From a virus (lineage: Duplodnaviria > Heunggongvirae > Uroviricota > Caudoviricetes), in IMG/VR virus record IMGVR_UViG_3300033068_001610, positions 1 to 64,000 of that record: a DNA stretch of 64,000 nt; one strand, written 5' to 3'. The number at the start of each line of letters is the position of its first letter. Position 1 is the first letter of the stretch. The notes below the pieces were generated by a model. The model was not told where the DNA came from. It saw only the letters and a program-made list of their open reading frames with translations, and ran no database searches. This document shows, one piece after another, positions 1 through 64,000 of this stretch. The position numbers and the translations under genes are program-made.

Positions 1-218
1 TTTACAAAAAGATTAGAATTATCATCATCATCATTATATCCTGTATAACCATAATTTAACCAACTTCCTGGAGACCATTCATAATGTGAATATCTTCTTC
101 TTGGAGTATAGTCCATTTCATAGTCATCATAATGATGTTTAGTTTTAGCTTTTCTCTTTTTGGGTGGAGAAGGAGTATCTACAGATATCCATTCTCCTTT
201 TATATATTCCCAGGCCAT
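1..218 (-). CDS. hypothetical protein (5' part only; continues beyond window start)
   Basis: ATG at 218 lies 2 nt after the TAA of the upstream AAA gene (TAATTATG). Minus-strand frame stays open to nt 1 (MAWEYIKGEWISVDTPSPPKKRKAK...). Confidence 0.4.
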   Translation of the reverse strand, partial: MAWEYIKGEWISVDTPSPPKKRKAKTKHHYDDYEMDYTPRRRYSHYEWSPGSWLNYGYTGYNDDDDNSNLFV

Positions 219-220
219 AA

Positions 221-1546
221 TTATAGTTCTTCATCTTCCATTACAAAAGACACAACAGCTTCTTTTTTAGACAAGCTTTTGTAAATTTCTTTTGCTTTTT
301 TCACTAAATTAGTGTGAACAGCAACAAAATCTTCATTAACTGTCAACATTTGAATTTCTGTTAACTTACTATCAAATTTTTCCATTTGATGTTTAAAATC
401 TTTAACTTCAGCAGTAGAACTCATTTTACATTCTCTCACTTTAGTAATAATTTCTTCTAATTCAACAGAAAGTTGTCTAAATTTGATAGTGGCTTCATAT
501 TTCTTCAATGTAGAAGAAATTAAAGCAGGTTTTTTAGAAAATTCTGCAATAAACATCAATGCTTCAGGGCCACATTTTTCATAAACGTTATTTGCAACAA
601 TTGCAATACGAGGTGAAATTGTGATGCTGTTTTTGTGATATTCTTGTAACAAGAATGGAATGATTGGATCAATTGTTCCTTCACCAAATTTAGCTTCTAA
701 CAATGTGTTATAAGCAATTTCGTTGTAATTATCCCAAATTACATTTAATTCAAGAGGAAATCTTTCCATCAAAGCTCTTAATGAAGAGTTTTTAGCAAAT
801 TCATCACGAGTTTTGTTTGTACAACAAACAATGAATTTAGTTTTAATTGGAAATACTTGACTTCCATTTCTAAATACACCACTTGAGAGAATATCTTTTA
901 GTTGTTCAAGAATAAAATCAGGAGCATCCATCATTTCTTCAAAAATTACATATTCATGATTCATAAATGAATTTTCAACAAGATATTCAATTTTACCTTT
1001 TCCTCCTGGAGCAAATTGAGAAATATCAACACCTCCAAATAATCTGTCAGTATTCATACCAGTACCCATTGTTACAACAAATGGTTCAATGTCTCGTTCT
1101 TCAAAGAAAGCCATTGTTAATTCTGATTTACCATGTCCACCAGGACCATACAAAATTACATTGTTTTTAACTTTCATTCCAATTTCTAAAATACTTATGG
1201 CTTTGTCCATAAATACAAATTCTTCTTTTAAAGAACTTTCAAATTCTGCTACTTGTGGTTTATTAACACTCATTTTTTCTTGTTTTAAGGGAATTTTTAA
1301 ATTTTTTGTTATTTCTGTTATGCCATTATAATCTAATTCAATTTCAATATAATCTGTATTACTAAAAGCCCAGCCAGCAAAATGAAAATCTTTTCCTTGT
1401 TTAGCTGCTTTTTCTGCATCTTTAGGAATATCTGCTCCAAGGTATTCTTGCATATTTTCATGCCAATGAATAGGCACAAACTCATCCATATGATATCCTT
1501 GTTTTTCAAATTCTTCAAATGTTTTGAATCTATATTGTTGAGTCAT
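221..1546 (-). CDS. MoxR-like AAA+ ATPase (AAA_5 type) with N-terminal domain and C-terminal coiled coil
   Basis: Walker A VILYGPGGHGKSE. Walker B/MoxR-like box YVIFEEMMDAPDFILEQLKDIL followed by FIVCCTNKT, resembling the MoxR LLADEINRA..ALLEAM..ATQNP pattern. 441 aa. Confidence 0.7.
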   Translation of the reverse strand: MTQQYRFKTFEEFEKQGYHMDEFVPIHWHENMQEYLGADIPKDAEKAAKQGKDFHFAGWAFSNTDYIEIELDYNGITEITKNLKIPLKQEKMSVNKPQVAEFESSLKEEFVFMDKAISILEIGMKVKNNVILYGPGGHGKSELTMAFFEERDIEPFVVTMGTGMNTDRLFGGVDISQFAPGGKGKIEYLVENSFMNHEYVIFEEMMDAPDFILEQLKDILSSGVFRNGSQVFPIKTKFIVCCTNKTRDEFAKNSSLRALMERFPLELNVIWDNYNEIAYNTLLEAKFGEGTIDPIIPFLLQEYHKNSITISPRIAIVANNVYEKCGPEALMFIAEFSKKPALISSTLKKYEATIKFRQLSVELEEIITKVRECKMSSTAEVKDFKHQMEKFDSKLTEIQMLTVNEDFVAVHTNLVKKAKEIYKSLSKKEAVVSFVMEDEEL

Positions 1547-1592
1547 ATATAAAATATATTAAAAGCCCACCATTACAGTGGGCCTTTGATTA

Positions 1593-3023
1593 CTATTCTT
1601 CGTCATAATAAGTACGAATTCCTTTAAGAGTAGCATTAACAGCATCTTCTTGATAACTTTCATCATAAAGAATACCTTTTAAGGCAAGAGCTAATGCCAT
1701 TTCTTTAGTGACAGATGTATCTTTTGTTTTAGATAATTCAACTTGTCTTAAATAAGATTTGATACAAGTGATAAAACTTGATGCTCTGATAATGGTTTCA
1801 TTACGCAAAATCATATTTGTTTTCACATTTTCAATTATTTCAGCCATAAATGCTGGAGCAATTGATGATTCAGCAATTAATTTGTGTACTGGCTCAAAAT
1901 CTCCTTCAAGTGTTACATCTTGACAAAAGCTTGAAATATATTTTTCAGCTGTTATAGCATCCAAATATGTCATTGAAATGATTGTACCAATTCTTTTACC
2001 TCTTAAAAAGGTAGGCTCAATAAGCTCAAGATGATTAGTAGTAAACAATGAAATTACATTCATGTTTTTAGTATCACCACCATCTAATGTATTCAAAATA
2101 TCTTGAAGAGCAGAATCTCTTTCACCTTTGGTAACTTGGTCAATGTCTTCAACAAATACTAAAATACCATTACCATTTTTATCTAAAGTTTTGGCCATTC
2201 TCAATGTGTCAGCCAATAATTCAGGAGATTTCAAATAGATGGCAGAATAATTGTTTTCAATAGCTTGTTTAGCTAATTTGAATGCCAACAATGTTTTCCC
2301 TGTACCATAAGGTCCTTCTAAAATAGCACCAAATTTAATTGGAATTTTGTTATCTCTACAATGTTGAGGATGAAGAATACGAGCAGTCAATGGACTTAAT
2401 GCTTCTTCTGTTTCTGCAGAAAGAATCATTAATTCTTCATCAATGGAAGATAAATCAAGGATCTTTGGTTGTCCATAGTCATGATTTTGATTAATTTCAA
2501 AAGCTTGACATTTGTAAATAGAATCAGTATGTAACAATTCTATTGTACGATCAACCATTTTATCAATTAAATTTTGAAATTTGAATTGACATTTACCTTT
2601 GATTGATAAATTTTTACTATTTTCATCATAATAGATTTGAATAATAGCTCCTTCTCCCATTCCAGGAAGAGCAATATCACCATAAGGAACTTTTTTTCTT
2701 ACACCACTTGCAAGAGTGATATCAATAGTATTCATACCATCTTTACCTCCTGAAGGTTTTTGAGAATCAGAAACAGTTGAAGCTCCAATAGTTTCTTCAA
2801 TTGAACGATTTAATTGATAAATTCCATCATTACGAAAACAAGGAATAGAATATCTGAAATTGGTCATTCTTTCTGAGTTTTTAATCTCATTTTCAATATA
2901 TACCAATATTTCAGCGTAATCTTTATCGCTACTACCTAATGCAACTAATGTTGTTTTCTTTTCAAGATCCCAAGATGTTTTTACTTCTTTGATCTTTGCT
3001 ACTTCTGTGATTGTTTTTGTCAT
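1593..3023 (-). CDS. classical AAA family ATPase (FtsH/CDC48-type AAA module, no protease domain) with ~225-aa N-terminal domain
   Basis: Walker A GPYGTGKT, Walker B ILVFVEDID, second region of homology TTNHLELIEPTFLRGKR. AAA lid follows; 476 aa. Confidence 0.8.
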   Translation of the reverse strand: MTKTITEVAKIKEVKTSWDLEKKTTLVALGSSDKDYAEILVYIENEIKNSERMTNFRYSIPCFRNDGIYQLNRSIEETIGASTVSDSQKPSGGKDGMNTIDITLASGVRKKVPYGDIALPGMGEGAIIQIYYDENSKNLSIKGKCQFKFQNLIDKMVDRTIELLHTDSIYKCQAFEINQNHDYGQPKILDLSSIDEELMILSAETEEALSPLTARILHPQHCRDNKIPIKFGAILEGPYGTGKTLLAFKLAKQAIENNYSAIYLKSPELLADTLRMAKTLDKNGNGILVFVEDIDQVTKGERDSALQDILNTLDGGDTKNMNVISLFTTNHLELIEPTFLRGKRIGTIISMTYLDAITAEKYISSFCQDVTLEGDFEPVHKLIAESSIAPAFMAEIIENVKTNMILRNETIIRASSFITCIKSYLRQVELSKTKDTSVTKEMALALALKGILYDESYQEDAVNATLKGIRTYYDEE

Positions 3024-3028
3024 TTTAT

Positions 3029-3292
3029 TTATTTATTAAGGGATTTTATTTCTTTTTGTGCTTTAATTAAAAGTTTTTTGAATTCAGTTTCAGTTAATGT
3101 TAGACAACCAAACTCTACCAATCCATGAGACTTGAAAAATGAAAGAGTATCTGTTAATTCAACTTTATCTCTGTCACTTTCAAATGCCATTTTTATGTGT
3201 TTTAATAAAACTCGATGTTTTTTGTAAATAACTTCTTTAGTTATTAAATCAAGTTCAATTGGTAATCCATTTTTACAATAATCTAATATCAT
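3029..3292 (-). CDS. hypothetical protein
   Basis: 87-aa ORF tightly packed between the AAA and SPFH genes in an AT-rich genome. Confidence 0.45.
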   Translation of the reverse strand: MILDYCKNGLPIELDLITKEVIYKKHRVLLKHIKMAFESDRDKVELTDTLSFFKSHGLVEFGCLTLTETEFKKLLIKAQKEIKSLNK

Positions 3293-3343
3293 AACTGAAA
3301 GTATTAAAAAGCTCTGCTATTTCTAACAGAGCTTGTTATTGTT

Positions 3344-4564
3344 TTATTTGTTTTTTAAATCAAGACCAAGATCTTTGGCAGCTTTCGCACTCATAAGTTC
3401 CATAAAATTGAAACCTGCATTTCCTGCAGATCCTCCTCCAGATACATATGTAGGAACAAGTGAACCTTCATAGTTAGCAAAAGCTTCAGCCCAAAATCTT
3501 TGTACTTTTTCATATGTAGCCAACTTTTGAGTTAAAGCTCCATCTGCTTGCATTACAAGACGTTTTTTAGCTGCAATACCTTCACCTTCCAAAATATCTT
3601 TTTGTTTGTTTAAATTGGCTGTTTGTACTGCTAAATTAGCTACATCTTTTGCAGCTTCAGCTTGAGTAACAAGTTTAGATTTAATAACTTCTTGTTCCCA
3701 TTTAGCTTTGGCAGCATTTGCTTCTCCTTGTTTAGCTGTAGTGATAGCATCTTGTTCAGCTCTTTTAGCATTAGCAATGGCAGTTTGAACAGACATTATA
3801 GCTTTTTGTTGACTTTGAATTTGAGCTTCTACTGTTTTATCATATCGAATATCATTAATAGAAATACTATATAAACGAATACCAAATTCTTCAATAGAAG
3901 ATTTTTCTTGTCTATAAGGATTACCTTTAATCATTACAATTTCTACTTTACTAACAGCTTTTTCAGTATTTGTTAATGCATCCACTTCACGTACAGATAT
4001 AGTTTTAGTTTTATATACTCCTTTAGAAGATTGATCTTCAATATAATATATAAGGTCATTTCTTTTTTCTGCATATGATTCTTTAGATGACATCAAAGGT
4101 CCTGTCATAAATATTGATTTAGATATATTAGTATTTACTAATTGTTCTTCAATATTTTCTTGATTTCTATAAGTACTATGAACTTTCTTCATTTTATTTT
4201 CATCTAAAGGAAGATCTATACGAATACTTCCTGATATCCAAGCATGACCACCATCATTAAATTTGACTGGCAAGCTTTTATCATATTCAGTGCCTATATA
4301 TTCTTTTTCTTTAGGTGCAAGAAAATTAATTTGACTAGAACGTTTGTAATGTGTTACTCTTCCAAGTCCTTGCCAAGTTGGCCCTGGTTCATACACCACT
4401 TTAAGATCTCCACTTAAAGATTGAATTACAAGAATTTCTCCTGCATCATTGTCTTCAATTGTATTAAATGATAAAACGACTGCAGCTACTAAAACTAAAA
4501 GTATTAAAGCATACTTTCTAATACCTTTAATCACTGAACTTGATTGATTTTCTTCTGTGTACAT
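3344..4564 (-). CDS. SPFH/band-7 (HflK/flotillin-like) membrane protein
   Basis: N-terminal TM helix YALILLVLVAAVVLSF, central SPFH-like core, C-terminal Ala/Gln/Lys-rich coiled coil (AKRAEQDAITTAKQGEANAAKAKWEQE...) typical of HflK/C and flotillins. 406 aa. Confidence 0.65.
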   Translation of the reverse strand: MYTEENQSSSVIKGIRKYALILLVLVAAVVLSFNTIEDNDAGEILVIQSLSGDLKVVYEPGPTWQGLGRVTHYKRSSQINFLAPKEKEYIGTEYDKSLPVKFNDGGHAWISGSIRIDLPLDENKMKKVHSTYRNQENIEEQLVNTNISKSIFMTGPLMSSKESYAEKRNDLIYYIEDQSSKGVYKTKTISVREVDALTNTEKAVSKVEIVMIKGNPYRQEKSSIEEFGIRLYSISINDIRYDKTVEAQIQSQQKAIMSVQTAIANAKRAEQDAITTAKQGEANAAKAKWEQEVIKSKLVTQAEAAKDVANLAVQTANLNKQKDILEGEGIAAKKRLVMQADGALTQKLATYEKVQRFWAEAFANYEGSLVPTYVSGGGSAGNAGFNFMELMSAKAAKDLGLDLKNK

Positions 4565-4791
4565 TATTTCTCGATGTTTTTGGTAATGTTATTTATTTTT
4601 TGTTGTGTTTTCTTAGTGGCACCTCTGATTGCTTGTTTTTTTTCTTTAAATTCTTTTGATTGTTTTTCCAAATCATCTAAAGATGATTCTGGTTTTCTTA
4701 AACGAAATATATCAGGAATAAGAATATAAAGTAAAACAAATAAAAAGAGCAGGACTAAGCCTGCTCTAATTAAAAACATTGCAGCTGTCAT
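4564..4791 (-). CDS. small membrane protein (N-terminal TM + charged coiled coil)
   Basis: 75 aa. TM AAMFLIRAGLVLLFLFVLLYILIP; ATG overlaps the start of the SPFH gene. Confidence 0.45.
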   Translation of the reverse strand: MTAAMFLIRAGLVLLFLFVLLYILIPDIFRLRKPESSLDDLEKQSKEFKEKKQAIRGATKKTQQKINNITKNIEK

Positions 4792-4795
4792 CTTG

Positions 4796-5086
4796 TTAGA
4801 ATCTTTCTGCTAAAATTCCTTCAGCAAAAGCAAGACCTTCTTCTAATGCTTCCACTTCTCTATAAGCAGAAAGTTCAGCATTTACACTGTAAGGAATGGC
4901 AGCTTTTGTTTTTGATAATGCTTGTCTAGCATTTGCTAGATCAAATTTAGTAGTGGCTATTGTCACTTCTAAGTTGGATTTTGCTTTTTGTACTTCTAAT
5001 GCTAACTCCTCTGCTTGTATATCCTTCTCTGATTTGGATATTAGGTCGCTGTATTTTACAGGAGTCTCTTTGGCTTTTGTGCTCAT
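4796..5086 (-). CDS. hypothetical coiled-coil protein
   Basis: 96-aa ORF with clean heptad character. Overlaps the 3' end of the upstream 385-aa ORF by 140 nt. Confidence 0.4.
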   Translation of the reverse strand: MSTKAKETPVKYSDLISKSEKDIQAEELALEVQKAKSNLEVTIATTKFDLANARQALSKTKAAIPYSVNAELSAYREVEALEEGLAFAEGILAERF

Positions 5087-6104
5087 CTTTTTTTAATTTT
5101 AAGGGATTATTTATTTGTTTTGGAAATTCATATTCTTGTGATAAATCAATTTCATCACAAGGGTTTGTAGGTCGCAGGGTTTTCCAATCTGGATGACCTA
5201 AAGGCAAAAAAGGTATTATTGTTTCAATACTAACTTCTTCAACAGAAGTTACTTGTTCAAATCTAATTGAATCGTGTTTACTCCAAAATTTACATTGATT
5301 AACATATCCATATTTATCTAAATAACCACGAATTCCTTCAATTTTACTGAATTTAACATAATGGGAAAGACTATCAAAATTTAATTTATACCATTTATCT
5401 ACAACCATATCTTTATAGCTCATTTGCTCAATGGGTGATTCACATATAAAAGGCATTAAATCTTCTAATTTGTATTCTTTTTTTCCAGAACCATTTGATA
5501 CAAACCAAAAAGAACTATCAGACCAAGCTATACCAATATCTTTTTTTGCAGGATGATCAATATTTTGTCTTGTATTTTTTAAATATTCTTGTAAATTGTT
5601 GTCTAAACTTCTACAAAATCCATTTGTTGGAAATCCTGATAATTTAAGTTGTGCTAAATATTCTTCCTTTGTAGCAATATCATATAAATGATCATTAGGA
5701 TCTGTACCAATTTCAGCAAAATTAAATTTTTCATCTAAAATGACAATTTTATTGACATAATTTGATTTTGGTATTCTATCAGAAACTAAATATATTTGAG
5801 ATGATGAAATATTAAAAAATGTAGATTGTCCTGTAATAATAGAATAAGGATTTACATTTTTAACATATTTTGGTTTTATTTGTTCTTTTCCAACTATTTC
5901 AGCAAAACTGCGAGTTTTATGATCGTATAAACGAATATCAGTACCAACTGTATTACCACAATAAATACTTTCACTATATCCATAATGAATATCATTTGAT
6001 GTTCTACTAACAGTAAGTGGTTTACCATTAGATGTACATCTTACAATAGTACCATCTGGATACATAGCTTTAGCTATTTCTAATCTTTTTTCTTTTTCAT
6101 CCAT
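4947..6104 (-). CDS. hypothetical protein
   Basis: 385-aa ORF. The C-terminal 45 aa are R/S-rich and overlap the next gene; possible frameshift or mis-end. Confidence 0.45.
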   Translation of the reverse strand: MDEKEKRLEIAKAMYPDGTIVRCTSNGKPLTVSRTSNDIHYGYSESIYCGNTVGTDIRLYDHKTRSFAEIVGKEQIKPKYVKNVNPYSIITGQSTFFNISSSQIYLVSDRIPKSNYVNKIVILDEKFNFAEIGTDPNDHLYDIATKEEYLAQLKLSGFPTNGFCRSLDNNLQEYLKNTRQNIDHPAKKDIGIAWSDSSFWFVSNGSGKKEYKLEDLMPFICESPIEQMSYKDMVVDKWYKLNFDSLSHYVKFSKIEGIRGYLDKYGYVNQCKFWSKHDSIRFEQVTSVEEVSIETIIPFLPLGHPDWKTLRPTNPCDEIDLSQEYEFPKQINNPLKLKKDEHKSQRDSCKIQRPNIQIREGYTSRGVSIRSTKSKIQLRSDNSHY

Positions 6105-6154
6105 AATTAAAAGATTTAAAAGGGCTTTATATTACTACAAAGCCCTATGATAAA

Positions 6155-6490
6155 TTACTCTTCTGCTGCTGGAAGAAAATCATCAGTGTTAATCAGATCA
6201 TCTTCTGACATTCCCAATTCAGACATCATTTGCATCATTTGTTCTGAGGCTGACATTCTTCCAATGATTGCATCTTTAACTGCTATAGCAGCTAAAATAA
6301 CAATTTCTTCATCAGAAAAATGTTTTAATACACCTTCTAAAATTACAGATGTAGAAAGAGGTTGTCCATCTTCAAATTCAGCTACAAGAGCTTCAGTTGA
6401 TTTTTGTAATGCGTCATTAATGTCTCCATTGAAACCAATAGCATCACTCAATTCTTCTTGAGTGTGGTCGAATTTTAAATTTGTGTTCAT
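6155..6490 (-). CDS. small acidic protein, paralog A of FDH/LSYNELL-like family
   Basis: N-terminus MNTNLKFDHTQEELSDAIGF aligns with the ORFs at 6683 and 8376; acidic C-terminus. Confidence 0.5.
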   Translation of the reverse strand: MNTNLKFDHTQEELSDAIGFNGDINDALQKSTEALVAEFEDGQPLSTSVILEGVLKHFSDEEIVILAAIAVKDAIIGRMSASEQMMQMMSELGMSEDDLINTDDFLPAAEE

Positions 6491-6508
6491 ATATTTATTA
6501 TTAAGGAT

Positions 6509-6679
6509 TTAAAAATTTTCTATGTAAAGAGAGCGAGCTCTTAAATTTGTTTGAGATATAATTCTAAAATTAGATTTATATAACACTTCAACAACATATC
6601 TTCTACATTGTTGTAATTTTGTAGGATTAGTTGATGCAACTAATATTCCTTTACTGATGTTAATGCGTGGTCTAGGCAT
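6509..6679 (-). CDS. hypothetical small protein (56 aa)
   Basis: ATG at 6679 sits 3 nt after the stop of the 6683 gene. Unlisted ORF MPRPRINISKGILVASTNPTKLQQCRRYVVEVLYKSNFRIISQTNLRARSLYIENF fills the only gap in a tightly packed operon. Confidence 0.3.
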   Translation of the reverse strand: MPRPRINISKGILVASTNPTKLQQCRRYVVEVLYKSNFRIISQTNLRARSLYIENF

Positions 6680-6682
6680 AAT

Positions 6683-6970
6683 TTATTTTTTATATTTATT
6701 AATTATACTTCTTAAGCCAGACAAAGGACTATTGTCTTCTTTTTGTCTGTCCATTATAGCTTCAATATAACCTAAACTAACGAATAATAATTCGTTATAA
6801 CTCAGTTCATTGGCAATTCTTTCAACTATTTTACTTTTGTGACGTTTGCCATTCATGGCATAATCAGTAGTAATACTAGCTAATTTACCATGCAATTCTT
6901 CTATCTGTGTATCTGGCATACCCATACATTCAGATAATCTTTCTCTTGTGTGATCAAAAACTAAACTCAT
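6683..6970 (-). CDS. small protein, paralog B of FDH/LSYNELL family
   Basis: MSLVFDHTRERLSECMGMP ... ANELSYNELLFVSLGYIEAI. Shares motifs with the 6155 and 8376 ORFs. Confidence 0.5.
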   Translation of the reverse strand: MSLVFDHTRERLSECMGMPDTQIEELHGKLASITTDYAMNGKRHKSKIVERIANELSYNELLFVSLGYIEAIMDRQKEDNSPLSGLRSIINKYKK

Positions 6971-6972
6971 AA

Positions 6973-7215
6973 TTAAGGAGTTGTTAAAATTATTCGTCCT
7001 ATTGTCAGGATGATTCCTGCGATAATACTACCAACTAAAAATCCCCTTCTAAAAGAGGATTTTAGTAATTGTTCACTTGCTTCAATTATTTCATTTTGAA
7101 GAGTGACAATTTTTTCTTGTGAATTAACTAATGATTTTAGATTAACTATTCTTTTTTCGTGAAGTGTGTTAATATCTTCTATGATTTTAACTACATCTAA
7201 GGGAGTTTTTTCCAT
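6973..7215 (-). CDS. tail-anchored coiled-coil membrane protein
   Basis: 80 aa; coiled coil then C-terminal TM FLVGSIIAGIILTIGRIIL. Confidence 0.45.
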   Translation of the reverse strand: MEKTPLDVVKIIEDINTLHEKRIVNLKSLVNSQEKIVTLQNEIIEASEQLLKSSFRRGFLVGSIIAGIILTIGRIILTTP

Positions 7216-7368
7216 TTAATAAATATAAAAATCGTCTTCAGTTAATTCAATGTTGTCTTCTTCACAAATATTTTGTATGGCTACATTAATTTGTGATAGT
7301 GTTGCATCTTCAATATCTATTTCAAATATTGATTTTACCCATTTTGATAATCTATTATAATCACTCAT
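7216..7368 (-). CDS. hypothetical small acidic protein (50 aa)
   Basis: Unlisted ORF MSDYNRLSKWVKSIFEIDIEDATLSQINVAIQNICEEDNIELTEDDFYIY. Its ATG overlaps the upstream stop (AATGAGTGA) and its TAA abuts the next start. Confidence 0.3.
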   Translation of the reverse strand: MSDYNRLSKWVKSIFEIDIEDATLSQINVAIQNICEEDNIELTEDDFYIY

Positions 7369-7645
7369 TGTCATCATCTGTTTTACCAATCAATGACATT
7401 GGGTCATTAATAGCTGCTTCCAATTCATCAAGAAAGGATATGCCATGTTTATCAATAAGTTCATGAATTAATTTTTCTGATAAATCAGAATTATCTCCTC
7501 CTTCCACTTCAAGAAGTAATAATAATTTCATTGCACCTTCTTTTGGAATAGTTGTAATAAATTGAGGTTTCTTTTTTAAAATAGTTATTATCATTTGAAG
7601 ATAAACTTCCATTCTAATATGACGTTCGTCGTTATTTGAGCTCAT
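7361..7645 (-). CDS. ABC-type ATPase C-terminal fragment (Walker B / D-loop region)
   Basis: KLLLLLEVEGGDNSDLSEKLIHELI matches the ABC Walker B + D-loop pattern (LLLLDEPTxGLD...ELI). ATG lies 5 nt after the stop of the 7651 ORF. Confidence 0.45.
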   Translation of the reverse strand: MSSNNDERHIRMEVYLQMIITILKKKPQFITTIPKEGAMKLLLLLEVEGGDNSDLSEKLIHELIDKHGISFLDELEAAINDPMSLIGKTDDDNE

Positions 7646-7650
7646 TTTTG

Positions 7651-8388
7651 TTAAGTATTTGTATTAGTTATTAAACACATATTGAGAATTGCTTGATGTC
7701 CTGCTCCTAATGATGTAGCTGATTTAATTGAACCATCTTTCATTGTAATATTAAAATCACAATCAAGTAAATCAACATTAATTTCAGCCATGTTTTTAAA
7801 AACATCATCATTATCAGAAATAGTATTCAAGCTTGATAATATTTTTTCATCAAATTTATATGGCATATTTGCTACTAATCCTTCAATAGTTTGAATATCA
7901 TATAATTTGAACATCTCAGATAATTTCATTATCTTTTCTTCATTTGAACCACCAAATGATTTTCTAATTTGTAGATACATTTTGATACCAGTAAATAGTC
8001 TAAATTGAGAAGACATATATATCACTTTAGTTGGAATTAAATTATCTATAGCATTAAATTGAATAAATGAACATTTACCTGTTTCATCTAATTCTATTTC
8101 AACACTGGCTCCTGAAGAATAAGTAAATTTTATTTCTCCAACAATAAAATTATCAAAACAATGTGAGAAAATTTCATCACATACTAGTTTTGAATCATGT
8201 TCATTGTCAAATATTCTAAAATTTATTACACTTGTTACAGCATAAACCATTACATTAATAAATGATTTACCTACACCATTCTTACCTGTTAACATAGTAA
8301 GAGCATTAACATTCATCTCCACTGCTTTAAAAGCAATTGGAGATGAAAGATTTAATGAAATTGTTTTAACACTACCTAATCCTTGCAT
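7651..8388 (-). CDS. ABC/AAA_21-type ATPase N-terminal part (Walker A + signature-like motif), ends before Walker B
   Basis: RecF/SMC-like N-terminus ISLNLSSPIAFKAVEMNVNALTMLTGKNGVGKS. Ends SLGAGHQAILNMCLITNTNT*, an LSGGQ-like signature, with no Walker B. Confidence 0.55.
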   Translation of the reverse strand: MQGLGSVKTISLNLSSPIAFKAVEMNVNALTMLTGKNGVGKSFINVMVYAVTSVINFRIFDNEHDSKLVCDEIFSHCFDNFIVGEIKFTYSSGASVEIELDETGKCSFIQFNAIDNLIPTKVIYMSSQFRLFTGIKMYLQIRKSFGGSNEEKIMKLSEMFKLYDIQTIEGLVANMPYKFDEKILSSLNTISDNDDVFKNMAEINVDLLDCDFNITMKDGSIKSATSLGAGHQAILNMCLITNTNT

Positions 8389-8843
8389 GAGTTTAAATCA
8401 TCAAGGTTAGGCATATTTTTTTGCTTTAACATTTCTTGAAGTTTTTTTCTTTCTTCAGAATCAAAAGCAACAACTTTCATTGAAAGTCCTTTACCAATTG
8501 GAAATGCTCCTTGTTCAGATAATTCTGCTAAAGCATCTTCATCTAAATCTTTGATTTGTTTGATTTGAGATTCTAAATCTTCTAAATCACCACTTAATTT
8601 AGTACTTAAAGATTTAAGTTCTCCCTGAATTTTATCAACTACTGATATTGTTGCCAATAACAACAATTCATTATATGATAATTTATCAGCTAACATTTCA
8701 GCCAATTGTGTTTGTGCTAATTGTTTATGAACAACTTCATTAGCAATTTTGTTTAATCGATCTGCATGTTCTTGCATATCTTTTTCTGTGAAACCCATTC
8801 CTTTAATTAAGGAGCTTGAGTTATGATCAAAATTTGTTTTCAT
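8376..8843 (-). CDS. small protein, paralog C of FDH/LSYNELL family (longer, coiled-coil C-terminus)
   Basis: MKTNFDHNSSSLIKGMGF ... ADKLSYNELLLLATISVVDKI. Stop overlaps the start of the ATPase gene. Confidence 0.5.
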   Translation of the reverse strand: MKTNFDHNSSSLIKGMGFTEKDMQEHADRLNKIANEVVHKQLAQTQLAEMLADKLSYNELLLLATISVVDKIQGELKSLSTKLSGDLEDLESQIKQIKDLDEDALAELSEQGAFPIGKGLSMKVVAFDSEERKKLQEMLKQKNMPNLDDLNSCKD

Positions 8844-8854
8844 TATTTATTGTT

Positions 8855-9103
8855 TTAAGGGAGTTTATTTAATAAGTATGTTCTGGTTTCAAATTGATAC
8901 CAATACACACCATTTGGCATTTTAATAACACATCTATTTGCTATCCCAAGGATGCAACTAAATTGAACTTTCATAACTGTCCTAACCCAAGAATTATCCA
9001 ACACTGCAACAGGTTCAAATTCTTCAGTATCTATCCAAACTGGATAAGATAAAGAAGAGTGCATTATATCACCCTTCTTTTCATTGATTACATCAACAGC
9101 CAT
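8855..9103 (-). CDS. hypothetical protein
   Basis: 82-aa ORF in packed operon. Confidence 0.4.
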   Translation of the reverse strand: MAVDVINEKKGDIMHSSLSYPVWIDTEEFEPVAVLDNSWVRTVMKVQFSCILGIANRCVIKMPNGVYWYQFETRTYLLNKLP

Positions 9104-9105
9104 AA

Positions 9106-9348
9106 TTAATATGTATCAAGTTTATATCCAAGAGCTACAAGTTCTTCAGATTTATAAAATCTATCTAATTCAATTTTTGGGTCTTCAGAAAAATCATCAA
9201 TTTCATAAGCTCGTATATCATCAAACTTTGGAACTAATTTTAATTCTAATATTTTAGCAGTTGCTTCTTCTGAATTACTAGCTTCAACAACACACACTCC
9301 TTGATTCTTCCCTTGATAGGAAAATGAAAACCAATATGTTTTTTTCAT
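9106..9348 (-). CDS. hypothetical protein
   Basis: 80-aa ORF in packed operon. Confidence 0.4.
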   Translation of the reverse strand: MKKTYWFSFSYQGKNQGVCVVEASNSEEATAKILELKLVPKFDDIRAYEIDDFSEDPKIELDRFYKSEELVALGYKLDTY

Positions 9349-9359
9349 AATGTTATGTA

Positions 9360-9641
9360 TTAATAGATTTCATAATCTTCTTCTGGTTTAACAACTAATT
9401 CAAATGCATCTTCATACACTTGAATTCTATCACCTTTATGATAAGTAGAATAATTCATATTATTCATAACCACACCTTTTTGTACACTTACATGCATAAG
9501 CTTTTTAGTATAACTAGGACTAAGATCAGGATTTATAACAACTAATTCTTCAACATCTTTTAGTTGCATATAATTACTTTGTTTTTTTCCTACTATTGGC
9601 TTAATGATGTCTCCTTTTTTAAATTTAGGGATATTTGCCAT
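9360..9641 (-). CDS. hypothetical protein
   Basis: 93-aa ORF; start overlaps upstream stop. Confidence 0.4.
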   Translation of the reverse strand: MANIPKFKKGDIIKPIVGKKQSNYMQLKDVEELVVINPDLSPSYTKKLMHVSVQKGVVMNNMNYSTYHKGDRIQVYEDAFELVVKPEEDYEIY

Positions 9642-10114
9642 TAGTCCTCATTTAAAAGTTCACTAATTTTAGCCAAATCATTAGCCAATTTCATCTCTTG
9701 AGATAAATTAGCTTCTAATGTAGCTTTTACGCTTCTCAATTTGTCAAGTTCTTTTTTATGACTGATTTCAGCAATTTTAAGAACTATAACATCACGCCAA
9801 GCTTGAGGAGAATGTCCTTCAATAATAAGTACAGGTTTTTTAATACCTTCAGGAAGATATTTATCTGCAGCATTATTATAAGATTCTTGTTTACCATCAA
9901 TAGATGCACAAGCTTGTAATAGCTTCATTACATCATTAATGTTAGCAATTGGTCCAAATCCTGGTAATCCTGTAGTAATAACAGGTACAGTTGAATCATT
10001 TTTACTTAATTCTTTAATTTTAGAATTAACTGTTTCTAATAAAGCAGGAATATCTGCTTGTGTGAACTTTGTTTGTGTGCTTACAGCTACACTTTCTGGT
10101 GCTTTTGGTTCCAT
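9641..10114 (-). CDS. hypothetical protein
   Basis: 157-aa ORF. Confidence 0.45.
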   Translation of the reverse strand: MEPKAPESVAVSTQTKFTQADIPALLETVNSKIKELSKNDSTVPVITTGLPGFGPIANINDVMKLLQACASIDGKQESYNNAADKYLPEGIKKPVLIIEGHSPQAWRDVIVLKIAEISHKKELDKLRSVKATLEANLSQEMKLANDLAKISELLNED

Positions 10115-10139
10115 TTGTTTTAAGGGATTTGATTTATAA

Positions 10140-10397
10140 TTATTCTATTGTAATATACTGTTTGTATTGTTTTCCTGTTTTTTTGGAAGTTTTAACAATA
10201 AAAAATCTTCCTTTAGATGTAACATAAACAGGATAGTTTACATCTTTGATTGTAATGACATCACCAGTCAATCTAGGTTGTGCAACTGGTGTAGTCAATG
10301 AGACTAACTGACCACTACTATTTCTAGTGTAAGTGGTTTGAGCTGATATAGATAGACTAAATAAGCCTAATGCTATAAGAATAAATGTTTTTTTCAT
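10140..10397 (-). CDS. small secreted protein (Bacteroidetes-type signal peptide)
   Basis: MKKTFILIALGLFSLSISAQ then a beta-rich 65-aa mature part. No Cys after the signal, so not a lipoprotein. Confidence 0.5.
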   Translation of the reverse strand: MKKTFILIALGLFSLSISAQTTYTRNSSGQLVSLTTPVAQPRLTGDVITIKDVNYPVYVTSKGRFFIVKTSKKTGKQYKQYITIE

Positions 10398-10804
10398 GTG
10401 TGTATAAATTCAATTGTTCTAAACAATAATTGACGAGGAAATCCATTTCCCATTGGTAATCCATTAGGAACAGCACCATTTAATATGTTTCTAGCATAAT
10501 AATGACATTGTCCAAATGATGGATAACGAGGAAAATCTTTGACAATAATATCAATATATTCTCCTTTAAAAGACAAACTTGGTAGACTGTGTGAACCACT
10601 TGCATGATTAAATGCTTTAGATAGCTCAATAGTATATTTAAATTTTTTCTGATTCGATTTGTGAAAGCACAATCCACCAAATTTCATGTCTTTTGAAACT
10701 AATGTAATCCCAGATATTGTTATATCATTAATATAACTTAATACAGGATTCATAGTTTTATCTTTATAGATACGAAGGATGAAATTAGTCCTCATCCTTC
10801 TCAT
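10394..10804 (-). CDS. hypothetical protein (true start probably internal Met MNPVLSY)
   Basis: 136-aa ORF. The N-terminal 17 aa overlap the 10785 ORF. Confidence 0.4.
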   Translation of the reverse strand: MRRMRTNFILRIYKDKTMNPVLSYINDITISGITLVSKDMKFGGLCFHKSNQKKFKYTIELSKAFNHASGSHSLPSLSFKGEYIDIIVKDFPRYPSFGQCHYYARNILNGAVPNGLPMGNGFPRQLLFRTIEFIHT

Positions 10805-10982
10805 CTATTTTAATTGCTATAAATAAACAACAATTAAATACAAGAAATTGTATAAACCAAATCATTGGTGTATATCTATCAATTTCTAAAGCTCTTCCAT
10901 ATGTAATCATAGCTTCCATAAACAAGGCAAGCAATAATAACATTGATGTTCTTCCTATTAATATGATTATATCTCTTATCAT
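10785..10982 (-). CDS. small 2-TM membrane protein with acidic C-terminus (holin-like topology)
   Basis: Two hydrophobic helices, then EKDED tail; 65 aa. Confidence 0.4.
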   Translation of the reverse strand: MIRDIIILIGRTSMLLLLALFMEAMITYGRALEIDRYTPMIWFIQFLVFNCCLFIAIKIDEKDED

Positions 10983-10986
10983 TTTG

Positions 10987-11199
10987 TTATGAACTTTGTA
11001 AATAAATTGTACATCCTTCTAATCTATTATTTTTTATAGCCCAATCAACATCTATTACAGAACAGTTATATATTTCACCATTATGTTCAATATCAAAATT
11101 GCCTAAACCTTTTACAGGTACTGAAGGTAAATAAATTACTAATTTATCTAATTCAGGAACTCCATCCATATTTGCGAGCATACATTTAATTAAACTCAT
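10987..11199 (-). CDS. hypothetical protein
   Basis: 70-aa ORF; ATG overlaps the stop of the small membrane ORF (ATGA). Confidence 0.4.
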   Translation of the reverse strand: MSLIKCMLANMDGVPELDKLVIYLPSVPVKGLGNFDIEHNGEIYNCSVIDVDWAIKNNRLEGCTIYLQSS

Positions 11200-11360
11200 T
11201 TTTTCCCAAGTTTATAGTTAATGTATATCAAGGATGCTATAAGCATATCAATAATAACAATAAATGCCCAACCTGATGATTTAGCATCAGATTGAACACC
11301 AATGTATGTAAAGCCAATTATGTATAAAATACATAATGTATAGAATATTTTATTTTTCAT
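11196..11360 (-). CDS. small 2-TM membrane protein (54 aa)
   Basis: Unlisted ORF MKNKIFYTLCILYIIGFTYIGVQSDAKSSGWAFIVIIDMLIASLIYINYKLGKK. Translationally coupled (ATGA) to the 10987 gene. Confidence 0.4.
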   Translation of the reverse strand: MKNKIFYTLCILYIIGFTYIGVQSDAKSSGWAFIVIIDMLIASLIYINYKLGKK

Positions 11361-11372
11361 AGTTTTATTTAT

Positions 11373-11609
11373 TTAATCACACCAACTTCTACTACATCCA
11401 GGACAAGATATAATATGAGAGGAAGAAGATAACTCTAATGCTTTATCTTCTCCATATCTCTCAACTAATATTTCTCCTAATGTTTGAAGTGTTCCATAAT
11501 TATTTCTATCTCTATTCCAACCATATGAATGGTTACAAGATCTACTAGCAAACATTGGTAGATTATTATCTTCACAATATTTAGACTGATTTATATAATG
11601 TATATCCAT
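11373..11609 (-). CDS. Cys-rich small protein
   Basis: 78 aa with CxxxxxC...CxxC...CPGCSRSWC. Confidence 0.4.
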   Translation of the reverse strand: MDIHYINQSKYCEDNNLPMFASRSCNHSYGWNRDRNNYGTLQTLGEILVERYGEDKALELSSSSHIISCPGCSRSWCD

Positions 11610-11613
11610 AATA

Positions 11614-11868
11614 TTATGTATTAAAATATGTTATTGGATTTTGACCTTTCAATATCATTGATTTAAACAAACTTATAGCATCTAAAAAATCATTTTCAGT
11701 ATCAGCAGATAAATAAACACCATTAGTATCATTTCCTTCAATAATCCATTCAACTGCTTCTAATTGTTTATTAATAATAAGTAAACAATCAGAACTAATT
11801 GCAATGTAATCTTTAAACCCATCATATTGTACGTTGGGTTTAATTACTGTAAGAGCAAGTGTTTCCAT
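11614..11868 (-). CDS. hypothetical protein
   Basis: 84-aa ORF. Confidence 0.4.
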   Translation of the reverse strand: METLALTVIKPNVQYDGFKDYIAISSDCLLIINKQLEAVEWIIEGNDTNGVYLSADTENDFLDAISLFKSMILKGQNPITYFNT

Positions 11869-11874
11869 AATTAT

Positions 11875-12183
11875 TTAATTATAATTATTTATTCTTTTCC
11901 ACAATCTCTCAACAAATGTTGTATTACCTTTAGCTTCCACTTGAGCTAAGTATTCAGGAAGTTTTGATGTTCCACATAAATGCCAAGATTGATGTAATAA
12001 TCTATTAGGAAGTATTAATTCCCTAACATCTCCTTTCAAATCAAGCCAATCATCATATAATACAAAAGCTTTATCCATAGGAATAGATATTTCTCCACTA
12101 CAAGACCAAGATTCTAATAGTCCAGTAAAATATTCATTCAAATCTTTAATCATATGTTCTCTAGTAATAGTAAATGTTGCCAT
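11875..12183 (-). CDS. hypothetical protein
   Basis: 102-aa ORF; first gene of the packed leftward operon after a 350-bp non-coding gap. Confidence 0.45.
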   Translation of the reverse strand: MATFTITREHMIKDLNEYFTGLLESWSCSGEISIPMDKAFVLYDDWLDLKGDVRELILPNRLLHQSWHLCGTSKLPEYLAQVEAKGNTTFVERLWKRINNYN

Positions 12184-12494
12184 AATGCTATATTATTTAT
12201 GTTGTTAATGTGTTTTTGTGTATTTGTTTTAGGAGATTTATTGCTTTGAGAGTCTCCACACTCCCTTTCCAACCTATTCACATCATCTAAAATATTAGAA
12301 GATTATCAATAAAACGTGATTTTCATTGAAGAATAGTTATAACGCTCGTCGTAGAAAGTTTTAATTTCTGAGAATAATGCAATAAAGAGAATAATGAGCC
12401 CTGATTCTCACATATCAAGGCCCATTTTCCCTTCAAAAAACAAATTCACACATTATACATTCTACTGGTTTCTATGTCACCACCCAATTTCAAA

Positions 12495-12544
12495 GCGTTT
12501 TCAACCCACCCTATATATAGGGAAAAAAGAGCTTATGCTCTTTT
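12495..12544 (-). terminator. hairpin (AAAAGAGC-AUAA-GCUCUUUU, stop codon in loop) + U-tract, followed by CCCTATATATAGGG palindrome
   Basis: Inverted repeat 12525-12544 directly at the stop of the 12533-13015 gene; perfect 14-nt palindrome 12509-12522. Confidence 0.35.
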
Positions 12545-13015
12545 CTCCCATTCAAATTTGGTAGCAACTTTAGGCGTAGCCTTAAGCTTGGTATCAGATT
12601 TGATTTTAGTTGCTGACATATTGTCTGCAACGTATTCCTCGCCAAGATAAAGAGCGAGATCAAGAATTGGCTCGTCTTTATCGTCGAAGAGGATTTCACC
12701 TCGACGATTTCGTCGTGGTGTCCACTCGCCAACAACGTTAGTTGTTAAGAGTTGGTTCATAAGTTGAGTGTACTCAGCTTGTGAACTTGCACCACGAATG
12801 GCGTCAGACATTTCTTGTGTGCACAAGAGCTTGAATTCTTCTTCAGAAGAATTAAATGCTCTTATAAGCAATCGAACTTCGTCTTTCTCGAAGTTGCTAT
12901 TGCTCCAAAGTTCGACAGAACCTTTGTCGCCTAATAAGGCGTTAAGAACACCAAGCTTGGTTGTTCTTGTAGTAACGTTTACGTTACTTTGAAATTTAAC
13001 GATAGGTAATTTCAT
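12533..13015 (-). CDS. hypothetical protein, GC-rich island gene (start at internal Met MKLPIV)
   Basis: 160 aa. Clearly higher GC (~42%) and CGT/TCG/CGA codons unlike neighbours. The upstream 52 codons of the listed ORF (MIFWKIKKNFFF...) are read-through of the AT-rich control region. Confidence 0.5.
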   Translation of the reverse strand: MKLPIVKFQSNVNVTTRTTKLGVLNALLGDKGSVELWSNSNFEKDEVRLLIRAFNSSEEEFKLLCTQEMSDAIRGASSQAEYTQLMNQLLTTNVVGEWTPRRNRRGEILFDDKDEPILDLALYLGEEYVADNMSATKIKSDTKLKATPKVATKFEWEKRA

Positions 13016-13392
13016 AATAATTAAATTTAATTTATTAAATTTGATGTGGGGGATATCCCCACTTTTTAATTTTGTGTGGGGTTTTGTATTGGAAGTGGAC
13101 TTAATCAGCAGACATATAATCCTTTTCCTAATTTTGAAAAAAAAATTTTTTTTAATTTTCCAGAAAATCAAGGGTTTAGCTTCAGCGATAAAAAAAATAT
13201 TTTTCTGGCCCAGAAAAAGTTTCTACCTTTGGTGGGTGGGTGGGTTTGTTCTTAATGTATTTACCAACTTTTCTTTCTTCCTTTATATAGAAAATACAGA
13301 TAATGTAGGAATATTTGAGTATAATATAGCAATTGAATTAAAAAAAATATTGTTAATTCATTTTATGTTTATATCTTTGTACAAACTAAATT
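13016..13392. promoter_or_regulatory. divergent control region / candidate origin
   Basis: GGGGATATCCCC palindrome (13048-13059). TGTGGGG direct repeats (13044, 13074). A9T8 palindrome (13137-13153). TTTTCTGGCCCAGAAAA palindrome (13201-13217) with an extra CCAGAAAA half-site (13160-13167). G4 motif GGTGGGTGGGTGGG (13231-13244). Confidence 0.5.
13350..13379 (+). promoter_or_regulatory. Bacteroidetes-type promoter (TTG - 19 nt - TATCTTTG) for the rightward operon
   Basis: TTG at 13350-13352 and TAnnTTTG match at 13372-13379; ATG of first gene at 13393. Confidence 0.35.
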
Positions 13393-13755
13393 ATGGAACC
13401 AGTGATAATTCAGAAATTAAAACTGTCCTCAGAGGATAAGTATAAACAGGCTGAGAAATACTATGCTGTTCTTTCAGCTATTAATAATTTACATTTGACA
13501 GAGCGAGAACTTCAGCTCATTGCTTTTACAGCTATTCATGGTAATATGTCATATGCTTATATTAGGGAAGAATTTTGTGCTAAATATAAGACTACCAATC
13601 CTACGATTAATAATATTATTTCTAAGTTGAAAAAAATGGGTGTCCTTGTTAAGGAGGCTGGAAAGATTAAGGTGAATCCTGTTATTGTTCTGGATTTTGA
13701 AAAAGAAATAAGGCTGGCAATAACATTAAACATCAAGGAAAATGAAGCCAGCTAG
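13393..13755 (+). CDS. putative DNA-binding/regulatory protein
   Basis: 120 aa. Helix-turn-helix-like LTERELQLIAF... and winged-helix-like KLKKMGVLVKEAGKIKVNP. Confidence 0.4.
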   Translation: MEPVIIQKLKLSSEDKYKQAEKYYAVLSAINNLHLTERELQLIAFTAIHGNMSYAYIREEFCAKYKTTNPTINNIISKLKKMGVLVKEAGKIKVNPVIVLDFEKEIRLAITLNIKENEAS

Positions 13756-14092
13756 TATGACATTGAAGGAATATTTACAGAAGAGACTATCAGTCTCTTT
13801 AGTTGTTCCTGAAAGAATTATTGATTCAGTGATAACACATCAGTTTGATAGTGCCAATGATGCTCTTAATACTAACAAGAGTATTGAAATCTCTGGATTT
13901 GGAAAGTTTTATTTTAATGAGAAGAGAGCTGTCAAGTTGATGGATAAATATTTGAGCCAAAAGGAAGTTTTTACAAGAATTCTTTTGGATGAAACTATAT
14001 CTCCTCAAAGAAAGAGAGGAATGGAAATGAAATTGGAACAGAATGCTGTTAATATAAAAATGTTAAAACCAAAAATAAATGGATCTGTCTAA
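13742..14092 (+). CDS. HU/IHF-like DNA-binding protein
   Basis: TLKEYLQKRL...IIDSVITHQFDSANDALNTNKSIEISGFGKFYFNEKRA aligns to the HU helix1-helix2 and beta-arm start (..V.L.GFG.F.V..R.AR). Confidence 0.5.
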   Translation: MKPASMTLKEYLQKRLSVSLVVPERIIDSVITHQFDSANDALNTNKSIEISGFGKFYFNEKRAVKLMDKYLSQKEVFTRILLDETISPQRKRGMEMKLEQNAVNIKMLKPKINGSV

Positions 14093-14369
14093 GATATATG
14101 AAGGATGGAAAAACAATTATTTTCCTCCAGAAGAATTAAAAGAAGTGATAGCTTCAGCACAGGGATTTCGTTTAGAGATTTGTAAAACATGCCCTGAACA
14201 TTCAGCGAATAAAAAGGAAGCTTCTATAAGATGGGATGATCATTGTACAAATTGTGGATGCACCCTGTCTGCCAAAACAGCTTGTTTAACTTGTGAGTGT
14301 CCATTAAAAAAATGGGTAGCAGTGTTGACAGATGAACAACAAAAAGAAATTTTAAATCCAAAGAGATGA
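14079..14369 (+). CDS. Cys-rich putative zinc-binding protein
   Basis: CKTCPEH...HCTNCGC...CLTCEC; 96 aa. Confidence 0.45.
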   Translation: MDLSKIYEGWKNNYFPPEELKEVIASAQGFRLEICKTCPEHSANKKEASIRWDDHCTNCGCTLSAKTACLTCECPLKKWVAVLTDEQQKEILNPKR

Positions 14370-14632
14370 AAAATAAATTAAACGTTAATACATTGAGAAA
14401 GATTCCTCTCAAAGTGTTTATAGATACACTGATTGATATATACAATAGTGGAGTGGATTATATTGATATTGTTGGTAAAAATAGTCCTACTAACAAGAAG
14501 GATATTATCAATATTAGGGTGAGACCAGAATATAAAACACAGGATATTGTTGAATATAATTATTATGATGGTGAGGATGAGGATGTTGAAGAGAAACCTT
14601 TCTCTGATAAAGACATTTCAGATTTAATATAA
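14366..14632 (+). CDS. hypothetical protein (acidic C-terminus)
   Basis: 88 aa; overlaps upstream stop. Confidence 0.45.
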   Translation: MKNKLNVNTLRKIPLKVFIDTLIDIYNSGVDYIDIVGKNSPTNKKDIINIRVRPEYKTQDIVEYNYYDGEDEDVEEKPFSDKDISDLI

Positions 14633-14920
14633 ATGAAGATGAATAAACCAAACTACCCTAGTAAGATTCTAAAAGTTTTAGAACAACTAAAAAGAGATTT
14701 TCCTCATTGTAATTTAGGAAGACATTTAGCAACAGCTCTTGATGAACAAGATTTGTGGAGCCTTTCAGATAAGGACATGTTTAATTATTTAGATGAATAT
14801 GCTTCAGAGTTGTCAATGGACAAGCCACATGAAGATGAGGAGTTGGATAATATTATAAAGGGTGGAATGAATTTAACCTCCCTCATCTATGATGATGAAG
14901 ATGAGGACGAACAAGAATAA
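14633..14920 (+). CDS. hypothetical acidic protein
   Basis: 95 aa, DDEDEDEQE tail. Confidence 0.45.
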   Translation: MKMNKPNYPSKILKVLEQLKRDFPHCNLGRHLATALDEQDLWSLSDKDMFNYLDEYASELSMDKPHEDEELDNIIKGGMNLTSLIYDDEDEDEQE

Positions 14921-14922
14921 AA

Positions 14923-15255
14923 ATGGCAGTAACAAAAACTACATATGTAAATGCAGAACTTGATTGGGCTGAGACACAATTAACCAGCTGGAAAAATTAT
15001 GTTGATGCAAATCCTTTACATGAAATGAAGGATAGAGTTGAATATAAGGAGACTAGGGCAGGAGGAGTAATGCCAATGATTGTGGCTACAATTGAAGCTC
15101 AAGGAAAATTTGTTCAAGAGACAATGAAAAACTATTTGGCTCTTCTTGAACAAGTTGAAAAGCTCAGGGAAAAAGAAGAGAATAAAAAAGTTGCTGTGAG
15201 GGGGGATGTTCAACTAGGAAGCATGGCTGATGAGTTTTTAACAAGAAGAAAATAA
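14923..15255 (+). CDS. hypothetical protein, possible small terminase subunit by position
   Basis: 110 aa, immediately upstream of TerL and coupled to it (stop 2 nt before the TerL ATG). Positional evidence only. Confidence 0.3.
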   Translation: MAVTKTTYVNAELDWAETQLTSWKNYVDANPLHEMKDRVEYKETRAGGVMPMIVATIEAQGKFVQETMKNYLALLEQVEKLREKEENKKVAVRGDVQLGSMADEFLTRRK

Positions 15256-15256
15256 C

Positions 15257-17281
15257 ATGAAATTACTTCACGTAGACTATAAAGATTGGTTTATAAACCA
15301 AAAAAGAATTCCTGATGAGAGTTCAGAGGAGTATAAATCCTTCTTTAATTTTCATAAGGAAATTTGCATTAATGGATGTATGATGGATGATGTTTACATT
15401 AATCCATTTCTTTATTGGCATTTAAACTTCTGGAATACTGAGGTGGATATTATAGATGATTATGGGAGAATTAATCAAAAGTATGCTAACCCTTTGCTTA
15501 GAGATAATGAATGGTTGGTTACTAATGAAATAGATAGGGCACATAAAGAAAAGAAAGGGCTTGTTATTCTTGGGATTAGACGTTTTGCCAAGTCAGTGAT
15601 AGAAGCTAGTTATATTGGACAAGGAGCTACATTTGATGAAAACTCACAGAATGTTATTGCAGGATTGAATAGTCCTGATATTAAATTAATTACAGATAAG
15701 ATTGACAAGGGATTAAACTTCCTTCCTAAAGCATGGAGATGGCAAAGAGTTGAAGACAACTGGAAAAGTCAAGTGACATTAGGAATTAAAACCAAGGCAG
15801 GAGAGAGAATCCCATTCTCTCAGATTCTTATACGTAACTTAGATGGGGGTGCCAATGAAGAAGCTATTGCAGGTACCAAACCTAGAAGGTTGATTATTGA
15901 CGAAATTGGTAAAGGAAGTTTTATTAGAGGACTTCAAGCTGCTATTCCTGGATTTACAACACCATATGGTTGGGGATGTTCTCCAATCTTGACAGGAACT
16001 GGTGGTGACATGAAAATGTTCATGGATGCCAAGAGTCTTATGTTTGATGTAGAGAATTTTAACTTCCTTGAATATCAAAATGCAAAAGATGAGAAAAGAA
16101 TACATGGATTATTCATCTCTCATAAATATAGAATGGAAGCCAAAGAGGAATCTTCTCTAGGAGCTTTCCTTGAAAAACCTGAAGGTTCTTCTCTTTACCA
16201 GATTCCAATGTTGGTTGGAAATGAAGAACTTGCCACAGAAATCACAAATGGAAATTTAGAAAGGCTTAAAAAAGCAGGAGATAGAGTTGCCTATTTAAAA
16301 GAGAAAATGTATTATCCACAAGAGGTGGATGATATTTTCTTGAATGAAGATACAAACATATTTGATATAGAAGGAGCTAAACGTCAGAAAGCCAGATTGT
16401 TAGCAGCTGAAAGAACAGGGACTCCTGTTATTTTATATGATGATGGTGATGGTGTTAAACACCAGTTTACAGACAAACTACCAATATCAAATTTTCCATT
16501 AAAAGCTATTGACAACAAAGAAGCACCAGTAGTAATATATGAGTTTCCAATGGAAGCTCCACCATGGGGACTTTATGTTGCAGGGATTGACCCTTATAGA
16601 CAAGGTAAATCTGCATATAGTTCTTCCTTGGGATCTGTATACATTTATAAAAGAATGCACAGTATTACAGGAGAGAAATACCAAGATATGTTTGTGGCAA
16701 GTTATTGTGCAAGACCAGATAAAAAAGAAACATGGGAAGAACAAGCAAGATATCTTATCAAATATTACAACGCAAGAGCTCTCTGCGAAAATGATGAGAT
16801 TTCGTTCATCGACTACATGATATCAAAAGGAGATGCTCATTATCTCGAGCGTCAACCAGATTGGTTAAAAGAAATTGTTCCAAACACCACAGTAAGAAGG
16901 GATTATGGAATCCACAGGTCATCTGACAAGATTAGGGATTTCTTACATGGCTGTCTGAAGAAGTATACAGAGGAAGTTTTACTAGTGGACAAAGATGATA
17001 ATGGTGAAGTTATACAACAGACTAAAGGAATGGTGAAGATATTTGATCCTGTTCTATTAGAGGAGATGATACAATATAATGAACTAGGTAACTTTGACAG
17101 GATTATAGCAGCTGAACTTGCTATAGCATTAGCTATGAAGATGGATCCTATAATGGGTAAGATTGGAGCTAAAGATGATATTAGGTTAACAGCAATGCAT
17201 AAGAAAAGTAAAAACAAACTCTTCACAGAATCTAGAGGAATGTTTAATAATAAACAAACAAGAAATAAATTATTTACATAA
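15257..17281 (+). CDS. terL: terminase large subunit
   Basis: Deviant Walker A LGIRRFAKSVIE, Walker B RRLIIDEIG. C-terminal nuclease-like region with conserved acidic residues (VAGIDPYRQGKSAYSS...). 674 aa. Confidence 0.85.
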   Translation: MKLLHVDYKDWFINQKRIPDESSEEYKSFFNFHKEICINGCMMDDVYINPFLYWHLNFWNTEVDIIDDYGRINQKYANPLLRDNEWLVTNEIDRAHKEKKGLVILGIRRFAKSVIEASYIGQGATFDENSQNVIAGLNSPDIKLITDKIDKGLNFLPKAWRWQRVEDNWKSQVTLGIKTKAGERIPFSQILIRNLDGGANEEAIAGTKPRRLIIDEIGKGSFIRGLQAAIPGFTTPYGWGCSPILTGTGGDMKMFMDAKSLMFDVENFNFLEYQNAKDEKRIHGLFISHKYRMEAKEESSLGAFLEKPEGSSLYQIPMLVGNEELATEITNGNLERLKKAGDRVAYLKEKMYYPQEVDDIFLNEDTNIFDIEGAKRQKARLLAAERTGTPVILYDDGDGVKHQFTDKLPISNFPLKAIDNKEAPVVIYEFPMEAPPWGLYVAGIDPYRQGKSAYSSSLGSVYIYKRMHSITGEKYQDMFVASYCARPDKKETWEEQARYLIKYYNARALCENDEISFIDYMISKGDAHYLERQPDWLKEIVPNTTVRRDYGIHRSSDKIRDFLHGCLKKYTEEVLLVDKDDNGEVIQQTKGMVKIFDPVLLEEMIQYNELGNFDRIIAAELAIALAMKMDPIMGKIGAKDDIRLTAMHKKSKNKLFTESRGMFNNKQTRNKLFT

Positions 17282-19872
17282 TGGCAATAATTAGATACAC
17301 CAAAGATGCAACGATACGTTATGCATACTTAAACATCTTCCCAGATCAATTTAAAACTGAGAAGGAAAAAGAAGATGAAAGTTGGATTAAGAATACCATG
17401 GATTATTTTGCAAACAAAGCCTATGCTGAGTATATCAAGAATAGAGATACGTTTGTAAAAAATTATGATTTGATGAAAGGTATTCTTCGTATGGAAGATT
17501 TCTATCAAGATCCTGAGGTAAAGAGTTTTACAGATATTTTGACGCAAGACATTGCGTTGCCAGCCCACGTTCAGATGTATTCAATTTTGACAACTCCAGT
17601 AAATGAATTGGTGGGTGAAGTTTCAAAACGTCCAGACATGGTAAAGGTCAAAGCTTTCGATGACGATTCAAAAGCAGCAGAGTTGGAATTTAAAACTGAA
17701 ACTTTACAAAATTTTATTACAGAACAAGCTCGTAAAAAAATCATTGAAAAAGCTGCAATGCAGGGACAAGAAATTCCTGATGAACAGCTTAATGAGATGA
17801 CAATGGAACAAGTTCAAGAAGAATTGGATAGTTACACTTCCATTGCAGAAAAATGGGCCAATCATACTCTTATATGTGCTAAAGTTGAATTCAATTTAAA
17901 AGAACAAGGAGAAGATGCCTTCAGGGATTTATGTATTTCAAATAGAGAGTATTATCATTTATATGAAGACAATTCTAAAGTGGGATATAACGTGGAAGTG
18001 GCCAATCCAAAAAACACTTGGTTTTTAGGAACTCCAGATAGAAAGTATATTTCTGATCCTAGTGGAAGAGCTAGAGGAGCCTATGCTGCTGGTACTGTGC
18101 ACGTTATGGAACTTTCAGAGATTATAGAAAGTATTCCAGATATTACTAAAGAAGAAATAGATCACTTAAGAAGTTCATTACAAGATTATGGTTTGATTAA
18201 TGTTAGAGAATCTAACTTAGGAAACCCAAATGTTCCTGAAGGACAAGAGTCTATTCAATATGATACATATGATCCAGCTGTTCTACAAACAAGAATGATG
18301 ATTGAATCAGAAATGAAAGAAAATAATGATGGATTACAAGACTTTCTTGGTCTTACATCTAATGTTTCTTCCTTTGGATACAAATATGTAGTAGTAAGAG
18401 CCTATTGGATTTCTAAAGTTAAGATAGGCAAAGTTATTTATTTGGATGATATGGGTAATCAACAATCAGTTATTGTGGATGAGACATATAAAGCTAAAAC
18501 TATTCCTACAGAACAATCAGTAGAATGGGGATGGATTAATAGATGGTATCAAGGAATTAAAATTGGTCCAGATATTTATCATGTTAAACCTTACAAATTA
18601 TTAAGTTATTGTCCTATTATAGGAATGGTTCATGAAATCAAAAATACTGAATCAAAATCTTTGGTAGATCTCATGAAACCTTTTCAAGCAATTTATAATG
18701 TTTGTATGAACCAATTGTGGAAACTTCTTGAAAAAGAAGTGGGAAAAGTACAATTGATGTCATTAAGACATATTCCTATTCCTAAAGATGGTGATGCCCA
18801 AGATGCTCTTGATATCTGGGAAATGGAAGCACGTAATAGGGGGGTTGTATTTATTGATGATAGTCCTGAGAATTTAAAATCTCCTAGTTCTTTCAATCAA
18901 TTTACAGCTCTTGATTTAACAAGAACTCAAGAAATACAATCTCGTTATACATTGGCTCAACAAATTAAAGCAGAATGTTGGGAACTTATTGGTATGTCAA
19001 AACAAAGAATGGGAGATGTATCTGCCAGTGAATCAGCTACAGGTACTAACACAGCAATGCAAATGTCATATTCTCAAACAGAGCCAATGTTTGTTGCTCA
19101 TGAATATGTTCAATTACAATTGTATCAAGCTATAATTGATGCTGCTCTTTATATTGAGAGTAGTAAACCTGAATCTACACAGTCATACGTTAATTCTGAG
19201 GGAACATCTGCATTTGTACAAGTGAATGGGTCAGAATTAAAATTTCGTGATTTAAAAGTCTTCCCTACAAATCGTCCTGAAGATACTAAAATGTTTGAAG
19301 ATCTTAAAGCTCTTGCTCAACCATTGATGCAAAATGGTGGATCTATTTATGATGTTGTTGAATTGTATAGTACTAAGTCTCTTAGGGAAATGAAAAAAAC
19401 ATTTAAAGAACAAAGAGATGAACAAAGAGCACAACTACAAAAAGATTATGAGTTGAAACAACAACAACTTGAGCAACAACAAAAACAATCTGAAGCTGCT
19501 CTTGCACAAGCATTACAAATACATCAAGCAGATCAAGCTCATGAAGATTATCAAAATGAACTTGATAGAATTAATAGACTTGAGATTGCAAATATTAATG
19601 CTTTAGGTAGAAATGAAAATGCTACAGCAGATACAGATAACTCTGGTATTTCTGATGCATTAGAAATGACAAACCTTTCTATGCAACAAAATAAAGCTAA
19701 ACAAGATTATAATGCCAAGTTAATGGATATACAATCTAAAAACTATCAAGCTGTTCAAAAATTAAAAGTTGAACAAGAAAAAATACAACTTGGTAGAGAT
19801 AATATGGCTAATGATCTTGCGATAGCAAAGGAAAACGCTAAAGGAAGAAATAAGACTAACAAAAAAGGTTAA
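17281..19872 (+). CDS. putative portal protein
   Basis: 863 aa, directly after TerL and coupled to it (ATAATGG). Q/E-rich coiled-coil C-terminus. Size fits crAss-like portals. Confidence 0.55.
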   Translation: MAIIRYTKDATIRYAYLNIFPDQFKTEKEKEDESWIKNTMDYFANKAYAEYIKNRDTFVKNYDLMKGILRMEDFYQDPEVKSFTDILTQDIALPAHVQMYSILTTPVNELVGEVSKRPDMVKVKAFDDDSKAAELEFKTETLQNFITEQARKKIIEKAAMQGQEIPDEQLNEMTMEQVQEELDSYTSIAEKWANHTLICAKVEFNLKEQGEDAFRDLCISNREYYHLYEDNSKVGYNVEVANPKNTWFLGTPDRKYISDPSGRARGAYAAGTVHVMELSEIIESIPDITKEEIDHLRSSLQDYGLINVRESNLGNPNVPEGQESIQYDTYDPAVLQTRMMIESEMKENNDGLQDFLGLTSNVSSFGYKYVVVRAYWISKVKIGKVIYLDDMGNQQSVIVDETYKAKTIPTEQSVEWGWINRWYQGIKIGPDIYHVKPYKLLSYCPIIGMVHEIKNTESKSLVDLMKPFQAIYNVCMNQLWKLLEKEVGKVQLMSLRHIPIPKDGDAQDALDIWEMEARNRGVVFIDDSPENLKSPSSFNQFTALDLTRTQEIQSRYTLAQQIKAECWELIGMSKQRMGDVSASESATGTNTAMQMSYSQTEPMFVAHEYVQLQLYQAIIDAALYIESSKPESTQSYVNSEGTSAFVQVNGSELKFRDLKVFPTNRPEDTKMFEDLKALAQPLMQNGGSIYDVVELYSTKSLREMKKTFKEQRDEQRAQLQKDYELKQQQLEQQQKQSEAALAQALQIHQADQAHEDYQNELDRINRLEIANINALGRNENATADTDNSGISDALEMTNLSMQQNKAKQDYNAKLMDIQSKNYQAVQKLKVEQEKIQLGRDNMANDLAIAKENAKGRNKTNKKG

Positions 19873-19878
19873 TAAATA

Positions 19879-19896
19879 AGTCCTCCTAGGAGGACT
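19879..19896 (+). other. perfect 18-nt palindrome AGTCCTCCTAGGAGGACT followed by A6
   Basis: Lies 6 nt after the portal stop codon. Confidence 0.5.
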
Positions 19897-20014
19897 AAAA
19901 AATATTAATGCTATATTATTTACAAAATCAAATCAATTAGAACATTAAAGCTTTGATAATTCAAACTCTTGTTATAATTTTACAGTAATAAAACCAACAT
20001 AAATACAACTACAT

Positions 20015-21256
20015 ATGGCTAATGAATTAGATTCAATAGGAAACTTTAGTATTCAAGATACTATAGAAATGGGAATGGGCAATCCACAATTGATAAATGA
20101 TCTATTTACTGATGAAGCATCTGCATCACCAGAAAGTATTACTCCTATTATTAAAGATGCTGATCCTCCTACACCTCCAGCTAAACCAGCTGTACCAGCA
20201 GGTAAAGAAATTGTACCACCAAAGAATGTTGATGGTTTAACAGATGATGAAAAGACTGATGGTCAATCACTTATATCAAACTTCTTAGGGGACAACACTG
20301 ATGAAGATGATGAGGATGACATTATTATTCCTAAAACAACTACAACAAATACTACTGTAGATGAAGGTGGAAATGAAGAACCAACTGAATTTACAGCATT
20401 ATCAAATGACTTATTCAAACTTGGTGTTTTTACTAAGGATGAAGATGAAGGAGATGTTGTAATCAAGTCACCTCAAGATTTCTTGGAAAGATTTCAAAAT
20501 GAAAAGAAAAAAGGTGCTATTGAAATTGTAGATAATTTTATAGGACAGTTTGGTGAAGATTACCAGGAAGCGTTCGATGCCATATTTGTAAAAGGAGTTA
20601 ATCCAAAAGATTACTTCACTGTATATAATAATGTTGTTTCATTTGCAGAACTAGATTTAACTAATGAATCTAATCAAGAAAAGGTTGTTAGACAAGCTTT
20701 ATTAGATCAAGGATTTGAACCTGAAGATGTAGATACAGAAATAGAAAGATTTAAAAATTATGGCGATCTAGAAACAGTAGCCACAAAACATCACAAAGTT
20801 TTAGTTAAGAAGGAAGCTTCTAAACTACAAGCAATGGAACAAAAAGCTGAACAAGATTTACAGGCAAAAGCTGCACAAAAAAACAATTATGTAGCCAATG
20901 TACAAAACATTATTCAGGATAAATTAAAATTAAAAGAGTTTGATGGTATTCCTATCAATCCAAAATTAGCAGGTGAACTACAAGACTTCTTAATAGTAGA
21001 TAAGTGGAAAACTCCATCTGGAGAAAATCTTACAGATTTTGACAGAGCTATTTTAGATATGAAGAGACCAGAAAATCATGAGATGAAAGTAAAGGTTGCT
21101 TTGTTGTTAAAAATTTTAGAGAAAGATCCAACACTATCAACTATTCAAAAGACAGGCTTGACAAAAAAATCTGATCAATTGTTTGGTGAAGTTGCAAGAC
21201 AAGTAACTAAACAAAAATCAGCAACAGCCCCTGCTAAATCAACATCGTGGTTTTAA
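20015..21256 (+). CDS. acidic coiled-coil protein, putative scaffolding protein
   Basis: 413 aa; D/E-rich N-terminal half, coiled-coil C-terminal half. Sits between the portal and the capsid-like gene. Confidence 0.4.
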   Translation: MANELDSIGNFSIQDTIEMGMGNPQLINDLFTDEASASPESITPIIKDADPPTPPAKPAVPAGKEIVPPKNVDGLTDDEKTDGQSLISNFLGDNTDEDDEDDIIIPKTTTTNTTVDEGGNEEPTEFTALSNDLFKLGVFTKDEDEGDVVIKSPQDFLERFQNEKKKGAIEIVDNFIGQFGEDYQEAFDAIFVKGVNPKDYFTVYNNVVSFAELDLTNESNQEKVVRQALLDQGFEPEDVDTEIERFKNYGDLETVATKHHKVLVKKEASKLQAMEQKAEQDLQAKAAQKNNYVANVQNIIQDKLKLKEFDGIPINPKLAGELQDFLIVDKWKTPSGENLTDFDRAILDMKRPENHEMKVKVALLLKILEKDPTLSTIQKTGLTKKSDQLFGEVARQVTKQKSATAPAKSTSWF

Positions 21257-21292
21257 CAACAATAAATAATTAACAACAAAAACTTATAAACA

Positions 21293-22858
21293 ATGGCAAT
21301 TCAAACAATTCCTGGGTTAACAGGCTTTAGTTACGCTCGTGTATCCTCTATGGACAAACGAGCAGTAGGTAAGCTTACAGACTCAAATCACTTGGAGTCT
21401 TTTCACTCCACAGAACCTGCTGACTATGATAAGAAAATCATAAGTCTCTACACGCAGAGCACATTGTATAGTAATGACTTCTTGGACATGATTAACAAGA
21501 GTACACCTTATTACATTGATAATAATAGTGATGCTTGGAAATGGCAAGTTGCAGTACCATACAAATTCCCAAAAATTATTGATATTCCTACCTTTACAAC
21601 AGACATCTTAGCAGGTACTGGTAAAGTTGGTATTGATGGTCAAGAGTTTCAAGCAGTATTGGATACTAATGAATTCTCTAAAAATGCTATCATATCTGTT
21701 GGGTCTCGTCAATATGGTCCTCGCTGGTATGTAGTTAAAGATCCACTTCCATGGAATATGGGTTATCTTTACACATTTACTTTAGTTACAGACAATCCAA
21801 CTATTGATTTTGTTTCCTCTACCTTTTTACAAATTGGTATTGAATTAGAATTGGTTGATGCTGCAATTGGAGAGTTTGATCAAGACTTATTGGGTCTTCC
21901 TAGATTGGGTGAACAAATCACTATGTTTGAATCTTTGGGTTCTGGATATGGATATGAGCACAAAATCACAGAATGGGCTGATGACAAAACAATGAAAGAT
22001 GCTTCTGGATCTCCTTTGGATATTTTGGTGTATGCTCCTCAAAGACGTGGTCAACTTCCTTTAACTCGTAATGATGTTAAATGGGAACCATTTATTGAAT
22101 TCTGGATGCGTAAATCTATGATTGAGCTGAAAGTTAAAAAAATGATTTGGGGTAGACCAGGTACAGTGAAAACTAATGGTTCTAAACAAGAAGTTAAACG
22201 TACTTCTGCAGGTGTATACCATAGAATGCGTGTTAATGGAAACACAGTACAATATAATCGTGGTGAATTCTCTGCTAACTTGATTCGTTCAGTATTTGGA
22301 GATTTATTCTACAGAAGAGTGGATGTAAAAGATAGACATGTAAAAATGTATACCAATGAATCTGGCTTTGATGTATTCCAACAAGCTTTGAAAAATGATG
22401 CACTTAATAGTGGATTAACATTCATGGCAGATTCTGGAAACAGATTTATGCAAGGTGAAGGACAACACATTACTTATAACTTTGCATTTGATGCAATGGT
22501 TACTAGAGAAACTGGACGTGTTGAACTTATCCACTTGAAAGAACTAGACTTACCACAATCTAACCTAGAGTTTGGACAAAACAAAAAATCTACTCCTGTA
22601 TTTATGGTGTTTGATGTTTCTCCAATGTCTGATGGTTCAATGTTGAATAACATTCGTGAGGTAAGAATGAAAGGTGCTCCTTCTATGACTTGGGGGTATA
22701 TCGATGGTACTCGTCATCACTTAGGTTTTGCTAAATCTCAAGGTATGAGTTCAGCAAACAAATTCCCTGGATATGAAATCTGGATGAAAGATAGATGTGA
22801 TGTCTTTGTAGAAGATTTGTCAAGAACTGTGTTGATCGAGGAAATCCCACAATTCTAA
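21293..22858 (+). CDS. putative major capsid protein
   Basis: 521 aa. Elevated GC and codon bias relative to neighbours (high-expression signature). Position after portal/scaffold; followed by hairpin plus U-tract. Confidence 0.45.
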   Translation: MAIQTIPGLTGFSYARVSSMDKRAVGKLTDSNHLESFHSTEPADYDKKIISLYTQSTLYSNDFLDMINKSTPYYIDNNSDAWKWQVAVPYKFPKIIDIPTFTTDILAGTGKVGIDGQEFQAVLDTNEFSKNAIISVGSRQYGPRWYVVKDPLPWNMGYLYTFTLVTDNPTIDFVSSTFLQIGIELELVDAAIGEFDQDLLGLPRLGEQITMFESLGSGYGYEHKITEWADDKTMKDASGSPLDILVYAPQRRGQLPLTRNDVKWEPFIEFWMRKSMIELKVKKMIWGRPGTVKTNGSKQEVKRTSAGVYHRMRVNGNTVQYNRGEFSANLIRSVFGDLFYRRVDVKDRHVKMYTNESGFDVFQQALKNDALNSGLTFMADSGNRFMQGEGQHITYNFAFDAMVTRETGRVELIHLKELDLPQSNLEFGQNKKSTPVFMVFDVSPMSDGSMLNNIREVRMKGAPSMTWGYIDGTRHHLGFAKSQGMSSANKFPGYEIWMKDRCDVFVEDLSRTVLIEEIPQF

Positions 22859-22867
22859 AAATAACAG

Positions 22868-22915
22868 TAGTTGTTAAGCCTCTCGAAGAAGCTCACTAGA
22901 ACAACTCATTTTTCT
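22868..22915 (+). terminator. stem-loop (AGTTGTT ... AACAACT) + TTTTTC
   Basis: 7-bp inverted repeat 22869-22875/22900-22906, followed by a T-run at 22909-22914, just after the capsid-like gene. Confidence 0.4.
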
Positions 22916-23028
22916 GAGAAAGATCCCCTCAACTCCTCTCCCTCCTAGAGGGGATTGATCTCAAAGCAGAGTGTTTGATATGGATAGTATCCATGATCTA
23001 GTTCCTTCGGTGGAACCACTCTACAAAT

Positions 23029-23101
23029 TGCGTGGTAGAGCAGTTGGTAGCTCGTGAGACTCATAATCTCAAGGCCATGGGTTCGAGTCCCATTCACGCT
23101 A
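23029..23101 (+). tRNA. tRNA with CAU anticodon (Met, or Ile2 if lysidine-modified)
   Basis: Cloverleaf read by eye: acceptor TGCGTGG/TCACGCT, U8, D-arm GAGC-AGTTGGTA-GCTC, anticodon arm TGAGA-CTCATAA-TCTCA, variable AGGCC, T-arm ATGGG-TTCGAGT-CCCAT, discriminator A. U1:U72 mismatch. Confidence 0.8.
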
Positions 23102-23134
23102 CTAAGTATTAAACCAATTATTAAACAACTACAT

Positions 23135-23584
23135 GTGAGTAAAAAAGAACAAATCCTAATCCTTATTAGTGAGGGAAAATCTGCAAAAGAAATTTCAACA
23201 CTTTTAAATTGTAATACAGCTTTGATTTATTATTACACTAATCATAATAAAAATTTGATTAAATATAAAGAAAAAAGAAAAGATGAATTATTTAAGAAAA
23301 GTCAACAATTAAGTACAAATAAAATTAAACTTAGAAATAGAAGAATAGTTTTAGAATATTTACAAGAACATCCTTGTATAGATTGTGGAAACACAGATAT
23401 TAGAGTACTAGAATTTGACCATGTAAGAGGAAATAAAATTGATTCTGTTTCTGTAGGTGTAAAAGATTCTTGGTCTGTTATTAAATTAATGAAAGAAATT
23501 GATAAATGTGAAATACGCTGTGCAAATTGTCATAAGATAGTTACAGATGAAAGAAGACAAATAAATAAAACCAATAATAACTAA
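23135..23584 (+). CDS. HNH homing endonuclease with N-terminal HTH
   Basis: HPCIDCGNTDIRVLEFDHVRGNKID...CEIRCANCHKIV is a classic HNH/zinc motif. N-terminal LISEGKSAKEISTLLNCNTALIYYY is HTH-like. No ATG before the domain, so a GTG start at 23135 is proposed; the listed ORF start 23054 runs through the tRNA. Confidence 0.7.
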   Translation: MSKKEQILILISEGKSAKEISTLLNCNTALIYYYTNHNKNLIKYKEKRKDELFKKSQQLSTNKIKLRNRRIVLEYLQEHPCIDCGNTDIRVLEFDHVRGNKIDSVSVGVKDSWSVIKLMKEIDKCEIRCANCHKIVTDERRQINKTNNN

Positions 23585-23595
23585 ATAATAATACA

Positions 23596-24561
23596 ATGGG
23601 TAAATTAGGTAAGATCTCAACTATTAAACGTGAGTACAATAGCTCTCAGTTGCAGACAATGGAAAGTGGACTTTCTCAACATGGATTAACAAGAGTTCCA
23701 GGTACTGGAGTTTTTAAATATCCTTACAAAGAACTTGATGGTAAATATAGAACAGGGTTAGACCCAAATGCTTCTTATATTCTACGTATTAAAGATCAGA
23801 CAGAAAGAGAACTAGAAATAGAAAGAGTAACCACTCTAAAAAACAAATTAGAAGCTGCTTTAGGTATTGATCTTGGTCCAAGATCTCCTTTCTGGAATTA
23901 TAGCTTATCAACATCAACTTCTGATGAACTTCATGTTCAACCAGTAAAATTAATGGATGGAGATAATTATTTTGATCTAACTGCTACTTTTCAAGAAATT
24001 GCTTTCTCTTGGTTAAGAGTACATCCTACTATAGCAAGTTCTTATCAAGCTTGGGAAAGAGGAGATTTTCCAGCAGATACACAATTTTATGTTGTTGATG
24101 ATGAAATTGAAAATGCAGTTATCTACAAGAAAAAACAATTGATAAACAAAGCTATCATTAAGTTTGATAGTATGTCACCTGACAAGAAAAAGAAAATTGC
24201 CAGACTCTTGGGTCTACCAGTAACAGAAGACACCAAAGAAGATGTTGTTTACAATCAAGTTGATAATTTGTTGAAACAAACTGAGTTTAAAAATGGTAAG
24301 CATGCAGGATTAAGTCCTATCGCTATTTTTAATTCTTTTGCTGAAATGAAAGAAAATTTACTCCATATTAAAGATATAGTAAAACAAGCTACAGCTCATT
24401 CAATTTATAGAATTAAACCTAATGGTAAAGTTTATGAAGGAGAATTTGAAATAGCAAAAGATGAAGAAGATTTAGTTAAATTCTTGGCTGATGATGATAA
24501 TCAAGATGAATTGTTAACATTAGAAGGAAAATTAAAAATGAAAAAACTAGCCTCTGTATAA
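23596..24561 (+). CDS. hypothetical virion-module protein
   Basis: 321-aa ORF. Confidence 0.45.
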   Translation: MGKLGKISTIKREYNSSQLQTMESGLSQHGLTRVPGTGVFKYPYKELDGKYRTGLDPNASYILRIKDQTERELEIERVTTLKNKLEAALGIDLGPRSPFWNYSLSTSTSDELHVQPVKLMDGDNYFDLTATFQEIAFSWLRVHPTIASSYQAWERGDFPADTQFYVVDDEIENAVIYKKKQLINKAIIKFDSMSPDKKKKIARLLGLPVTEDTKEDVVYNQVDNLLKQTEFKNGKHAGLSPIAIFNSFAEMKENLLHIKDIVKQATAHSIYRIKPNGKVYEGEFEIAKDEEDLVKFLADDDNQDELLTLEGKLKMKKLASV

Positions 24562-24587
24562 GAGGTTAGTTTTAAAAAATAAAGCTT

Positions 24588-25319
24588 ATGATACCAGTAG
24601 ATAGTTTATTGTACAAAATAGATCAAAAATTAAATAAGCTATCAACTAATGCACACCAACAAATTCAATTAGAGGATAAAATCTTAGCTTTAAATGAAGC
24701 ACAGATAAAGCTGATAAAACAAAAAGTTGATGGTATTAGTGTAGTGAGTGGAATGGGCATGGATGCTTTTAAAAAGAGATATGAAGATTTGCAAAGTCTT
24801 GTGGTTAATTATAATCATCAACCTTTAGATCTCAAGGAAACTGATCCATTAATAAATCAATGGTCTGCAAATATACACCAGCTTGATCCTGAGTATATGT
24901 TTTATGTAGATTCATACATCTTGGCTGATAAAGGAAGATGTAAAGCAAGAAAGATTTGGATAAATAAAGATCTTGCAAAACATGGTGATTTATCATTGTT
25001 GTTAAATAACAATCATTATAAACCAAGTTTTGAGTATCAAGAAACATTTAACTTTTTATCTTCTGATGAAATTAGTGTTTTTACTGATGGAACATTTACC
25101 CCTAGTAAAATACACATAATGTATATGAGATATCCAATTTATATTGATAAAGAAGGATATATCAAATTTGATGGAACAGAATCCAAAAATCAAGACTGTG
25201 AGCTTGAAACTTATCTAGAGGATGAATTACTAGATTTAACTGTTCAAAACCTGGCAATGTATATTGAAAATGTTTCAGCTGTACAGAATGCCCAATACAG
25301 AATTCAAACAAATGAATAA
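24588..25319 (+). CDS. hypothetical virion-module protein
   Basis: 243-aa ORF. Confidence 0.45.
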   Translation: MIPVDSLLYKIDQKLNKLSTNAHQQIQLEDKILALNEAQIKLIKQKVDGISVVSGMGMDAFKKRYEDLQSLVVNYNHQPLDLKETDPLINQWSANIHQLDPEYMFYVDSYILADKGRCKARKIWINKDLAKHGDLSLLLNNNHYKPSFEYQETFNFLSSDEISVFTDGTFTPSKIHIMYMRYPIYIDKEGYIKFDGTESKNQDCELETYLEDELLDLTVQNLAMYIENVSAVQNAQYRIQTNE

Positions 25320-25351
25320 TTTATATTAACAATTAAAACAAAAACAAAAAA

Positions 25352-26515
25352 ATGGCTGATTTCTCATTAACCACTGTCTTTGTGGTTCCAGTAGGACAAA
25401 CTGCGCTTCCTAGCTCTGGCTCCACACAAAACCTAACTGCTGGTCAGTTTGGTATTTTCAAGAACGACTACACTCTTGCCACTGCTGGCAACATTGCAGC
25501 TGCTCCTTATTTCTATCTTGCTCAAGGTAGAGCTAACACTTTCTTACAAGGATCCAAAAGATCTGACAAAATTAAAGGATGTGCTACAGCAAATTGCTCT
25601 TCTAATGTAACTGAATGGTATAAAGTAACTGGTTGTGCTACTCCTGCAACGCAAATTACAGATGTTTCTGATTTTGCTGTAACTTGTGGAGAAGTTTTGA
25701 CTTTGACTCTTAGAGCCCATTCTAGCTATATTGATACATTGTATTTCAATGGATTCACACGCTCTGTAACTGTTCAAGCACCTTGTTGTGATTGTGGTGG
25801 TGGAGATCCTTGTACTACTGTTGATACAAGTGCATTGATTGATCAATTGATTACAAAATTAACACAAAATGTAAAAGGAACTAATCCAGATAACATTGGA
25901 TTCAGTACTTTCTATAACTTTGAAAATGTTGGTGGGACCATCCTTCGTATTTCAGCTAAACCATTGACAAAATATGGACAACCATGTGATGTTGCTGCTT
26001 TCCCTTTTGAATATGACAGAATGTATTTCAGAACTTTTGTTTACAGTGGACCAGCTACTACTGCTGACTTTATTGTAGCAGACAACTGTAACATTGTTGC
26101 TAATGCTGTAATTACTCAACGTTCTTCTTATGCTACAGGTACTTCTGAAGAAATTGCTCAACTAGAGAAAAACTTCTATAGCTATCAAGCAGGGTATTTA
26201 AAACACCTTTACAAAATGGCTGGATATAATGAGAATTTTGAAACCTATGTAAATAGTGGTTCAAATTACACTACTTATTATATCAAGTTCAATGAGATTG
26301 ACAAAACTGCACAAAACTGGAATGCAAATCTAGCTACAGATAGTTCTGTAATAGTTGCTGTTGTTACAGGATCTGCAGTTGCCACTGAAATAGAAGGTGT
26401 TCTTGAAGCTGCTCTTGGTACTGTTGTAGACAATAATGCTTGCATTACTACTACTACAACTACTACTGGTGTTCCTCCAACAACTACCACTACTACTTCT
26501 ACACTGATTCCTTAA
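25352..26515 (+). CDS. Cys-rich structural protein with C-terminal poly-Thr tail (capsid decoration/fibre candidate)
   Basis: 387 aa. Elevated GC and biased codons, many Cys, ends TTTTTTGVPPTTTTTTSTLIP. Followed by a strong intrinsic terminator. Confidence 0.45.
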   Translation: MADFSLTTVFVVPVGQTALPSSGSTQNLTAGQFGIFKNDYTLATAGNIAAAPYFYLAQGRANTFLQGSKRSDKIKGCATANCSSNVTEWYKVTGCATPATQITDVSDFAVTCGEVLTLTLRAHSSYIDTLYFNGFTRSVTVQAPCCDCGGGDPCTTVDTSALIDQLITKLTQNVKGTNPDNIGFSTFYNFENVGGTILRISAKPLTKYGQPCDVAAFPFEYDRMYFRTFVYSGPATTADFIVADNCNIVANAVITQRSSYATGTSEEIAQLEKNFYSYQAGYLKHLYKMAGYNENFETYVNSGSNYTTYYIKFNEIDKTAQNWNANLATDSSVIVAVVTGSAVATEIEGVLEAALGTVVDNNACITTTTTTTGVPPTTTTTTSTLIP

Positions 26516-26540
26516 GAAGAAACTGAATTAATATAACCTA

Positions 26541-26590
26541 TGCCAGAGGATAAAGGGATTATTTCTCTGATCCTCTGGCATTTTTATTAT
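26541..26590 (+). terminator. rho-independent terminator
   Basis: 11-bp perfect stem TGCCAGAGGAT / ATCCTCTGGCA with an 18-nt loop, followed by TTTTTATT. Confidence 0.6.
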
Positions 26591-26597
26591 AAATAAT

Positions 26598-27152
26598 ATG
26601 CCAACATTAAAATTAGACTTTGTTGTTATACCAACAAATACTATTAATACACTTGCATTACAAGATAACTCTACTTATCCTGATGATCCTCCAGTAGTAT
26701 CTGCTCCTACAATAGAAATAACAGTACCAGCTTTTAGTACAGTTAGTTTACCTTTTGTAGTGGAAGGATATAATGGATTTAATTCAGGTTCATTAGGGAT
26801 AACTGCAGTGGGTGTATATGAACCTTTACCAGATGGTATATATCATTTTAAATATTCTATTGCACCTGCATATGAAAATTATGTTGAAAAGTCCTTCCTT
26901 CGTACAGATGCACTGCAGATGAGGTTTGATGAGGCTTTCATGACTTTAGATATGATGGAGTGTGATATGGCTATTAAAAAACAATCATTTGTAGATTTGA
27001 TGTCTATTTATTTCTTTATACAGGGTGCTATTGCAGCAGCAAATAACTGTGCAGAAGTTGAAGCAATTAAATTATATAAACAAGCTGATAGAATGTTAAC
27101 CACATTTATTAATCATGATTGTGGTTGTTCTGGAACTAACTATTTAAATTAA
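26598..27152 (+). CDS. hypothetical protein
   Basis: 184-aa ORF ending HDCGCSGTNYLN. Confidence 0.45.
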   Translation: MPTLKLDFVVIPTNTINTLALQDNSTYPDDPPVVSAPTIEITVPAFSTVSLPFVVEGYNGFNSGSLGITAVGVYEPLPDGIYHFKYSIAPAYENYVEKSFLRTDALQMRFDEAFMTLDMMECDMAIKKQSFVDLMSIYFFIQGAIAAANNCAEVEAIKLYKQADRMLTTFINHDCGCSGTNYLN

Positions 27153-27158
27153 AAAATT

Positions 27159-27713
27159 ATGTCATCTGGTATTTATAAAATAACTAATATTGTAAATAAT
27201 AAATTTTACATAGGTAGTAGTACTAGATTATCTGCAAGAAAAGCAGAACATAAATATAGAACTAAAACGCACAAAGGAAATTCAGCAATAAGAAGTGCTA
27301 TAATAAAATATGGAGAAGATAATTTTATCTTTTCTGTTTTAGAAGAATTTGAATTTGGACTATGGGCTAGTAAAGAATATATTAATGATATTTTATCTTC
27401 TAGAGAACAATATTATATTGATATTTTAATGCCTGACTATAATATTAGAAGACAAGATGTAACTAGATCAACAGGGGTTTGTTCTCAAAAACAAAAAGAA
27501 CATTTAAATAAAATAGCTAAACTTCCTAGAGATAGATCTTCTTATAAAAAACCAATTATTCAAAAAGATAAAAATGGAAATTTTTTAAAAGAATTCAGAT
27601 GTGCAAAAGATGCAGAAAAAGAATTAAATTTGTATAAAGGTTCTGTATCTAGAGTTTTATCTAAAGAATATAAACATACTAAAAACTATTATTTTGAACT
27701 TAAATATATATAA
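27159..27713 (+). CDS. GIY-YIG homing endonuclease
   Basis: N-terminus GIYKITNIVNNKFYIGSSTRLSARKAEH matches the GIY-(10)-YIG motif plus conserved R and E. Basic C-terminal DNA-binding region. Confidence 0.8.
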   Translation: MSSGIYKITNIVNNKFYIGSSTRLSARKAEHKYRTKTHKGNSAIRSAIIKYGEDNFIFSVLEEFEFGLWASKEYINDILSSREQYYIDILMPDYNIRRQDVTRSTGVCSQKQKEHLNKIAKLPRDRSSYKKPIIQKDKNGNFLKEFRCAKDAEKELNLYKGSVSRVLSKEYKHTKNYYFELKYI

Positions 27714-27715
27714 AA

Positions 27716-27853
27716 ATGTCAGCAACATGTAAAAACTGTGGAGCGCAAGTGGGTTGTGGGTGTCAATTAAAAAATGGACTTTGTACATATTGTCAAGGTA
27801 AATTATCAACAGCTGTAAATACAAACAATAATGTTGTTTCCCAAACTAACTAA
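27716..27853 (+). CDS. small Cys-rich peptide (45 aa) or N-terminal fragment of the frameshifted downstream gene
   Basis: Unlisted ORF MSATCKNCGAQVGCGCQLKNGLCTYCQGKLSTAVNTNNNVVSQTN. Resembles N-termini MSCTNCFNGC (28485) and MSCQDPCSNK (29597). Overlaps the 27831 ORF in the +1 frame. Confidence 0.3.
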   Translation: MSATCKNCGAQVGCGCQLKNGLCTYCQGKLSTAVNTNNNVVSQTN

Positions 27854-28472
27854 TAGTCCACAATGTGCAGAAATTCCTGCATTATTAGAGAATATAGACT
27901 GTGCACTTGCTAAACTATCTATTGAGTTGTATAACAATACAATATATATGTTTAATAAGCGTGTAGATAGTTATTCTATATTTGCTCTTTTGGAATATAA
28001 AAAAATATTGACAATTAAATATTGTGAGCCAGATTATCTTTCTTGTTTTACAATACCAATGATAGCAAGTAAAGTTAAAAAACTTTCTTTAAATTGTAAG
28101 AGTAAGTGTGTTGAACAAATAATTTTGACCACTACAACTACTACAACTGTAGCTCCTACGACTACAACTACAACAACAGTAGTACCAACTACCACTACAA
28201 CTACAACATCTAATTGTATATCTTGGATATACAATGTATCTTTGTATCTTTGTGAGGATTGTTCTGCTACAGGAGGAGGAAGCATGAATAACTTTGAACC
28301 ATTAACAATTGGTAAATGGTATAATTATAATGGATTTAAAATGCAAGTTAATTCATTAATAACTTGTTCTGCAGGAGACCCTGTTGAAACTATATTAGAT
28401 TCAAGTGGAACTAATACTTGTGGAGAATTAGTGTGCCCTCCAACAACGACAACAACAACAACAATAATTTAA
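27831..28472 (+). CDS. modular poly-Thr-linker protein (receptor-binding cassette member)
   Basis: 213 aa. Helix IDCALAKLSIELYNNTIY similar to the 29597 protein, then TTTTTTVAPTTTTTTTVVPTTTTTTTS, a ~75-aa Cys module, then PPTTTTTTTII. Confidence 0.45.
   Translation: MLFPKLTNSPQCAEIPALLENIDCALAKLSIELYNNTIYMFNKRVDSYSIFALLEYKKILTIKYCEPDYLSCFTIPMIASKVKKLSLNCKSKCVEQIILTTTTTTTVAPTTTTTTTVVPTTTTTTTSNCISWIYNVSLYLCEDCSATGGGSMNNFEPLTIGKWYNYNGFKMQVNSLITCSAGDPVETILDSSGTNTCGELVCPPTTTTTTTII
28127..28210 (+). repeat. ACN-codon tandem repeats (~27-30 nt units) encoding (V/A)PTTTTTTT
   Basis: Visible imperfect tandem repetition of acaactac/actacaac units. Confidence 0.6.
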
Positions 28473-28484
28473 AAAATCAATAAT

Positions 28485-29585
28485 ATGTCATGTACTAATT
28501 GCTTTAATGGTTGTGTAGAAACAACAAGCGATAAATGTGTAAAATATACTGGAATAGATATTCCATTATTAGGAATAAGTAATGGAGATACTTTAATCAG
28601 TGTTGAAGCAAATATTACTACTTATTTATTATCTGCACTAAATGGAACAGGAATAGTTCCTTATATCAACCCAGCATCATTATGTGCCCTTGTATCAAGT
28701 TATTTACCTGGTAGTGGCACTGTAACATTAATTAATATAATTGATGCCTTAATTAAGTCTATTTGCGATTTACAAACTCAAGTGAGTGGAAATACTTCTA
28801 CTTTGAATGTTTTAAATGCAAATTATACAATTGGATGTTTGACAGGAGTTACAGCTTCCTCAGATACTCATGATATTCTTCAGGCAACAATAACTAAAGT
28901 TTGCTCAGTTAGTTCTGCTCTTACAGCTCTTGCTTTAGATGTAGTTACTAATTATGTTGCAATTGCAGATATCGACACATATATTCAAGCCTATTTAGAT
29001 TCTATTGGTGGTGGAGGAGGTTCTCCAACTACACTAATGAAAGATAAAATGGTTCCTTACACTGTTGTAGAATATTATGGTTCATTAACTAATTTTGATG
29101 GTTCTGGTAAAGGAACTGGAGATTGGGATAAAATCTATCTTTGTAATGGTAGTAATGGTACTCCTGATAAAAGAGGTAGAGTTGGTGTTGGAGTGACAGA
29201 TGGTTCTATGTTGGGACTTACAATGTCTCCTTCTGTTAACCCTTCTACTCCAGGAAATCCAAACTATTCTTTGAATGCTCCTTTTGGCAGTAACACTGTT
29301 ACATTAACAAGTGCAGCTCAAATTCCATCACACACACATAATCCTACAGTAATATTAACAGATCCTGGTCATACCCATACTACTGAAATAGGTGGATATA
29401 GTGATGCAAACACTTCAGGAACTTCTTATACTTGGGTTCAGAAAGGAACAGGAGTTTATCTCCCTTCTTCTTCATCTCCTACAGGTATTACAGTGGCAGT
29501 CACTAATGGATACACAGGAGGAACAGAGTCTCATGCAAACATTCAGCCTAGCCTTGGTTGTTATTACATAATGTATATCCCATAA
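28485..29585 (+). CDS. phage tail-collar-domain protein (tail fibre/receptor-binding)
   Basis: WDKIYLCNGSNGTPDKRGRVGVGV and IPSHTHNPTVILTDPGHTHT match the tail-collar signatures (W..CDG...PDLRGRF..G; HTH). Cys-knot N-terminus MSCTNCFNGC. Confidence 0.65.
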   Translation: MSCTNCFNGCVETTSDKCVKYTGIDIPLLGISNGDTLISVEANITTYLLSALNGTGIVPYINPASLCALVSSYLPGSGTVTLINIIDALIKSICDLQTQVSGNTSTLNVLNANYTIGCLTGVTASSDTHDILQATITKVCSVSSALTALALDVVTNYVAIADIDTYIQAYLDSIGGGGGSPTTLMKDKMVPYTVVEYYGSLTNFDGSGKGTGDWDKIYLCNGSNGTPDKRGRVGVGVTDGSMLGLTMSPSVNPSTPGNPNYSLNAPFGSNTVTLTSAAQIPSHTHNPTVILTDPGHTHTTEIGGYSDANTSGTSYTWVQKGTGVYLPSSSSPTGITVAVTNGYTGGTESHANIQPSLGCYYIMYIP

Positions 29586-29596
29586 AAAACCAATTT

Positions 29597-30109
29597 ATGA
29601 GTTGTCAAGATCCTTGCTCAAATAAAACATCATCTGATGATGTATCTTATGTTGGCCCAAATTTACCAGGTACAGGAATTCAAACTTGTAATGATCTTAC
29701 TTTGGCTATACAGAAATTAGATAATAAAATTATTCAATTACAGAATGAAATATATCGCACAACAACAACCACAACTACAACTCTAACACCACCTACTACT
29801 ACAACTACTACAACAATAACACCTACAACCACAACTACTACTAGTTCTACAACAACTACTACTAGTTCAACCACTACAACAACTACAAGTTCAACCACCA
29901 CCACTACAACTACAATGGCTCCAATGACATGTAAAACATTTACATTATTGACCACTGAGAACAGTGCAAGTTGGTTAGCAGAAGATTGTTTAGGTAATGT
30001 AGTTGGAGGTATGATTTTACTAGCAGGTACTACAGTGGTAACAGGTTGTATTTGGAATAATACATTAGAATTATATGGTATGACAATCATATCACAAACA
30101 GAATGTTAA
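29597..30109 (+). CDS. modular poly-Thr-linker protein (start at internal Met MSCQDPC)
   Basis: Paralogous N-terminus to the 28485/27716 ORFs. A 60-aa Thr/Ser linker then a 65-aa Cys module ending ...ISQTEC. Confidence 0.45.
   Translation: MSCQDPCSNKTSSDDVSYVGPNLPGTGIQTCNDLTLAIQKLDNKIIQLQNEIYRTTTTTTTTLTPPTTTTTTTITPTTTTTTSSTTTTTSSTTTTTTSSTTTTTTTMAPMTCKTFTLLTTENSASWLAEDCLGNVVGGMILLAGTTVVTGCIWNNTLELYGMTIISQTEC
29761..29918 (+). repeat. extended ACN-codon tandem repeat tract (poly-Thr/Ser linker)
   Basis: About 160 nt of acaac(t/c)ac-type repeats. Confidence 0.6.
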
Positions 30110-30119
30110 AAATAAACCA

Positions 30120-31766
30120 ATGACAGCAGTAATAACATTAACTTTAGCAGGAGCAGATACAGGACCATTTAATTTGTATTCAAATGTAGATGGTTATATA
30201 TCTGCTTTTGCAAATAATATAACAAGAGACCAATTACTTGCAGGATATGCAACAGATGCTTTACCAGATTTTACAACTATAGTAAAAATTAAATCTATTG
30301 GAGAATGTCTGAATTCTGTTAATGTAATTGTTCCTCCTCAATCTTGCTACAATTTTCTTCCTGTAGATTCCTATTATTTGCTTAGTAATATTTCTAAAGC
30401 TGATACTGGATATTTCTATGGGTATTTCCCAGATGGGTATGTAGAAAATGATATTCCTACTACATTCAAAAATTTAATCAAGCTTAATCCAGATCTTACT
30501 ATAGATACAAATTTTAATGTAGGAGTTGGGTTTGATGAAATATTGTACACAGGATCTTCTATTCTTGAACAGCCAGATGGTAAAATTGTAGTGACAGGTA
30601 CTTTCTTGACATATCAGGGGGTAACTAAAAACAGAATAGTTAGACTCAACACTGATGCTAGTATTGATGCTACATTTGTTACTGGTACAGGATTTGATGG
30701 ATTTACACAAAAGCCAGGGATTGATTCTAATGGCTCAATTATAGTTACAGGGATATTCAATAATTACAATGGTACTTCTAGTCCTAGAATAGCTAGATTA
30801 CTTTCAGATGGAACATTAGATCCTAGTTTTGTTATTGGATCAGGATTTAATAATACCACTACAGATGTTTTAGTTAATCCAGACAATTCAATGTTTGTTC
30901 TTGGATACTTTGATACATACAATGGTGTACCAGTATCTCCTGGAATAGTTAAATTATTGGAAGATGGTTCTATAGATCCTTCTTTTAATGCAGGTACAGG
31001 AATTAGTCCTTATTCTCCAAACAATGCAAATTATTTTATGAGAATTCCTGGAGAAACATCCTTTTATGTAGGAGGATATCTCACTGACTATAATGGCACC
31101 ACTATATCAGGTATTATTAAATTAAATATGGATGGTACTGTTGACACATCTTTTAACTCAGGTACAGGATTTGATTCTTTTCCTTTGTACAATATGCTAG
31201 TTATATGGGGGGATAAGCTTTTAATTGAAGGATATTTCTTAGATTATAATGGAACTCCTACTAATTATGCAATTATTCTTAATGCAGATGGTACAGTGTA
31301 TTATACTTTTGATCTAGTATATGTGAGCCCTATTGTAATTGGTAACAATCTTTTTGCAGCAGAGTATAGTGATTGTTTAAAATTATTACATACATTTACA
31401 CCAAGTACAACAACTACCACTACTACTACAGTAATATTAGATTGTACAATAGATGGAACAGCTATAATTCAACTAATACCTACAACTACAACAACTACTA
31501 CATTACCAGTATCATATGCTGTAAATGTAACAACAGATAGTTGGGTTGATAATGCATCAGCATGTTCTAGTTATTTAACAATAGACTTAGACTTACATAG
31601 TCCTGATAGTGTAATTACTCCTGGTAGTACAATATTATATACTGATATGGCTCTAACAACCCCTTATACTGGATTAGGTTTATATCACATAACATCATAT
31701 GGAGGAATAGTGTCTATAGTAATTGAAGCAACAGGATTAGTAACAGAATATGGAACACCATGTTAA
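30120..31766 (+). CDS. receptor-binding protein with delta-60-like beta-propeller repeats and C-terminal Cys module
   Basis: At least 6 tandem ~50-aa repeats (G.GFD...DGKIVVTGTF..Y.G.....I.RLN.DGS.D.SF). Shared N-terminal domain MTAVITLTLAGADTGPFNLYSNVDGYISAF. Two poly-Thr linkers. Confidence 0.55.
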   Translation: MTAVITLTLAGADTGPFNLYSNVDGYISAFANNITRDQLLAGYATDALPDFTTIVKIKSIGECLNSVNVIVPPQSCYNFLPVDSYYLLSNISKADTGYFYGYFPDGYVENDIPTTFKNLIKLNPDLTIDTNFNVGVGFDEILYTGSSILEQPDGKIVVTGTFLTYQGVTKNRIVRLNTDASIDATFVTGTGFDGFTQKPGIDSNGSIIVTGIFNNYNGTSSPRIARLLSDGTLDPSFVIGSGFNNTTTDVLVNPDNSMFVLGYFDTYNGVPVSPGIVKLLEDGSIDPSFNAGTGISPYSPNNANYFMRIPGETSFYVGGYLTDYNGTTISGIIKLNMDGTVDTSFNSGTGFDSFPLYNMLVIWGDKLLIEGYFLDYNGTPTNYAIILNADGTVYYTFDLVYVSPIVIGNNLFAAEYSDCLKLLHTFTPSTTTTTTTTVILDCTIDGTAIIQLIPTTTTTTTLPVSYAVNVTTDSWVDNASACSSYLTIDLDLHSPDSVITPGSTILYTDMALTTPYTGLGLYHITSYGGIVSIVIEATGLVTEYGTPC

Positions 31767-31787
31767 TCATAATTTAAAAAATAAAAA

Positions 31788-32363
31788 ATGACAGTATTAA
31801 TAACATTAACAGCAGCAGGAACAGACTCAGGTCCTTTTAATCTATATTCAAATTTAGATGGATATATCACTGCTTTTGAAACAGGGGTAAGTAAAGCTTC
31901 TTTATTAGGTGGGTATACTTCTGTAGTGGTGCCTGATTACACAACATCAATAAGAGTAAAATCTACAGGAGATTGTGTTAATTATATAGACATTGTACTA
32001 GTAGGACTCACTACAACTACAACAACTACAGTGGCTCCTACAACTACCACTACAACAACAGCTGAACCAACTACAACAACTACAACTACAGAAACACCTA
32101 CAACAACAACTACCACTACAGCAGCACCAATTTCACAGGATATTTTATTAGGATATAGTGGTGCAGATAGTGCAACATCTTGTACTAATATTGCAACACC
32201 TGTAACAAAATATATTCCATATGGACAAGATTGGATGGTAGTAACTTTCTTATATGAAAATGCTTCTCCAGACACAACACCAGCTATTCCTGGTTATTAC
32301 TCAGATGGTGCTAAATGGTACTTCTGGGATGGAGCTACATTCTCATCTACAGGATTCTGTTAA
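31788..32363 (+). CDS. short paralog of the 30120 protein: shared N-terminal anchor domain + 4 x PTTTTTTT repeats + Cys module
   Basis: MTVLITLTAAGTDSGPFNLYSNLDGYITAF aligns with the 30120 N-terminus. Ends ...SSTGFC. Confidence 0.5.
   Translation: MTVLITLTAAGTDSGPFNLYSNLDGYITAFETGVSKASLLGGYTSVVVPDYTTSIRVKSTGDCVNYIDIVLVGLTTTTTTTVAPTTTTTTTAEPTTTTTTTETPTTTTTTTAAPISQDILLGYSGADSATSCTNIATPVTKYIPYGQDWMVVTFLYENASPDTTPAIPGYYSDGAKWYFWDGATFSSTGFC
32003..32122 (+). repeat. 4 tandem 30-nt repeats encoding xxPTTTTTTT
   Basis: Units beginning acaactac.../actacaac... each end in gctcct/gaacca/acacct/gcacca. Confidence 0.65.
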
Positions 32364-32405
32364 AAATAATAAAAAATCATAGTTTATTGGTTTTCTGTGT
32401 TTTTT

Positions 32406-32440
32406 CTCCTCAAGTTTATTCTTGGGGAGTTTTTGTTTTA
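32406..32440 (+). terminator. rho-independent terminator
   Basis: CTCCTCAAG-TTTATT-CTTGGGGAG (9-bp stem with one G.U) followed by TTTTTGTTTT. Confidence 0.65.
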
Positions 32441-32542
32441 ACTAGATTGATTATCAGTAATAACCATTCTAGTTAAATATATTTGGTATATATAAAAATA
32501 ATTTTTTATCTTTACCATATTTTTTAATTAATAAATGTAACT

Positions 32543-33766
32543 ATGAGTCACAATCAGAATTTATTACAGGAATTAGAAGAATTGTTGAGTAGAAAAAGAA
32601 GTAAAAAATTCTATGCTGAGAAGCTAGGAATAAGTGAAGAAGAAGTTAATCTTCTTTTAAAAGAGTTAAGAAACAAAGAGGAAGAAATACCTTTAACATA
32701 TCCTTCTCCAACTGGAGAAATAAGAAAAGTAAATTTAGAAAAAGGTACAATTGAAAGTAGAATTTCAACAACCTTTGAACCAAAGAATGACATTGAATTA
32801 GCAGCATTACACAAAATAGACTTAAGTAAATATGTTATTACAAATTACTGGTCTAAACTACAACCCAATGGAAGTTTCACTTCCTCAGTTTTTTCAAAAA
32901 GAAAACAACCAGAAGATTATTCAATTGAAGATTTTAAAAAGTTTTTAGAGGGATTTACCCCTAAAACTATTACAATCACAAAAGTAAGTACAGACTTTGA
33001 TAAAGATTTTGTTGATATTGAATTATCACTCTCTGATTATCATCTAGCAAAAAAACATATTGATGGGGATAATGACCCACAAACAAGAACTTCCAGATAC
33101 TACAACACAGCTGTAAGTCTTATTAAAAAAACTAGAGCTATCTATAATTTAGATACAATAGTTTTCCCAATATCAAATGACTTCTTTCATACAGATAATA
33201 TACAAAATCAAACTACAAATGGTACTCCACAAGATACAATTCTTGAATATCATTCTGAATATGAATTAGGATTTGCTTTACTAGTAGATACTATCAATAT
33301 GTTAAGAGGTAATGGTAATAATGTAAAAGTAGTTTTAGTACAGGGAAATCATGACAGAACTAAATCTTTTTATTTAGCTCATGCACTTGAGGTTTATTTT
33401 AAAGATGCTTTTGATGTTGAATTTATTAGAGAACACTCAACTATAAAAGGAGTAACATTGGGAAATACATTTATAGGGTGGCATCATGGAAATTGCAAAA
33501 TAGATGACCTCCCTTTATTATTTGCTACAAGCCCTAAATATAGTTCTATGTTTGGTGATGCAATGTACAGGGAAGTTCATACAGGAGATAAACATCACTA
33601 TATGGCTAAAGAAGTCAAAGGAGTAAGAATACAACAAATGCCTAGCTTATCTGGAACAGATAAATGGCATTCAGATAATAATTTTGTAAATAGTGTACGA
33701 GCAGCTCTAGTTTTAGTATATGATAAAATAACAGGAAAAACTGCAGAGTTTGAGTCTCGTTTATAA
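32543..33766 (+). CDS. calcineurin-like metallophosphoesterase (SbcD/Mre11- or PPP-like) with ~160-aa N-terminal domain
   Basis: Motifs in order: SDYHL (DxH), ISNDFFHTDN (GD..D-like), VVLVQGNHDRT (GNHD), IGWHHGN, HTGDKHH (GH.H). 407 aa. Confidence 0.6.
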   Translation: MSHNQNLLQELEELLSRKRSKKFYAEKLGISEEEVNLLLKELRNKEEEIPLTYPSPTGEIRKVNLEKGTIESRISTTFEPKNDIELAALHKIDLSKYVITNYWSKLQPNGSFTSSVFSKRKQPEDYSIEDFKKFLEGFTPKTITITKVSTDFDKDFVDIELSLSDYHLAKKHIDGDNDPQTRTSRYYNTAVSLIKKTRAIYNLDTIVFPISNDFFHTDNIQNQTTNGTPQDTILEYHSEYELGFALLVDTINMLRGNGNNVKVVLVQGNHDRTKSFYLAHALEVYFKDAFDVEFIREHSTIKGVTLGNTFIGWHHGNCKIDDLPLLFATSPKYSSMFGDAMYREVHTGDKHHYMAKEVKGVRIQQMPSLSGTDKWHSDNNFVNSVRAALVLVYDKITGKTAEFESRL

Positions 33767-33778
33767 ATAAATTGTAAA

Positions 33779-34501
33779 ATGGCAATATTAAGAAAATTAG
33801 TAAGTGATGTAAGAAGTGTACATAAGTTACTAAGCACAGATAGTCTTATCACAGATAGAGTAATAGCTTCTGAGGTGAGAAATAACTCTTTGTTATTAAT
33901 TAAGAGAGAGACAAATCTTAGAAAACTTTGGGCAACTGATACATTGTTTACAACTATCCCTTGTTTAGAGATGAAGGAAGTTTCAATTTCTGAATGTTGT
34001 AGTTATACAGATCCTTGTACTATAGCTAGAACAAAATTTAAACTTCCTCGTATATCAGAAGGTAATTACCAATATGTTATACAGGGTGTTTATTCTATTA
34101 ATGCTATGGGGGGAAAGGGTAAAAAACTAAAAGAAATATCCATTAACAGATATTTAAATCTTTTAAAACTACCTGTCATTAAAAAAGAAGAATATTTTTG
34201 GATATCTGATGGTTATCTTTATGTTACAAATCCATATGTACAAGCTATTAGATTTGTAGCCTTTTTTGAAGAAGATGTACCAAATGATATTATGTATCCT
34301 GAATGTGGTTGTGGAGATACAGAATATACACAGGATCAACTTTGTAAAAATCCTTTAGATAAAGAGTTTGCACTCCCAGGTTATTTAGAAAAACAAGTGT
34401 TGGATCTCACATCACAAAAACTTCTTCAAACATATTTCAATTTAAAAACAGATATTTCACAAGAAGGATTAGATGGTCAAGCCCCTAATTCCCCAAAATA
34501 A
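33779..34501 (+). CDS. hypothetical protein
   Basis: 240-aa ORF. Confidence 0.45.
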   Translation: MAILRKLVSDVRSVHKLLSTDSLITDRVIASEVRNNSLLLIKRETNLRKLWATDTLFTTIPCLEMKEVSISECCSYTDPCTIARTKFKLPRISEGNYQYVIQGVYSINAMGGKGKKLKEISINRYLNLLKLPVIKKEEYFWISDGYLYVTNPYVQAIRFVAFFEEDVPNDIMYPECGCGDTEYTQDQLCKNPLDKEFALPGYLEKQVLDLTSQKLLQTYFNLKTDISQEGLDGQAPNSPK

Positions 34502-34507
34502 TAATAT

Positions 34508-34987
34508 ATGCGAACTAAGATTGATTGGAGGAGTGCAAGTAAGGAGAATTATGGGAGATTTTGTAAGAAATATCCAACTATAATTATCTCATTTGATGAA
34601 TGGAGAAATATTATCTATTCTTATAATGAACTCTTTAAAGAGTATATACTAGAAACAGGAGAAAAAGTAAAAATGCCTTTTGGATTTGGTGAGTTTTCCA
34701 TAAACAAAAAGAAGTGTAAAAGAATTAATACAGTTGCTGGAGGTAAACAATATATAAATCTTCCTGTAGACTGGAAAAAAACTAAAGAAAAAGGCAAAAT
34801 AATTTATAATTTTAACTATCACACAGAGGGATTTTTCTTTGGGTGGTATTGGTTTAAAAAATCAGCAAGATTTAAACATTCAGATTTGTGGTATTTTAAA
34901 CCAGCTAGAACAACTTCTAGACTTTTATCTCATTACTTAACAACTAATGAAAAGTATCAACATTTATATTCAGAATGGAAAAAATAA
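34508..34987 (+). CDS. hypothetical basic protein
   Basis: 159-aa ORF, W/K-rich. Confidence 0.45.
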   Translation: MRTKIDWRSASKENYGRFCKKYPTIIISFDEWRNIIYSYNELFKEYILETGEKVKMPFGFGEFSINKKKCKRINTVAGGKQYINLPVDWKKTKEKGKIIYNFNYHTEGFFFGWYWFKKSARFKHSDLWYFKPARTTSRLLSHYLTTNEKYQHLYSEWKK

Positions 34988-34993
34988 ACAATC

Positions 34994-35944
34994 ATGTCAT
35001 ACTACTTTAAATATAATTTTGTTTCACCTGAGCCTGTATATGCCACTGTAAAAGAAGAATTAAAATCTTACTTTGACACAGGAGCTGTAGATGATCTTCT
35101 ATTTCCTACATTTTTAGATAAAGCTCTAAAGAAATTAGGAAGAACAACCTATGTTATTTCCTCAGAAATCTTAACAATAGAAGACTTTCAATCTAGACTT
35201 CCTGATAATTTCTATGCTGTAAGAGAAGCATGGTTATGTACAGAGTTTCCTTTACTTCCATACCAAAGTGCTAATTCTTTTTATTCACAAGCTGTCACTG
35301 CTACAACAATTCAAGTGTCTCCTTTGACAACAGATTGTGTACCAGAACCTAGTCCTTGTTGTGGTAATGTAGGATGTGATGGTTCTTGTATGCCAGAGCT
35401 TATTCAAACTGTATATAAAACTAATGGAGAAATAGCTAGAAAGTTTAAAAGAGAATATCTTTTAAAACCAGGTAATATATCAGTGCAAAAGCATTGTGAT
35501 CTTTCTTACACAGGAACTTGGCATTCAGTGAATACACCAGGATCTTCTGCTATAGACTCTTTTGATATTAGAGACAATAAATTTGTAACTAATTTTAGAC
35601 AAGGATATGTACAATTGTTATTCTATGCTGAAGAGTATGATGAAATTGGAAATCAATTGATTCCAGATAACTATCGTATCAAAGAGTATATTGAAGCATA
35701 TATTAAATTCAAAGTGTTTGAGATGTTAACTAATCAAACCAATGATGAAACATTTAATCAGCTTCAACAAAAACTGATGTATCACAAACAACTATATGAG
35801 GAAGCATTTATTATGGCTTCTATAGAAGTGAAGAAACAAGATGTATACACTAAGCAAAGAAGAATTATAAATGATCTTCATAGGCATGATATGTATTTGT
35901 TGCCAAATCGTAATAATAGTTCTAGAAGAAGACGTAATAATTAA
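34994..35944 (+). CDS. hypothetical virion-module protein
   Basis: 316-aa ORF. Confidence 0.45.
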   Translation: MSYYFKYNFVSPEPVYATVKEELKSYFDTGAVDDLLFPTFLDKALKKLGRTTYVISSEILTIEDFQSRLPDNFYAVREAWLCTEFPLLPYQSANSFYSQAVTATTIQVSPLTTDCVPEPSPCCGNVGCDGSCMPELIQTVYKTNGEIARKFKREYLLKPGNISVQKHCDLSYTGTWHSVNTPGSSAIDSFDIRDNKFVTNFRQGYVQLLFYAEEYDEIGNQLIPDNYRIKEYIEAYIKFKVFEMLTNQTNDETFNQLQQKLMYHKQLYEEAFIMASIEVKKQDVYTKQRRIINDLHRHDMYLLPNRNNSSRRRRNN

Positions 35945-35949
35945 TAACC

Positions 35950-38900
35950 ATGGCTGAAGAAACAGGTAATGTAAAACAAGAGTTTACAAATGCAACTATA
36001 GGTTTAAATCAAGATCAAACTTTAAATCAAATTAAACAAGGTACATTAACTTATGCCTTGAATGCTGCTTTGGAAAATTTTGACTCTAGTTCTGTTAATT
36101 ATCAAAATGAACAAGGTAATGAATTTTGTGTAAGTTTTCCAGAAGGATTTGCACTTATAGGACATCATTTCATTATTGAACAAAATAAACATTTATTCTT
36201 TTTGACAAATCCACTCACTGGAGATTGTCAACTAGGACACATGGATAACAATGATTGTGTATATAGAATATATATTGATGACCCTTGTTTAGGTTGGAAA
36301 GTAAATAGTCCTATTCATAAAATTGTTCATAAGATAACTAACTGTAATACAGAGATTTACTGGCCTGATAATGTAGGTAGAAGATATCTTGATATTGATA
36401 ATATTCCTAGAAGATTAGATTTAAATAGTACTCTTTGTGATCCATTATATAATACTGATCTTTTGGTAGATTGTAATAAACTTTTATTACAGCCTAACTT
36501 TAGTATACCTGATATTTCTGTTGTTGATGTAATTAGTGGTGGGGATAATACTTCAGGAACTGTTCAGTTTGCTGTACAGTATTCTGATGCTAGTGGTAAC
36601 CCTTACACTTCTTATTATTCAATAACTAATCCTACACCAATTGCCAATAAACAATTAACTACAAATAACTTTAATGATCCTGTAGGTAAATCAGTTGTTG
36701 TTAATGTTTCCAATCTTGATGTATCAGGACAGTTTGCTTATTTCAATTTAGCTGTTATAAAAACAATAAACAATATTCCTTCTGTTGAGTTAGTGGGAAC
36801 ATATTATATTGAAGATTACTTCAGAAAAATTACATACACTGGTCAACAAAAAACAAATGTAAAATTATCTATTAATGATATATTTGAAAAGTTTCCTTAC
36901 TATGATTTGGCTGATGATATTACAGCAGTACAAGATGTTTTAGTATGGAAAGGGCTTACAACCATAGATAGAATAAACTATCAATCAATTGCTTCCCAAA
37001 TAAAGTTGCAATGGCAGACATATAAAATACCTGCTAATGAAGATTATTCAAATGAGTTAAATGCTACAAATCTTAGAGGATACTTAAGAGATGAGGTATA
37101 TGCTCTTGAAATTGCTTTTTTATTAAATAATGGTAAACAAACAGATGGTTTTCATATTCCTGGTAGAGAGAAAAATTTTAATGAAATATCTAAAGATGAT
37201 GTTCCTAATACAAATACTGACTTTGTAGGTAGTGGAACATCTGCACCTTATTGGAAAATATATAATACTGCTACTGTTATAGGAGATGCTGATGGAGACC
37301 CTATTGGTACTGCCACTCCATATAAATATGGAGACTTTGCTTATTGGGAATCAGAAGAAGAATATTCTTGTAATGATGATATATGGGGGTCTCTTGCTGG
37401 TCAAAAAATTAGACATCACAAGTTTCCTGATGTATTGGTATCTCCTATTATGGAAGGGGCTACTTTTATAGATTCTGGAAGTATGACTATCCAACGTGAT
37501 GCTATATTTCCTATTGGAATAAAGATTGATGATGAGCAAATAAAAACATTGATTGAAACCTCATCACTTACACAAGCTCAAAAGGATGCTATCATAGGAT
37601 TTAAAATATTAAGAGGAAACAGAGCAACAAACAAATCAATTGTTGCAAAAGGTATATTAAGAAATGTAGGTAAGTATGAAAAAGATTTTCAAACTTATTA
37701 CTACCCTAATTACCCTTACAATGATATATCTGCAGATGAATTTCTTTTGGATAAAAGCAATTCTTATACAGATCAAGAGAGAGCATGGCTTATTCAATGT
37801 CAAGAAGATGGAGAATATGAGTATACAAATAATGTAACAGGAACTCTAATTAAAGGAAATAAAATGGAAAAAGACAAAAGCTATGAGTTTATGTCTTTAA
37901 CCAGGCCATTTATAAAAAGTGGAAAAGCTATTTTTGGTCCAGCTAGTTATGATGTTATTTTTGTAAATGGTTGTCAAGTGTATGAAACAATTAAATTACA
38001 AGCATTATGGACTACAGAATGGATGAGTTCTACAGAAATTACTACAACAAAAGAAGCATCAACTTGGGTATTTCCTGCTTATGGCCCAGTATTATGTAGT
38101 AATCCTACTAATCCTCCTACAGCTCCTTATTTTGCTGCCTATGGTGTAGCACAAAAAGTTAAAATGGGTGAGAAACTTCGTAGTTCTTTGGGGGGCGAAA
38201 TGCCTGCACAAACAGTACAAGTGACAGAAATAATGCCTTTAGGTGTTGTGACAAATAAATATATATCAAGAAGATCAATATTGGAGCAAGAAAAACCAGC
38301 ACCACTAAATTCTTTTTCACAAGATACATCAGATAGACAAATATTTAATTCACCTGAAACTTCTTTTGGACAACCTTTCTTGGGAAATATTCTTAAGTTA
38401 GAAAGTTTGATATATGGTAGAGGAAAAGCTCACTTTGTAGAGGTTAAAAATAATGCCAAATATAAATTGTTGACTGCTGAAGCACAGAAAGATGCATTAG
38501 ATAGTTCAAATGATATTGGAGCTATTACAGATCCTTTCAATGCTGTTGCAATGTTTACTGCTTATCAGGCATATCTTGCTATTTATATAAATGGTATTAC
38601 TAGAAAAAATTATGCTTACTCTTATAACTCAAGAGCAAGTTATGATTATACTACTCCTATGCCAAATGATCAAGGTATTAAACAAAGAAACTTGGATGTA
38701 GCTAACTATCTTATTCCTACAGTACAGTCTGTTGGAGAGGATAATGGTATATTAATTAATAACTATCAAAGAGAAAGTTCTATATATTTAAAAACAAAAG
38801 ATGTTACACCTATATTACTTCCTAAAGATGCAATAACTATTGCCTCTAGTGGAAATGTGATTGTTGAAGATAAGTCTAGAACTACTATAAGTATTAGTGG

Positions 38901-41241
38901 TGTTTGTGACACTCCTGCAAAAGAACAAAATATTAGTGTACTTTCTTATTATGCTTCCCTTAAAAATGAATTTATTAATCAATGGGGACAGATATATTCA
39001 TATGAGACTATTGATACAGGATATCAAAATATATTTAATTCTAAAACATCCTATCCAACAACAATTTTTGGAGGAGATACATTTATAAGTAGATTTGCTT
39101 TTAAAACAAAACTTCCTTTCTTTTTTGACAATAGAGTGGGGGCTCCTGATGATTCAGATATATTTTATGATGAGATTGGTAATGTTGCCTATCCTAAATA
39201 TTGGCATTCTGCAAGGTCAGTACTAGAAAATTATACTACTAGTAAGTCTAAGTTAATGCAAAATGTTATATCATACAAAGCTCATAATTTTGATTGTCCT
39301 AATGTTCCAGTACAAGGTGGGGGAACTGCTAGTTCTTTTTATGATGGATATTTCTATTTGTTTGCTTATGGTATTCCTAGTTTCTATTGTGAAACAAGTT
39401 ATAATGTAGATTTACGTCAAGCTTATAACAATAAAGAAGGAGATTATTGGCCTCATGTATCAACAGGTATTCCAGATGATTGGGTTCAAGAATCTTTTGT
39501 AAGTATTGCCAATGACAATACATATACATATAATTCAACCTTTTCTAAACAAAACAAAGAAAATACATTTACACACCTTCCTCCAGACTATAATGGTAAG
39601 GCTTGTTTTACAAATTATCCTTTTAGAGCTATTTACTCAGACCATCAAAATATTGATTCTGACAATAGGGTAAATAGTTGGTTAACATACAGAGCAATAT
39701 CATATTTTGACTTTCCACAAAACTATGGAGAGTTAACTTCTATAGATGGTATTCAAAATAGTGCTATACTTGCTAGATTTCATAATAAATCTCTTATGTA
39801 TGGTAACTTGTTGACAATGGATACCAGTAATCCACAAGCAGCATATCTTGGAAATCCTTCTTTGTTTAAAGGGGCTCCTCCAATTGATTTTGCAGAAACA
39901 GATCTTGGGTATGTTGGAAGTCAGAATAAATTCCTCCTAAAGATCCCTCAAGGACAAATCACAATTGATGCCAAGAGAGGACAAGTATTCTTGATTTCTG
40001 GCACTCAAGCTACTGATTTGTCTGCTTTTGGTTCTGGATTAAATAGATTCTTTACAGATCATTTGGCTTTTGAGATTTTAAATCATTTTCCAAATGTTGA
40101 TATAGACAATCATTTTAATGGTATAGGATTACATGGTGTATATGATAGCAAATTTGATAGGGTAATTATATCTAAACTAGATTATATACCTATTGATTCA
40201 AGAGTTAAATATGATGCATCCACTGAAGAATTCTATATTGAGGAAGTAATAAATAACTTGACTATTAAGACTGTGGTTGATGTAAGAGATCAATTATATT
40301 TCTGTAATAAATCATGGACAGTTTCCTATAACATGAATACCCAAAGATGGATTTCATTTCATAGTTATATTCCTAATTATTACATAGCTGAAAACAATTT
40401 CTTTTATTCAGGAATTAATGGGTGTTGTGAAGATTTTGATTTCATAGCAGGAAGTCTTGTAGAAAATACTACAACAACTACAACCACTACGATATTTGTA
40501 CCAGACTGCTTACCTTTATTTGGTAATGCTACAGTTATATATCCTATTGATTGTAACTTGTATGGTGAATTAGTTATTACTGATTGTGATTTGGCAGGTA
40601 CAGGAGTTATTACTGTTGGGCCACCTCCAACTCCTTGTGTTAGACCAGAAAATCTTAATGATTTTTATTTAATTTCAGGCTATACAATTTTAGCAGGACC
40701 AGTAGATATTAGTTCTACAATTTCTAAAGATTCTGCTTGTTTGGCTAGAACTAATTTATCAACACTACCTGGGTTATATCCAATAGGTGTTAGTATAAAT
40801 TCTTTTGATCTTAACATAGGAACAAAAGTTTATATAAATGATGGAACAAATGATTGTTCTACTGTACCAGATGGTTGGTATTTAACTGTAGATTCTTTGG
40901 TAGATGGAACTGTTTACCTTATTGTTGAAGGAGTTATTACAATTATTGATAATTGTATACCTACAACTACAACTACTACATCATCAACATCTACTACTAG
41001 TACTACAAGCACAACCAGTACAACATCTACTAGCACAACTACAACAACAACATTACCTCCTTGTCAAACTTATCAAGCTTCTACATCAGGATCTTTATTG
41101 ACAGTTAATTGGTTAGATTGTTTAGGAGTGACTCAATCACAAACAGTGGGTGGTGTTGGAGGTTATGATGCATTTTCTTTCTGTGCTACAGTAATAACAG
41201 ATGCAGGTGGTGCTGATATTTCATTAATAGGACCTTGCTAA
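35950..41241 (+). CDS. giant tail/virion structural protein (1763 aa) with C-terminal poly-Thr-linked Cys modules
   Basis: 5.3-kb stop-free ORF. C-terminus has ENTTTTTTTTIF..., a Cys-containing module, a TTTTTTSSTSTTSTTSTTSTTSTSTTTTTT linker, and a module ending LIGPC. Confidence 0.6.
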   Translation: MAEETGNVKQEFTNATIGLNQDQTLNQIKQGTLTYALNAALENFDSSSVNYQNEQGNEFCVSFPEGFALIGHHFIIEQNKHLFFLTNPLTGDCQLGHMDNNDCVYRIYIDDPCLGWKVNSPIHKIVHKITNCNTEIYWPDNVGRRYLDIDNIPRRLDLNSTLCDPLYNTDLLVDCNKLLLQPNFSIPDISVVDVISGGDNTSGTVQFAVQYSDASGNPYTSYYSITNPTPIANKQLTTNNFNDPVGKSVVVNVSNLDVSGQFAYFNLAVIKTINNIPSVELVGTYYIEDYFRKITYTGQQKTNVKLSINDIFEKFPYYDLADDITAVQDVLVWKGLTTIDRINYQSIASQIKLQWQTYKIPANEDYSNELNATNLRGYLRDEVYALEIAFLLNNGKQTDGFHIPGREKNFNEISKDDVPNTNTDFVGSGTSAPYWKIYNTATVIGDADGDPIGTATPYKYGDFAYWESEEEYSCNDDIWGSLAGQKIRHHKFPDVLVSPIMEGATFIDSGSMTIQRDAIFPIGIKIDDEQIKTLIETSSLTQAQKDAIIGFKILRGNRATNKSIVAKGILRNVGKYEKDFQTYYYPNYPYNDISADEFLLDKSNSYTDQERAWLIQCQEDGEYEYTNNVTGTLIKGNKMEKDKSYEFMSLTRPFIKSGKAIFGPASYDVIFVNGCQVYETIKLQALWTTEWMSSTEITTTKEASTWVFPAYGPVLCSNPTNPPTAPYFAAYGVAQKVKMGEKLRSSLGGEMPAQTVQVTEIMPLGVVTNKYISRRSILEQEKPAPLNSFSQDTSDRQIFNSPETSFGQPFLGNILKLESLIYGRGKAHFVEVKNNAKYKLLTAEAQKDALDSSNDIGAITDPFNAVAMFTAYQAYLAIYINGITRKNYAYSYNSRASYDYTTPMPNDQGIKQRNLDVANYLIPTVQSVGEDNGILINNYQRESSIYLKTKDVTPILLPKDAITIASSGNVIVEDKSRTTISISGVCDTPAKEQNISVLSYYASLKNEFINQWGQIYSYETIDTGYQNIFNSKTSYPTTIFGGDTFISRFAFKTKLPFFFDNRVGAPDDSDIFYDEIGNVAYPKYWHSARSVLENYTTSKSKLMQNVISYKAHNFDCPNVPVQGGGTASSFYDGYFYLFAYGIPSFYCETSYNVDLRQAYNNKEGDYWPHVSTGIPDDWVQESFVSIANDNTYTYNSTFSKQNKENTFTHLPPDYNGKACFTNYPFRAIYSDHQNIDSDNRVNSWLTYRAISYFDFPQNYGELTSIDGIQNSAILARFHNKSLMYGNLLTMDTSNPQAAYLGNPSLFKGAPPIDFAETDLGYVGSQNKFLLKIPQGQITIDAKRGQVFLISGTQATDLSAFGSGLNRFFTDHLAFEILNHFPNVDIDNHFNGIGLHGVYDSKFDRVIISKLDYIPIDSRVKYDASTEEFYIEEVINNLTIKTVVDVRDQLYFCNKSWTVSYNMNTQRWISFHSYIPNYYIAENNFFYSGINGCCEDFDFIAGSLVENTTTTTTTTIFVPDCLPLFGNATVIYPIDCNLYGELVITDCDLAGTGVITVGPPPTPCVRPENLNDFYLISGYTILAGPVDISSTISKDSACLARTNLSTLPGLYPIGVSINSFDLNIGTKVYINDGTNDCSTVPDGWYLTVDSLVDGTVYLIVEGVITIIDNCIPTTTTTTSSTSTTSTTSTTSTTSTSTTTTTTLPPCQTYQASTSGSLLTVNWLDCLGVTQSQTVGGVGGYDAFSFCATVITDAGGADISLIGPC
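40957..41060 (+). repeat. Thr/Ser-linker tandem repeat tract
   Basis: acaact/actagt-type repeats. Confidence 0.55.
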
Positions 41242-41252
41242 AATAAAAAACT

Positions 41253-42119
41253 ATGTCAAAAATTGTAACAATAAAATTAACAAAACTTGGTCTTAATGTA
41301 GGCCCTTTTGATATCACAGATGAATTTGGTAATATTATTGCTTTGAATGTAAGCAAAGAAACTTTAATCACAGGTATAAGTTATATTGTTAATGATGATG
41401 TTTTTATGATAACATTATCTTCCTTAGGAAAATGCAAAGTAGTGAAGACTGTTGGTTTGGCTCCTATATATAAACAAGAGTATGCTGATACAGTGGCAGT
41501 TAAAACTACTACATCTTGTGTATGGAGACATTTAACCAATATACAATTGTATAATTCATTTTATGGAAATGTAGAGCCATATATAATTGAGTTTCCTTTT
41601 GCTTATAGTTTTCAAGATGAGATATTACAAAATGTTATTTCTTATACAAAAGCATATAGTTACCTATCTATACCTGATGGTGTGTATAATGATAACACAA
41701 GAATAGAAGTGAATGATCATTGGTTTAATAGAGCTATTGTTTATAATGGACAACAAAGTTCTGGTATATTAAATCTTGTTCAAAAACCAGCAAATAATTT
41801 ATTTGCTTATGGTAAATATCCTATATTAGGAACAGAAGGAAAAACTATTTTGTATACTAAGAGTGATAACTTTTATCAATACAATACATTCTGGGCTTTA
41901 CAAAAATCCTCTCAACAACCATTGTTTAATGTATCTTGTGAGAATCTTTCTATTGATAAAGTAGTTAACCAGGACAATATGGATTACACTAATCGAAGTT
42001 TCAAAAAATCTCCTATAAGGGCAAAAGAATTAAAGATTAGACACATACTAGACAACACAGATAATATTCACCTAGTGAGCCAATTTATATTAGCTCCTGC
42101 TCAAATATCATACAAGTAA
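41253..42119 (+). CDS. hypothetical virion-module protein
   Basis: 288-aa ORF. Confidence 0.45.
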   Translation: MSKIVTIKLTKLGLNVGPFDITDEFGNIIALNVSKETLITGISYIVNDDVFMITLSSLGKCKVVKTVGLAPIYKQEYADTVAVKTTTSCVWRHLTNIQLYNSFYGNVEPYIIEFPFAYSFQDEILQNVISYTKAYSYLSIPDGVYNDNTRIEVNDHWFNRAIVYNGQQSSGILNLVQKPANNLFAYGKYPILGTEGKTILYTKSDNFYQYNTFWALQKSSQQPLFNVSCENLSIDKVVNQDNMDYTNRSFKKSPIRAKELKIRHILDNTDNIHLVSQFILAPAQISYK

Positions 42120-42604
42120 TGAAAGGGTGGCTCGATAATTATAATGATTCAAAAACAACAGCTCCTGAAGGATTTCAAGGAGATGGTTATTCACCTATAG
42201 GAAGAAATTATTCTCCTGCATGGGGAGGACAGTTTAAACATGGTGGAGAGATAATGAATGTAGCCAGTCTTAAAGATCCTATTGCCAAAAATGGAAAAGT
42301 CATAATTGATGAAATGGGACAATGGGAACATCCTGGAGAGATAACAGAAATATCAGGAGATACAATGGCAACACATGGTTATGGAGACATACCATTATAT
42401 GTTGTACCAGATAAAGGAAAACCTAGATTAGTACAACCTAATACAGGAACACAAAAGTTTCCAGGAGCAAAAAAGTTTACAGAGTATCCTATGGCTAAAG
42501 ATGGATTAAGACAAGAACAAAAGAGTTTGCAGAATATAGATAATCTAGTTAATTTTACAAACTACAATACTAAACAACCAGGCGGATGGCTGGACAATCT
42601 TTAA
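42119..42604 (+). CDS. hypothetical protein with terminal GWLDN repeats
   Basis: 161 aa. N-terminus MKGWLDNYND and C-terminus PGGWLDNL. Confidence 0.45.
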   Translation: MKGWLDNYNDSKTTAPEGFQGDGYSPIGRNYSPAWGGQFKHGGEIMNVASLKDPIAKNGKVIIDEMGQWEHPGEITEISGDTMATHGYGDIPLYVVPDKGKPRLVQPNTGTQKFPGAKKFTEYPMAKDGLRQEQKSLQNIDNLVNFTNYNTKQPGGWLDNL

Positions 42605-42607
42605 ATT

Positions 42608-45532
42608 ATGAAAAATCAAATTTTAAAACACACAGGATTAACGGAGAAACAATTCTATGCTAAATACAAAACTCAAAAAGATTTTGAAAAAAGCAAAGAA
42701 GGAAAATCTTTTAAAGCTCAATATGGTGCTACTATGGGGCCACAACAACAGCCTCAGGGATATGTTAACCCTAATGGATATCAAAACTATCCTAGTTTGA
42801 TGAATAATTATCAAATAAAGAATATACAGTTTCCAAAACCTGATACAAACTATGACCCAAATGATATTGACCCTATTCCTGTAAATCCTAATTATGGAAA
42901 GAAACAACAACAGGCTAGTGCTAATTATCAAGATAGTTCTATGTATCAAGCTATTGGAGATTATTCTACTATGGATCCTGGGGAGAAAAGAAAAATAAAT
43001 CCTATGGAAGGAATTCCTATAATAGGAGGGCTGGCAAAAGCATTTTCTATGCATAAAGAACAAAAAAAGCAATTGCAAAAAGAAAGACAATCTTATGCTG
43101 TGCTAGGAGTACAAGAACAAGTATCTAATCTTACACCAGAAAGAATAGATAATAAATGGGTAACTCCTTGGTTAAACCCTACATCTTCTAATACTCTACA
43201 TCCTGCTAAAGGAACAGGGTACACAGCTCTTTCAAAAAATGGAAATAAAGTGAGAGGTAAAAAAGCTTTTGCAGGATTTAATATGGGGGGAGGGGGAGCC
43301 TCAAGTACTGGTTTTGGTGGACAAATGGGATTTGATGGACAACAAATGATGGGAGGAATGTCTCAGACACTTGAAGCAAGATCTGCAGGGGGTGCAGGTG
43401 GTGGAGCTATAGGGAGTGTTTTTGGTCCAGGTGGTCAAATGGTAGGAGCACTTGTTGGTGATGCTTTAGATAAAAATCCAGAGAGAATTCTTGCTCAACA
43501 AAATGCAAATCAACAAAGACTTGAAAATATTATTACTAACTATGGTTATAAAAATTTGCACCAAGGTCAGTTTAGAGCTAACACAAGAAATGGTGGTAAT
43601 ATAGATAAAGCTAGAATGGGTGGTAATTTTAAATCACCTTATCAATCTCCAAGTGAAGAGGGAATGATTCCTTATGAAAATGGTGGAAGAACTGCTTTTA
43701 ATGGAGATATGCAAGTTGATAATGGAGTGCTAGAACCAATAGCATATAATCCTCATCTTCCTGGGACAGGTATAACTTATAAGTTTAATGGTCCTTCTCA
43801 TGATGATGGTGGTATACCTACTCAGTATGGTGGTACTAAAATAGAAACTGAAGGATTGGAAACAGTGAGAGAATCTAGTAATGGTTCAGAATTATCTGCA
43901 CAAATATTAGGTGATATGGTTGTTAGTGCTCCTAATGCTAAATTACTTGGTGATGATAAGTTTGCTGGAATGAAGTTTAAAAATATTGATAAAAAATTAT
44001 CTTATCAAACAACTTCTATAAATAAAAATTTAAACAAGACTACTGAAGCTATTAATTCTCTAGAAGTTAATGATGATTTTGACAAACTTAGATTACAAAC
44101 TCTAAAACTAACATTAGAAGGAAGTAATAAAAAACTTGCTGACATAGCTAAGACACAAACCAACTTAGGAAATATGCAGGATGCTATTCATGAAGTTGCT
44201 GATATTCATGGACTTAAACCAGCTGAACTAGCTAAGGGAAAACTAAAACCTAATACAGATAAATCAATGATGAGTAAATATGGTGCTAGTATTGAGAAAG
44301 CACAAGAAGGGAAAAAAGTACCAAAATTTTCTGAAAATTATGATGAAAATAAAGTTTATGAGAATATTGCTAAAACTGAAGGAGCATTAGACTACACTGG
44401 TATAGGAAAAAGTCAAGAACCTAATTTTAATACAGAAGAAAATTATAAAAAATATTTGGAAAAAGTTGAAAGGATATTTAAAAATCCTGAAAATGTAAAG
44501 ATGTTGGTTGATAGGGCAAAAAATTTTAGTGGTAATGACTGGAAAGATGTTAGGGCTCAAATTAATAAAGGTAGAACATATGAAGAACAAGCTGCTATAG
44601 TTAAAAAATTGGCAACTGATTCAAAACCAGGTCCTTATCATACATTAGTAGATAGTTTTGAAGAAGGAGAAACATCTATTACACCAATAACTCCTGTTAC
44701 TCCTGCTGCTAAAGCAACTGTTGCTGATGAAAAAACTCCAGATACAGAAGCTATTCCTTACAAAAGAAGTTGGGTAGCTGATGTATATAATGAGGTGTTA
44801 CCATATTTACGTAGAAGTGATAAAGAACCTTTAGATATAAATCAATTATCTGGAGAGTTATATTCTATGGCTAACAACCAATTGGAACCTGTTCAAGCAC
44901 AATTATATCAACCAGATCTTGCTACTCCTTATGGTGTATCATATCAGGATATAAGAAATGCAAATCAGTCTGATTATATTAGTGGTCAAAGAATGGCAGG
45001 GTATAATCCTGCAGCACAGTCTGTTCTTAATGCACAAAAGTATGCAGCTAATGCAAGTACTTATGGACAAGAGTTTAGAGAGAATCAAGGTAGATATGAT
45101 CAAACATTTGATGCTAATAGAAACTTGTTAAATCAAGCTAAATTGACAAATCTTAATATATTAGATAAACAATATGAAAGACAAGCCATGGCTAAATCCA
45201 ATACTAAGGAAGCTACACAATTGGCATTTAATTCTATAAGTGATAAGTATGCTAAAAAACAATTAGAAAACAGACAATTAGGCATCCTAGAGAATACATA
45301 TAATTACAGATATGACAAGGAAGGTCGTGCTGTTAATTTAAATCCTTTATTTCAACCTAATATTCCTACAGTGGGAAGTAAGTCTGGTACACAAAAACAA
45401 GTTCCAGTGTATGATTCTGAAGGAAATATTGACCATTATCAATTAGAAGAAATACAAACTGCAAAATTTGGTAAATCTATTTCCAAACTTTCAAGAAATG
45501 GTAGTCTTGTTAAAGCTGCCAAAAATCTATAA
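42608..45532 (+). CDS. large virion protein (974 aa) with Q/N/P-rich and Gly-rich low-complexity regions
   Basis: MGGGGASSTGFGGQMGFDGQQMMGGM...GGAGGGAIGSVFGPGGQ. Long stop-free ORF. Confidence 0.5.
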   Translation: MKNQILKHTGLTEKQFYAKYKTQKDFEKSKEGKSFKAQYGATMGPQQQPQGYVNPNGYQNYPSLMNNYQIKNIQFPKPDTNYDPNDIDPIPVNPNYGKKQQQASANYQDSSMYQAIGDYSTMDPGEKRKINPMEGIPIIGGLAKAFSMHKEQKKQLQKERQSYAVLGVQEQVSNLTPERIDNKWVTPWLNPTSSNTLHPAKGTGYTALSKNGNKVRGKKAFAGFNMGGGGASSTGFGGQMGFDGQQMMGGMSQTLEARSAGGAGGGAIGSVFGPGGQMVGALVGDALDKNPERILAQQNANQQRLENIITNYGYKNLHQGQFRANTRNGGNIDKARMGGNFKSPYQSPSEEGMIPYENGGRTAFNGDMQVDNGVLEPIAYNPHLPGTGITYKFNGPSHDDGGIPTQYGGTKIETEGLETVRESSNGSELSAQILGDMVVSAPNAKLLGDDKFAGMKFKNIDKKLSYQTTSINKNLNKTTEAINSLEVNDDFDKLRLQTLKLTLEGSNKKLADIAKTQTNLGNMQDAIHEVADIHGLKPAELAKGKLKPNTDKSMMSKYGASIEKAQEGKKVPKFSENYDENKVYENIAKTEGALDYTGIGKSQEPNFNTEENYKKYLEKVERIFKNPENVKMLVDRAKNFSGNDWKDVRAQINKGRTYEEQAAIVKKLATDSKPGPYHTLVDSFEEGETSITPITPVTPAAKATVADEKTPDTEAIPYKRSWVADVYNEVLPYLRRSDKEPLDINQLSGELYSMANNQLEPVQAQLYQPDLATPYGVSYQDIRNANQSDYISGQRMAGYNPAAQSVLNAQKYAANASTYGQEFRENQGRYDQTFDANRNLLNQAKLTNLNILDKQYERQAMAKSNTKEATQLAFNSISDKYAKKQLENRQLGILENTYNYRYDKEGRAVNLNPLFQPNIPTVGSKSGTQKQVPVYDSEGNIDHYQLEEIQTAKFGKSISKLSRNGSLVKAAKNL

Positions 45533-45540
45533 CTAATCTG

Positions 45541-45600
45541 ATTATTAGGAATTACCAAAGCATGTTATTAGTTTTGGTAGTTCTAATAATTCTTATTACA
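45541..45600 (+). terminator. long imperfect inverted repeat + T-rich tail
   Basis: ATTATTAGGAATTACCAAA ... TTTGGTAGTTCTAATAAT (2 mismatches), then TCTTATTACATTT. Confidence 0.45.
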
Positions 45601-45604
45601 TTTG
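45574..45604 (+). promoter_or_regulatory. Bacteroidetes-type promoter (TTG - 20 nt - TACATTTG)
   Basis: TAnnTTTG match at 45597-45604 with TTG 20 nt upstream. First ATG with sensible spacing is 45641. Confidence 0.3.
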
Positions 45605-45640
45605 CTAACCACATGTACAACATGCACTAAAAATAAGACT

Positions 45641-48409
45641 ATGGCCTCATGGACTGACAAAGCCCCTCAATTTAATCCTTATGTACAACAACTGCCTGTA
45701 GAACTAATGGCACAAGTTGGGCAACAGAAGCAAAAACAATATGATGAAGGGGTACAAAAAATTCAAACCAACATTGACAATATTGCTGGGCTTGATATAG
45801 GGAGAGATGTAGATAAAGTATATTTACAATCCAAACTTAATCAACTTGGTAATAATCTAAAATCAGTAGCTGCTGGAGATTTTTCTAATTTTCAGTTAGT
45901 TAACACTGTCAATGGTATGACTAATCAGTTAGTTAAAGATAGTATTGTGCAAACTGCTGTTATGTCAACTGCTAATGACAGAAAACAAACAGCTCAAATG
46001 GAAGCTGATAAAAAAGATGGAAAACTTACTCCTCATGCTGAATATAATTATCAATTAAAAAGAAGTGCTTATTATAACAATTCTGAACTGACTGATAAAG
46101 ATGGCAACCCTGTATCATTCAATGGGAAGTATACTCCTTCCTGGGATATTGATAAAAATATGTTGGAAGCAATCAAAGCTGTTGGTGATAGTGAATGGAG
46201 TGCTGACAATGTATTTAAAATGGTTAATGGGCAAATTGCCAAAGACCCTAAAACAGGAGCCCCTATCTATTCTGATTATGCAATTAGAGAAAAGAAAAAA
46301 GGAAAATTTAGTGAAAATGTAGCTGCTGCCATTGATGGTGTGTTAGCTAGACCTGAGGCTTCCCAAGAATTGGCGATGCGTGGTGTATACAATTACAGAG
46401 GCAGAGATAACATTGAAGACTTTGTTCAAGAATATGAAACAATAAAAAATAAAACTATTGCTAAATTAGAAGTAAATAAACTTGACTTTATGGAAAAAGT
46501 AGCAAATGCTACTACCAAAGAGGAAAAACTTAAATATCAAGAAGTTGTTACTGCTATTGATTCTAGAATTGAAGGAACAAAACAAGATGCTGCTTTAAAA
46601 GAAAGTGAAGCTTTACAATATACTAATGTTGATTCATATAAGGCTGCTTTAGAAACAATGAGAGTTAGAAATAACTATATGTTAAGTGGTGTTACAGAAA
46701 AAACTTCTCTTGAAGTGATTGAAAATATTCCATGGAAAGCACAAAGACAAGTTTTAGAAGAAGAACGTAAATGGAAAATGGATCTTGATTCTTCTAGTAG
46801 AGGCTGGGCTAATGTAAATATTGCAAGAGCAAATTTAGCTAGAGAAGATGAGAAATGGAAATATGATCCAAATAATCCTAATAATGTATTACCTCCAACT
46901 GAAACTGCATTACCAATGGGTAATACTTTTCAAAGCTTACATGGAGACTTACTTAATGCTTCTAATCAAGCAGAAAGTGTTTTAGATGCTACAAAATTTA
47001 ATATTGTATCAGAGTATCTATCTGCTATTAATTTTGGTAATGGAAAAAAATTAACACAAGCAGAAGTTCAAGCAGGTATTAAATCATATGAAAAAAAGAT
47101 GCCTGGGTTTATAGACAATTATTATAAAAAAGCTAAAGAAGTTATTAAAAATGAAAAGCTTGCTTCAAGTCCTTTATATTCTAGATTAATGTCAGCTCTT
47201 CCTACAGCAACTGCTGCTGAAAATGAGGTGAATAGACTTGGTATTTTCACTACTAACATGAATAAATCTGAAGGAGTTGTTGCTTCAGGAGGAAAAGAAG
47301 TTGATATTGCTGGAATATCTAAAACATTTAAACCTTTTGAAATTGAGTATTTACCATTAAGTAATTGGAGTGCAACAAATTTTGGTGATGCTCCAAAAGT
47401 GAAAAAAATAGTTAGTGCTCAAGATGCTTTAGATATAGGAATTATTGCTGCTAATGAAGGAGGTTTAAAAGGAATGTGGAAATCTTTGTTTTCTTCTGAC
47501 CAAGAAAAACAAACATATAATCAAGCTAAAGAAAGACTAGAAAATAAATTTGATTTACCTGCTGATGAACTTTTAAATGTTGTACGTCCTACAGGAAATT
47601 TAGCAAGAATGGCTGGAGTTCCAATTAATACTGGGATGAATCCTCAATTGAAAAATGTAATAGATGTTGTAAATAGTGAAAAATTTAATAATGTATTAAA
47701 AGCTAAAGAAGAATATTTAAAAACACACTCATGGAGTAATCAACCTTTGTCATATAATGTATATGGAGAAAATATGAAAGGAACAGAAAGAACTTCTGTA
47801 GATGACAGGGTTAAAGAAGTTTTAAATGTTTTAAAAGATGCTAATGGAGGTTTAGAAGATTTTAATAGATTGTATACTGACCCTAAAAATTTCACTGCTC
47901 AGATATCTGTAGACAGAGGTTCTATTTTTTCTCCTAAAGAAGATTTCAAATTAAATTTATATGATAAAGGGGGTATGGTAAAATCTATTCCTATTAGTAA
48001 AGAATATGCTGATTATATAAAAAATGAAGAAATCAAATTGCCTATTAGACCTTCTGATGCTGTAGAAAGAATACAAGTTAATGGAACAACAACCAACTCT
48101 GCAGGACTTCCCCCTATGCATCCAGATGCATATCAGGGAGCTATGATACCAGAAACATATTTTGCTCAAAAATTTAATACTACAAAAGTATTAGGAGCTG
48201 AGGTTGTTAAAAGTCCAACAGGAAAATATAATGCTTATCTTTATACAATAGATCCAAAATCTAATGATACAATTGGTATTCCAATAAAAAATAATAAAGG
48301 AGATCTTTACCCTGCAGATTTTGATAATGTAGATATAGCAACACAATTTTTAATAAAAGATATAAATAGTAAAGCCTATCTTGAGGCATTAATAAATAAT
48401 GGTTTATAA
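45641..48409 (+). CDS. large virion protein (start at MASWTDK; 922 aa)
   Basis: Listed ORF starts at 45602 inside the promoter/terminator. The internal Met at 45641 fits better. Confidence 0.5.
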   Translation: MASWTDKAPQFNPYVQQLPVELMAQVGQQKQKQYDEGVQKIQTNIDNIAGLDIGRDVDKVYLQSKLNQLGNNLKSVAAGDFSNFQLVNTVNGMTNQLVKDSIVQTAVMSTANDRKQTAQMEADKKDGKLTPHAEYNYQLKRSAYYNNSELTDKDGNPVSFNGKYTPSWDIDKNMLEAIKAVGDSEWSADNVFKMVNGQIAKDPKTGAPIYSDYAIREKKKGKFSENVAAAIDGVLARPEASQELAMRGVYNYRGRDNIEDFVQEYETIKNKTIAKLEVNKLDFMEKVANATTKEEKLKYQEVVTAIDSRIEGTKQDAALKESEALQYTNVDSYKAALETMRVRNNYMLSGVTEKTSLEVIENIPWKAQRQVLEEERKWKMDLDSSSRGWANVNIARANLAREDEKWKYDPNNPNNVLPPTETALPMGNTFQSLHGDLLNASNQAESVLDATKFNIVSEYLSAINFGNGKKLTQAEVQAGIKSYEKKMPGFIDNYYKKAKEVIKNEKLASSPLYSRLMSALPTATAAENEVNRLGIFTTNMNKSEGVVASGGKEVDIAGISKTFKPFEIEYLPLSNWSATNFGDAPKVKKIVSAQDALDIGIIAANEGGLKGMWKSLFSSDQEKQTYNQAKERLENKFDLPADELLNVVRPTGNLARMAGVPINTGMNPQLKNVIDVVNSEKFNNVLKAKEEYLKTHSWSNQPLSYNVYGENMKGTERTSVDDRVKEVLNVLKDANGGLEDFNRLYTDPKNFTAQISVDRGSIFSPKEDFKLNLYDKGGMVKSIPISKEYADYIKNEEIKLPIRPSDAVERIQVNGTTTNSAGLPPMHPDAYQGAMIPETYFAQKFNTTKVLGAEVVKSPTGKYNAYLYTIDPKSNDTIGIPIKNNKGDLYPADFDNVDIATQFLIKDINSKAYLEALINNGL

Positions 48410-51400
48410 TGGAAGAAGAAGAATTATTACCTAAAGAAGATTTAAATTTATTAAACCCACTAACTTTGACTCCATCTCCAGCTACTACTGGATATGATGC
48501 ATTTAAAGTGTGGGCAGGGGAACGTATGAATAATTATGGAGAAGTAAAATTAGATCTTGGTCAACTTCCTCAAGGTGATTCTGGTAGTTCCAGTGGTTCT
48601 ACATATAGCTCTAAAAATGGTAAAACCAATACTATTGCTGATGATATTGCAGCTGCAAATAAACGTGCTGATCAAGTAGATAGTACTAAATTTGCAATTA
48701 AAAGTAGCGAAATTTCTCCTAGATATAATCGTACTTATAAAGGACTTGATAATGAAGAACTTTATGCTCAAACACAAACTACTGGTCAAAAAGCTTACAA
48801 TGGTGTAGCTAAGATGGTAGGTACTGCAGCAACCACTTTTGTTAATGGTACTGCAGGTTTGGTATATGGTATTAATGAAATGTCCAAAACAGGAGAACTT
48901 TCTTCTTTTTATAATAATGATCTTGCCAACTACCTTAATAATGTAAACAAAGGTATGGAAGATACCTATGCACATTATAAAACAAAACGAGAACTAGATG
49001 GATCTTGGTGGGAACCTAGTAATTTATTTACAGCAAACTTTTTGTTTGACAATGTAATTAAAAATCTTGGTTTTTCTTTAGGTGCAATGGGAGCAGGGTT
49101 TGCTTGGGGTGGGGCTATTAAAGCTTTGGGACTTACAGGGAGACTTATGGCTACTGGAGAAAAATGGGCTGCTGCTGCAGATACTGCATTAGGAGAAGCA
49201 ACTACTTTGGTAGATGTTCAAAGACTAGGAACCACAACTTCTAAGTTAGAAAAATTATGGCAATCTGCAAAAGTGTCAACAGGAACAGGATTGATGAAAA
49301 CAGATCAATTTATCACTGCTGCTTTTGGAACATTTGGTGAAGCAGGTATAGAAGCCTTAAACAATACACATCAATTCAGAGATGACATGATTGCTAAATA
49401 TACAGCAAGCCATGGTTATGCTCCTGATAAAGAAGACTTACAAGAAATAAATGATTATGCACAACAAGTAGGTGACTGGAGCTTTAAGCTTAATACAGCT
49501 TTGCTTACAGCAACTAACTATGTTCAGCTTCCTAAAATTTTTGCTTCTTCTTTTAAAGGAGAAAAATCTATTGTTAATGGTATTGCAAGAACAGCAGAAG
49601 GATATGTAGAGGCTCTTCCTCAAAAAGGATTTGGTAAAATGATTTATAAAGCAGGTCATATTGCAAGTCTTGGATTTAATACTGCAGAAGCTTTTGAAGA
49701 AGGAGCACAATTTGCTATTCAAACAGGAACACAAAACTATTTTGATAGAAAATTTAACAACCAACAAGTTGATGGTATTGATGATGGTTTATTGTATGGT
49801 GTAAAAGAAGCTCTAACTACTGATGAAGGTTTATTAAATATCTTTACTGGTGGTTTTGCTGGTGCTTTACAATCTTCTGGTATAGTTGGAATTAAAAAAG
49901 GGCTTCCTACTATAGGACAAACTGGTAAGATTGGACAAAGAGGATGGACTGGTTATGGTGGAAAAGAAGGAAAATTAAGAACAGAAGCCATAAACTCTTT
50001 CAATGAATCAAAAATTCAAGACAAACTTAAAGAGATTTCTGACAATATAAATGCATCTGCTCAAATTCAACAAGAGAGAGAAGTTGCTATACGACAAGGA
50101 GACATATTGGAAGCTAAAGATTTAGAGCTCGATTATGCACATTCATTTATTGCACCTAGAGTAAAATATGGAGCTAAACAATTTATTGATGATGAGATAA
50201 CAGATCTCAAAGAAAGAGCAATAAATGATTTCATAGAACTTCAAGCTTCTGGAATTGCTTTTAAAGGAGATACTAAAGAAACTTTCTTGGCTAGATTAAA
50301 CAATATACAAGAACATGCTGATCATGTTGAGAAACTTTATGCTGCTGCTGAGATTAAATATAAAGGTTTAATTAATAAAGATACAGGAGAAAGAGCATAT
50401 TCTGATGAAGTGATAGATAAACTTGTTTATGCAGGGGCTAAAATTATGGATTATGATAAACGTATTCCACAACTAAATGAGAGTCTTGCATTAGCAGGGA
50501 TACCTACACAATTGATAATGGATGATATCCTGGCTAATGATATTCCATCTAAGGAAGCATTAACTGAAGCTGTTGAAAAAATCAAGGCTTTAAGTCTTAT
50601 GAATGAAGATGATCTTATCAGAGATTTGTCTGACATTGCTGAAATAGCAGCCAGAAGAAATTTATTCATCAAAGAATATAAAGACATCAAAAGAAATCCT
50701 GAAAAATATGAACCAGTTAAACCTGTTAAATCAGCAGACAAAAAAGCAAAACAATCTGTTGTTATTAAAACAAAAGGAGGAGATCAAGAAATTGAAATTG
50801 GTGAAGAATATTATTTAGGAGCTATAGCAAGTAAAGATGCAAATGACAAAGATGTATTTCATAGTCCTCTTGTAAAAATTGTTGGTGTAAATGAAGATGG
50901 TTCTTTACAACTTCTTGATGTTAAAACTAATAAAATTACAAATGTTACACCTGAACAATTAAAAACATACACATTACAAAAATCTAGTGAAGTTTCTGAA
51001 ATTGATAAATGGTTACTTGCCAATGCTAATTTAACTTTTACACATAGAGGATTAAGAGATAAAGCAGGAAAGTTTAGAGAAGGTATTATTAAAAACTACC
51101 CTAAAAAAGGACTTGTATTTATTTATGTTAATGAAGCAGGAAAAAAAGTAACTATTCCTATTAGACAAGAACAACTTGTTCCTAAACCTGGATCAAAATA
51201 TAAACAAGGGATAATTGCTCCTTCAGCAGAACAAACAGAATCTTTTCAAAAAACTTTGCAACAAGTATTTGGTAAAAAGGTTGAGTCAACTATAGACCAA
51301 ATAGATGAAAGAAATAACTATTTAGCTGAATTACATGAAGAAGGAATTAAACGTATTGATGAAATAAATAAACAACTTGAAACTAATAAACAAACATTAG

Positions 51401-54400
51401 AAAATAAAGCAAAAGAACTTGCTGAGAAAACTAATGATCTTACATATACTAAAAAAGGTACATTAAGAAAAGGAGGCTTTACAGCCATCCAAAATGCTAT
51501 CAATAGTATCAATACTGTAATAAACAATTTAGAGGCACAGAATGAAGAATTAGCTATACAAAAAGAGGAATTAGAATACACTGTTCCTTTCTATCAAGAG
51601 ATTATTGATTCATTGGAAGAATTTCCTGAAGAAAATAGTGGCTTAATAAACAAAATGAAATCACAAATTAAAGTGGTTGAAGATCTTATTATTGTCACTC
51701 AGGATACTATTACCATTACTGAACGTTTAATTAAACAGGCTCATGAATTATATGACAATGCTGTAAAAGCTATTGAAAGATTTATTCAACAAATTAAAAA
51801 AAATAACCCAGATCTTCCTACAATTTTCATTGATGAGTTTCAAGAAATGAATGAAAAATTCTTGGGAGAAGAAGGAGCTAGACAACTTGTAGAAAATAGA
51901 CAAGGTTTTGCAGGAAGAATTGTACAGTTTCAAGCAGACATAGCATCATTTACAGATGAAGTTAATCTTCCAAAAATGGAAGAGAGAACAAAAGGACTAG
52001 TACAAGATCTTCAAGATTTAGCTACAGGGTTAGAAGATTTAAAAAGAGAAAACAACAAAAGAAAAGAAATCTTGGAAGGGTTTCAACAATTTGTTGATGC
52101 TCTTGAACTTAGAGTTAAAGAAGAAGCTAGGATTAATAATGATCCTAAGGCAAAAGCTTCCTTGATACAAACACAAGATAAGAAGACTATTCAAACTGCA
52201 GACAGAGAAAGTAATGCAGATTTTGAACCTACACCTAAAAAACCTACACATATTATTCCTGTAGCCACTATGGGTATTGATAGAGGAAAACCTCATCAAA
52301 CAAGAGCAAATAATTTTGGTATTAATCTTCATTCTTTTCCTAATAGAAAAGAGATTCGTGGTGTTTATATAACAGCTAAAAATGCAGGACCTTATATTAG
52401 CATTATTGATGAATTGGTTCTTTCTGCAGACAGTGAAATAGACAGAGATCAAATTATAGCTTTAGTTATGTTTGATACTGATGGTAATTTAGTAGGAGAA
52501 GATGGTCAACCTATTGAAGACAATTTTGCACAAACTGCTATATATCAAGTAATGCCTGATGCTACCCTATCTTGGAAAGGAGATTATGAAGGTGATACTT
52601 CTATGTTTAGAAAAGGTACTGATACTAAAGTTAAAGAAGCTGTAATAGCACAATACACTAAAGATAGAGAAAGAATATTATCATCAGAAAATTTTGAAGA
52701 ACCTCATACAATTGATGCTTCTTTTGGTAGACCTGTGTTTGAAAGAGATGAAGCAAATGAAATTGATTATAATGCTAGAAACTCTGTACAAGATGCAGGA
52801 TTAATTACTAATGATCAATTATTATCTGGACAAGTTGTGTCTGTTGCTACTAGTGTACAACCTGCAGAACAAGGACTTGTATCTTACATGAATGCTTTTG
52901 GTAAAGTGTTTCTTAGACTGACTAATGGTTTAGTTCCATTACAAAATAGAAAACATTCTAAACAAGAAGCAGAAACTATTTTTAATGCAATTTATATACT
53001 ATCTGAAAATCTATTAGATCCTAAAGAAGGTATTAATAGTGATAAATCTGTAGCTGTATTACAATATTTAAAATCTGTTGTTTATTGGGGTATTCCAGTT
53101 GATCCTGCTGGAAAAAGAAAAGCCACTGGATATAACAGTATTTTCTTTGAAGAAGATGAAGCTACAGGAAGATTGATGCTTACTATTTCCAATAAAGGAA
53201 ATGACGTTATATTTACACCAAGAGAACTTACTCGTAATAGAGGAGAAATCATAGAGCTTATTCAAACATTACATAGTAATGTGAATTCTGCTATGGTTAA
53301 AAATATTAACGAACCATACGAACAATTCGTATCTTTAACAGAAACTGGAGAGATAGAAACAATCACATGGCCTAATTACCAAGCTTACCTCATTTCTGAT
53401 AAAGCTCCTAATGAAAATGGGGAACTTACTGAAGAAAGAAAAGATGAAATTCCTTTAACTACAATAATGCGTAAGGTGGATCCTGAAGCTAAAGTGGTTA
53501 ACAGAACAGATATTTATTTTTATACTACTGATAATGTAGATGATTATGCTTTTGCTGAGGTGGCCAAAAGAACTACAGGTAAAAAGAAAAAAATCACTGC
53601 AGGGAAACTTGATACTGAGGAAGATACAGAAGGAAGAACTACTATTAAAATGGTAGAGACAAACATCACTAAAATTTTAAAAGGATTTAAAACTACTTTC
53701 TTGAGAGAGAGTATGGACAATATTGATATTGAAGAAGGAGAATCTAAGATAGTAAACTTTGGTGGTAAAGATTTTAAAGTGACCAACAAAGGGTATTTAT
53801 CTATCAAAGAAGCTGGTGGAGTTAAAAAAATTGTTAAATCAGAAGGATATTATAAAGCAGAAAATATTAAATATGCTCCTACACTTGCCTGGTTAAAAGG
53901 TAAAGGTAAAATGTTTGTGTTTGAAATTGAAGATATTGGAGCTGAACAAGAAACTTTTGAAGAAGAAACTGAGGGTGCTTGGGTATATGATGGTGAAACT
54001 CCCAATATATTTATAGATGGTAGAGACAAACAAGTTACTTTCACTATTGAAACAGGAGTTAATGAACAAAATTTTCAAGAAAAAATTGTTATTCTTGATG
54101 TTGAAGATGGTAAAGAAGCAGTAGACTATGTTAAAAAAGTAATGGGCTTAGAAGATGAAGAAGGTGATGATGAAGCTAATTTAGATAGAAAGCATGCAGA
54201 AGCTGTTGAATTATTAAAAGAAAAATTACAAGCTGACATCTTTAACAATATGCCTATTGAAGTTCCTTCTAAAAAAACTGCTTCAACTAAAAAGAAAGGT
54301 GGGTTTAATCCATTTGCTGCAGGGTCTGGATTTAATCAAACTAAACAAGAAGAAGAAGTAGAAGAAGATGAGGAAGAAGAAACTCCTAAAGAGAAAAAAG

Positions 54401-57400
54401 CTTTTTCTAAAACTACTCGAAAAAGAGGATTAACTCGTCAAATTGTCAATACTTTATTAGCAGGAAATGAAATAGAAAATTGGAATGATGTAGAAGCTTT
54501 TATCAAGAAAGCTTTTCCTAATGTTCCTTTATATAGAGTTAAAAATATATTAACAAATACTAATGGTTCTGTTGAAGCATGGGGTATGTTTCAAGATGGA
54601 GCTATATACTTATATGAAAATGCAGAGGTTGGTACAATTTATCATGAGGTATTTGAAGCTATCTGGGATACTTTTACTACAGCCAGAGAAAGAGTTGATA
54701 TACTTCAAGAATTTAAAAATAGAGAAGGTCAATTTTTAGATAGACCATCTCAAACAATGGTGAGTTATTCTGAAGCTACCCCAGATCAGATAAGAGAACA
54801 GTTGGCTGAGGAAGCTAGAGATTATTTCAAGGATGGTAAAACTCCTCCAAGAGCAAAAAATGGTAAATCTTTCTTTGCTAGATTACTTGAGGATTTGTTG
54901 ACAATGATAAAAAACTTCTTTAGTGGAAGTAAAGCATTAAGCAACACTGAAAAATTGTTTGAAAATATAGGTAAAGGTAAATACTCTACACAAGGAGTAA
55001 TTACTAATGCTTCTTATTCCAAAGTGGGAATAACAGATATTAATGATATTATCATAAGGGATGGTGCCAAGTTAAGAGAAAAGATTAATGATGTAGAAAA
55101 AAGTGAAATTATACAAGAGATGACTTTTTCTACATTGGCAATGTTGGTTAATGATGATAAAAGTCTTTTTGATGCTACAGCAATAAAATCTAAAGATTTA
55201 TATAATAAGTTATACACAGGATTACAAGAATTATTTAATGACGAGATAGCTATTCATAAACAATGGTTTAAAGAAGGAAATATTTCTAAAGCAGAATATA
55301 AAGCTGTCAAAGTTAAATTTAATACACTTAAAAAAGTTGTAGAAAGAGATTGGGAATCTCTTAAAAAAAGACACAAAGAATATCTTAAAGGATATAGAAT
55401 TGATTTTGATGAAAGTGATACATTACAAGTAAGAGATGATAATAAAATAAAAGAAAGTGATTTTGTTGATGCTACTAAAGTAGATCATTTCAAAAAAGCC
55501 AATCGTGCTATTAAACTTTTGTTATCTACAATTCCTGCTGTTGATGAAAATGAAGATCCCTTAGTTACTTCTATAGGGGGTGTTAGACTATTACCTATTA
55601 GTAAAGTGTTTATTAATTTATTAAACAATATTTCTGATGCCACTGGTCCAACAAGAATGATGGAGAAACTTCGTGTAATGGCTGAGAATGATCCTAACTA
55701 TAGAATTCTTTACAAACGCCTTACTAAAAGAAATTGGGATGCTGGACCTGCAGATCTTAGAGGGTTAGATTCTACTCATGCTTCTCAATTAGTTACAGCA
55801 TTTTATTCTACATTTAAAAAATATAATTCTGTAGTTAAAAACATTGTTATATTGGAAACAGGAGAAGTATCTGTTGGGGAAGCTCATTTATCTAATGCTG
55901 CTAACCAATTGCGTGCTAAATATGAGAATGCTATTGTATTAAAAACAAAATCTAAAAAAGGATTCTTTACTTATAGTAAAAAAGAAAAAGCTTATGTAAG
56001 TAGTGCTTTAAAAGTTGCAGGACTTTCATTAACTACAAAAACCAATATGGTTAAGTTTTTAACTGACCTTGGTGTTGATTTTACTTTAGAAGAAGTTAAT
56101 CGAATGGAAAAAACAAATCCAAAAGATTTTGCCCAGTTTAAAGAAAATGTATTAGGAATCAGAGATAGTTTAAAACAAGGTTCTATATTGTTTAAAATAA
56201 ATGCAAAGTATGCCAATATTAGTAACAGACTGCTGTCTCTTGGATATATAAAAGCAAGAATTTCTAATCCAGAAGTGGAAAGTGTATTTTTTAATATGTC
56301 TGGAGAAATGACACAATCATATATTGGACCTAACACTCCTAGTCAATTGTATGAAGCATTATCAAGTATTGAATCATTAACTCCAGCAGGGCTTGATAAA
56401 GATCCTCAATATAATTATTTACTTACAGATGTATTTGCTAAAGGTTCAAGAGTCTTGGCTAGAATGTTTGATTCTAATGGAAATAGAAAACATGATACTA
56501 AAGGTAAATTAGATGGACTAATGCAAGTTGGGTATGTAGGAGGTATAGATAATAGAGAAAAAGGAACACAAAAACCTTCTTCTAAATTAAACTATAGAGA
56601 TAGATTGATTCAAGAAATAAATCTTAACCTTAAAGGATGGTATTTAAACCTTATTCCTGGGGACTCCTCATTGGAACACATGACTAATTTAGGAAATGAA
56701 ATTACATCTGCTTCTTTGTCTATTGGAATGAAACCTGTGTTCAGTGTGTTTAAAGAATATTTTATCTCTGAACTTATGTTGTCTAGAGAAAAAAGAGATA
56801 TTGCTGAAATTAAATTAACTCCTGAAGATATTGCTGATGGAAAACGTCAAAGACGTAATACAGATCTTAGATTCTTCATGGCTATTCTTGAAAATAAAAA
56901 AGGAATTTCAGCTGATGAAAAAAATAAATTACATGATGATATTGTAAATGCTGAAGGAACTCCTCAACAAGTATATACTGCTTTTGAAAAAGAAATAAAT
57001 AAAGCTTTAGAAAATTTTATAGAGAATGATGTTAACTCAATGACTGAGGTATTATCTACATACAATATTGCTTCATTTACAAAGGGAGATACTATCACTT
57101 TAAAAAATATTGCTCTTCCTGAAAATATGACAGAGCAACAGTTTAGAAGAGAGATGAAAGCCATGTCTGTAAACTATATGATTGCTAATATAGAACAACA
57201 TAAATTATTATATTCAGATCCTTATCAATATGAGGATGAGTTGAAACGTATTAAAAGTTTTAACTCTCCTAGACAACTTATTGTTGGTGGTAATGATGGA
57301 ATAAATGAAGTGTTTGCTAAAGTGTGGAATAAAGGATTCAATAAAAAAGATATTGGATTTACTGACTTCCTTAGGACTAGTTTCAGAACAGTTACTTTTA

Positions 57401-60400
57401 AAGATGTTATAGGATATAGTGATCTTAAAAACTATGGTTTCTTTAAAGAAACAGATGGTGGTGGTATTATTACTATGCAAGGAAATCGTCACTTCAGAAT
57501 TAGAGAAGGAAGATGGAATGATCAAGAAGAAAATCAATATCGTTATGATATAGCTTTTGAAAAAGTTGTAAAAGGACTTCCTTTAACTGCACAAGAAAAA
57601 GAATTTGAAATAAAAAGAGATGCAAGTGGTAATTATGTAGGAAAAAATCCTAAAGTGCAGAGTGCTTATACCAATTTAAAACCTATTGTAAGTGGTAATA
57701 AAGAAGATGGTAATAGTTATAATGATGTTGTTTTAGATAAATTTGCATTGTATCCATTGTCTTTTAGAATTATGTATGAATTGAATTCAACTTCTAATGC
57801 TCTTAAATTATATAACAAGATGCAAGCAGAAAACATTGACTATATGGTTTTTGATTCTGGAAGAAAAGTTGGTTCTAAAAATTCTCATGCAACTTATAAT
57901 GATAGTGGTTCTTTTAATAATGCTCCTTTTGTAAATAAAGGAAAAGATAGAAATGTAATTAATGTTCCTTTTGAAATTATATCTGTGCAAACAGATGTAC
58001 CCAGCAAGGAAGAAGCTTTGATTAGAAGAGGTACTCAGGTAACTAAACTTATCACCATGGATTTCATGGATGGTGGTATTCCTGTAGATTTTATGCCTGA
58101 AGAAGATAGTCAAAGTGGTAAAAAATTTATTGAAAGATATAATGCTTGGAATGCTTTAGATAAAGATGAAAAAGAAGAAGCTTCTCCATTATATAAAGAA
58201 ATAGTGAACAATCAAACTCTACTTGAAGCTATTATAGAAGAGGGAGTTAATTCTCTATTGTCTTCACTAGGTATTGTAAAAACAGTTGTTAATGGAAAAG
58301 ATAGTTATAAAATAACTGATTTCTCTGAAGCAGGTAAAACTCTTCGTAATGAACTATTAAAAAGAGAAGTTAATGAAAACATTAGTCTTGCTTTAGAAGA
58401 TTTCTTGGTAAAAGGAATTGCTCTTGAGTCTACTCCTGCTTATCAACAAGTTAGAAATGTTTTATACTCTATTGCTGATAGAGAAGTTATTTCAGGAAAG
58501 ATAACAGGAGGTATGAAAGTGCAAATTCCTGCAACTTTCCTTGAGTCCACTAAAACAAAATTAGTTGACATTAATGGTAAAAAAGGATATACTTCTGACA
58601 CACTTGGATTTTACTCTGAGGAAGTTGATGTAGATGGTAAACGAACTAAAGTAAATGTTTGTGAAATCATGGTAGGTAGATGGTTTAAAAGCCCACTATC
58701 TGATGAAGCATTGCTAAAATATTTAAATACCACTAAAGAAGGACAAAAAGTTCTTATGGGTATGGGGTATCGTGTGCCTACACAAGCTGCCAACTCTATA
58801 GATGTATTTAGAATTAAACAATTTCTCCCTGAAGAATTTAAAGATTCTGTTGTTATTCCTTCAGCACTTGTAGCTAAAGTGGGATCAGATTTTGATATTG
58901 ATAAATTGTCTCTTTATTTTAAAAATGTTTATACAGATGCTGATGGTAACATAAAACTAATTCCATTCTTGGGTTATGGGGAAGAAGCTATTCAAAAATT
59001 AAACAAATTAATATCAGAACCTTCTAAAAAATTATTATCAGAGCAAATAAGAAAACTTAAAGGAAATCAAAATTTATTAGACACTTTATTAAACATTACT
59101 AATGGTGTTGCTGATGAAAATACTTTTGATAAATGGATACCTATATTAATAAACTTTTTTCCAGAGCAAGTTAATGAAGAAGGTAATTTAGATGCTACTG
59201 AAATTGAAAGAATTATTTTAGGAAGAATAGAAAAATTAGGTAAAAAAATAGAAGATATAACATCAGGGGATATTGAAGATGTGATTATAGCTGAAAAAAT
59301 GTCTACTATATATAAACAATCTTTACAGAATGGTTATATTGAATCAGGGGAAAAACTGATTTCACATCCTGATAACTATGATAGATTGGTTAAACCTAAT
59401 TCTGCAGATGAATTAAAAGCTCTTTCTAAATTTGTTGCTGAAAGAATTTATGGGAAAACATTTAACTACACAGACGTAGGTAATATGTTAAGTAGAAAAT
59501 TTATGTCAAACTTGAGACACGCATTTGTATCAGGTAAATATGCTATTGGTATTGCTGCTGTGAATCAAACTAACCATTCATTAAATCAACGTGTTTTAAT
59601 GTTTTTGGATCCAAGAAGAAAGTCTTTAACTAGTCCTACAGATCAGGCTTGGTTAGGAAATGCTGAGATAAAATTCAAGGAATTTAACAAAGTTAAAATA
59701 GGTGGACGAGTATTAGCAACACTTTCTAAGATTAAGAATGCTGCAGGTAAAGATATCTCCAGTATCTTGGGACAATTTATAGATGGATATGTGGATATTT
59801 CCAAAGGTCCTTGGATTATGGAGCTTGGTGCTACACCTAACGTTGCTTCTACTTGGATGTTTTTAGCTAAAGTGGGGGTTCCTATTGATACTATAACTTA
59901 CTTCATGAATCAACCAATCATTAGAGATTATTTAAGAACTATAGAAAATGATGGTTATTCATATTTGTTTATGGATACTTACGTTAAAAGAATGATGGCA
60001 GAGTATGGAGCCAAAGAAGGAATGACTCATCATAACAAAGATTTTATTAGAGACCATGAGTATTTTGAAATTCCATCAAAAGAAGTTTTAAAAGATAATG
60101 TAGGAAAAACAAAATTAACTGCAGCAGAAGAACAAGAACAACAACACATATTAGTTGAGTTTTTGAAATATGCTAAAATGGCAGAGCAAATGTTCTTTGT
60201 TACACAAGGATCTAACTTTGATACAGCGAACTTTAATGACCCTTATTTAATATTCAAGAAACTTAAACAGTTGGATAAAGCCAATAATACTATTATTGCT
60301 TCCTTAGATGAGAATGGTAATGCAATTGCAGGAGTGGAAGCCATGTTGAATTCTTCTTTCTTGAAAAAACTATCTAATAATATTTATGGATTTAGAGATG

Positions 60401-61872
60401 CTTTAGCAACTATATTAAAATCAGATCAAAAAAGAGTTAGAAGTGTAGTTGAGAGAGTATTGCTTCCTTATATAAACTTAAGTGATAGAGAATTTTTGAA
60501 AGTTTCTCAAAAAGTTGTTGCTGATTTATTTGATTGGGCTGTACAAAATGATGGTGCAAAACCTTTCAATACTTATATTGATAAATTTATGATTGATAAT
60601 CAAGGTATTCTTCCTGAGCTTGCTGCATTTGTTAAGAGTATTAAAGACAATCCAGAACATCCTCTTCATAACAATCATGTTATTAATATAATAGAACTTC
60701 TTCCTTCTCCAAGAGCAAATGAGAATGCTGTTAATAATATAAAAATTAGAGGAATTGACAACAAAGTTTATGATCAAAATAATATTATATATGGCTTTAG
60801 AGCAATTAGAGACTATTTAAAAGAGACTAATGACAAGACATACAAAACTTTATACAGAAGATTAGTGATTTTTTCTATTGTTCAATCAGGATTAACTGCT
60901 TCTAAAATATCTTTTAGTTCTGTTTTACCTTATGAAGATTTTCAGCCTTTGTATAATGATGTTTTAGGAAATGTAAATAACATAAAAAATCTTGATTCTT
61001 TTAAAACTTTAGGAGTATTTGAAAGAAATAACTGGAATAATGATGATGTTGTTCCTGCTAAACGTGCACAATATATTGCAGCAATAAAAACTTATAATGC
61101 AGCAATGGAATTTTTACCTCCTAGTGCAAAAAGAGCTATACGTTTAGGAGAAGTTCCTGTAATGATGACACAAAATACATTAGATAGAGAAGCTCAATCA
61201 GACTTTATGGTTTATAGTTGGGAGGAAGATCCTATTCTTACTGCTGAAGACAAAAAATGGGGCAACACTGTAGCTAAAAAGAAAATGTACATGAAAAGAA
61301 TTGGTGATTATTCATTCATCAAAAAAGGACTTTTCAGAAAAACTTATGATGGAAATGGTGATCCATTTGTTTACAGATATGTAAACAAAAAAGGAGAATT
61401 AAGAGAGTACTTTGTATATAAAGCAGTTAATGCTTGGGGAGATTCTTTCAGAGCTCAAGAGTTTTATGATGAAGAAAGAGAATCTGTAGTTGATAATGGA
61501 TTTATCAAAGTGGAAGAAGTTGAAGATTCTAAAGTGAACAAATTTTTTAGAAGTGATTCTAAAAAAACAATAGCAGAAAAAATGGAAGAAGCTGCTAATA
61601 GATCAAGGAAAAAAACAGCAAAAGAGTTATTTTCCTCTAAATCAGATCCTGAACAAAAAGTTGAGACTGATTGGACTCAGAGAACAAATAATTATTTATC
61701 TTTGTCAAAAGATGAATTATTAGAAGACTATTCACAAACAACAGGACTTCCAATGGGTAACCCAACAGAAGTAGGTGCTGCACCAAGAGGGATGTCAAAA
61801 GAAGACCTTGAAAAATTTAATAAAGATAGGTGGAAAGAAGAAGATAATGATGATACTTGTGTACCATTTTAA
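48409..61872 (+). CDS. giant virion protein (4487 aa); candidate ejected two-barrel RNA polymerase
   Basis: 13.4-kb stop-free ORF. Start overlaps the upstream stop (TAATGG). VGSDFDIDKLSLY at ~aa 3493. Gly-zipper hydrophobic segments near N-terminus. Long coiled coil. Confidence 0.6.
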   Translation: MEEEELLPKEDLNLLNPLTLTPSPATTGYDAFKVWAGERMNNYGEVKLDLGQLPQGDSGSSSGSTYSSKNGKTNTIADDIAAANKRADQVDSTKFAIKSSEISPRYNRTYKGLDNEELYAQTQTTGQKAYNGVAKMVGTAATTFVNGTAGLVYGINEMSKTGELSSFYNNDLANYLNNVNKGMEDTYAHYKTKRELDGSWWEPSNLFTANFLFDNVIKNLGFSLGAMGAGFAWGGAIKALGLTGRLMATGEKWAAAADTALGEATTLVDVQRLGTTTSKLEKLWQSAKVSTGTGLMKTDQFITAAFGTFGEAGIEALNNTHQFRDDMIAKYTASHGYAPDKEDLQEINDYAQQVGDWSFKLNTALLTATNYVQLPKIFASSFKGEKSIVNGIARTAEGYVEALPQKGFGKMIYKAGHIASLGFNTAEAFEEGAQFAIQTGTQNYFDRKFNNQQVDGIDDGLLYGVKEALTTDEGLLNIFTGGFAGALQSSGIVGIKKGLPTIGQTGKIGQRGWTGYGGKEGKLRTEAINSFNESKIQDKLKEISDNINASAQIQQEREVAIRQGDILEAKDLELDYAHSFIAPRVKYGAKQFIDDEITDLKERAINDFIELQASGIAFKGDTKETFLARLNNIQEHADHVEKLYAAAEIKYKGLINKDTGERAYSDEVIDKLVYAGAKIMDYDKRIPQLNESLALAGIPTQLIMDDILANDIPSKEALTEAVEKIKALSLMNEDDLIRDLSDIAEIAARRNLFIKEYKDIKRNPEKYEPVKPVKSADKKAKQSVVIKTKGGDQEIEIGEEYYLGAIASKDANDKDVFHSPLVKIVGVNEDGSLQLLDVKTNKITNVTPEQLKTYTLQKSSEVSEIDKWLLANANLTFTHRGLRDKAGKFREGIIKNYPKKGLVFIYVNEAGKKVTIPIRQEQLVPKPGSKYKQGIIAPSAEQTESFQKTLQQVFGKKVESTIDQIDERNNYLAELHEEGIKRIDEINKQLETNKQTLENKAKELAEKTNDLTYTKKGTLRKGGFTAIQNAINSINTVINNLEAQNEELAIQKEELEYTVPFYQEIIDSLEEFPEENSGLINKMKSQIKVVEDLIIVTQDTITITERLIKQAHELYDNAVKAIERFIQQIKKNNPDLPTIFIDEFQEMNEKFLGEEGARQLVENRQGFAGRIVQFQADIASFTDEVNLPKMEERTKGLVQDLQDLATGLEDLKRENNKRKEILEGFQQFVDALELRVKEEARINNDPKAKASLIQTQDKKTIQTADRESNADFEPTPKKPTHIIPVATMGIDRGKPHQTRANNFGINLHSFPNRKEIRGVYITAKNAGPYISIIDELVLSADSEIDRDQIIALVMFDTDGNLVGEDGQPIEDNFAQTAIYQVMPDATLSWKGDYEGDTSMFRKGTDTKVKEAVIAQYTKDRERILSSENFEEPHTIDASFGRPVFERDEANEIDYNARNSVQDAGLITNDQLLSGQVVSVATSVQPAEQGLVSYMNAFGKVFLRLTNGLVPLQNRKHSKQEAETIFNAIYILSENLLDPKEGINSDKSVAVLQYLKSVVYWGIPVDPAGKRKATGYNSIFFEEDEATGRLMLTISNKGNDVIFTPRELTRNRGEIIELIQTLHSNVNSAMVKNINEPYEQFVSLTETGEIETITWPNYQAYLISDKAPNENGELTEERKDEIPLTTIMRKVDPEAKVVNRTDIYFYTTDNVDDYAFAEVAKRTTGKKKKITAGKLDTEEDTEGRTTIKMVETNITKILKGFKTTFLRESMDNIDIEEGESKIVNFGGKDFKVTNKGYLSIKEAGGVKKIVKSEGYYKAENIKYAPTLAWLKGKGKMFVFEIEDIGAEQETFEEETEGAWVYDGETPNIFIDGRDKQVTFTIETGVNEQNFQEKIVILDVEDGKEAVDYVKKVMGLEDEEGDDEANLDRKHAEAVELLKEKLQADIFNNMPIEVPSKKTASTKKKGGFNPFAAGSGFNQTKQEEEVEEDEEEETPKEKKAFSKTTRKRGLTRQIVNTLLAGNEIENWNDVEAFIKKAFPNVPLYRVKNILTNTNGSVEAWGMFQDGAIYLYENAEVGTIYHEVFEAIWDTFTTARERVDILQEFKNREGQFLDRPSQTMVSYSEATPDQIREQLAEEARDYFKDGKTPPRAKNGKSFFARLLEDLLTMIKNFFSGSKALSNTEKLFENIGKGKYSTQGVITNASYSKVGITDINDIIIRDGAKLREKINDVEKSEIIQEMTFSTLAMLVNDDKSLFDATAIKSKDLYNKLYTGLQELFNDEIAIHKQWFKEGNISKAEYKAVKVKFNTLKKVVERDWESLKKRHKEYLKGYRIDFDESDTLQVRDDNKIKESDFVDATKVDHFKKANRAIKLLLSTIPAVDENEDPLVTSIGGVRLLPISKVFINLLNNISDATGPTRMMEKLRVMAENDPNYRILYKRLTKRNWDAGPADLRGLDSTHASQLVTAFYSTFKKYNSVVKNIVILETGEVSVGEAHLSNAANQLRAKYENAIVLKTKSKKGFFTYSKKEKAYVSSALKVAGLSLTTKTNMVKFLTDLGVDFTLEEVNRMEKTNPKDFAQFKENVLGIRDSLKQGSILFKINAKYANISNRLLSLGYIKARISNPEVESVFFNMSGEMTQSYIGPNTPSQLYEALSSIESLTPAGLDKDPQYNYLLTDVFAKGSRVLARMFDSNGNRKHDTKGKLDGLMQVGYVGGIDNREKGTQKPSSKLNYRDRLIQEINLNLKGWYLNLIPGDSSLEHMTNLGNEITSASLSIGMKPVFSVFKEYFISELMLSREKRDIAEIKLTPEDIADGKRQRRNTDLRFFMAILENKKGISADEKNKLHDDIVNAEGTPQQVYTAFEKEINKALENFIENDVNSMTEVLSTYNIASFTKGDTITLKNIALPENMTEQQFRREMKAMSVNYMIANIEQHKLLYSDPYQYEDELKRIKSFNSPRQLIVGGNDGINEVFAKVWNKGFNKKDIGFTDFLRTSFRTVTFKDVIGYSDLKNYGFFKETDGGGIITMQGNRHFRIREGRWNDQEENQYRYDIAFEKVVKGLPLTAQEKEFEIKRDASGNYVGKNPKVQSAYTNLKPIVSGNKEDGNSYNDVVLDKFALYPLSFRIMYELNSTSNALKLYNKMQAENIDYMVFDSGRKVGSKNSHATYNDSGSFNNAPFVNKGKDRNVINVPFEIISVQTDVPSKEEALIRRGTQVTKLITMDFMDGGIPVDFMPEEDSQSGKKFIERYNAWNALDKDEKEEASPLYKEIVNNQTLLEAIIEEGVNSLLSSLGIVKTVVNGKDSYKITDFSEAGKTLRNELLKREVNENISLALEDFLVKGIALESTPAYQQVRNVLYSIADREVISGKITGGMKVQIPATFLESTKTKLVDINGKKGYTSDTLGFYSEEVDVDGKRTKVNVCEIMVGRWFKSPLSDEALLKYLNTTKEGQKVLMGMGYRVPTQAANSIDVFRIKQFLPEEFKDSVVIPSALVAKVGSDFDIDKLSLYFKNVYTDADGNIKLIPFLGYGEEAIQKLNKLISEPSKKLLSEQIRKLKGNQNLLDTLLNITNGVADENTFDKWIPILINFFPEQVNEEGNLDATEIERIILGRIEKLGKKIEDITSGDIEDVIIAEKMSTIYKQSLQNGYIESGEKLISHPDNYDRLVKPNSADELKALSKFVAERIYGKTFNYTDVGNMLSRKFMSNLRHAFVSGKYAIGIAAVNQTNHSLNQRVLMFLDPRRKSLTSPTDQAWLGNAEIKFKEFNKVKIGGRVLATLSKIKNAAGKDISSILGQFIDGYVDISKGPWIMELGATPNVASTWMFLAKVGVPIDTITYFMNQPIIRDYLRTIENDGYSYLFMDTYVKRMMAEYGAKEGMTHHNKDFIRDHEYFEIPSKEVLKDNVGKTKLTAAEEQEQQHILVEFLKYAKMAEQMFFVTQGSNFDTANFNDPYLIFKKLKQLDKANNTIIASLDENGNAIAGVEAMLNSSFLKKLSNNIYGFRDALATILKSDQKRVRSVVERVLLPYINLSDREFLKVSQKVVADLFDWAVQNDGAKPFNTYIDKFMIDNQGILPELAAFVKSIKDNPEHPLHNNHVINIIELLPSPRANENAVNNIKIRGIDNKVYDQNNIIYGFRAIRDYLKETNDKTYKTLYRRLVIFSIVQSGLTASKISFSSVLPYEDFQPLYNDVLGNVNNIKNLDSFKTLGVFERNNWNNDDVVPAKRAQYIAAIKTYNAAMEFLPPSAKRAIRLGEVPVMMTQNTLDREAQSDFMVYSWEEDPILTAEDKKWGNTVAKKKMYMKRIGDYSFIKKGLFRKTYDGNGDPFVYRYVNKKGELREYFVYKAVNAWGDSFRAQEFYDEERESVVDNGFIKVEEVEDSKVNKFFRSDSKKTIAEKMEEAANRSRKKTAKELFSSKSDPEQKVETDWTQRTNNYLSLSKDELLEDYSQTTGLPMGNPTEVGAAPRGMSKEDLEKFNKDRWKEEDNDDTCVPF

Positions 61873-61883
61873 TAAAATAAACC

Positions 61884-64000
61884 ATGGCTTGTAGAGATAA
61901 AGAAAAATTTGCAACATCAGAAGCATCAAGTAAAGCCTCCTTACGTACTAAGGGGGCTATTGATGAATTTCTTAATATATTAAACACAGGATTGTTTAGA
62001 AAACTAAACAAAGAATGGACTAATTATGCCAAAGAAAAATTTGGCATAAAAGAAAATCTTTTCTTTGAAGAAAATGATAAAGCTATTCCTAATACAAAAG
62101 TATTTACAGAGATAGATAAAATTAAAGGTATTCAATATAATACTGAAGAAGTCCCTGCATCAACTACATCTCCTGAACTTCTTAAGAAAGTGAAAGAAGT
62201 GGTTGCTAAAATGGGTGTAAAAATTGAAACTCTAGCAGATTATGTCAAAGGAAATCCTGATGTTGATACAAAGGGAGTTAATGGTCTGGCAGATCTTGTA
62301 AAAGGTATTATTGCAATAGCAGAAAATAAAGAAGGAGTTTCTTTAACAGAAGAAATGGTTCACATTGCTACAGCTATGTTGGAACAAACCAATCCAAAAT
62401 TGGTTACAGAAATGATTTCCAAGATTGGAAAGTTTAAAATATACAATGAAGTCTTAAGAGAGTACTCAAAAAACCCTGCATATCAAACTAAAGATGGAAA
62501 ACCTGACATTAGAAAGATAAAAAAAGAAGCTGTGGATAAACTTATTGTTGAAGTGATTATCAAGCAATCTGAGGGCTCTACAGAGTTTCCTGAATTATTG
62601 GAAGAAGCTAACAAAACTCTTGTTACTACTTGGTGGCAAAAGATTTTAAACTTCTTTAAACAATTATATGAAGATTCTTCTCTTGATATATTTGAAGAAG
62701 CTGCTTCTAAAATTATTTCTGGTGACATAGGTGCTAAATATTATGAACCAGGAGAAGGCATTCTTGATATTAATGATAGAATTGTTTTTGGACATCCTGG
62801 TATTGGTAAAACTTTCTTGAGAGAGAATAGGGATGACTTTATTGATGTTGACAATGATTATAAAGAACAGCACTCAAAACAAAAAGAATTACATGCTAAA
62901 TGGAAAGAATCAGGGTTGCAAGAAGATAAAGAAACTTGGGAAAACTATGTAGCTAATTGGTGGGCTGAAGTTAAACAAGATGCTGAAGAGAATGATAAGA
63001 AAATTTTTGTTTCCAATCTTCCAATACTAAGAATGTTTCCTGAAGATTTTGACAAAGTTATCACTATGTCTGAAGCTGATTTTAAGAATAGAAGTATTCA
63101 AAGAGGAGACTATAATGAAGGAGATACAGAAAATTGGAAAAAGAATTTAGATGCTGCAATATCTGGAGTAGATCAATCTATTGTAAGAACAACTGATAAA
63201 TATCTTTCTGATATTATTGAACCAGAGTTTAAAGGAGAAGGTATATTTTTTCAAATTAGTGATAAGCAAAAAGAAATTCAACAAAGAATTCTTAATACAC
63301 AACAAACTTTAGAAAAAAGAGAAGACAAAATTTCTCCAGTAGATCCAATGTTTTTGGATACAGAGGAAGCTTCCAATTATTATGTTGTAATAAATCCAGA
63401 TGGTTCAGAAACCAAAGTTTTAAAAAGGGTTACTGATAGGGTGAAAGCTTGGTATAAACAAAGATTTGGAGACAAAAAATTTACAGAAGCTGAAAAAGAA
63501 TTTAATGAATTAAAAAGACAAACAGGTACTGAATATCACCATTTGTTTGAGCTTGTTCATGGAAGATATTTTAATGATGATGGATCAAGAAAAAAATCTG
63601 TAGCTCCTAGACATAGAATGGCTAGTGTTACTGAGGGGGAAGTTTATGGAAAAATTGAAAAATATTATGTAGAATTAATAGAAAGTTTTTCTCAAGGAAA
63701 AAATAGTCCATTAGTATTTTCTGAGGTAAAAATGTATGATCCAAAAGCAAAAGAAGCAGGAACTATTGACCTTTTAATTGTTGAAGAAAATGGTAAAGCT
63801 CATATCTTTGACTGGAAATTTATGACTGTATCTGAACAAGCCAATGATATTCCTTGGTATAAACAAGGAGCTTATAACGTTCAGCTTGGTAGATATAAAG
63901 AAATGTTGAGAGACGTATATGGAGTTAAAGAATTTGGTATGATGAGAGCCATTCCTATTCTTATGGATTTTAAAACTTCACAAAAAAAATTACGTATAGC
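61884..64000 (+). CDS. P-loop NTPase + PD-(D/E)xK nuclease-like protein (5' part; runs off window end)
   Basis: ATG 61884 and frame open to nt 64000 (checked by hand). Walker A IVFGHPGIGKTFL. TIDLLIVEENGKAHIFDWKF...YKQGAYNVQLGRYKEML resembles a D..E.K + QhxxY nuclease motif. Confidence 0.5.
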   Translation, partial: MACRDKEKFATSEASSKASLRTKGAIDEFLNILNTGLFRKLNKEWTNYAKEKFGIKENLFFEENDKAIPNTKVFTEIDKIKGIQYNTEEVPASTTSPELLKKVKEVVAKMGVKIETLADYVKGNPDVDTKGVNGLADLVKGIIAIAENKEGVSLTEEMVHIATAMLEQTNPKLVTEMISKIGKFKIYNEVLREYSKNPAYQTKDGKPDIRKIKKEAVDKLIVEVIIKQSEGSTEFPELLEEANKTLVTTWWQKILNFFKQLYEDSSLDIFEEAASKIISGDIGAKYYEPGEGILDINDRIVFGHPGIGKTFLRENRDDFIDVDNDYKEQHSKQKELHAKWKESGLQEDKETWENYVANWWAEVKQDAEENDKKIFVSNLPILRMFPEDFDKVITMSEADFKNRSIQRGDYNEGDTENWKKNLDAAISGVDQSIVRTTDKYLSDIIEPEFKGEGIFFQISDKQKEIQQRILNTQQTLEKREDKISPVDPMFLDTEEASNYYVVINPDGSETKVLKRVTDRVKAWYKQRFGDKKFTEAEKEFNELKRQTGTEYHHLFELVHGRYFNDDGSRKKSVAPRHRMASVTEGEVYGKIEKYYVELIESFSQGKNSPLVFSEVKMYDPKAKEAGTIDLLIVEENGKAHIFDWKFMTVSEQANDIPWYKQGAYNVQLGRYKEMLRDVYGVKEFGMMRAIPILMDFKTSQKKLRI

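Follow-up and report, generated by a model that had tools for sequence, protein, structure and literature searches.

We analyzed one end of a 64,000-nucleotide stretch of viral DNA (hereafter, the window), where a group of genes is best interpreted, with a probability of roughly 0.65, as three independent two-gene accessory cassettes: TM75 with SPFH406, p87 with AAA476, and MoxR441 with a VWA-domain protein. An earlier note on this DNA had likened the SPFH and AAA proteins to HflKC-FtsH or prohibitin/m-AAA. Comparison with other genomes does not support this proposal, because the two proteins have different constant partners, mostly occur separately, and are encoded with terminator-like hairpins between the cassettes. 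With a conserved partner for each gene and mostly separate occurrence elsewhere, the region is better described as three neighboring cassettes than as one HflKC/FtsH-like machine.

The window is phage DNA, as indicated by genes for TerL, portal, and MCP at 15.2-22.9 kb. The closest relatives of its TerL belong to Cellulophaga phi4:1-like and crAss-like phages; judged from sequence, the source is a crAss-like phage, and the region would sit in its early/middle, leftward-transcribed arm. All minus-strand ORFs claimed in the earlier note are present (Table 1), including the single gene between those for SPFH406 and AAA476. However, the 75-aa gene, which had been placed after the SPFH gene, actually precedes it, with its stop codon overlapping the SPFH406 start codon as TAATG. 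One more gene, encoding the VWA partner of MoxR441, is added to the list; it starts at position 218.

Table 1. Features of the cassette region, with positions numbered along the window
Feature	Positions	Strand	Description
VWA partner of MoxR441	3..218	-	5' part of VWA-domain gene, 72 codons; cut by window edge
MoxR441	221..1546	-	MoxR/RavA-like AAA+ ATPase, 441 aa; N-terminal extension of ~100 aa, C-terminal helical tail
Hairpin after AAA476	1561..1587	-	Terminator-like, 11-12-bp stem and U-run; directly after AAA476 stop
AAA476	1593..3023	-	Soluble classical-clade AAA ATPase, 476 aa; N-domain of ~200 aa, single AAA module, C-terminal helices
p87	3029..3292	-	87 aa; conserved cognate partner of AAA476; GCLT motif near C-terminus
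Hairpin after SPFH406	3305..3338	-	Terminator-like, 11-bp stem, GAAA loop, UUUUU; between SPFH406 stop and p87 start
SPFH406	3344..4564	-	SPFH/Band-7 protein, 406 aa; N-terminal TM anchor, SPFH domain, 120-residue coiled-coil helix, C-terminal helix
TM75	4564..4791	-	Single-pass membrane protein, 75 aa; charged helical tail; conserved cognate partner of SPFH
cc96	4796..5086	-	Helical protein, 96 aa; conserved left flank of spot where either cassette can follow

The assignment of the 406-aa protein as a TM-anchored SPFH protein holds. SPFH406 matches the Pfam Band_7/SPFH family (E = 1e-10; 42.5 bits, with a cut-off of 23.6) and phrog_11908 (1e-53). Its AF2 model consists of a TM helix (residues 9-35), an SPFH domain (36-241), and one 120-residue helix (243-363), and Foldseek matches include HflK/C, erlin, prohibitin, flotillin, QmcA-YbbJ, stomatin, and vault, with E values down to 3e-9. 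Thus, both Pfam and Foldseek speak against the possibility, raised previously, that the protein is not SPFH-like. Annotations of phage SPFH genes date back to 2006 (PMC1524935), and crAss001 also carries one (gp91); therefore, the existence of phage SPFH proteins is not new. SPFH406 shares 29-36% identity with annotated phage SPFH proteins over 72-91% of length. Our literature search found no functional study of any phage SPFH protein.

The steady partner of SPFH is the small TM protein encoded upstream, and not an AAA protein. TM75 has one TM segment, as was claimed for a small protein beside SPFH, followed by a charged tail. Among about 156 SPFH loci surveyed, most of the viral ones (79 in all) encode a small TM protein directly upstream of SPFH, as do 61 of the 77 genome loci. 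An iterative HMM built from TM75 reaches 95 of 109 small upstream TM proteins and 1 of 772 decoys; the crAss001-type small partner is out of its reach. Of 49 such proteins, 35 are enriched in K/R residues behind the TM segment, and the tail is probably cytoplasmic. The same SPFH family, preceded in each case by a small TM ORF, is found in crAss001 (gp91), the T4-like phages 44RR, Aeh1, and RB43, and the T5-like phage pVp-1, but, unlike in the window, neither AAA nor MoxR genes are near SPFH in these phages. A TM+SPFH pair also resides among ordinary genes, outside any prophage, on a Flavipsychrobacter (Bacteroidota) chromosome, where no AAA gene lies beside it. This orthologue with the same small partner presumably has a role of its own. 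TM75 and SPFH406 constitute a cognate pair of many large phages that is also present on Bacteroidota chromosomes.

The pair resembles SPFH-NfeD pairs such as QmcA-YbbJ (PDB 8z5g), in which a small membrane-protein gene directly beside the SPFH gene is coupled to it in a co-transcribed and widely conserved arrangement. These operons are precedents for SPFH cages (PMC13086221), and QmcA is a structural match to SPFH406. However, TM75 combines a single TM segment with a charged helical tail and has no NfeD domain (no Pfam match to NfeD was found), and QmcA faces the cytoplasm (PMC13086221), whereas the predicted orientation of SPFH406 is the opposite. This prediction uses the positive-inside rule as its sole basis. 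Among SPFH homologues, K/R residues are in excess before the TM segment in 53 of 68 and show the reverse pattern in 2 of 68; in the window, the segment is flanked by KGIRK and EDNDAGE. Because the N-terminus is predicted to be inside, the SPFH domain would face the periplasm.

This predicted topology is also that of HflK/C, and SPFH406 shares with these E. coli proteins an N-terminal anchor, a long coiled coil, and a full-length structural likeness to HflK/C in FtsH complexes (PDB 7vhq, 9cz2, 7wi3). TM75 and SPFH might therefore mimic host HflK/C or act as a decoy, forming a periplasm-facing cage that captures or retunes FtsH and thereby keeps membrane or regulatory proteins of the phage from being degraded, with no involvement of AAA476. 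HflK/C are known to tune FtsH access to membrane substrates (PMC12048511), and the cultured SPFH phages among the matches listed all infect Gram-negative hosts. We nonetheless regard such mimicry as unlikely, because SPFH406 is no more similar to HflK/C than to erlin, prohibitin, flotillin, or QmcA, has no NCBIfam HflK or HflC match, and is encoded by one SPFH gene rather than an HflK+HflC pair, and because the Bacteroidota orthologue exists with the same small partner.

We assign a low probability to the idea that TM75 and SPFH control the envelope or lysis by restraining or scaffolding a holin or lysis proteins, or by barring superinfecting phage DNA. The crAss001 gene for gp91 lies in a group of genes for small membrane proteins, two genes from that for the peptidoglycan hydrolase gp89; pVp-1 encodes a holin and an endolysin ~6 kb upstream of SPFH; Glucosaminidase is among the SPFH-proximal families (2/150); and TM75-like proteins have generic holin features (they are small, cross the membrane once, and end in a charged tail). 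However, lysin neighbors are rare, no lysis gene was recognized near the cassette in the window, and the chromosomal pair noted above lies outside any prophage.

The second cassette is built around AAA476, which, as claimed earlier, is a classical AAA protein lacking an M41 protease domain. AAA476 matches phrog_10440 (E = 2e-56) and has a Walker A motif of GPYGTGKT and an inverted (Glu-Asp) Walker B motif; N330, R341, and R344 are invariant. Because the Arg fingers and sensor-1 are intact, AAA476 is probably a hexameric ATPase. Identification as a clamp loader or helicase loader was considered and rejected. It has no TM segment (maximum 19-residue hydropathy, 1.09). Pore-loop-1 is also absent: both HMMER alignments to Cdc48 place a gap at the site of MWYGE/KMAGES, and in the structure model, strand 259-264 leads directly into helix 267-276. 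Threading or extraction is therefore unlikely, which argues against the protease-less unfoldase suggested previously.

In about 60 AAA loci surveyed, with AAA identity down to 35%, nearly all have an ORF of 79-132 aa that overlaps the AAA gene or lies within ~15 nt upstream; in the window, 5 nt separate the p87 stop from the AAA476 start. An iterative HMM built from p87, which has no family match, recovers 40 of 41 ORFs of this kind, against 1 of 406 decoys. The sole decoy reached is a displaced true member. By these comparisons, p87 is a candidate adaptor or client of AAA476, and the two form a strictly conserved, translationally coupled pair that would act as a soluble remodeler.

In Bacillus subtilis YjoB (PDB 7w42) and mitochondrial Bcs1, both classical AAA proteins with a single ring, the N-domain forms a chamber. 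AAA476, for which YjoB is a precedent (PMC9565160), may work in a mode nearer to that of YjoB or Bcs1 than to threading as by FtsH or p97. However, its sequence identity to these proteins is only ~18%, and it differs from them in its obligatory p87 partner, its Glu-Asp Walker B motif, and its lack of pore-loop-1.

The genes had been described as one tightly coupled leftward operon. They do share the minus strand, but the hairpins after SPFH406 and AAA476 indicate that the operon is not uniformly tightly coupled. The hairpin after AAA476 has a predicted fold energy of -15.8 kcal/mol (z = -3.8), and at the same position, two related loci (L086 and L091) have a hairpin and U-run that differ in sequence. 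The hairpin after SPFH406 (-15.7 kcal/mol, z = -4.6; matched by 0 of 200 shuffles) is kept in L086, where an A-U pair replaces G.U, and L090 has a different hairpin and U-run after SPFH. Alternatively, they might act within one long transcript, either as partial terminators or as RNA-stability elements.

Linkage of SPFH and AAA genes is not conserved. Of the 79 viral SPFH loci, 8 have a gene for an AAA476-like protein within ~5 kb on the same strand; this gene adjoins the TM-SPFH pair in only 4, all close relatives, and such a protein is found in 1 of the 77 genome loci. Conversely, the share of AAA loci with SPFH within 8 kb drops as AAA identity decreases: 9 of 18 at 60% or more, 8 of 36 at 52-60% (2.5-7 kb off and non-adjacent), and 0 of 32 below 52%. 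SPFH is present and AAA absent in crAss001 and T5-like vibriophages; AAA is present and SPFH absent in N4-like and Gordonia phages. Only some members of the lineage to which the window belongs keep the two side by side, and they do so in two orders: TM-SPFH-p87-AAA (window, L086, L090) and p87-AAA-TM-SPFH (L091, L010-13). The maintenance of adjacency in both orders could reflect selection for linkage. Homologues of cc96 are encoded upstream of TM-SPFH in the window and L018, and upstream of p87-AAA in L010-L013, L103, and L120. This gene is a conserved flank, and we assign it to neither the SPFH nor the AAA module.

PF00004 is the commonest Pfam family near SPFH (6/150 proximal versus 1/150 distal controls from the same loci), a non-significant excess (one-sided p ~0.06), and the six proximal proteins come from no more than three lineages and fall into two or more AAA+ types. 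This weak excess leaves a small chance that SPFH and AAA proteins cooperate. SPFH406 and AAA476 would then form one membrane machine, in which the scaffold recruits a protease-less unfoldase or segregase, analogous to HflKC-FtsH, prohibitin/m-AAA, or erlin/p97. Only one small gene lies between the two in the window, half of the close-lineage loci retain the linkage in one order or the other, and the predicted cytoplasmic tail of TM75 might in principle form a link to a soluble ATPase, a kind of bridging with a precedent in the recruitment of PspA by YdjI with YdjG/H (PMC8581546). However, such a machine is improbable. Each protein has another, far steadier partner, and most genomes with either gene lack the other nearby; in phage LR756500, they are 184 kb apart. 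Close relatives (L093, L098, L101, L103, L120) carry p87-AAA with full flanks and without SPFH, a hairpin separates the cassettes, and the cellular TM+SPFH pair has no AAA neighbor. Moreover, the SPFH domain is expected on the periplasmic side, whereas AAA476, unlike FtsH, has neither TM helices nor a periplasmic domain, in addition to lacking the protease and pore-loop-1.

The third cassette begins with a MoxR/AAA_5-type ATPase, as originally proposed. MoxR441 matches Pfam bpMoxR (E = 1e-14) and AAA_5 (E = 3e-8), and its nearest solved relative is RavA (PDB, 5e-6), although it scores far under the NCBIfam RavA cut-off. The 469-aa protein encoded after MoxR in L086 has a MIDAS motif (LLDYSGSMSDS) and weak Pfam matches to VWA_CoxE (9e-4) and VWA_2, and its N-terminus shares 64% identity over 42 aa (E = 5e-16) with the product of the truncated gene. 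In L090 and L091, the MoxR+VWA-like pair is 8-10 kb from the AAA/SPFH genes. An AAA_5/bpMoxR ATPase followed by a MIDAS-type VWA protein is also characteristic of RavA-ViaA and bpMoxR ternary systems. However, the pair described here is phage-encoded and very divergent in sequence, and no beta-propeller third component was seen; in the window, the VWA gene is incomplete.

In the three-cassette reading, MoxR441 and its VWA protein would be a canonical MoxR-VWA chaperone-like pair, and AAA476 would remodel or chaperone a specific client, either p87 or something that p87 brings. By analogy with solved SPFH assemblies, the long coiled coil of SPFH406 would mediate its oligomerization into a ring or cage anchored in the inner membrane. 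TM75 would lie in or at the membrane area so enclosed, its charged tail reaching into the cytoplasm, and would thus take the place of NfeD proteins in bacterial SPFH operons. The likely job of this pair would be to fence off or organize a patch of inner membrane during infection, and its candidate roles, in no order of preference, include tuning of host FtsH or other envelope proteins, membrane integrity, lysis timing, and superinfection exclusion.

The first 5.1 kb of the window hold six complete ORFs arranged head to tail on the minus strand, followed by a seventh that runs out of the window. The rest of the window encodes a terminase, a portal protein and a major capsid protein; therefore, the sequence is that of a phage, as had been assumed. 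The terminase is nearest to those of Cellulophaga phi4:1-like and crAss-like phages. The ORFs in question lie in an arm whose transcription runs away from the structural genes, amid small ORFs, and the ORFs upstream in this leftward arm (6-13 kb) gave no informative match to PHROGs. The earlier note proposed that the SPFH protein and the protease-less AAA ATPase encoded here could act as one machine that resembles HflKC-FtsH. The best-supported reading is instead that the region comprises three independent two-gene cassettes: TM75 with SPFH406, p87 with AAA476, and MoxR441 with a VWA protein.

Genes at the left end of the window, in order of transcription
Gene	Product	Coordinates	Strand	Order
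cc96	96-aa helical protein	5086-4796	-	first
TM75	75-aa small TM protein	4791-4564	-	second
SPFH406	406-aa SPFH/Band 7 protein	4564-3344	-	third
p87	87-aa protein	3292-3029	-	fourth
AAA476	classical-clade AAA ATPase	3023-1593	-	fifth
MoxR441	MoxR/RavA-like ATPase	1546-221	-	sixth
further gene	VWA partner of MoxR441, first 72 codons	218-3	-	seventh

SPFH406 belongs to the SPFH/Band 7 superfamily. Residues 41-268 match the Pfam model Band_7 (PF01145) with an E-value of 9.8e-11 and 42.5 bits, above the curated cut-off of 23.6. The AF2 model (pLDDT 78), which is a prediction for the monomer only, consists of a TM helix (residues 9-35), an SPFH domain (36-241) and a single 120-residue helix (243-363). 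Foldseek matched this model to HflK/C, erlin, prohibitin, flotillin, QmcA and stomatin with a probability of 1.0, and the best structural matches are cage-forming SPFH proteins (HflK/C, erlin1/2, prohibitin, flotillin, QmcA-YbbJ, stomatin and vault). A profile built from four of the SPFH proteins had no match among PDB sequences, and the structural matches came from the fold search instead. These profile and fold matches bear out the earlier identification of the protein as SPFH-like. A search for a second Band_7 ORF among the proteins examined between positions 221 and 6104 returned only SPFH406, and relatives carry one SPFH gene per locus, whereas HflKC-FtsH has two paralogous SPFH subunits, HflK and HflC.

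Relatives of SPFH406 were collected from 79 viral loci and 80 genome or MAG loci (genome counts are over 77 loci), and the neighborhood of each gene was viewed over ±8 kb. In most loci, a small single-pass membrane protein, typically of 57-110 aa, is encoded immediately upstream of SPFH with a gap of 0-50 nt; such a gene directly precedes SPFH in 61 of the 77 genome loci. In the window, the TM75 stop codon overlaps the SPFH start codon (TAATG). An iterative HMM seeded with TM75 alone recovered 95 of 109 distinct upstream proteins; of the 772 remaining small ORFs in these loci it picked up a single one, apparently a displaced true member. Thus, TM75, rather than the AAA ATPase, is the conserved partner of SPFH. 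The small-TM and SPFH pair is also found on a complete Flavipsychrobacter chromosome (OZ246011.1, L190 5579-7167), where no phage genes are in view and the neighbors encode a TPR histidine kinase, T9SS cargo proteins and an ECF sigma factor. Hence, cells of the probable host phylum carry this module too, and the phage cassette probably derives from the host module, or the reverse.

The arrangement is reminiscent of SPFH-NfeD operons, in which SPFH likewise has an adjacent, co-oriented gene for a membrane-protein partner. However, the partner in those operons carries an NfeD (OB-fold) domain, and TM75 lacks one: a Pfam search that allowed E-values up to 1 returned no NfeD match, which rules out TM75 as an NfeD protein. 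Judged from its sequence, TM75 continues after the TM segment with ~50 charged, helical-looking residues. Within its coding sequence, a terminator-like hairpin with a T-run (4746-4767, minus strand) falls in codons of the hydrophobic helix and is probably due to chance.

The AAA ATPase has a constant partner of its own. In nearly all of the loci examined (80 viral loci and five contigs retrieved by exact protein look-up), an ORF of 79-132 aa precedes the AAA gene, usually overlapping it, and the arrangement extends down to 35% AAA identity, phage LR756500 included. An HMM seeded with p87 reached 40 of 41 such ORFs; among 406 decoys it hit one, a p87 displaced by an inserted gene. The conserved partner of AAA is p87. 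The remaining neighbors of the pair differ between loci and include adenylosuccinate-synthetase-like genes (the 306-384-aa genes upstream in other AAA lineages), a split DNA ligase, a helicase and DUF7788. MoxR and VWA proteins were considered as recurrent AAA partners in other lineages and rejected, the neighbors there being the adenylosuccinate-synthetase-like genes, the ligase, the helicase and DUF7788.

Adenylosuccinate-synthetase-like genes lie just 5' of p87-AAA in two human-gut phage contigs (L128 6279-7433 and L144 6347-7414), and might encode PurZ-type enzymes for 2-aminoadenine genomes. In LR756500 (L004 6438-9550), an NAD-dependent DNA ligase is apparently split into an adenylation ORF and a following OB and zinc-finger ORF, apparently by an inserted gene for a DUF7487/TnsA-like endonuclease. 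In other relatives, an Acb2_Tad1_hairpin gene is directly upstream of p87-AAA (L091 9353-9712) and a Tad2-like gene is 2 kb downstream (L088 11165-11788). The presence of genes resembling anti-defense sponges suggests that the p87-AAA pair sits in counter-defense or accessory regions.

MoxR441 matches bpMoxR/AAA_5 and RavA, in agreement with its initial description as a MoxR-type AAA+ ATPase. Its gene travels with one for a protein of 460-469 aa, and the full-length VWA partner in the related locus L086 has a MIDAS-type motif (DYSGS). This pair resembles MoxR-VWA systems, in which a MoxR (AAA_5) ATPase is likewise encoded next to a VWA/MIDAS protein. The MoxR gene is 8-10 kb from the other cassettes in L090 and L091, and the 460-aa partner gene adjoins it in L091. 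The 367-aa MoxR-like proteins encoded near SPFH in the L043/L051 lineage have only the P-loop in common with MoxR441 and are not its orthologues.

Stable hairpins followed by U-runs are located at the cassette ends, after SPFH (3338-3305, -15.7 kcal/mol, z=-4.6) and after AAA (1587-1561, -15.8 kcal/mol, z=-3.8). Hairpins also occur at matching positions in relatives, where they show a compensatory change or consist of wholly different sequences. These terminator-like elements appear to serve as punctuation between the cassettes.

Linkage between SPFH and AAA is local. An AAA476-like protein is encoded within ~5 kb and on the same strand in 8 of 79 viral SPFH loci, and it adjoins the TM-SPFH pair in only four of these eight, all from close kin of the window phage; the corresponding count for genome loci is 1 of 77. 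Viewed from the AAA side, SPFH lies within 8 kb in 9 of 18 loci with AAA identity of at least 60% (adjacent), in 8 of 36 loci at 52-60% (2.5-7 kb away, not adjacent) and in none of 32 loci below 52%. In five close relatives (L093, L098, L101, L103 and L120), the flanks of p87-AAA are complete and contain no SPFH. LR756500, whose SPFH is the best match from a GenBank phage (51% identity), has 184 kb between the two genes. Among cultured phages, crAss001 and T5-like vibriophages carry SPFH without this AAA, and N4-like and Gordonia phages carry the AAA without SPFH. Thus, the two genes do not stay linked across lineages, adjacency being confined to part of one lineage, and even there the order of the two cassettes is not fixed. 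Because the constant partner of each gene differs and linkage is only local, the proposed HflKC-FtsH-like machine is unsupported.

The properties of AAA476 also differ from those of FtsH. Its fold is nearest to classical-clade members (PF00004), and its Walker A (GPYGTGKT), sensor-1 (N330) and arginine fingers (R341 and R344), which align to Cdc48 motifs, are invariant in A2 and A3. No Peptidase_M41 match was found with Pfam, and the NCBIfam FtsH models give scores of 22-28 bits where the cut-offs are 600 and 1008. The earlier description as a classical AAA without the M41 protease is therefore correct, whereas the AAA partner in HflKC-FtsH carries this metalloprotease domain. AAA unfoldases and translocases (FtsH, p97, Rpt, Msp1) have an aromatic-hydrophobic-Gly pore-loop-1 between beta2 and alpha2. 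AAA476 lacks it: the Cdc48 segments MWYGE and KMAGES face a gap of 5-7 residues in both Cdc48 alignments, strand 259-264 runs directly into helix 267-276 in the model, and the motif is absent from the family consensus. Walker B reads VFVEDID, with Glu-Asp in place of the Asp-Glu of Cdc48 (canonical form hhhhDE). Both peculiarities are invariant down to 26% identity, including in N4-like and Gordonia phage homologues.

Membrane topology was predicted from charge. In 53 of 68 SPFH homologues, the TM helix is preceded by an excess of K/R residues and followed by an excess of acidic residues, with the opposite pattern in two; therefore, SPFH406 is predicted to be N-in with a periplasmic SPFH domain, the same orientation as HflK/C. 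The pattern is reversed in the small TM partner, which predicts a cytoplasmic tail. A hydropathy search for hydrophobic segments in AAA476, p87, MoxR441 and cc96 found none (maximum 19-residue hydropathy 1.09 for AAA476, versus 2.46 for the SPFH anchor). FtsH gets to its cage by TM helices and a periplasmic domain. The AAA partner in HflKC-FtsH is embedded in the membrane with an extracytoplasmic domain enclosed by the cage, whereas AAA476 has neither feature.

A form of cooperation could nevertheless exist in some lineages, in which the predicted TM75-SPFH cage and a soluble AAA+ ATPase would make up a protease-free station for membrane remodeling or protein extraction. Under a membrane patch fenced by SPFH, the small TM partner would use its cytoplasmic tail to dock the p87-AAA ring or, in other lineages, a MoxR-type ATPase. 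Room for this scenario is left by the adjacency of the genes in the window's lineage, which persists in both gene orders (cc96-TM-SPFH-p87-AAA in the window, L086 and L090; p87-AAA-TM-SPFH in L091 and L010-13), and by a weak excess of PF00004 proteins. When 150 proteins of at least 100 aa from 41 non-redundant viral loci, all encoded no more than 2.5 kb from SPFH, were compared with 150 proteins from the distal flanks of those loci, PF00004 was the commonest Pfam family beside SPFH (6/150 versus 1/150; one-sided p ~0.06). The six proximal members apparently represent three lineages, as judged from coordinates: the p87-linked AAA of L010 and L011, a shorter 349-aa relative in L048, and MoxR-like 368-aa proteins of L051, L053 and L057. 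We take this excess as no more than a hint, and we regard such a station as improbable. If it were real, it would be specific to phages and without precedent in viruses.

Defense-system membership is ruled out: AAA476 has only generic, partial AAA-domain similarity to PADLOC IetA (1.6e-9, residues 317-445) with no full-length significant match, TM75 has a single marginal match (PDLC00706 "2TM effector," E=0.0068, 14.2 bits), and SPFH406, p87 and cc96 match no PADLOC model. AAA476 is not a clamp loader or a DnaC-type helicase loader, an alternative raised at the outset, because its best profile and fold matches are to other clades.

Elsewhere in the window, a 245-aa ORF (7651-8388, minus strand) has a P-loop-like motif (LTGKNGVGKSF), with no Pfam match and only a marginal PHROG match. 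A tRNA-Met (CAT) gene lies within the structural module (23029-23102, plus strand); because it overlaps the 5' end of ORF 23054-23584, the GTG start of that ORF is doubtful. After the structural block are a 4487-aa ORF (48409-61872, plus strand) and, preceding it, ORFs of 974 aa (42608-45532) and 935 aa (45602-48409). None of the three matches Pfam, and the two shorter ones also lack PHROG matches. In this position, crAss-like and N4-like podophages have genes for giant virion or ejection proteins.

SPFH genes of T4-like phages already figured in a 2006 listing (PMC1524935), SPFH is annotated in crAss001, and a 2026 Crassvirales preprint discusses phage SPFH speculatively. Our literature search for functional studies of phage SPFH proteins or of this phage AAA family found genome annotations only. 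Some features are variants of known themes, namely the pairing of SPFH with a non-NfeD protein and a classical AAA with an obligatory small partner and no pore loop; there is no evidence here for a new kind of machine.

If the three cassettes are indeed independent, the value of the finding lies mainly in annotation: two conserved, uncharacterized phage gene pairs, a small TM protein with SPFH and p87 with a classical AAA lacking a pore loop, each gain a concrete partner. The case also cautions that adjacent genes in phage accessory regions should not be taken for a complex. Structural work on SPFH cages is active. The small-TM and SPFH pair is present in Bacteroidota cells as well as in the cultivable crAss001 (gp91 and gp92 or a neighboring small ORF), and a virus-encoded SPFH cage whose partner is not an NfeD protein would offer a minimal system that is tractable.

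Follow-up and report, generated by a model that had tools for sequence, protein, structure and literature searches.

A new family of small phage proteins, present as three paralogs and associated with a tiny basic protein upstream of MoxR-VWA genes

The stretch of viral DNA analysed here (IMGVR_UViG_3300033068_001610:1-64000, 64,000 nucleotides, hereafter the window) encodes three small proteins, A, B and C, which are almost certainly paralogs and members of a new protein family, referred to as FDH. Together with a tiny basic protein, o56, the FDH proteins appear to constitute a conserved cassette directly 5′ of the genes for a phage MoxR AAA+/VWA chaperone-cochaperone pair, for which the gene-context evidence is strong. 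Since FDH and o56 are usually encoded just upstream of MoxR-VWA, both resemble auxiliary components of this chaperone system. Our preferred reading, which is tentative, is that FDH is an undescribed phage-specific family whose members, triplicated in this lineage, serve together with o56 as adaptors, clients or other accessory components of a phage MoxR-VWA chaperone. Taken by itself, a functional link of FDH to o56 and to MoxR-VWA is probable.

The genes for A (8376..8843, 155 aa, net charge -8), B (6683..6970, 95 aa, net charge about 0) and C (6155..6490, 111 aa, net charge -19, with the C-terminus DDFLPAAEE) all lie on the minus strand, at the positions given in the first-pass annotation, and the FDH and LSYNEL motifs quoted there are found in all three. 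The paralogy that had been proposed from these motifs is borne out by BLASTP, with E-values of 8e-9 for A and B (28% identity over 86 aa), 1e-5 for B and C and 5e-5 for A and C. It also withstands the comparison with shuffled controls, which yields Smith-Waterman z-scores of 11.9 (A/B), 8.0 (B/C) and 4.8 (A/C), with none of 2000 shuffles reaching the observed score; against nine small neighbour proteins, used as a control, z does not exceed 2.3. Among 790 segments of a six-frame translation of the window, a hidden Markov model of the 86 shared columns retrieves only A, B and C; the best of the remaining matches has an E-value of 1.8. Against the family profile, B is the top scorer in the window. 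The coding status of the three ORFs is supported by syntenic orthologs in two related phages (L003 and L004), with codon mismatches that increase from position 2 over position 1 to position 3, and an independent gene caller finds the same gene set in the near-identical contig L013. Judged from the codon patterns, the genes of the locus appear to be under purifying selection.

The order of A, B and C is identical in the window, L003 and L004. Orthologs of A are present in L003 (49% identity) and L004 (45%) and as P0042, and orthologs of B are located at the same position in L003, L004, L014, L016 and L033. As A is 41% identical to P0027, a protein of another phage, and only 28% to B, the three proteins are best regarded, on sequence grounds, as anciently diverged copies, each representing one subfamily. 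Between relatives the FDH proteins share 45-58% identity, compared to 63-91% for the products of the flanking genes.

The FDH domain, about 90 residues long and all-helical, is N-terminal in every family member and is followed by a variable tail, which is usually very acidic. In A, the domain (approximately residues 1-85) precedes a conserved C-terminal module, LD-EDAL-ELSEQG...G.G.S.KVV..SEE..K..EML, that aligns with a module of the long FDH proteins from MoxR-bearing loci, while the C-terminus of B is basic, not acidic. An AlphaFold2 model of B (pLDDT 82.5) contains five helices. In this model the LSYNEL motif lies at the start of helix 58-76, where it is most simply explained as a helix N-cap, combining a hydrophobic staple and a capping box; the motif is uninformative on function. 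A resemblance to acyl carrier proteins was considered and rejected, as the spacing from Ser to Glu is unlike that of the ACP motif DSLDxVEL and no ACP occurs among the fold matches listed.

At a cut-off of E≤1e-3 the family comprises 242 representatives, that is, at least 242 clusters at 50% identity, with members of 70-200 aa that have diverged to about 30% identity. Neither A, B nor C matches any entry in Pfam or PHROGs with an E-value better than 0.09, the sole NCBIfam match, scoring 17.9 bits where the cut-off is 575, is spurious, and 97 members scanned against Pfam and PHROGs v4 have no family in common. The FDH domain has no match in the PDB and BFVD, either by sequence or by fold using the model of B. 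Among 50,697 deposited phages, no similarity was found to the DNA of positions 5500-9500, and tblastn searches with B, P0013 and the family consensus gave no match to deposited phages even at E≤1. A motif-seeded scan of 185,579 species-representative prokaryotic genomes did not find the family, and a scan of metagenomes added only seven loci. One member, P0047, contains two FDH domains in tandem, which hints that FDH domains act in pairs.

The partner protein o56 (6509..6679, minus strand) has 56 residues and is very basic, with a pI of 11 and a net charge of +7.5. Its ORF, proposed in the first-pass annotation as a gene of under 60 codons, is conserved, the product being 77-80% identical to its orthologs in L003 and L004. 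A 55-aa protein of a second FDH-bearing lineage (lineage 2) matches o56 in hhalign with an E-value of 7.6e-5, the only cross-lineage match besides the FDH family. In total 48 homologs of 46-64 aa were identified and, as for FDH, no Pfam family was matched. In the window, o56 is flanked by B, which adjoins it immediately on the 5′ side, and by C on the 3′ side; in most relatives the position of C is directly 5′ of MoxR, giving the gene order o56, FDH, MoxR AAA+, VWA. In an IMG/VR scan seeded with o56, an FDH gene adjoins o56 in 17 of 19 loci, and in the window lineage, L014, L016, L018 and lineage 2 the two genes either overlap or directly adjoin each other. The FDH gene may lie 5′ of o56, 3′ of it or on both sides, and the adjacency thus outlasts rearrangement.

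The MoxR-type AAA+ ATPase of the window (221..1546, minus strand, 441 aa) gives a RavA match at 1.3e-5 and is 52-76% identical to the MoxR proteins encoded directly after FDH genes in other phages; its orthologs match PF20030 (bpMoxR) and PF07728. The first 72 codons of a VWA cochaperone gene follow (1..218, minus strand) and run off the window, matching the 469-aa VWA protein of L003. The MIDAS motif (DxSxS) is intact in the VWA proteins of L003, L014, L022 and L029, where it reads DYSGS, and a VWA homolog is encoded after MoxR in 56 of 62 loci. In a scan seeded with MoxR, an FDH gene on the same strand lies at most 3 kb on the 5′ side in 35 of 55 loci, and o56 and FDH occur together in 31 of the 55. 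Divergent FDH-like genes are located directly 5′ of MoxR in four more loci (L092, L093, L094 and L107), and about 20 of the 55 are without a detectable FDH gene. The long FDH proteins of these MoxR-seeded loci have a distinctly acidic end: at least four of the last ten residues are Asp or Glu in 30 of 31 proteins, against 4 of 98 other ORFs of similar size, and the C-terminal residue itself is Asp or Glu in 29 of 31, against 17 of 98. The MoxR proteins of the linked loci are 50-76% identical, so that most of these loci may come from a single broad group of phages, and the association of FDH with MoxR may therefore be partly inherited synteny. In the window, C and MoxR are separated by 4.6 kb and a terminator-like hairpin. 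A search of the literature on bpMoxR, and on crAss-like phages in combination with MoxR, found nothing.

MoxR-VWA pairs have been described as working in chaperone-cochaperone fashion, with extra components that differ from system to system, and a role in virus assembly has been proposed for them (PMC7159879, PMC7824862). The FDH proteins may be such components, serving as adaptors or clients of the machine. The helical FDH domain would hold a partner protein, which for B and C would most likely be o56, and MoxR, driven by ATP, would load, release or remodel that partner. MIDAS sites are known to bind an acidic ligand residue, as in integrin I-domains, Midasin and CbbO. The free acidic C-terminus of the FDH proteins could accordingly provide a carboxylate ligand at the MIDAS of the VWA protein, although this docking mechanism is doubtful as a specific proposal; alternatively, the acidic C-terminus could mask the basic o56. 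In the crAss-like lineage of the window an expanded version of the cassette appears to be present, in which B and C flank o56, A would be translationally coupled to an ABC-like P-loop protein devoid of Walker B, and genes for an SPFH protein and a classical AAA+ ATPase are inserted between C and MoxR. With their differing tails, A, B and C could be subfunctionalised adaptors. More speculative still, and improbable as it stands, is the proposal that FDH and o56 are the missing client/adaptor pair, the ATPase being recruited via the acidic tail at the MIDAS to load or strip the basic protein. In that case o56 would probably bind nucleic acids, the assembly would act as an ATP-driven switch on phage or host DNA or RNA during infection, and in this lineage it would have acquired a scaffold of the SPFH type and a further AAA+ ATPase on top of three specialised adaptors.

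MoxR-VWA pairs are widespread, but clients have been identified for only a handful of them, and for tailed phages there are only guesses at a role, namely virion assembly. Two undescribed families of small proteins, FDH (at least 242 clusters) and o56 (48 proteins), are now tied to each other and to the pair by gene order, making them concrete client or adaptor candidates for the phage MoxR-VWA system. The phages concerned are represented by uncultured contigs, which make up a large group and in many cases measure 60-120 kb. The phage of the window is crAss-like, as indicated by a match to PF23898 (Crass_capsid) at 1.7e-29, and its 4487-aa ORF contains a single DFDID motif, at residue 3494, corresponding to the DFDxD RNA polymerase motif described for gp66 of phi14:2. 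The phage has this virion RNA polymerase motif, and its FDH block is located near the start of the non-structural arm. No common early promoter motif has been reported for phi14:2; in our analysis a sigma-70 promoter scan gave no more sites than shuffled sequence, and an Rfam search over positions 1-16000 found nothing.

Between A and B, the first-pass annotation placed a single ABC-type ATPase at 7361-8388. The ABC-like nature of this product holds, but a TAA stop splits the region into two ORFs, encoding a P-loop protein of 245 aa (7651..8388, minus strand) with an ABC/AAA_15-like N-terminal region and an acidic protein of 94 aa (7361..7645, minus strand). The A gene and the P-loop gene share 13 nt, the stop of the former overlapping the start of the latter. 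In the P-loop protein the Walker A motif (consensus GxxxxGK[ST]) reads GKNGVGKS and is conserved across three orthologs; a YMSSQFR motif is conserved as well. Only 13 residues remain after a signature-like LGAGHQ, with neither a Walker B motif nor an H-loop. Full-length orthologs (245-246 aa) likewise end 10-13 residues past LGAGHQ or TGSGYQ. Orthologs are found in L004 (246 aa, 56% identity), L012 (start only) and, more distantly, as P0023 of L021 (35-37%), which has no FDH neighbour; the gene is missing from L003. The best profile matches are to AAA_23 (0.0026), AAA_15 (0.0048) and AAA_29 (0.028), and among defence models to PtuA (2.7e-5) and NsnB (3.5e-5); all are restricted to the N-terminal region and stay below the curated cut-offs, weak but consistent. 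No match was found among PDB sequences, an IMG/VR search with the 245-aa protein found nothing, and an AlphaFold2 model built from two sequences only has a pLDDT of 37.7.

The 94-aa protein is the product of a separate conserved gene, with orthologs in L003 and L004. As shown by the intervening stop and by orthologs that occur without the ATPase, it does not form the C-terminal half of that protein. A split ABC ATPase, with the 94-aa ORF contributing the Walker B half, was rejected since the ORF is present in L003, where the ATPase is absent; in addition its Walker-B-like LLLLLEVE is not conserved. The ATG of a conserved acidic 50-aa ORF (7216..7368, minus strand) overlaps the stop of the 94-aa gene. 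For this second gene of under 60 codons the start chosen in the first-pass annotation holds, the orthologs being 50 and 51 aa long, and the tight coupling of the small ORFs noted there is evident; overlapping start and stop codons occur in FDH cassettes. The adjacent 80-aa protein (6973..7215, minus strand) has a C-terminal hydrophobic, membrane-type segment and a weak match to phrog_12368, and a similar protein is encoded upstream of a B-type gene in L014.

Directly past the stop of C lies a hairpin (6105..6154, minus strand), AGGGCTTT-N10-AAAGCCCT followed by a T-rich run, which from its sequence looks like a terminator. It is situated at the edge of a window-specific insertion of 1.36 kb (4792..6154, minus strand) between C and the gene for a 75-aa membrane protein (4564-4791, minus strand). 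The insertion contains ORFs of 385 aa (4947-6104) and 96 aa (4796-5086), both on the minus strand, and has no Pfam match. It is absent from L003 and L004, where the 75-aa gene comes directly after C, and is outside the conserved cassette. Further towards MoxR, all on the minus strand, are genes for a 406-aa SPFH/Band_7 protein (3344-4564), whose orthologs have Pfam Band_7 matches, an 87-aa protein (3029-3292) and a classical AAA+ ATPase of 476 aa (1593-3023). The 75-aa and SPFH genes are found between FDH and MoxR in this lineage only, with homologs in none of 62 other MoxR loci, and the region of the 87-aa and classical AAA+ genes (1593..3292) has a homolog in one of the 62.

The first-pass annotation considered such an expansion of small early proteins typical of host-takeover or anti-defence loci. 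An anti-defence role is possible because of the fast divergence of the FDH genes relative to their neighbours and the variable accessory genes nearby, namely an ATPase gene that is present or absent and the insertion in the window. The absence of the family from the prokaryotic genomes scanned and the position of the block in a phage with a virion RNA polymerase motif are further points in favour. The P-loop protein and its orthologs weakly but consistently match models of PtuA, NsnB, AriA, GajA and HEC, and as an ABC-like protein without Walker B it could act as a decoy for ABC-type defence ATPases of the host, for instance PtuA or GajA, and poison them. It is nevertheless unlikely that an arms race has multiplied A, B and C as independent early proteins of small size. 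The copies represent old subfamilies and did not arise by recent duplication, and in three related phages neither their number nor their order varies; the copy-number comparison proposed as a check gave a constant set in these phages, and a single copy in lineage 2. Moreover, FDH and o56 recur as stable neighbours directly 5′ of MoxR-VWA in dozens of other phage contigs, and no match above noise to known defence-system models was observed. Old copies, fixed order and recurrence beside MoxR-VWA fit conserved components better than an arms-race expansion, and illustrate that what looks like an expansion of anti-defence paralogs can be a set of system components that is both old and fixed.

There is still less reason to favour a role in DNA replication or transcription that is independent of MoxR-VWA, with A, B and C forming a hetero-oligomer in place of the homo-oligomer of a single copy elsewhere. 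The three copies are always together in close relatives, and the tandem protein P0047 would fit such an assembly. In lineage 2 (L001, L005-L007, L009-L011), where o56 is present or absent and no MoxR gene lies within 8 kb, the single FDH gene precedes those for DNA polymerase A and a helicase by a few kb, and in L020 an FDH gene extends into the start of a helicase-like P-loop ORF. However, replication genes are absent near the window copies, no other neighbours are as strong or as frequent as o56 and MoxR-VWA, and the proteins are mostly acidic, without nucleic-acid-binding features. Equally improbable is that gene order is merely inherited and the FDH proteins are dispensable fillers without functional coupling to o56 or MoxR-VWA, which would leave one more hypothetical phage protein family: the close relationship of the linked MoxR proteins, by which many loci are not independent, and the lineages with FDH but without o56 or MoxR agree with it, but the o56 adjacency kept through flipped order at about 30% FDH identity, the overlapping start and stop codons, the conserved acidic C-terminus and the codon patterns indicative of purifying selection argue against it.

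Compared to known systems, the P-loop protein resembles the AAA_15/AAA_23/AAA_29 group, which includes PtuA of Septu and GajA of Gabija, in having Walker A in an N-terminal β-strand context, Q-loop-like and signature-like motifs in the expected order and weak N-terminal profile matches in all three orthologs. In contrast to that group, it has about half the usual size, lacks Walker B, D-loop and H-loop, and scores far below the family cut-offs; a nuclease or any other partner domain is likewise missing. FDH and o56 show no similarity detectable in Pfam scans to VMAP, iSTAND, TERNS3 or other described partners of MoxR-VWA. With the effector-associated and Death-like domains (PMC8195603), FDH shares a small all-helical domain at the N-terminus, varying C-termini, and occurrence in several genes of one neighbourhood beside MoxR-VWA. 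The arrangement of MoxR followed by a VWA protein with an intact MIDAS is common to the phage loci described here and to RavA-ViaA, CbbQ-CbbO, NorQ-NorD, the ATV pair and the ternary conflict systems (PMC7159879), the difference being that here the pair is phage-encoded. In the manner of the third components of the ternary MoxR-vWA systems (Kaur et al. 2020, PMC7159879), conserved small genes immediately precede the pair, and the classical AAA+ ATPase beside the pair in the window is paralleled in the FtsH-containing ternary subtype.

A, B and C, three small proteins that share an N-terminal domain (the FDH domain), are encoded in a block of co-directional, tightly packed minus-strand genes, with intergenic spacings of 0-18 nt where the genes do not overlap. 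The order within the block is A (8376-8843, 155 aa), a P-loop protein (7651-8388, 245 aa), a 94-aa ORF (7361-7645), a 50-aa ORF (7216-7368), an 80-aa protein with a hydrophobic segment at its C-terminus (6973-7215), B (6683-6970, 95 aa), the very basic 56-aa ORF o56 (6509-6679) and C (6155-6490, 111 aa). The proposal of the first-pass annotation that A, B and C are paralogs is borne out, as pairwise BLASTP comparisons give E-values of 8e-9 (A/B), 5e-5 (A/C) and 1e-5 (B/C), and local alignments give z-scores of 11.9, 4.8 and 8.0, respectively, with observed scores that none of 2000 shuffled controls reach. Control alignments with nine neighbouring small proteins do not exceed z=2.3, and an HMM of the shared region matches only A, B and C among 790 six-frame segments of the window. 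The genes have syntenic orthologs in the related contigs L003 and L004, with codon mismatches following the coding pattern (position 2 < position 1 < position 3), and an independent gene caller reports the same genes in a near-identical contig, including the two ORFs below 60 aa (6509-6679 and 7216-7368) that had been proposed in the first reading. The observation is real and statistically solid, except for the boundaries of the ATPase; neither of the outcomes that would have refuted it according to the first reading, alignments at the level of shuffled controls or ORFs devoid of homologues and coding signal, was observed.

This ATPase had been described as a single ABC-type gene at 7361-8388, but a TAA stop codon splits the region into two genes. 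The 245-aa protein contains a Walker A motif, a conserved YMSSQFR motif and a signature-like LGAGHQ motif; neither it nor its full-length orthologs (246 aa, 56% and 35-37% identical) show a Walker B motif or an H-loop, and they end 10-13 residues past the signature-like motif. Matches to AAA_15, AAA_23, AAA_29, PtuA, NsnB, AriA and GajA are consistent among the orthologs but weak, N-terminal only and below cut-off. We call the protein an ABC-like P-loop protein without the catalytic half, and assign it to no ATPase family. In the window, L004 and L012, the stop codon of an A-type gene lies inside the P-loop gene. The 94-aa ORF is a distinct conserved gene, because it is also found in L003, which lacks the P-loop gene, and because its Walker-B-like stretch is not conserved.

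A word-seeded search of 5.8 billion proteins found only 21 relatives of the FDH family. Searching exhaustively with a profile gave 242 representatives (at 50% identity) below the E≤1e-3 limit, including 50 with E≤1e-10. The matches listed are 70-198 aa long, and the domain is nearly always located at the N-terminus or a few residues from it. Pfam and PHROGs gave no family match for any of 97 members, and no member was found in deposited phages by tblastn or in species-representative prokaryotic genomes by a motif-seeded scan. Modelled with AF2 (pLDDT 82.5), B consists of an extended N-terminal segment bearing the FDH motif, followed by five helices; neither the PDB nor BFVD yielded a significant match to this model. 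His7, Ser46 and Glu50 are near-invariant in the family. The L-S-Y-N-E-L motif is located exactly where the modelled helix 58-76 of B begins, in a form that we take to be a hydrophobic staple with a capping box (N'=L56, N-cap=S57, N3=E60, N4=L61), which implies that the motif is structural rather than catalytic.

The three copies are a real and old paralog set of this new family. Each of A, B and C shares 45-58% identity with its own orthologs in L003 and L004, where the gene order is constant, and their subfamilies (P0042 and P0109, which have the C-terminal module of A, for A; P0036, P0031, P0032 and P0039 for B; P0087, P0095 and P0099 for C) all extend beyond the window lineage. A is closer to the unrelated member P0027 (41%) than to B (28%). 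Copy number varies with lineage: the window group has three, a pair flanks o56 in L014/L015 and in L029/L081/L083, and elsewhere there is mostly a single copy; in addition, P0047 carries two tandem FDH domains in a single protein.

The FDH family is mostly acidic (median pI 4.9), with strongly unlike net charges for the window copies (A -8, B about 0, C -19). Acidic C-termini are conserved: among 31 distinct long FDH proteins in MoxR-seeded loci, 30 have at least four D/E among the last ten positions, and the final residue is D or E in 29, with ...GDGDDD or ...NED as typical ends, compared with 4 and 17, respectively, of 98 other ORFs of comparable size from these loci. In the window, C ends in ...DDFLPAAEE and A in ...LDDLNSCKD, whereas B has a basic end (...NKYKK). 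The C-terminal module of A can be aligned with that of the long FDH proteins.

FDH and o56 form a conserved gene pair. With 77-80% identity to its orthologs, compared with about 50% for its neighbours, o56 (pI 11) is far better conserved. In profile-profile comparisons of ten window-group families with nine of an unrelated polymerase-A phage lineage, the sole non-FDH cross-match is between o56 and a 55-aa gene (E=7.6e-5) located after the FDH gene of that lineage. Homologs of o56 in L014, L016 and L018 follow the B-type gene or overlap it by 11-20 nt, and an IMG/VR scan seeded with o56 only gave 19 loci, 17 of which have a directly adjacent FDH gene on the 5' side, the 3' side or both. This adjacency outlasts order changes and about 70% sequence divergence, and is good evidence for a functional link. 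In the polymerase-A lineage the FDH, 55-aa and 86-aa genes are followed by about 1.3 kb without called genes (L001 8856-10100; also L005, L006 and L007).

FDH genes are also often positioned directly 5' of a gene pair encoding the AAA+ ATPase MoxR and its cochaperone VWA. Most o56 loci have the order o56, FDH, MoxR, VWA, with about 40 nt between FDH and MoxR. A reverse scan seeded with MoxR only gave 62 loci; among the 55 that extend 1.5 kb or more upstream, an FDH gene lies within 3 kb 5' of MoxR on the same strand in 35 and is accompanied by o56 in 31, and four further loci (L092, L093, L094 and L107) have divergent FDH-like genes at the same place. VWA follows MoxR in 56 of the 62 loci and retains the MIDAS motif DYSGS. 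A separate 106-aa gene just 5' of a shortened MoxR encodes the N-terminal ~70 residues of MoxR in L014 (2137-2457) and L015 (2019-2339), and the short form occurs in many IMG/VR relatives. A helicase-like P-loop ORF (...GVGKT...DEC/DES; L020 342-632, L092 1831-2940, L101 2541-3626) is found repeatedly, either close to FDH genes or some 1 kb 5' of MoxR, suggesting a broader conserved neighbourhood of helicase, small genes, o56, FDH, MoxR and VWA.

By position and sequence, C matches the MoxR-proximal FDH copy, and B matches the one lying 5' of o56. In the window group C is separated from MoxR by gene insertions, comprising a 75-aa membrane protein and an SPFH/Band_7 protein, in the window and L003 also an 87-aa protein and a classical AAA+ ATPase, and in the window alone 1.36 kb between C and the 75-aa gene (4792-6154, minus strand). 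In a comparison with 62 other phage MoxR loci, none of these inserted genes, SPFH included, was present elsewhere apart from a homolog of the AAA+ gene, which 61 of the loci lack. The ORFs of the 1.36-kb insert (385 aa, 4947-6104; 96 aa, 4796-5086) lie in different frames, share 140 nt and match no family; a terminator-like hairpin marks its upstream edge. Three mutually similar, G+C-rich minus-strand hairpins followed by T-runs, located 3' of the AAA+ gene (1547-1592), Band_7 (3293-3343) and C (6105-6154), are likely terminators or attenuators dividing the arm into units. A 349-nt stretch without genes on this arm (12184-12532) contains a 13-bp hairpin as well as a near-consensus GTGACA-17-TATAAT, and the block may be controlled from here; Bacteroidota, which probably include the host, use other promoter motifs.

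By sequence, the phage is classed as crAss-like. Its crAss-type capsid protein (21293-22858, plus strand) matches PF23898 at 1.7e-29, with a Leptolyngbya phage as closest deposited relative (24.6% identity); no deposited phage is close, and a DNA search gave no match. A single tRNA-Met gene lies just 3' of the capsid gene (23029-23102, plus strand). A 4487-aa ORF (48409-61872, plus strand), without a match in Pfam, contains one DFDID motif (residue 3494, GSDFDIDKL). The virion RNA polymerase of the crAss-like phage phi14:2 has DFDID as its catalytic motif, which here apparently sits inside a far larger protein.

The first-pass annotation read the three copies as a gene expansion for host takeover or anti-defence. 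It is possible that A, B and C are anti-defence or early genes, given the fast divergence of FDH genes and their variable neighbours; the expansion itself is not supported, as the copies are old, their order is fixed and gene order ties the module to o56 and MoxR-VWA. The cluster can best be seen as a small-protein module, not described before, that is joined to a phage MoxR-VWA cassette and is triplicated specifically in this lineage. FDH and o56 would cooperate with the chaperone pair as adaptor, client or both, the acidic FDH end may be a MIDAS ligand or may mask the basic o56, and A, B and C would be specialised adaptors. Against this model, FDH also occurs, alone or together with o56, in a second phage lineage, where polymerase A and a helicase are its neighbours and MoxR is absent from the vicinity, about 20 MoxR loci have no detectable FDH gene, and many loci share descent. 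The module provides concrete, testable candidates for the targets of a phage MoxR-VWA machine.

MoxR-VWA pairs are known to have system-specific partners, and a role in virus assembly has been proposed (PMC7159879, PMC7824862). On the minus strand of the window, positions 221-4791 consecutively encode the 75-aa membrane protein, SPFH/Band_7, the 87-aa protein, the classical AAA+ ATPase, with FtsH/PAN-like and IetA-like matches, MoxR and VWA, a gene row similar to the bacterial 'FtsH-containing' MoxR-vWA systems (PMC7159879).

Follow-up and report, generated by a model that had tools for sequence, protein, structure and literature searches.

The intergenic region at positions 13016-13392 of the DNA analysed here (64,000 nucleotides, hereafter the window) is a conserved switch region between the early genes and the packaging and structural genes of an uncultured crAss-like phage. 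As a conserved transcriptional control region it belongs to a known type; what is unusual is a G-tract at the predicted start site of one of its promoters. The G-tract, which is nearly invariant, a hairpin module of fixed length and a ATAATATAGC box are real conserved elements.

Genomic setting and phage identity

The region comprises 377 bases between a leftward gene with its ATG at 13015 and a rightward gene with its ATG at 13393, and its description as a divergent control region in an earlier note on this DNA was borne out. All sizeable ORFs left of 13 kb lie on the minus strand and all those to the right on the plus strand of the window, which has a G+C content of 30%. On one side the region borders on variable leftward genes and on the other on a conserved rightward operon. 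The features discussed below are as follows.

12533-13015, minus strand: first leftward gene, 160 aa, ATG at 13015; no family match
13046-13062, unstranded: G/C hairpin or palindrome GTGGGGGATATCCCCAC, core 13049-13060
13046-13145, plus strand: left module from the hairpin to the first A-tract, about 91 nt long
13075-13100, plus strand: second and third G-blocks, TGTGGGG and then ATTGGAAGTGGAC, which belong to the fixed-length left module
13132-13153, unstranded: TTTTG-A9-T8 tract, kept in relatives as A7-9 / T3-8 tracts
13159-13174, plus strand: TCCAGAAAATCAAGGG, containing the "half-site" CCAGAAAA; kept only in the three closest relatives
13190-13203, plus strand: second A-tract (A8), then TTTT at the -33 position of promoter P1
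13200-13218, unstranded: perfect 9+1+9 palindrome TTTTTCTGG-C-CCAGAAAAA, which fills the P1 spacer
13224-13231, plus strand: P1 -7 box TACCTTTG (TAnnTTTG pattern)
13231-13244, plus strand: G-tract GGTGGGTGGGTGGG, non-template strand, where P1 is predicted to start
13300-13333, plus strand: two direct repeats 21 nt apart, ATAATGTAGGAAT and ATAATATAGCAAT
13334-13360, unstranded: inverted repeat TGAATTAA-N11-TTAATTCA, overlapping the P2 -33 element; kept in the closest relatives
13350-13379, plus strand: promoter P2, with TTG at 13350-13352, 19 nt, and TATCTTTG at 13372-13379, 13 nt before the ATG at 13393
13393-13755, plus strand: R1, the first rightward gene, for a predicted 120-aa winged-helix DNA-binding protein
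13742-14092, plus strand: gene for an HU/IHF-like DNA-binding protein, above the cut-off of Pfam Bac_DNA_binding

The rightward operon encodes, in this order, R1, the HU-like protein, four small proteins, the large terminase and the portal, with the major head protein and giant virion proteins following later. A 4487-aa ORF in the window contains DFDID at residue 3494, which is the catalytic motif of the virion RNA polymerase of Cellulophaga phage phi14:2 (bioRxiv 10.1101/2020.03.07.982082). Gene order and this giant ORF together point to a crAss-like genome layout, with a host that probably belongs to the Bacteroidota. The phage is distant from those in culture. Its terminase is 40% identical to that of Leptolyngbya phage Lbo-JY46, 31% to that of Cellulophaga phage phi4:1 and 24% to that of phi14:2; the closest deposited terminase (40% identity) comes from a cyanobacterial phage, and this weighs against the function proposed below. 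Because the terminases are only 24% identical, any transfer of the phi14:2 transcription programme to the present phage is an analogy. Among deposited phages, neither a nucleotide search with positions 12000-16000 nor a protein search with R1 gave a match.

A shared plan among environmental relatives

A terminase-based scan of IMG/VR yielded 80 loci with 80-88% terminase protein identity, in which protein identity was 47-66% for R1 and 33-56% for the HU-like protein. The flanking coding DNA on the right was 65-70% identical, whereas the stretch 13214-13250, and with it the G-tract, was 91-100% identical. The first leftward gene has no homologue among the 80 terminase-defined relatives, and no homologue of either of the two leftward genes that adjoin the region was detectable in these loci. 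The same place in the two closest contigs is taken by genes of 161 and 160 aa, a correspondence of size and position only.

One shared plan was recognised in 67 of the 68 distinct relatives. Starting from the leftward ATG, it comprises about 30-45 nt, a hairpin kept as G3-5, a loop of 3-5 nt and C3-5, an A/T-rich stretch and a G4-5 block, which are followed by TTGnTATGGAGTGG-like G-blocks, ACACACA and sometimes an additional G-block. The middle part consists of TTTTG-A7-9-T3-8-(G)A6-8, TTTGG, about 21 variable bases, TAnnTTTG and the G-tract. At the right end there are 60-280 variable bases, usually with ATAATATAGC, and often a second TAnnTTTG near the start codon. The same module was sought in the divergent region of crAss001, where it was absent.

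All motifs listed in the earlier note were found in the sequence, two of them displaced by one base. GGGGATATCCCC, which had been placed at 13048-13059, lies at 13049-13060, and the two copies of TGTGGGG start at 13045 and 13075 and not at 13044 and 13074. The A9T8 tract at 13137-13153, TTTTCTGGCCCAGAAAA at 13201-13217 (which extends to the 9+1+9 palindrome at 13200-13218), the additional CCAGAAAA at 13160 and GGTGGGTGGGTGGG at 13231-13244 had been located exactly. An ORF called mechanically at 13041-13439 was rejected as coding, given 1-nt and 13-nt indels between close relatives.

Chance expectations were estimated from 200 first-order Markov simulations of the window. A G-run of the GGTGGGTGGGTGGG type occurred in none of the 200, and the pattern A>=8T>=7 was observed twice (a single palindromic site, counted on both strands) where 0.025 were expected. 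A G4-N2-6-C4 hairpin appeared in at least one copy in 25 of the 200 simulations and is unremarkable when taken alone. Perfect inverted repeats with arms of at least 8 numbered 14 in the window against 5 expected, and the palindrome at 13200-13218 is one of about a dozen. The elements stand above chance because they are conserved in relatives and not through statistics on the single window; the conservation check that the earlier note had proposed was carried out, and the hairpin, the G-blocks, the A/T tract and the G-run were all kept.

Two predicted promoters for the rightward operon

The earlier note had missed the upstream promoter, P1, whose -7 box directly borders the G-run, with the A/T tracts a short way upstream. 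Flavobacterium and Bacteroides have TAnnTTTG as their conserved -7 box (PMC7641319), and P1, as seen across the relatives, agrees with the sigma-A promoters of Bacteroidota (-33 TTTG/-7 TAnnTTTG) in sequence, in spacing and in the positions that vary (PMC7641319). In most relatives the -33 TTTG, expected 19-21 nt ahead of the -7 box, is located exactly 21 nt upstream, while in the query phage and its three closest relatives TTTT takes its place at a distance of 20 nt, a departure that counts against the promoter reading. The combination of an xxxxTTTG box with a subsequent G-run was present in 67 of the 68 distinct upstream regions, and variation within the box affects only "nn" (CC, TC, AT, CA, TA), save in three distant variants that have no TA. 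In the position-wise consensus the A-tracts, the -33 element, the -7 box and the G-tract are conserved and the spacer is variable. A strict scan of the window for TTTG-N17-21-TAnnTTTG returned 6 matches against 4.6 expected and missed both P1 and P2, because their -33 elements read TTTT and TTG, respectively.

Several relatives have P1 without P2. In one of them (L041) P1 lies 18 nt before the start codon and both the G-run and P2 are missing, and three others (L033, L036 and L037) have P1 and the G-run about 71 nt upstream of the gene and no P2-like box. P1 therefore probably serves the rightward operon. The comparison shows it, at the level of sequence, as a predicted family-wide rightward promoter of the Bacteroidota sigma-A type, and the G-tract, the leader and P2 appear to behave as an added module.

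P2 is the promoter that the earlier note had called as TTG-N19-TATCTTTG in front of the first rightward gene, and this call was supported. It is identical in the three closest relatives; a strict match was found in 34 of the 68 distinct relatives, and the -7 box alone in more. Comparison likewise shows P2 as a putative gene-proximal rightward promoter of the Bacteroidota sigma-A type. The second of the two direct repeats upstream of it contains the invariant 10-mer ATAATATAGC (13321-13330), which is usually present in relatives, and between ATAATATAGC and the ATG the four closest genomes hardly differ.

In phage phi14:2, the 5' ends of transcripts have been mapped by primer extension, and middle and late transcription is rifampicin-sensitive (bioRxiv 10.1101/2020.03.07.982082). 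A direct comparison with its middle promoters P070, P075, P108 and P110 (Drobysheva et al., bioRxiv 10.1101/2020.03.07.982082) revealed the tripartite pattern of crAss-like middle/late promoters in the present region, since the phi14:2 promoters consist, as P1 does, of an A-rich block, (C/T)TTG, about 20 nt and TAnnTTTG(T). Both the phi14:2 promoters and P1/P2 are located upstream of packaging, IHF-like and structural genes, and P110 lies at the same early/late divergence point as the region described here. However, the phi14:2 promoters are only a few to about 20 nt away from the start codon and have no G-tract, whereas P1 of the query group precedes an invariant G-tract, 60-280 nt of leader and, as a rule, another promoter.

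Between A9T8 and the second A-tract about 40 nt are inserted in the query phage and its closest relatives. The A9T8 and A8 tracts stand where, presumably, a UP element is to be expected, and A9T8 fits a UP-like, bendable element upstream of P1. Most of what the earlier note had taken for the grammar of a replication origin or of a repressor-controlled switch is explained by P1, with its -7 box at the G-run and the A/T tracts upstream; promoter anatomy accounts for the A/T tracts, for the proximal promoter and for where the G-tract stands.

The palindrome is an improbable sequence for the P1 spacer that it fills (0 of 500 shuffles reached it) and is absent from three related loci, L170 (with an R1 that is 90% identical), L171 and L125. 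A conserved dyad was sought in 58 distinct P1 spacers and was not found (median shuffle p 0.44); one sub-group of spacers has 6-nt arms around GAA. The suggestion of a conserved operator made up of palindrome and half-site did not hold, as the palindrome is missing from the three closest relatives and spacer dyads are not general. The palindrome is strain-specific or due to chance, and not a conserved operator.

The G-tract

Going by the usual distance from a -7 box, the G-tract would lie on the non-template strand of P1 from about -3 to +10. The window has a single copy of it, and in the relatives it takes the forms GGTGGGTGGGTGGG, GGCGGGTGGGTGGG, GGCTGGGTGGGTGGG, GGGGTGGTGGTTGGG, G5-6TGGGTGGG and G7-8(A/T)2-4G7-8, with changes confined to non-G positions. 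Among the 2.9 million viral contigs of IMG/VR, TANNTTTGGNGGGTGGGTGGG was found in 79 stretches, once in each, and 73 of the 79 have an R1 homologue within 400 nt downstream; three of the remaining stretches end too early and three belong to an unrelated phage. In the unrelated phage (L115, L129 and L159), TAtaTTTG-GGGGGTGGGTGGG and A-tracts are situated in a divergent region, with the motif about 115 nt from the start of a terminase-like gene, recognised as such from its translation and not from a family search. TANNTTTGGNGGGTGGGTGGG had 7 matches in 596 Gb of cellular genomes, all in unrelated taxa, and the G-tract promoter was rejected as a host motif. The G-tract variant of Bacteroidota sigma-A promoters is at chance level in cellular genomes and is therefore not a host promoter subtype that the search could find. 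The G-tract is essentially confined to the query phage group.

The earlier note had described this element as a G-quadruplex motif. The G-run is there, but it is not canonical, as its tracts are G2, G3, G3 and G3; this main variant is a weak quadruplex former, for which ViennaRNA predicts a two-layer quadruplex only (-4.8 kcal/mol), and other sites in the window score above it in G4Hunter. The G7-8 variants of distant relatives do satisfy the canonical rule (four tracts of at least 3 G with N1-7 loops), and all variants retain at least 4 usable G-tracts, in line with a relaxed definition of a quadruplex. A protein that reads the G bases would give the same loop-confined variation. A promoter needs no invariant 13-nt G-tract, and a strictly conserved single copy would rather be expected of an origin, a packaging site or a specific protein site.

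The hairpin and G-block module

The left module of 44 distinct relatives can be aligned over about 106 columns, nearly free of gaps, and its invariant positions are mostly G. The G-blocks begin at alignment columns of about 9, 40, 57 and 83, with uneven spacing and unequal sequences, and TGTGGGG is present in two copies 30 nt apart. The "iterons" of the earlier note were accordingly not borne out, since the G-blocks have no regular repeat spacing. The hairpin is the sole G4-N-C4 element in the 64-kb window. A covarying RNA structure was sought in the left module and none was found: the RNAalifold consensus of -3.7 kcal/mol has 4 near-invariant C:G pairs and a single change on both sides, and an Rfam scan of 11500-14000 gave chance-level matches only. 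The hairpin was flagged as an intrinsic terminator by a scan of the window and was rejected as such, because relatives show CCCCAACC... without a T-run after the stem.

Phage phi14:2 has exactly one G4-N5-C4 element in its 100-kb genome. It is located 68 nt upstream of the first early-side gene and is followed by TGGGGG and TTTTGA8. The likeness of this hairpin to the left module is suggestive only, because of the terminase identity of 24%.

The R1 protein

The structure of R1 was predicted from an alignment with database homologues, and the model is a generic winged helix with a mean pLDDT of 77.6. Its fold matched solved structures weakly (E of 0.013 or higher, with none below 0.01); these were mostly MarR- and Zur-type regulators and the N-terminal domain of T4 MotA. 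Among viral models, it matched a 116-aa "chromosome replication initiation protein" over the full length with a TM score of 0.71. The sub-threshold Pfam matches were most commonly to HTH_Mga (27 of 28 members) and also included Phage_rep_O, RepL and MCM_C. Sub-threshold PHROG matches were to O-like initiators, replication initiation proteins and DnaD-like loaders, in 4 to 8 of 29 members. R1 matched no small-terminase family.

Proposed function

We consider it probable that the region functions, in the way set out here, as the transcriptional control region at a crAss-like early/late divergence. P1 and P2 would both feed the operon for the winged-helix protein, the HU-like protein, the terminase and the portal, and the A/T tracts including A9T8 may serve as a UP-like or bent element. 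The leftward genes would be early genes that are read by an injected virion RNA polymerase, by analogy with phi14:2; a leftward -7 box (CAAAnnTA) was sought in 13016-13140 and none was found. The G-tract might tune P1; in the mechanism that we prefer, it would force initiation with G inside a GC-rich melting region and, with P1 having fired, may form a quadruplex or an R-loop, which would limit or time the read-through into the operon. Proteins most likely bind to the hairpin/G-block module and to the ATAATATAGC box; candidates that could thereby switch early to later expression are R1, the HU-like protein and a host factor. The perfect palindrome would be a strain-specific feature of the P1 spacer.

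Alternative explanations

The G-tract and the hairpin/G-block module might together be the site in cis at which a genome-level process acts in a widespread group of environmental crAss-like phages, either a transcription-primed origin, which would involve an R-loop or quadruplex and be recognised by R1 with the HU-like protein, or the start of packaging. We regard this broader reading as possible but doubtful, although each of its two forms is a reasonable one.

As an origin, which we think unlikely, the region would work by priming: the P1 transcript would form an R-loop over the G-tract, possibly stabilised by a quadruplex, and would prime the leading strand, with the hairpin/G-block module and the A/T tracts as sites of initiator binding and unwinding, R1 as the binder and the HU-like protein as its helper. 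T4 oriF/oriG (a middle promoter plus an unwinding element), ColE1 RNA II and the mitochondrial LSP-CSBII are precedents of promoter-plus-G-tract replication primers. In these systems, too, a promoter is followed immediately by G-clusters on the non-template strand, and the G8AAG7 and G7ATAAG7 variants of the query group resemble mitochondrial CSBII. However, the main variant in the query group has only G2, G3, G3 and G3, and nothing in the context was recognised as RNase H or as primer processing. Present in one copy each, the cis elements are strongly conserved and constrained in length, and the A/T tracts adjoin them, as an origin would have it; on the other hand the G-blocks are not regularly spaced iterons, and the relative L041 does without the G-tract. 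Cumulative GC skew, a check that the earlier note had proposed, has its minimum at about 13 kb and also turns at the equivalent point of phi14:2, but this minimum falls exactly at the switch of coding strand in both phages. Skew is thus fully confounded with gene orientation and cannot separate replication from transcription. Where a weak R1 match has an annotated function, this is mostly that of a DNA-binding domain from a replication initiator, and the full-length fold match described above points the same way. Yet all R1 matches stay below the family thresholds, HTH_Mga is the commonest in Pfam, regulators are matched equally well, and the matching solved structures are ordinary transcription regulators. 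In addition, the R1 and HU-like genes belong to the packaging/structural operon and not to a replication module. The "replisome organizer" of phi14:2 is encoded elsewhere, and such proteins, by analogy with SPP1 and lambda, often bind in or beside their own gene. In the prototype crAssphage, origins have been predicted at the strand switch upstream of repL (PMC10983915), which offers a precedent for an origin at such a place.

Less probable again is a packaging site (pac- or cos-like) or terminus, in which the hairpin, the G-tract or both would be recognised or cut by the terminase, R1 would be a small-terminase-like subunit, and bending of the DNA would fall to the HU-like protein and the A-tracts. 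Embedded promoters are also found in the packaging sites lambda cosB and SPP1 pac. These are similar to the present region in that a unique site heads the terminase operon and comes with a winged-helix binder, an IHF/HU bender, bent A-tracts and embedded promoters. The elements described here are single-copy, as a packaging site must be, the operon that the region heads includes the large terminase and the portal, the winged-helix and HU/IHF-like genes adjoin it, and the similar motif of the unrelated phage is near a terminase-like gene. R1, however, is not recognisably a small terminase and matches no family of these, and five small genes separate it from the terminase gene. In the kilobase left of the region, ends of IMG/VR contigs are found at about twice the expected frequency, but they are scattered 196-1200 nt left of the hairpin and have no common end sequence, and contigs of full length begin at unrelated positions. 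This scatter fits assembly breaks, because conserved DNA meets hypervariable early genes there. A fixed contig terminus, taken as a proxy for a genome terminus, was not found among the contigs of the relatives. Known modes of packaging in crAss-like phages include short terminal repeats (crAss001) and headful packaging from a pac site (crAss002) (PMC8042965; PMC6235969). Short contigs were also considered as a proxy for transcript 5' ends, and were uninformative.

Phage N4 has a virion RNA polymerase that uses DNA-hairpin early promoters, and a corresponding role of the hairpin/G-block module, as the early promoter or entry signal of a virion RNA polymerase for the leftward early genes, is the least probable of these readings and in our view rather remote. 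The two phages are alike in a short G/C stem with a loop of 3-5 nt upstream of early genes and in carrying a virion polymerase, here suggested by the DFDID motif of the giant ORF, but the polymerase families are unrelated and N4-like promoters would be expected in several copies, one for each of several early promoters, whereas the query genome has a single hairpin. In all relatives the stem is located 30-45 nt ahead of the start codon of the first leftward gene, this gene has no host-type promoter, and the only such hairpin of phi14:2 has a comparable position; against this, the stem shows nearly no informative covariation, with G always on the 5' side and one change of an inner pair in L125. 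The virion enzyme of phi14:2 transcribed denatured DNA in vitro, which is in favour of a hairpin entry site, but the same study found no common motif upstream of early transcripts (bioRxiv 10.1101/2020.03.07.982082).

Implications for crAss-like phages

How crAss-like phages switch from early to later expression, and where their replication and packaging start, is poorly known, and the same is true of the early-promoter signals of phi14:2. The region described here offers a set of cis elements common to more than 100 environmental contigs, namely a near-consensus host-type promoter, a G-tract at its start site and a unique hairpin module. The hairpin module seemingly also occurs in phi14:2, where experiments are possible. 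Should the G-tract have no such role in quadruplex or R-loop control or in replication priming, the majority of the striking motifs of the region would still be assigned to ordinary promoter anatomy. If it does act in one of these ways, it would provide a clear case in a bacterial virus of a mechanism that is best known from mitochondria and plasmids.

The 10-mer and the portal-gene hairpin

Comparison of the window with its terminase-defined relatives (L001-L080) revealed that most of them carry the 10-mer ATAATATAGC with invariant sequence at two conserved sites, upstream of R1, the first rightward gene, and just after the portal gene. These two copies are inverted relative to each other and lie ~6.6 kb apart, and in the window a sigma-A-like promoter is found a few tens of bases downstream of each. 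A third copy was detected in the window only.

Copies of ATAATATAGC and the portal-gene hairpin in the window
13321-13330, plus strand: ATAATATAGC copy 1, upstream of R1
19910-19919, minus strand: ATAATATAGC copy 2, just after the portal gene
12187-12196, minus strand: ATAATATAGC copy 3, directly 5' of the ATG at 12183
19880-19895: hairpin GTCCTCCTAGGAGGAC, after the portal gene

The 10-mer may represent either a compact promoter or a site for a regulator. Hairpin GTCCTCCTAGGAGGAC lies ~15 nt downstream of the minus-strand copy at the portal gene and looks like a minus-strand terminator, since its T-run occurs only on the minus-strand side, in the window as well as in relatives. Such an arrangement would constitute a very short antisense transcription unit.

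The early side

None of the 80 relatives had a homologue of either of the two leftward genes closest to the control region, despite terminase identities of 80-88%, and the early-side DNA left of the control-region hairpin likewise showed almost no similarity. These observations suggest that the early region (window 1-13015) is hypervariable. It is also where many metagenomic contigs break off. Among the leftward genes, a 349-nt gap (12184-12532) has a raised G+C content and no sizeable ORF; it is conserved over its whole length in the closest relatives, and positions 12293-12386 retain 83-92% identity in about a dozen relatives that otherwise diverge. A search of Rfam gave no family match for the gap. 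Abundant non-coding RNAs have been reported from the early region of the Cellulophaga phage phi14:2.

The giant ORF and a tRNA gene

The ORF at 48409-61872 encodes 4487 aa with DFDID at residue 3494; the crAss-like virion RNA polymerase has this as its catalytic motif, which in the present case is part of a much larger protein. The structural module holds a tRNA-Met gene (23029-23102), overlapping the mechanically called GTG start of ORF 23054-23584.

The G-tract motif in other phages

The motif TAtaTTTG-GGGGGTGGGTGGG with A-tracts upstream was found in L115 (about 9435-9920) and likewise in L129 and L159, which represent an unrelated phage without a protein match to the window. Two GGGACCCC palindromes flank the motif, whose position is within a divergent region, ~115 nt from the start of a terminase-like gene. 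In relative L041 (about 5300-5470) the G-tract, the second promoter and the ATAATATAGC box are all missing, and the upstream promoter P1 precedes the start codon of R1 by 18 nt, matching the promoter placement near the start codon in phi14:2. L041 is a natural 'deletion' control for G-tract function.

Follow-up and report, generated by a model that had tools for sequence, protein, structure and literature searches.

The genes between positions 27716 and 32363 of the window, the 64,000-nt stretch of viral DNA analysed here, are likely to be the tail-appendage (fibre) gene set of a crAss-like podophage, in which anchors and Thr spacers carry swapped modules. This reading draws on a conserved gene order, on homology between anchors, on modules that are shared and swapped, on spacers that differ in repeat number, on the THA-like fold of a bordering protein and on the modules of the muzzle protein. 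The initial annotation had described a cassette of receptor-binding proteins; the ORFs were found where it had placed them, and its central idea of interchangeable modules on conserved anchors with Thr linkers was borne out in 60 related metagenomic loci, in which the cassette genes were mapped for comparison. The receptor-binding role held in part: anchors, spacers and exchangeable modules are present, but the poly-Thr proteins more likely act as accessory adhesins than as the primary receptor-binding protein, and the strain-variable patch lies in another protein, the constant fibre A2. All features described below are on the + strand.

Judged from its genes, the window stems from an uncultured crAss-like podophage with a genome of ~113 kb. 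Ring1, Ring2 and muzzle genes were all found (CrAss_Ring_1, 2e-13; CrAss_Ring_2, 4e-16), PHROG matches covered terminase, portal, capsid and muzzle, and proteins of relatives bear the Pfam families Crass_capsid and crAss_MUZ. The major capsid protein is 25% identical to that of Leptolyngbya phage Lbo-JY46 (PP438436), the sole cultured relative. Lbo-JY46 infects a cyanobacterium, and the Bacteroidetes host assumed in the initial annotation found no support. Lbo-JY46 resembles the window phage in the synteny of TerL, portal, capsid, THA and fibre block, in its THA homologue (2e-19), in its G+C content (31.5%) and in carrying an A2/A3-type anchor both on its annotated ‘tail fiber protein’ and on a second protein. 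It differs in that these two fibres, of 669 and 814 aa, are large and in that the region examined has neither poly-Thr spacers nor an A4 domain.

Across the 60 loci, the cassette extends from the THA homologue (26598..27152) to a conserved nuclease-like gene (32543), with a size of 1,977-9,291 bp and an invariant anchor order, A0-A1-A2-A3-A4. Each locus holds an A0 micro-protein, an A1 protein, the constant fibre A2, one or two A3 coiled-coil fibres and one to three A4 proteins. The conserved left-border protein folds into two domains like THA, the tail-hub protein A of ΦcrAss001, and is its structural homologue; THA ranked sixth by Z among the structural matches, below single-domain hits. It is the presumed hub for fibre docking, and the cassette starts directly 3' of its gene. 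A free-standing GIY-YIG/NUMOD homing endonuclease (27159..27713; Pfam GIY-YIG, 8e-6; PHROG homing endonuclease, 1.5e-17) sits at the upstream edge, as had been annotated. Because this gene is missing from the 99.5% identical strain L095 and from the closest relative L006, we regard it as a mobile insertion with no functional part in the cassette. A terminator-like hairpin with a T-run (32406..32439; 9-bp stem with five G-C pairs), recognized by consensus match only, marks the cassette end.

A0 (27716..27853) was in first position in 60/60 mapped loci. Its 36 distinct sequences (29-57 aa) share six invariant cysteines in a zinc-ribbon-like pattern, CxxC-x5-CxC-x6-CxxC, and the protein probably serves as a joint or assembly factor. 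A1 (27831..28472; anchor HMM match, E 1e-53) consists of a Cys-rich N-domain of the ~112-aa anchor type (27831-28118), three T7 spacers (28128-28208) and a 6-Cys module (28209-28442), and it ends in a T7 tail (28443-28463). The shortest orthologue has 88 aa and the longest 806 aa, and the A1 extension at 28080-28468 is without a counterpart in L006. The N-domain of A1 is an anchor that had been overlooked in the initial annotation. From position and basal size, we infer that A1 may correspond to ΦcrAss001 THB, to which hhalign was negative.

The constant tail fibre A2 (28485..29585) combines an N-terminal hub-type anchor (28485-28619) with a tail-collar-like C-terminal half, which contains HxH motifs and gave PHROG matches to tail (1.7e-15) and tail fibre (4.3e-9) proteins. 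The tail-collar domain previously assigned to this protein is supported to that extent; A2 had no Pfam match at E ≤ 0.1, and therefore none to a Pfam tail-collar family. A2 is 357-390 aa long in all mapped loci. Conservation among 59 sequences was lowest at residues 301-340, and the chief difference between the window and L095 cassettes, in the part covered by the contig of that strain, was at residues ~285-345. The strain-level hypervariable patch (about 29385-29504) is thus in A2 and not in the poly-Thr proteins. A2 is probably the true specificity determinant, and its C-terminal patch would most likely make the strain-specific receptor contact.

In the A3 fibre (29597..30109), an anchor with a short coiled coil (29597-29758) is followed by a Thr/Ser spacer of 52 residues (29759-29914) and then by a 4-Cys module (29915-30106), relatives of which occur in L006, L046, L048 and L050. 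Pairwise comparison of the A2 and A3 N-termini was not significant, whereas profile-profile comparison with hhalign, using profiles of 61 and 99 distinct sequences, related them over 42 columns (97% probability, E 1e-10). The shared N-terminus once proposed for 27716, 28485 and 29597 accordingly stands for the latter two. No relationship of A0 to either N-terminus was found, and its membership was rejected in favour of a separate, conserved 6-Cys micro-protein.

The other proposed anchor, common to 30120 and 31788, was confirmed (49% identity over 74 aa), with 375 database homologues at E ≤ 1e-3 (best ~1e-35). A4a (30120..31766; anchor HMM and DUF5122 Pfam matches) carries the 72-aa β-sandwich anchor (30120-30332), the β-propeller foreseen in the initial annotation (DUF5122, about 30333-31406, E 2e-48), two T7-T8 spacers (31407-31430, 31482-31502) and, at its end, a module of 85 aa (31503-31763). 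The DNA of this module had no match in L006, and elsewhere members of the module's family follow A3, A1 and A4 anchors (hhalign 88-94%). A4b (31788..32363), identified by anchor comparison and database homologues, joins a 72-aa anchor (31788-32000) through four T7 spacers (32010-32120) to a terminal ‘YYSDG..WYFWDG’ module of 78 aa (32121-32360). Relatives of this module (56 among 1.84 billion representatives) stand at the C-terminus or as tandem copies, some behind A4 anchors and others in unrelated proteins; the usual A4b orthologue is an anchor with 0-5 poly-Thr units and nothing more. One of five AF2 models of A4 was confident, giving a small β-sandwich, for which the structural search returned weak Ig-like neighbours and no significant one. 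Instead of two anchor families, we therefore count four putative attachment types: the ~112-aa Cys-rich domain, the ~42-aa Cys-containing motif of A2 and A3, the 72-aa β-sandwich and the 6-Cys micro-protein.

When translations of the window in all six frames were scanned for runs of six or more Thr, all runs were in frame and confined to + strand ORFs, in six proteins (25352, 27831, 29597, 30120, 31788 and 35950). The poly-Thr linkers noted initially are therefore a real, non-random feature, wider than the reported span (27716-32363), as they extend to 25352 and 35950. The tract DNA forms imperfect 30-nt repeats with a mix of ACA and ACT codons in genome-wide proportions. The pattern (T7-x-x-P)n with distal modules is usual in cassette proteins except A0 and A2: poly-Thr was present in 43/53 A1, 105/112 A3 and 76/100 A4 proteins, and in none of the A0, A2 or right-border gene products of the mapped loci. 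Repeat number varies, as had been anticipated, between otherwise identical orthologues; L004 shares an identical anchor with L032 and L042 but has four Thr units instead of three, and (ST)n is 13, 12 and 11.

Identical module families were found behind different anchor types, for example module cluster 3 (11 A3, 4 A4), cluster 5 (8 A3, 3 A1, 1 A4) and the Fib_succ_major cluster (4 A1, 5 A3, 2 A4); the small modules matched no Pfam family. Comparison with the relative L006 (80-89% identical) revealed the cassette polymorphism expected by the initial annotation, as three whole-module differences with 2/3 breakpoints at or in poly-Thr tracts.

Spacers and modules also occur outside the cassette. 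The muzzle protein (35950..41241; PHROG 37948, 4e-108; relatives carry Pfam crAss_MUZ) ends in ~250 residues of poly-Thr-linked modules (40468-41238), the last of which belongs to the 4-Cys family c13 (hhalign 97%, E 2e-11). It is a bona fide virion component that shares the spacers and the 4-Cys module family of the cassette. The adjacent muzzle-associated protein of 288 aa (41253..42119) has an A4-like N-terminal domain; its orthologues match the A4 HMM (2.5e-9, 6.5e-8), and for the window copy the likeness is by eye only. The C-terminal part of the protein corresponds to the end of PHROG 15100, a family whose N-terminal part matches the muzzle protein. A conserved 387-aa protein (25352..26515), which ends in a poly-Thr tail (26447-26497), lies at the place of gp36 (AUX) in the ΦcrAss001 gene order and, on position only, is a putative auxiliary capsid protein, with no sequence similarity to gp36. 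Poly-Thr was found in 45/48 of its orthologues, 37 of which end in it.

The last protein and the A4 proteins may, though we consider this doubtful, decorate the capsid instead, as ‘head fibres’ or Hoc-like proteins whose N-domains sit in capsomer pockets while Thr tail and module cover the head as a brush and help the particle to adhere in its environment or to remain stable. The typical A4 orthologue, a domain with a Thr tail (72-124 aa), is about as large as gp21 (97 aa) and gp29 (122 aa), head fibres of ΦcrAss001 whose N-termini lie in hexon pockets, and its small β-sandwich with weak Ig-like neighbours would suit such a role, as would the position and Thr tails of the 387-aa protein. The genes, however, sit in the hub-and-fibre block away from the capsid gene, none resembles gp21, gp29 or gp36 in sequence, and the A4-like domain heading a muzzle-associated protein points to the tail.

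It is unlikely that poly-Thr acts chiefly as an O-glycosylation substrate, making a mucin-like coat for shielding or glycan-mediated adherence with the modules secondary. The mixed synonymous codons do indicate selection for Thr itself, and many proteins end in naked poly-Thr (24 A1, 25 A3, 28 A4, 37 AUX-like). T7-xx-P-T7 spacers are frequent in bacterial genomes, among them Actinomycetota and Firmicutes, where linkers of secreted proteins are O-glycosylated. Glycosylated capsids of cluster F1 mycobacteriophages offer a precedent (Freeman et al. 2023, as cited in PMC11256854). Yet no glycosyltransferase was present among the window ORFs scanned, which cover part of the genome, and the Bacteroidota sequon D(S/T)(A/I/L/V/M/T) starts 0/21 poly-Thr tracts, leaving the earlier suggestion of Bacteroidetes O-glycosylation sites unsupported. 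Phage proteins also fold in the cytoplasm, beyond the reach of periplasmic O-glycosylation. That the products are non-structural, secreted or lysis-released to act on the host surface or neighbouring cells, is very improbable: the modules are disulfide-rich and extracellular-type, like carbohydrate-binding modules, and the protein that bears one relative of the 31788 module (P0294) has a lipoprotein-like signal peptide, but inspection revealed no evident signal peptide at any cassette N-terminus, the N-domains are conserved, the genes, all transcribed in the same direction, are flanked by hub and ring genes, the muzzle protein is fused to the same modules, and A2 and A3 have tail-fibre homology.

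For the favoured tail-appendage set, we infer the docking sites, oligomeric state, disulfides and ligand binding. Each protein would be fixed to the virion by its conserved N-terminal domain. Behind three of the anchor types and behind the muzzle protein, (Thr7-x-x-Pro)n would form extended spacers, along which disulfide-rich modules, β-propellers or lectin-like domains are displayed like strung beads. Modules may move between genes and between phages by recombination in or next to spacer DNA, and slippage or unequal exchange may alter spacer length. The tethered modules would most likely mediate a multivalent, low-specificity first adhesion to surface glycans. Most A4 orthologues, however, stop at bare poly-Thr and lack a module beyond it, which speaks against receptor binding by these proteins.

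In ΦcrAss001, with THA gp38, THB gp39 and fibre gp22, the hub grips the trimeric fibre by its first 26 residues, and the joints are stabilized by disulfides (PMC10172136). The window phage shares the THA-like fold, the synteny (rings, AUX position, homing endonuclease and THA, then Ring2, Ring1 and muzzle) and fibres with short Cys-containing N-terminal anchors; disulfide-stabilized joints are plausible here too. Its fibre genes, however, directly follow THA rather than lying between the portal and capsid genes, its fibres are small, with poly-Thr spacers and mini-modules in place of large enzymatic tailspikes, and its anchors have no sequence similarity to gp21, gp22, gp29 or gp39. T4 Hoc and the BACON repeats of crAssphage (PMC6949934) are likewise small accessory binding domains on the virion, presumably for weak glycan adherence. 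Those are fused directly, whereas the module families here are different (no Pfam), disulfide-rich and tethered by poly-Thr.

Bacterial glycoside hydrolases have Pro/Thr-rich linkers between carbohydrate-binding modules and catalytic domains, a similar use of extended Thr/Pro spacers between small binding modules; the present context is instead a viral structural protein that is assembled in the cytoplasm and has no catalytic domain. A plug-and-swap design, here with fixed plug domains, swappable small binding modules and threonine-only spacers, is itself already familiar; the poly-Thr spacers and their occurrence on several virion proteins appear to be undescribed. Tailspikes of T7-like, K1-5-like and Klebsiella phages are modular too: in these receptor-binding proteins the N-terminal anchor is conserved while the C-terminal domains can be exchanged. 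They share with the window phage the variable distal part, horizontal domain exchange and several alternative appendages per virion. In the window phage, by contrast, exchange occurs at low-complexity Thr spacers, several small modules follow in series, and modules are mounted on at least four structural protein types, including the muzzle.

The window, at ~30% G+C, carries on its plus strand a terminase, portal and major capsid protein from 15 kb (PHROG matches at 1e-80, 1e-84 and 5e-33, respectively), two ring proteins starting at 33779 (Pfam CrAss_Ring_2, 4e-16) and 34994 (Pfam CrAss_Ring_1, 2e-13), and a muzzle-type protein of 1,763 aa starting at 35950 (PHROG, 4e-108). Paralogous R1/R2 tail rings, a muzzle and a crAss-type major capsid protein, the marks of a crAss-like virion module, are all present, and metagenomic relatives on contigs of ~113 kb contain the Pfam domains Crass_capsid and crAss_MUZ in the same order as the window. 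No GenBank phage matched the window at the DNA level, and DNA and protein searches of these phages returned nothing for the fibre cassette or for its proteins 28485 and 31788 (named by ORF start). The sole cultured relative, Leptolyngbya phage Lbo-JY46, shows 25% identity in the capsid protein. Taken together, the ring, muzzle and terminase/portal/capsid matches, the domains of the relatives and the remoteness of the only cultured one mark the window, as judged from its sequence, as that of an uncultured crAss-like podophage. The exact 31788 protein was not found in the assembly index; two public sequencing runs (SRR32380204 and SRR28062246) gave matches, one a 3.8-kb contig with 100% identity and another with 95-99.5% identity. 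Very large plus-strand ORFs were called 3' of the muzzle gene, and the one of 4,487 aa (48409-61872) is presumably a crAss-like phage protein of the fused cargo or virion RNA polymerase type. At the window's left end, minus-strand genes (221-4564) encode two AAA ATPases, one of them MoxR-type, and an SPFH/Band-7 protein. A scan for σ70 promoters gave background level only.

The fibre cassette (~27716-32363, plus strand) had been read as a set of receptor-binding proteins in which shared N-terminal anchors carry interchangeable distal modules behind poly-Thr spacers, and the ORF positions given for it agree with the ORF calls. Six-frame translation placed all runs of at least six Thr in frame on the plus strand, in six proteins: 25352 (a conserved 387-aa protein), 27831, 29597, 30120, 31788 and the muzzle protein 35950. 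The tracts are imperfect 30-nt (T7-x-x-P) repeats, and their ACA/ACT proportions equal those of ordinary genes. They are therefore protein-level features and not simple-sequence artefacts. Two anchor families had been proposed. The second was confirmed: the N-termini of 30120 and 31788 are 49% identical over 74 residues, and a profile of these two sequences retrieved 375 proteins (best ~1e-35). The first stood in part, as 28485 and 29597 are related, whereas the 27716 peptide is not and shares only M-x-C-x-x-C with them. The pairwise similarity of 28485 and 29597 is not significant; comparison of their profiles (61 and 99 distinct orthologues) aligned 42 columns with 97% probability (E 1e-10). 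The DUF5122 (delta-60-type) β-propeller of 30120 was recovered (PF17164, repeated 36-residue blades in four stretches, E 2.3e-48), as were the GIY-YIG domain encoded at 27159 and the tail-fibre-like C-terminal half of 28485, in which residues 201-364 matched related PHROG families (tail, 1.7e-15; tail fibre, 4.3e-9). No Pfam family matched 28485 at E <= 0.1, so the suggested tail-collar domain (PF07484) was not found.

To describe the cassette across its lineage, 80 related IMG/VR loci were fetched with the Family 2 domain and a few more by other routes, and one HMM was built per conserved N-terminal region. This corrected the number of anchor types, and gene order was invariant in 60/60 loci holding both flanking genes. 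A left-border protein of 184-187 aa (26598 in the window) is followed by A0 (27716), a 29-57-aa peptide with an invariant CxxC-x5-CxC-x6-CxxC; A1 (27831), with a Cys-rich N-domain of ~112 aa in proteins of 88-806 aa; and A2 (28485), a fibre of constant length (357-390 aa). Next come one or two copies of A3 (29597), proteins of 95-1,359 aa in which the anchor is joined to a coiled-coil-like stretch rich in Asn and Ile, one to three copies of A4 (30120 and 31788), a 72-aa domain in proteins of 72-577 aa, and a right-border protein of ~405 aa (32543-33766, 407 aa in the window; PHROG 704, 4e-54). The right-border gene is of the calcineurin-like phosphoesterase or DNA-repair-exonuclease type, and its site between the fibre cassette and Ring2 is odd for a nuclease-like gene. 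Cassette size ranged from 1,977 to 9,291 bp among the 60 loci. Poly-Thr was carried by 43/53 distinct A1, 105/112 A3 and 76/100 A4 proteins, and by no A0, A2 or right-border protein. To the common order, the window adds the GIY-YIG gene, in the gap between the left border and A0. In total, 465 confirmed A4-domain loci (IMG/VR) and 1,730 hub-protein homologues were found. The A4 domain was modelled as a small β-sandwich (pLDDT 88 in one of five models), for which Foldseek found nothing in the PDB below E = 1, only weak Ig-like noise.

When 276 distinct anchor proteins were split at their Thr/Ser spacers into 393 modules, strict clustering placed many module families behind more than one anchor type. 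These included an 81-112-aa terminal module (A3, 11; A4, 4), a 77-83-aa module (A3, 8; A1, 3; A4, 1), a module containing Fib_succ_major (A1, 4; A3, 5; A4, 2) and a 61-aa 4-Cys module (A3, 33; A1, 4). By profile comparison, the families collapse to two superfamilies, a ~60-aa four-Cys module and a ~80-110-aa terminal module, and the C-terminal module of 30120 falls in the latter (88-94% probability). Ten representative small modules matched no Pfam family at E <= 1. The 4-Cys profile found five matches, all short, in a set of 5.8 billion proteins. A set of 1.84 billion representative proteins contained 56 relatives of the 31788 terminal module, nearly always C-terminal or in tandem arrays. Some sit on A4 anchors behind Thr spacers and others on unrelated proteins, of which one has a lipoprotein-like signal peptide.

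Module differences were also seen between the window and its closest relative, L006, which is 80-89% identical at the DNA level in flanks and anchors. L006 is without the Thr-spacer-plus-module extension of A1 (window 28080-28468), and its A1 gene is truncated. The terminal modules of 30120 and 31788 are each swapped for unrelated sequence, with breakpoints 10 bp 5' of the first Thr tract and within the Thr array, respectively. Some A4 orthologues with identical anchors differ only in Thr-unit count, from 0 to 5. One locus (L004) has four Thr units versus three in two others (L032 and L042), with (ST)n lengths of 13, 12 and 11. These swaps and unit differences bear out the cassette polymorphism and repeat-number variation predicted among relatives, and the comparative evidence supports the core reading, in which virion appendages combine anchors and spacers with exchangeable modules. 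The lineage offers a compact, readable grammar of appendage evolution, with fixed anchors, Thr spacers and a library of small modules common to several virion proteins, in which the low-complexity spacers also serve as sites of recombination and length variation. This grammar provides concrete targets for host-range prediction from metagenomes and for engineered display scaffolds.

Phages of the crAss-like group are abundant, and to our knowledge their host recognition is little understood beyond ΦcrAss001. In that phage, twelve hubs composed of the tail hub proteins THA (gp38) and THB (gp39) as THA2-THB each grip the trimeric fibre gp22 by its first 26 residues, and disulfides lock hubs and rings (PMC10172136). 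The window agrees with its gene order: gp33, rings gp34/gp35, auxiliary capsid gp36, homing endonuclease gp37, THA gp38, THB gp39, R2 gp40, R1 gp43 and muzzle gp44. The AF2 model of the 184-aa left-border protein (pLDDT 85) has an FN3-like sandwich followed by three helices, and Foldseek gave only single-domain FN3 matches to it. This predicted two-domain fold matches the solved THA chain and, together with a site upstream of the ring genes, supports a THA counterpart. The Cys-bearing 42-residue anchor common to A2 and A3 is likely the hub-docking element, and A1, in the THB position and with a basal size of ~112-120 aa, may correspond to THB. We only infer the A2/A3-gp22 and A1-gp39 mappings, since there is no sequence similarity to gp22 or gp39; for the 27831 N-domain and gp39, hhalign gave a probability of 0.4%, and position and size alone agree. 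Profiles of the 387-aa and 184-aa proteins and of all five anchors were negative in hhalign against ΦcrAss001 gp21-gp43, as were PDB sequence searches with the first two.

The cyanophage Lbo-JY46 (PP438436, L093; 31.5% G+C) has the same hub-then-fibre arrangement without poly-Thr spacers. Here, the A2/A3 anchor forms the N-termini of a 669-aa annotated tail fibre and a neighbouring 814-aa protein, which adjoin a THA homologue (2e-19). The G+C content of its host is ~47%, far above that of the phage. We found no literature on Lbo-JY46 and nothing relevant on freshwater crAss-like phages; the phage is a possible experimental entry point.

The site of A4 is hinted to be muzzle-proximal: the muzzle gene is followed by one for a 288-aa protein (41253), orthologues of which have an A4-like N-domain (~1e-8), and the C-terminal part of this protein matches the end of a PHROG that aligns with the muzzle protein through its N-terminal part. 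A4 could instead sit on the capsid; compared with the ΦcrAss001 head fibres gp21 and gp29, which have an N-terminal capsid-binding segment, it scored <=0.2% in hhalign. The muzzle C-terminus gives the most direct evidence for spacers and modules displayed on a virion protein. Over its last ~250 residues, T8 is followed by two modules, a Thr/Ser spacer and finally a 4-Cys module, which belongs with 97% probability (E 2e-11) to a family that also occurs behind A3 and A4 anchors. Genomic context, the tail-fibre homology of A2/A3 and these muzzle modules indirectly point to the cassette proteins being virion structural proteins. The conserved 387-aa protein, a putative auxiliary capsid protein by gene position alone, has a C-terminal Thr tail in the majority of its orthologues. 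Split points of the muzzle gene vary among relatives (L001 13844-19880 versus window 35950-41241); in L001, a 1,481-aa protein ends in poly-Thr, and the next, of 525 aa, starts with the muzzle-core end and goes on with Thr-linked modules.

Modular fibres with conserved anchors are already known; what is new is the poly-Thr beads-on-a-string construction over several virion proteins. A literature search, of incomplete coverage, found nothing on poly-threonine linkers in phage fibres. The T7-xx-P-T7 DNA pattern occurs in at least 119 IMG/VR stretches, and 54 of the 80 loci examined were unrelated viral contigs (26 were of the window's lineage), so the architecture may be widespread and overlooked. 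The unrelated loci include large Cys-rich multi-module proteins and, recurrently, a Thr-tailed protein of 66-130 aa ('KAYVRFDGTGR...ECCNY') that in some cases also has a 4-Cys module. Besides the poly-Thr proteins of the window's lineage, there is thus a second, unrelated small-protein family, 'LKAYVRFDGTGRVVAGSLILRK.KPKVG.W.EI.AYECCNY', which has poly-Thr tails and at times a 4-Cys module behind it; it had no match among GenBank cultured phages and was seen on other low-G+C viral contigs (IMG/VR loci L098, L099, L120, L129, L157, L162, L167, L169, L171 and L172). In bacterial genomes (L216-L295), the pattern fell, among the matches listed, mostly in Actinomycetota (Acidimicrobiia, mycobacteria), Ruminococcus/Oscillospiraceae and Streptococcus, with one Bacteroidia MAG; these matches give no host clue.

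O-glycosylation of the Thr linkers and a Bacteroidetes host had also been suggested, and neither found support. The Bacteroidota sequon D(S/T)(A/I/L/V/M/T) stood at the start of 0/21 Thr tracts, no signal peptides were evident on the cassette proteins, and no glycosyltransferase was present among the window ORFs scanned; the sole cultured relative infects a cyanobacterium. Virion glycosylation has a precedent in mycobacteriophages, in work cited in PMC11256854, and glycosylation is for this reason conceivable, though nothing here supports it. The Thr tracts are a testable case of virion glycosylation in phages beyond mycobacteriophages. We regard as improbable the far broader idea that poly-Thr and exchangeable disulfide mini-modules are a general, undescribed dressing of several virion proteins in many uncultured phages, with Thr runs O-glycosylated in the cytoplasm. 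Such dressing may cover the capsid auxiliary protein, hub-associated proteins, fibres and muzzle at once and, if glycosylated, would give phages a mucin-like glycan brush.

The initial annotation cast the Thr-tethered proteins as receptor-binding proteins; strain-level variation sits in A2 instead. Between the window and the near-identical strain L095, A0, A1, A3 and residues 1-252 of 30120 are identical or nearly so (0-5 substitutions, or A0 short by one residue). In A2, residues ~285-345 of L095 are unrelated sequence, flanked by conserved HxH and GG..SHANIQPS motifs. The least conserved A2 stretch among 59 distinct sequences is residues 301-340, with an identity to the window of 0.13-0.29, compared with 0.4-0.75 elsewhere. 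Such a patch is typical of fibre tips that contact the receptor, and it makes A2, ahead of the Thr-tethered proteins, the leading candidate for the determinant of specificity. A diversity-generating retroelement (DGR) is unlikely to lie behind the patch, as the window holds no second copy of 29301-29585; no reverse transcriptase was found in the scanned ORFs.

The GIY-YIG gene has the features of a homing endonuclease (Pfam 8e-6, NUMOD matches, PHROG 1.5e-17), including presence/absence polymorphism. It is missing in L006 (window 27164-27700) and L095 (window 27165-27722), which corrects the role given to it at the cassette edge. Around this site, identity between L095 and the window is 99.5% upstream but falls to 95.4% downstream. 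The A2 variable patch accounts for much of the divergence on the downstream side, and the lower identity could also reflect endonuclease-associated co-conversion. Shortly 3' of the capsid gene, an HNH endonuclease ORF (23054-23584; PHROG 3e-22) overlaps a tRNA-Met gene (23029-23102). Window positions 23143-23565, within the HNH gene, are missing in L006, making this the second mobile endonuclease to have inserted into the structural block.
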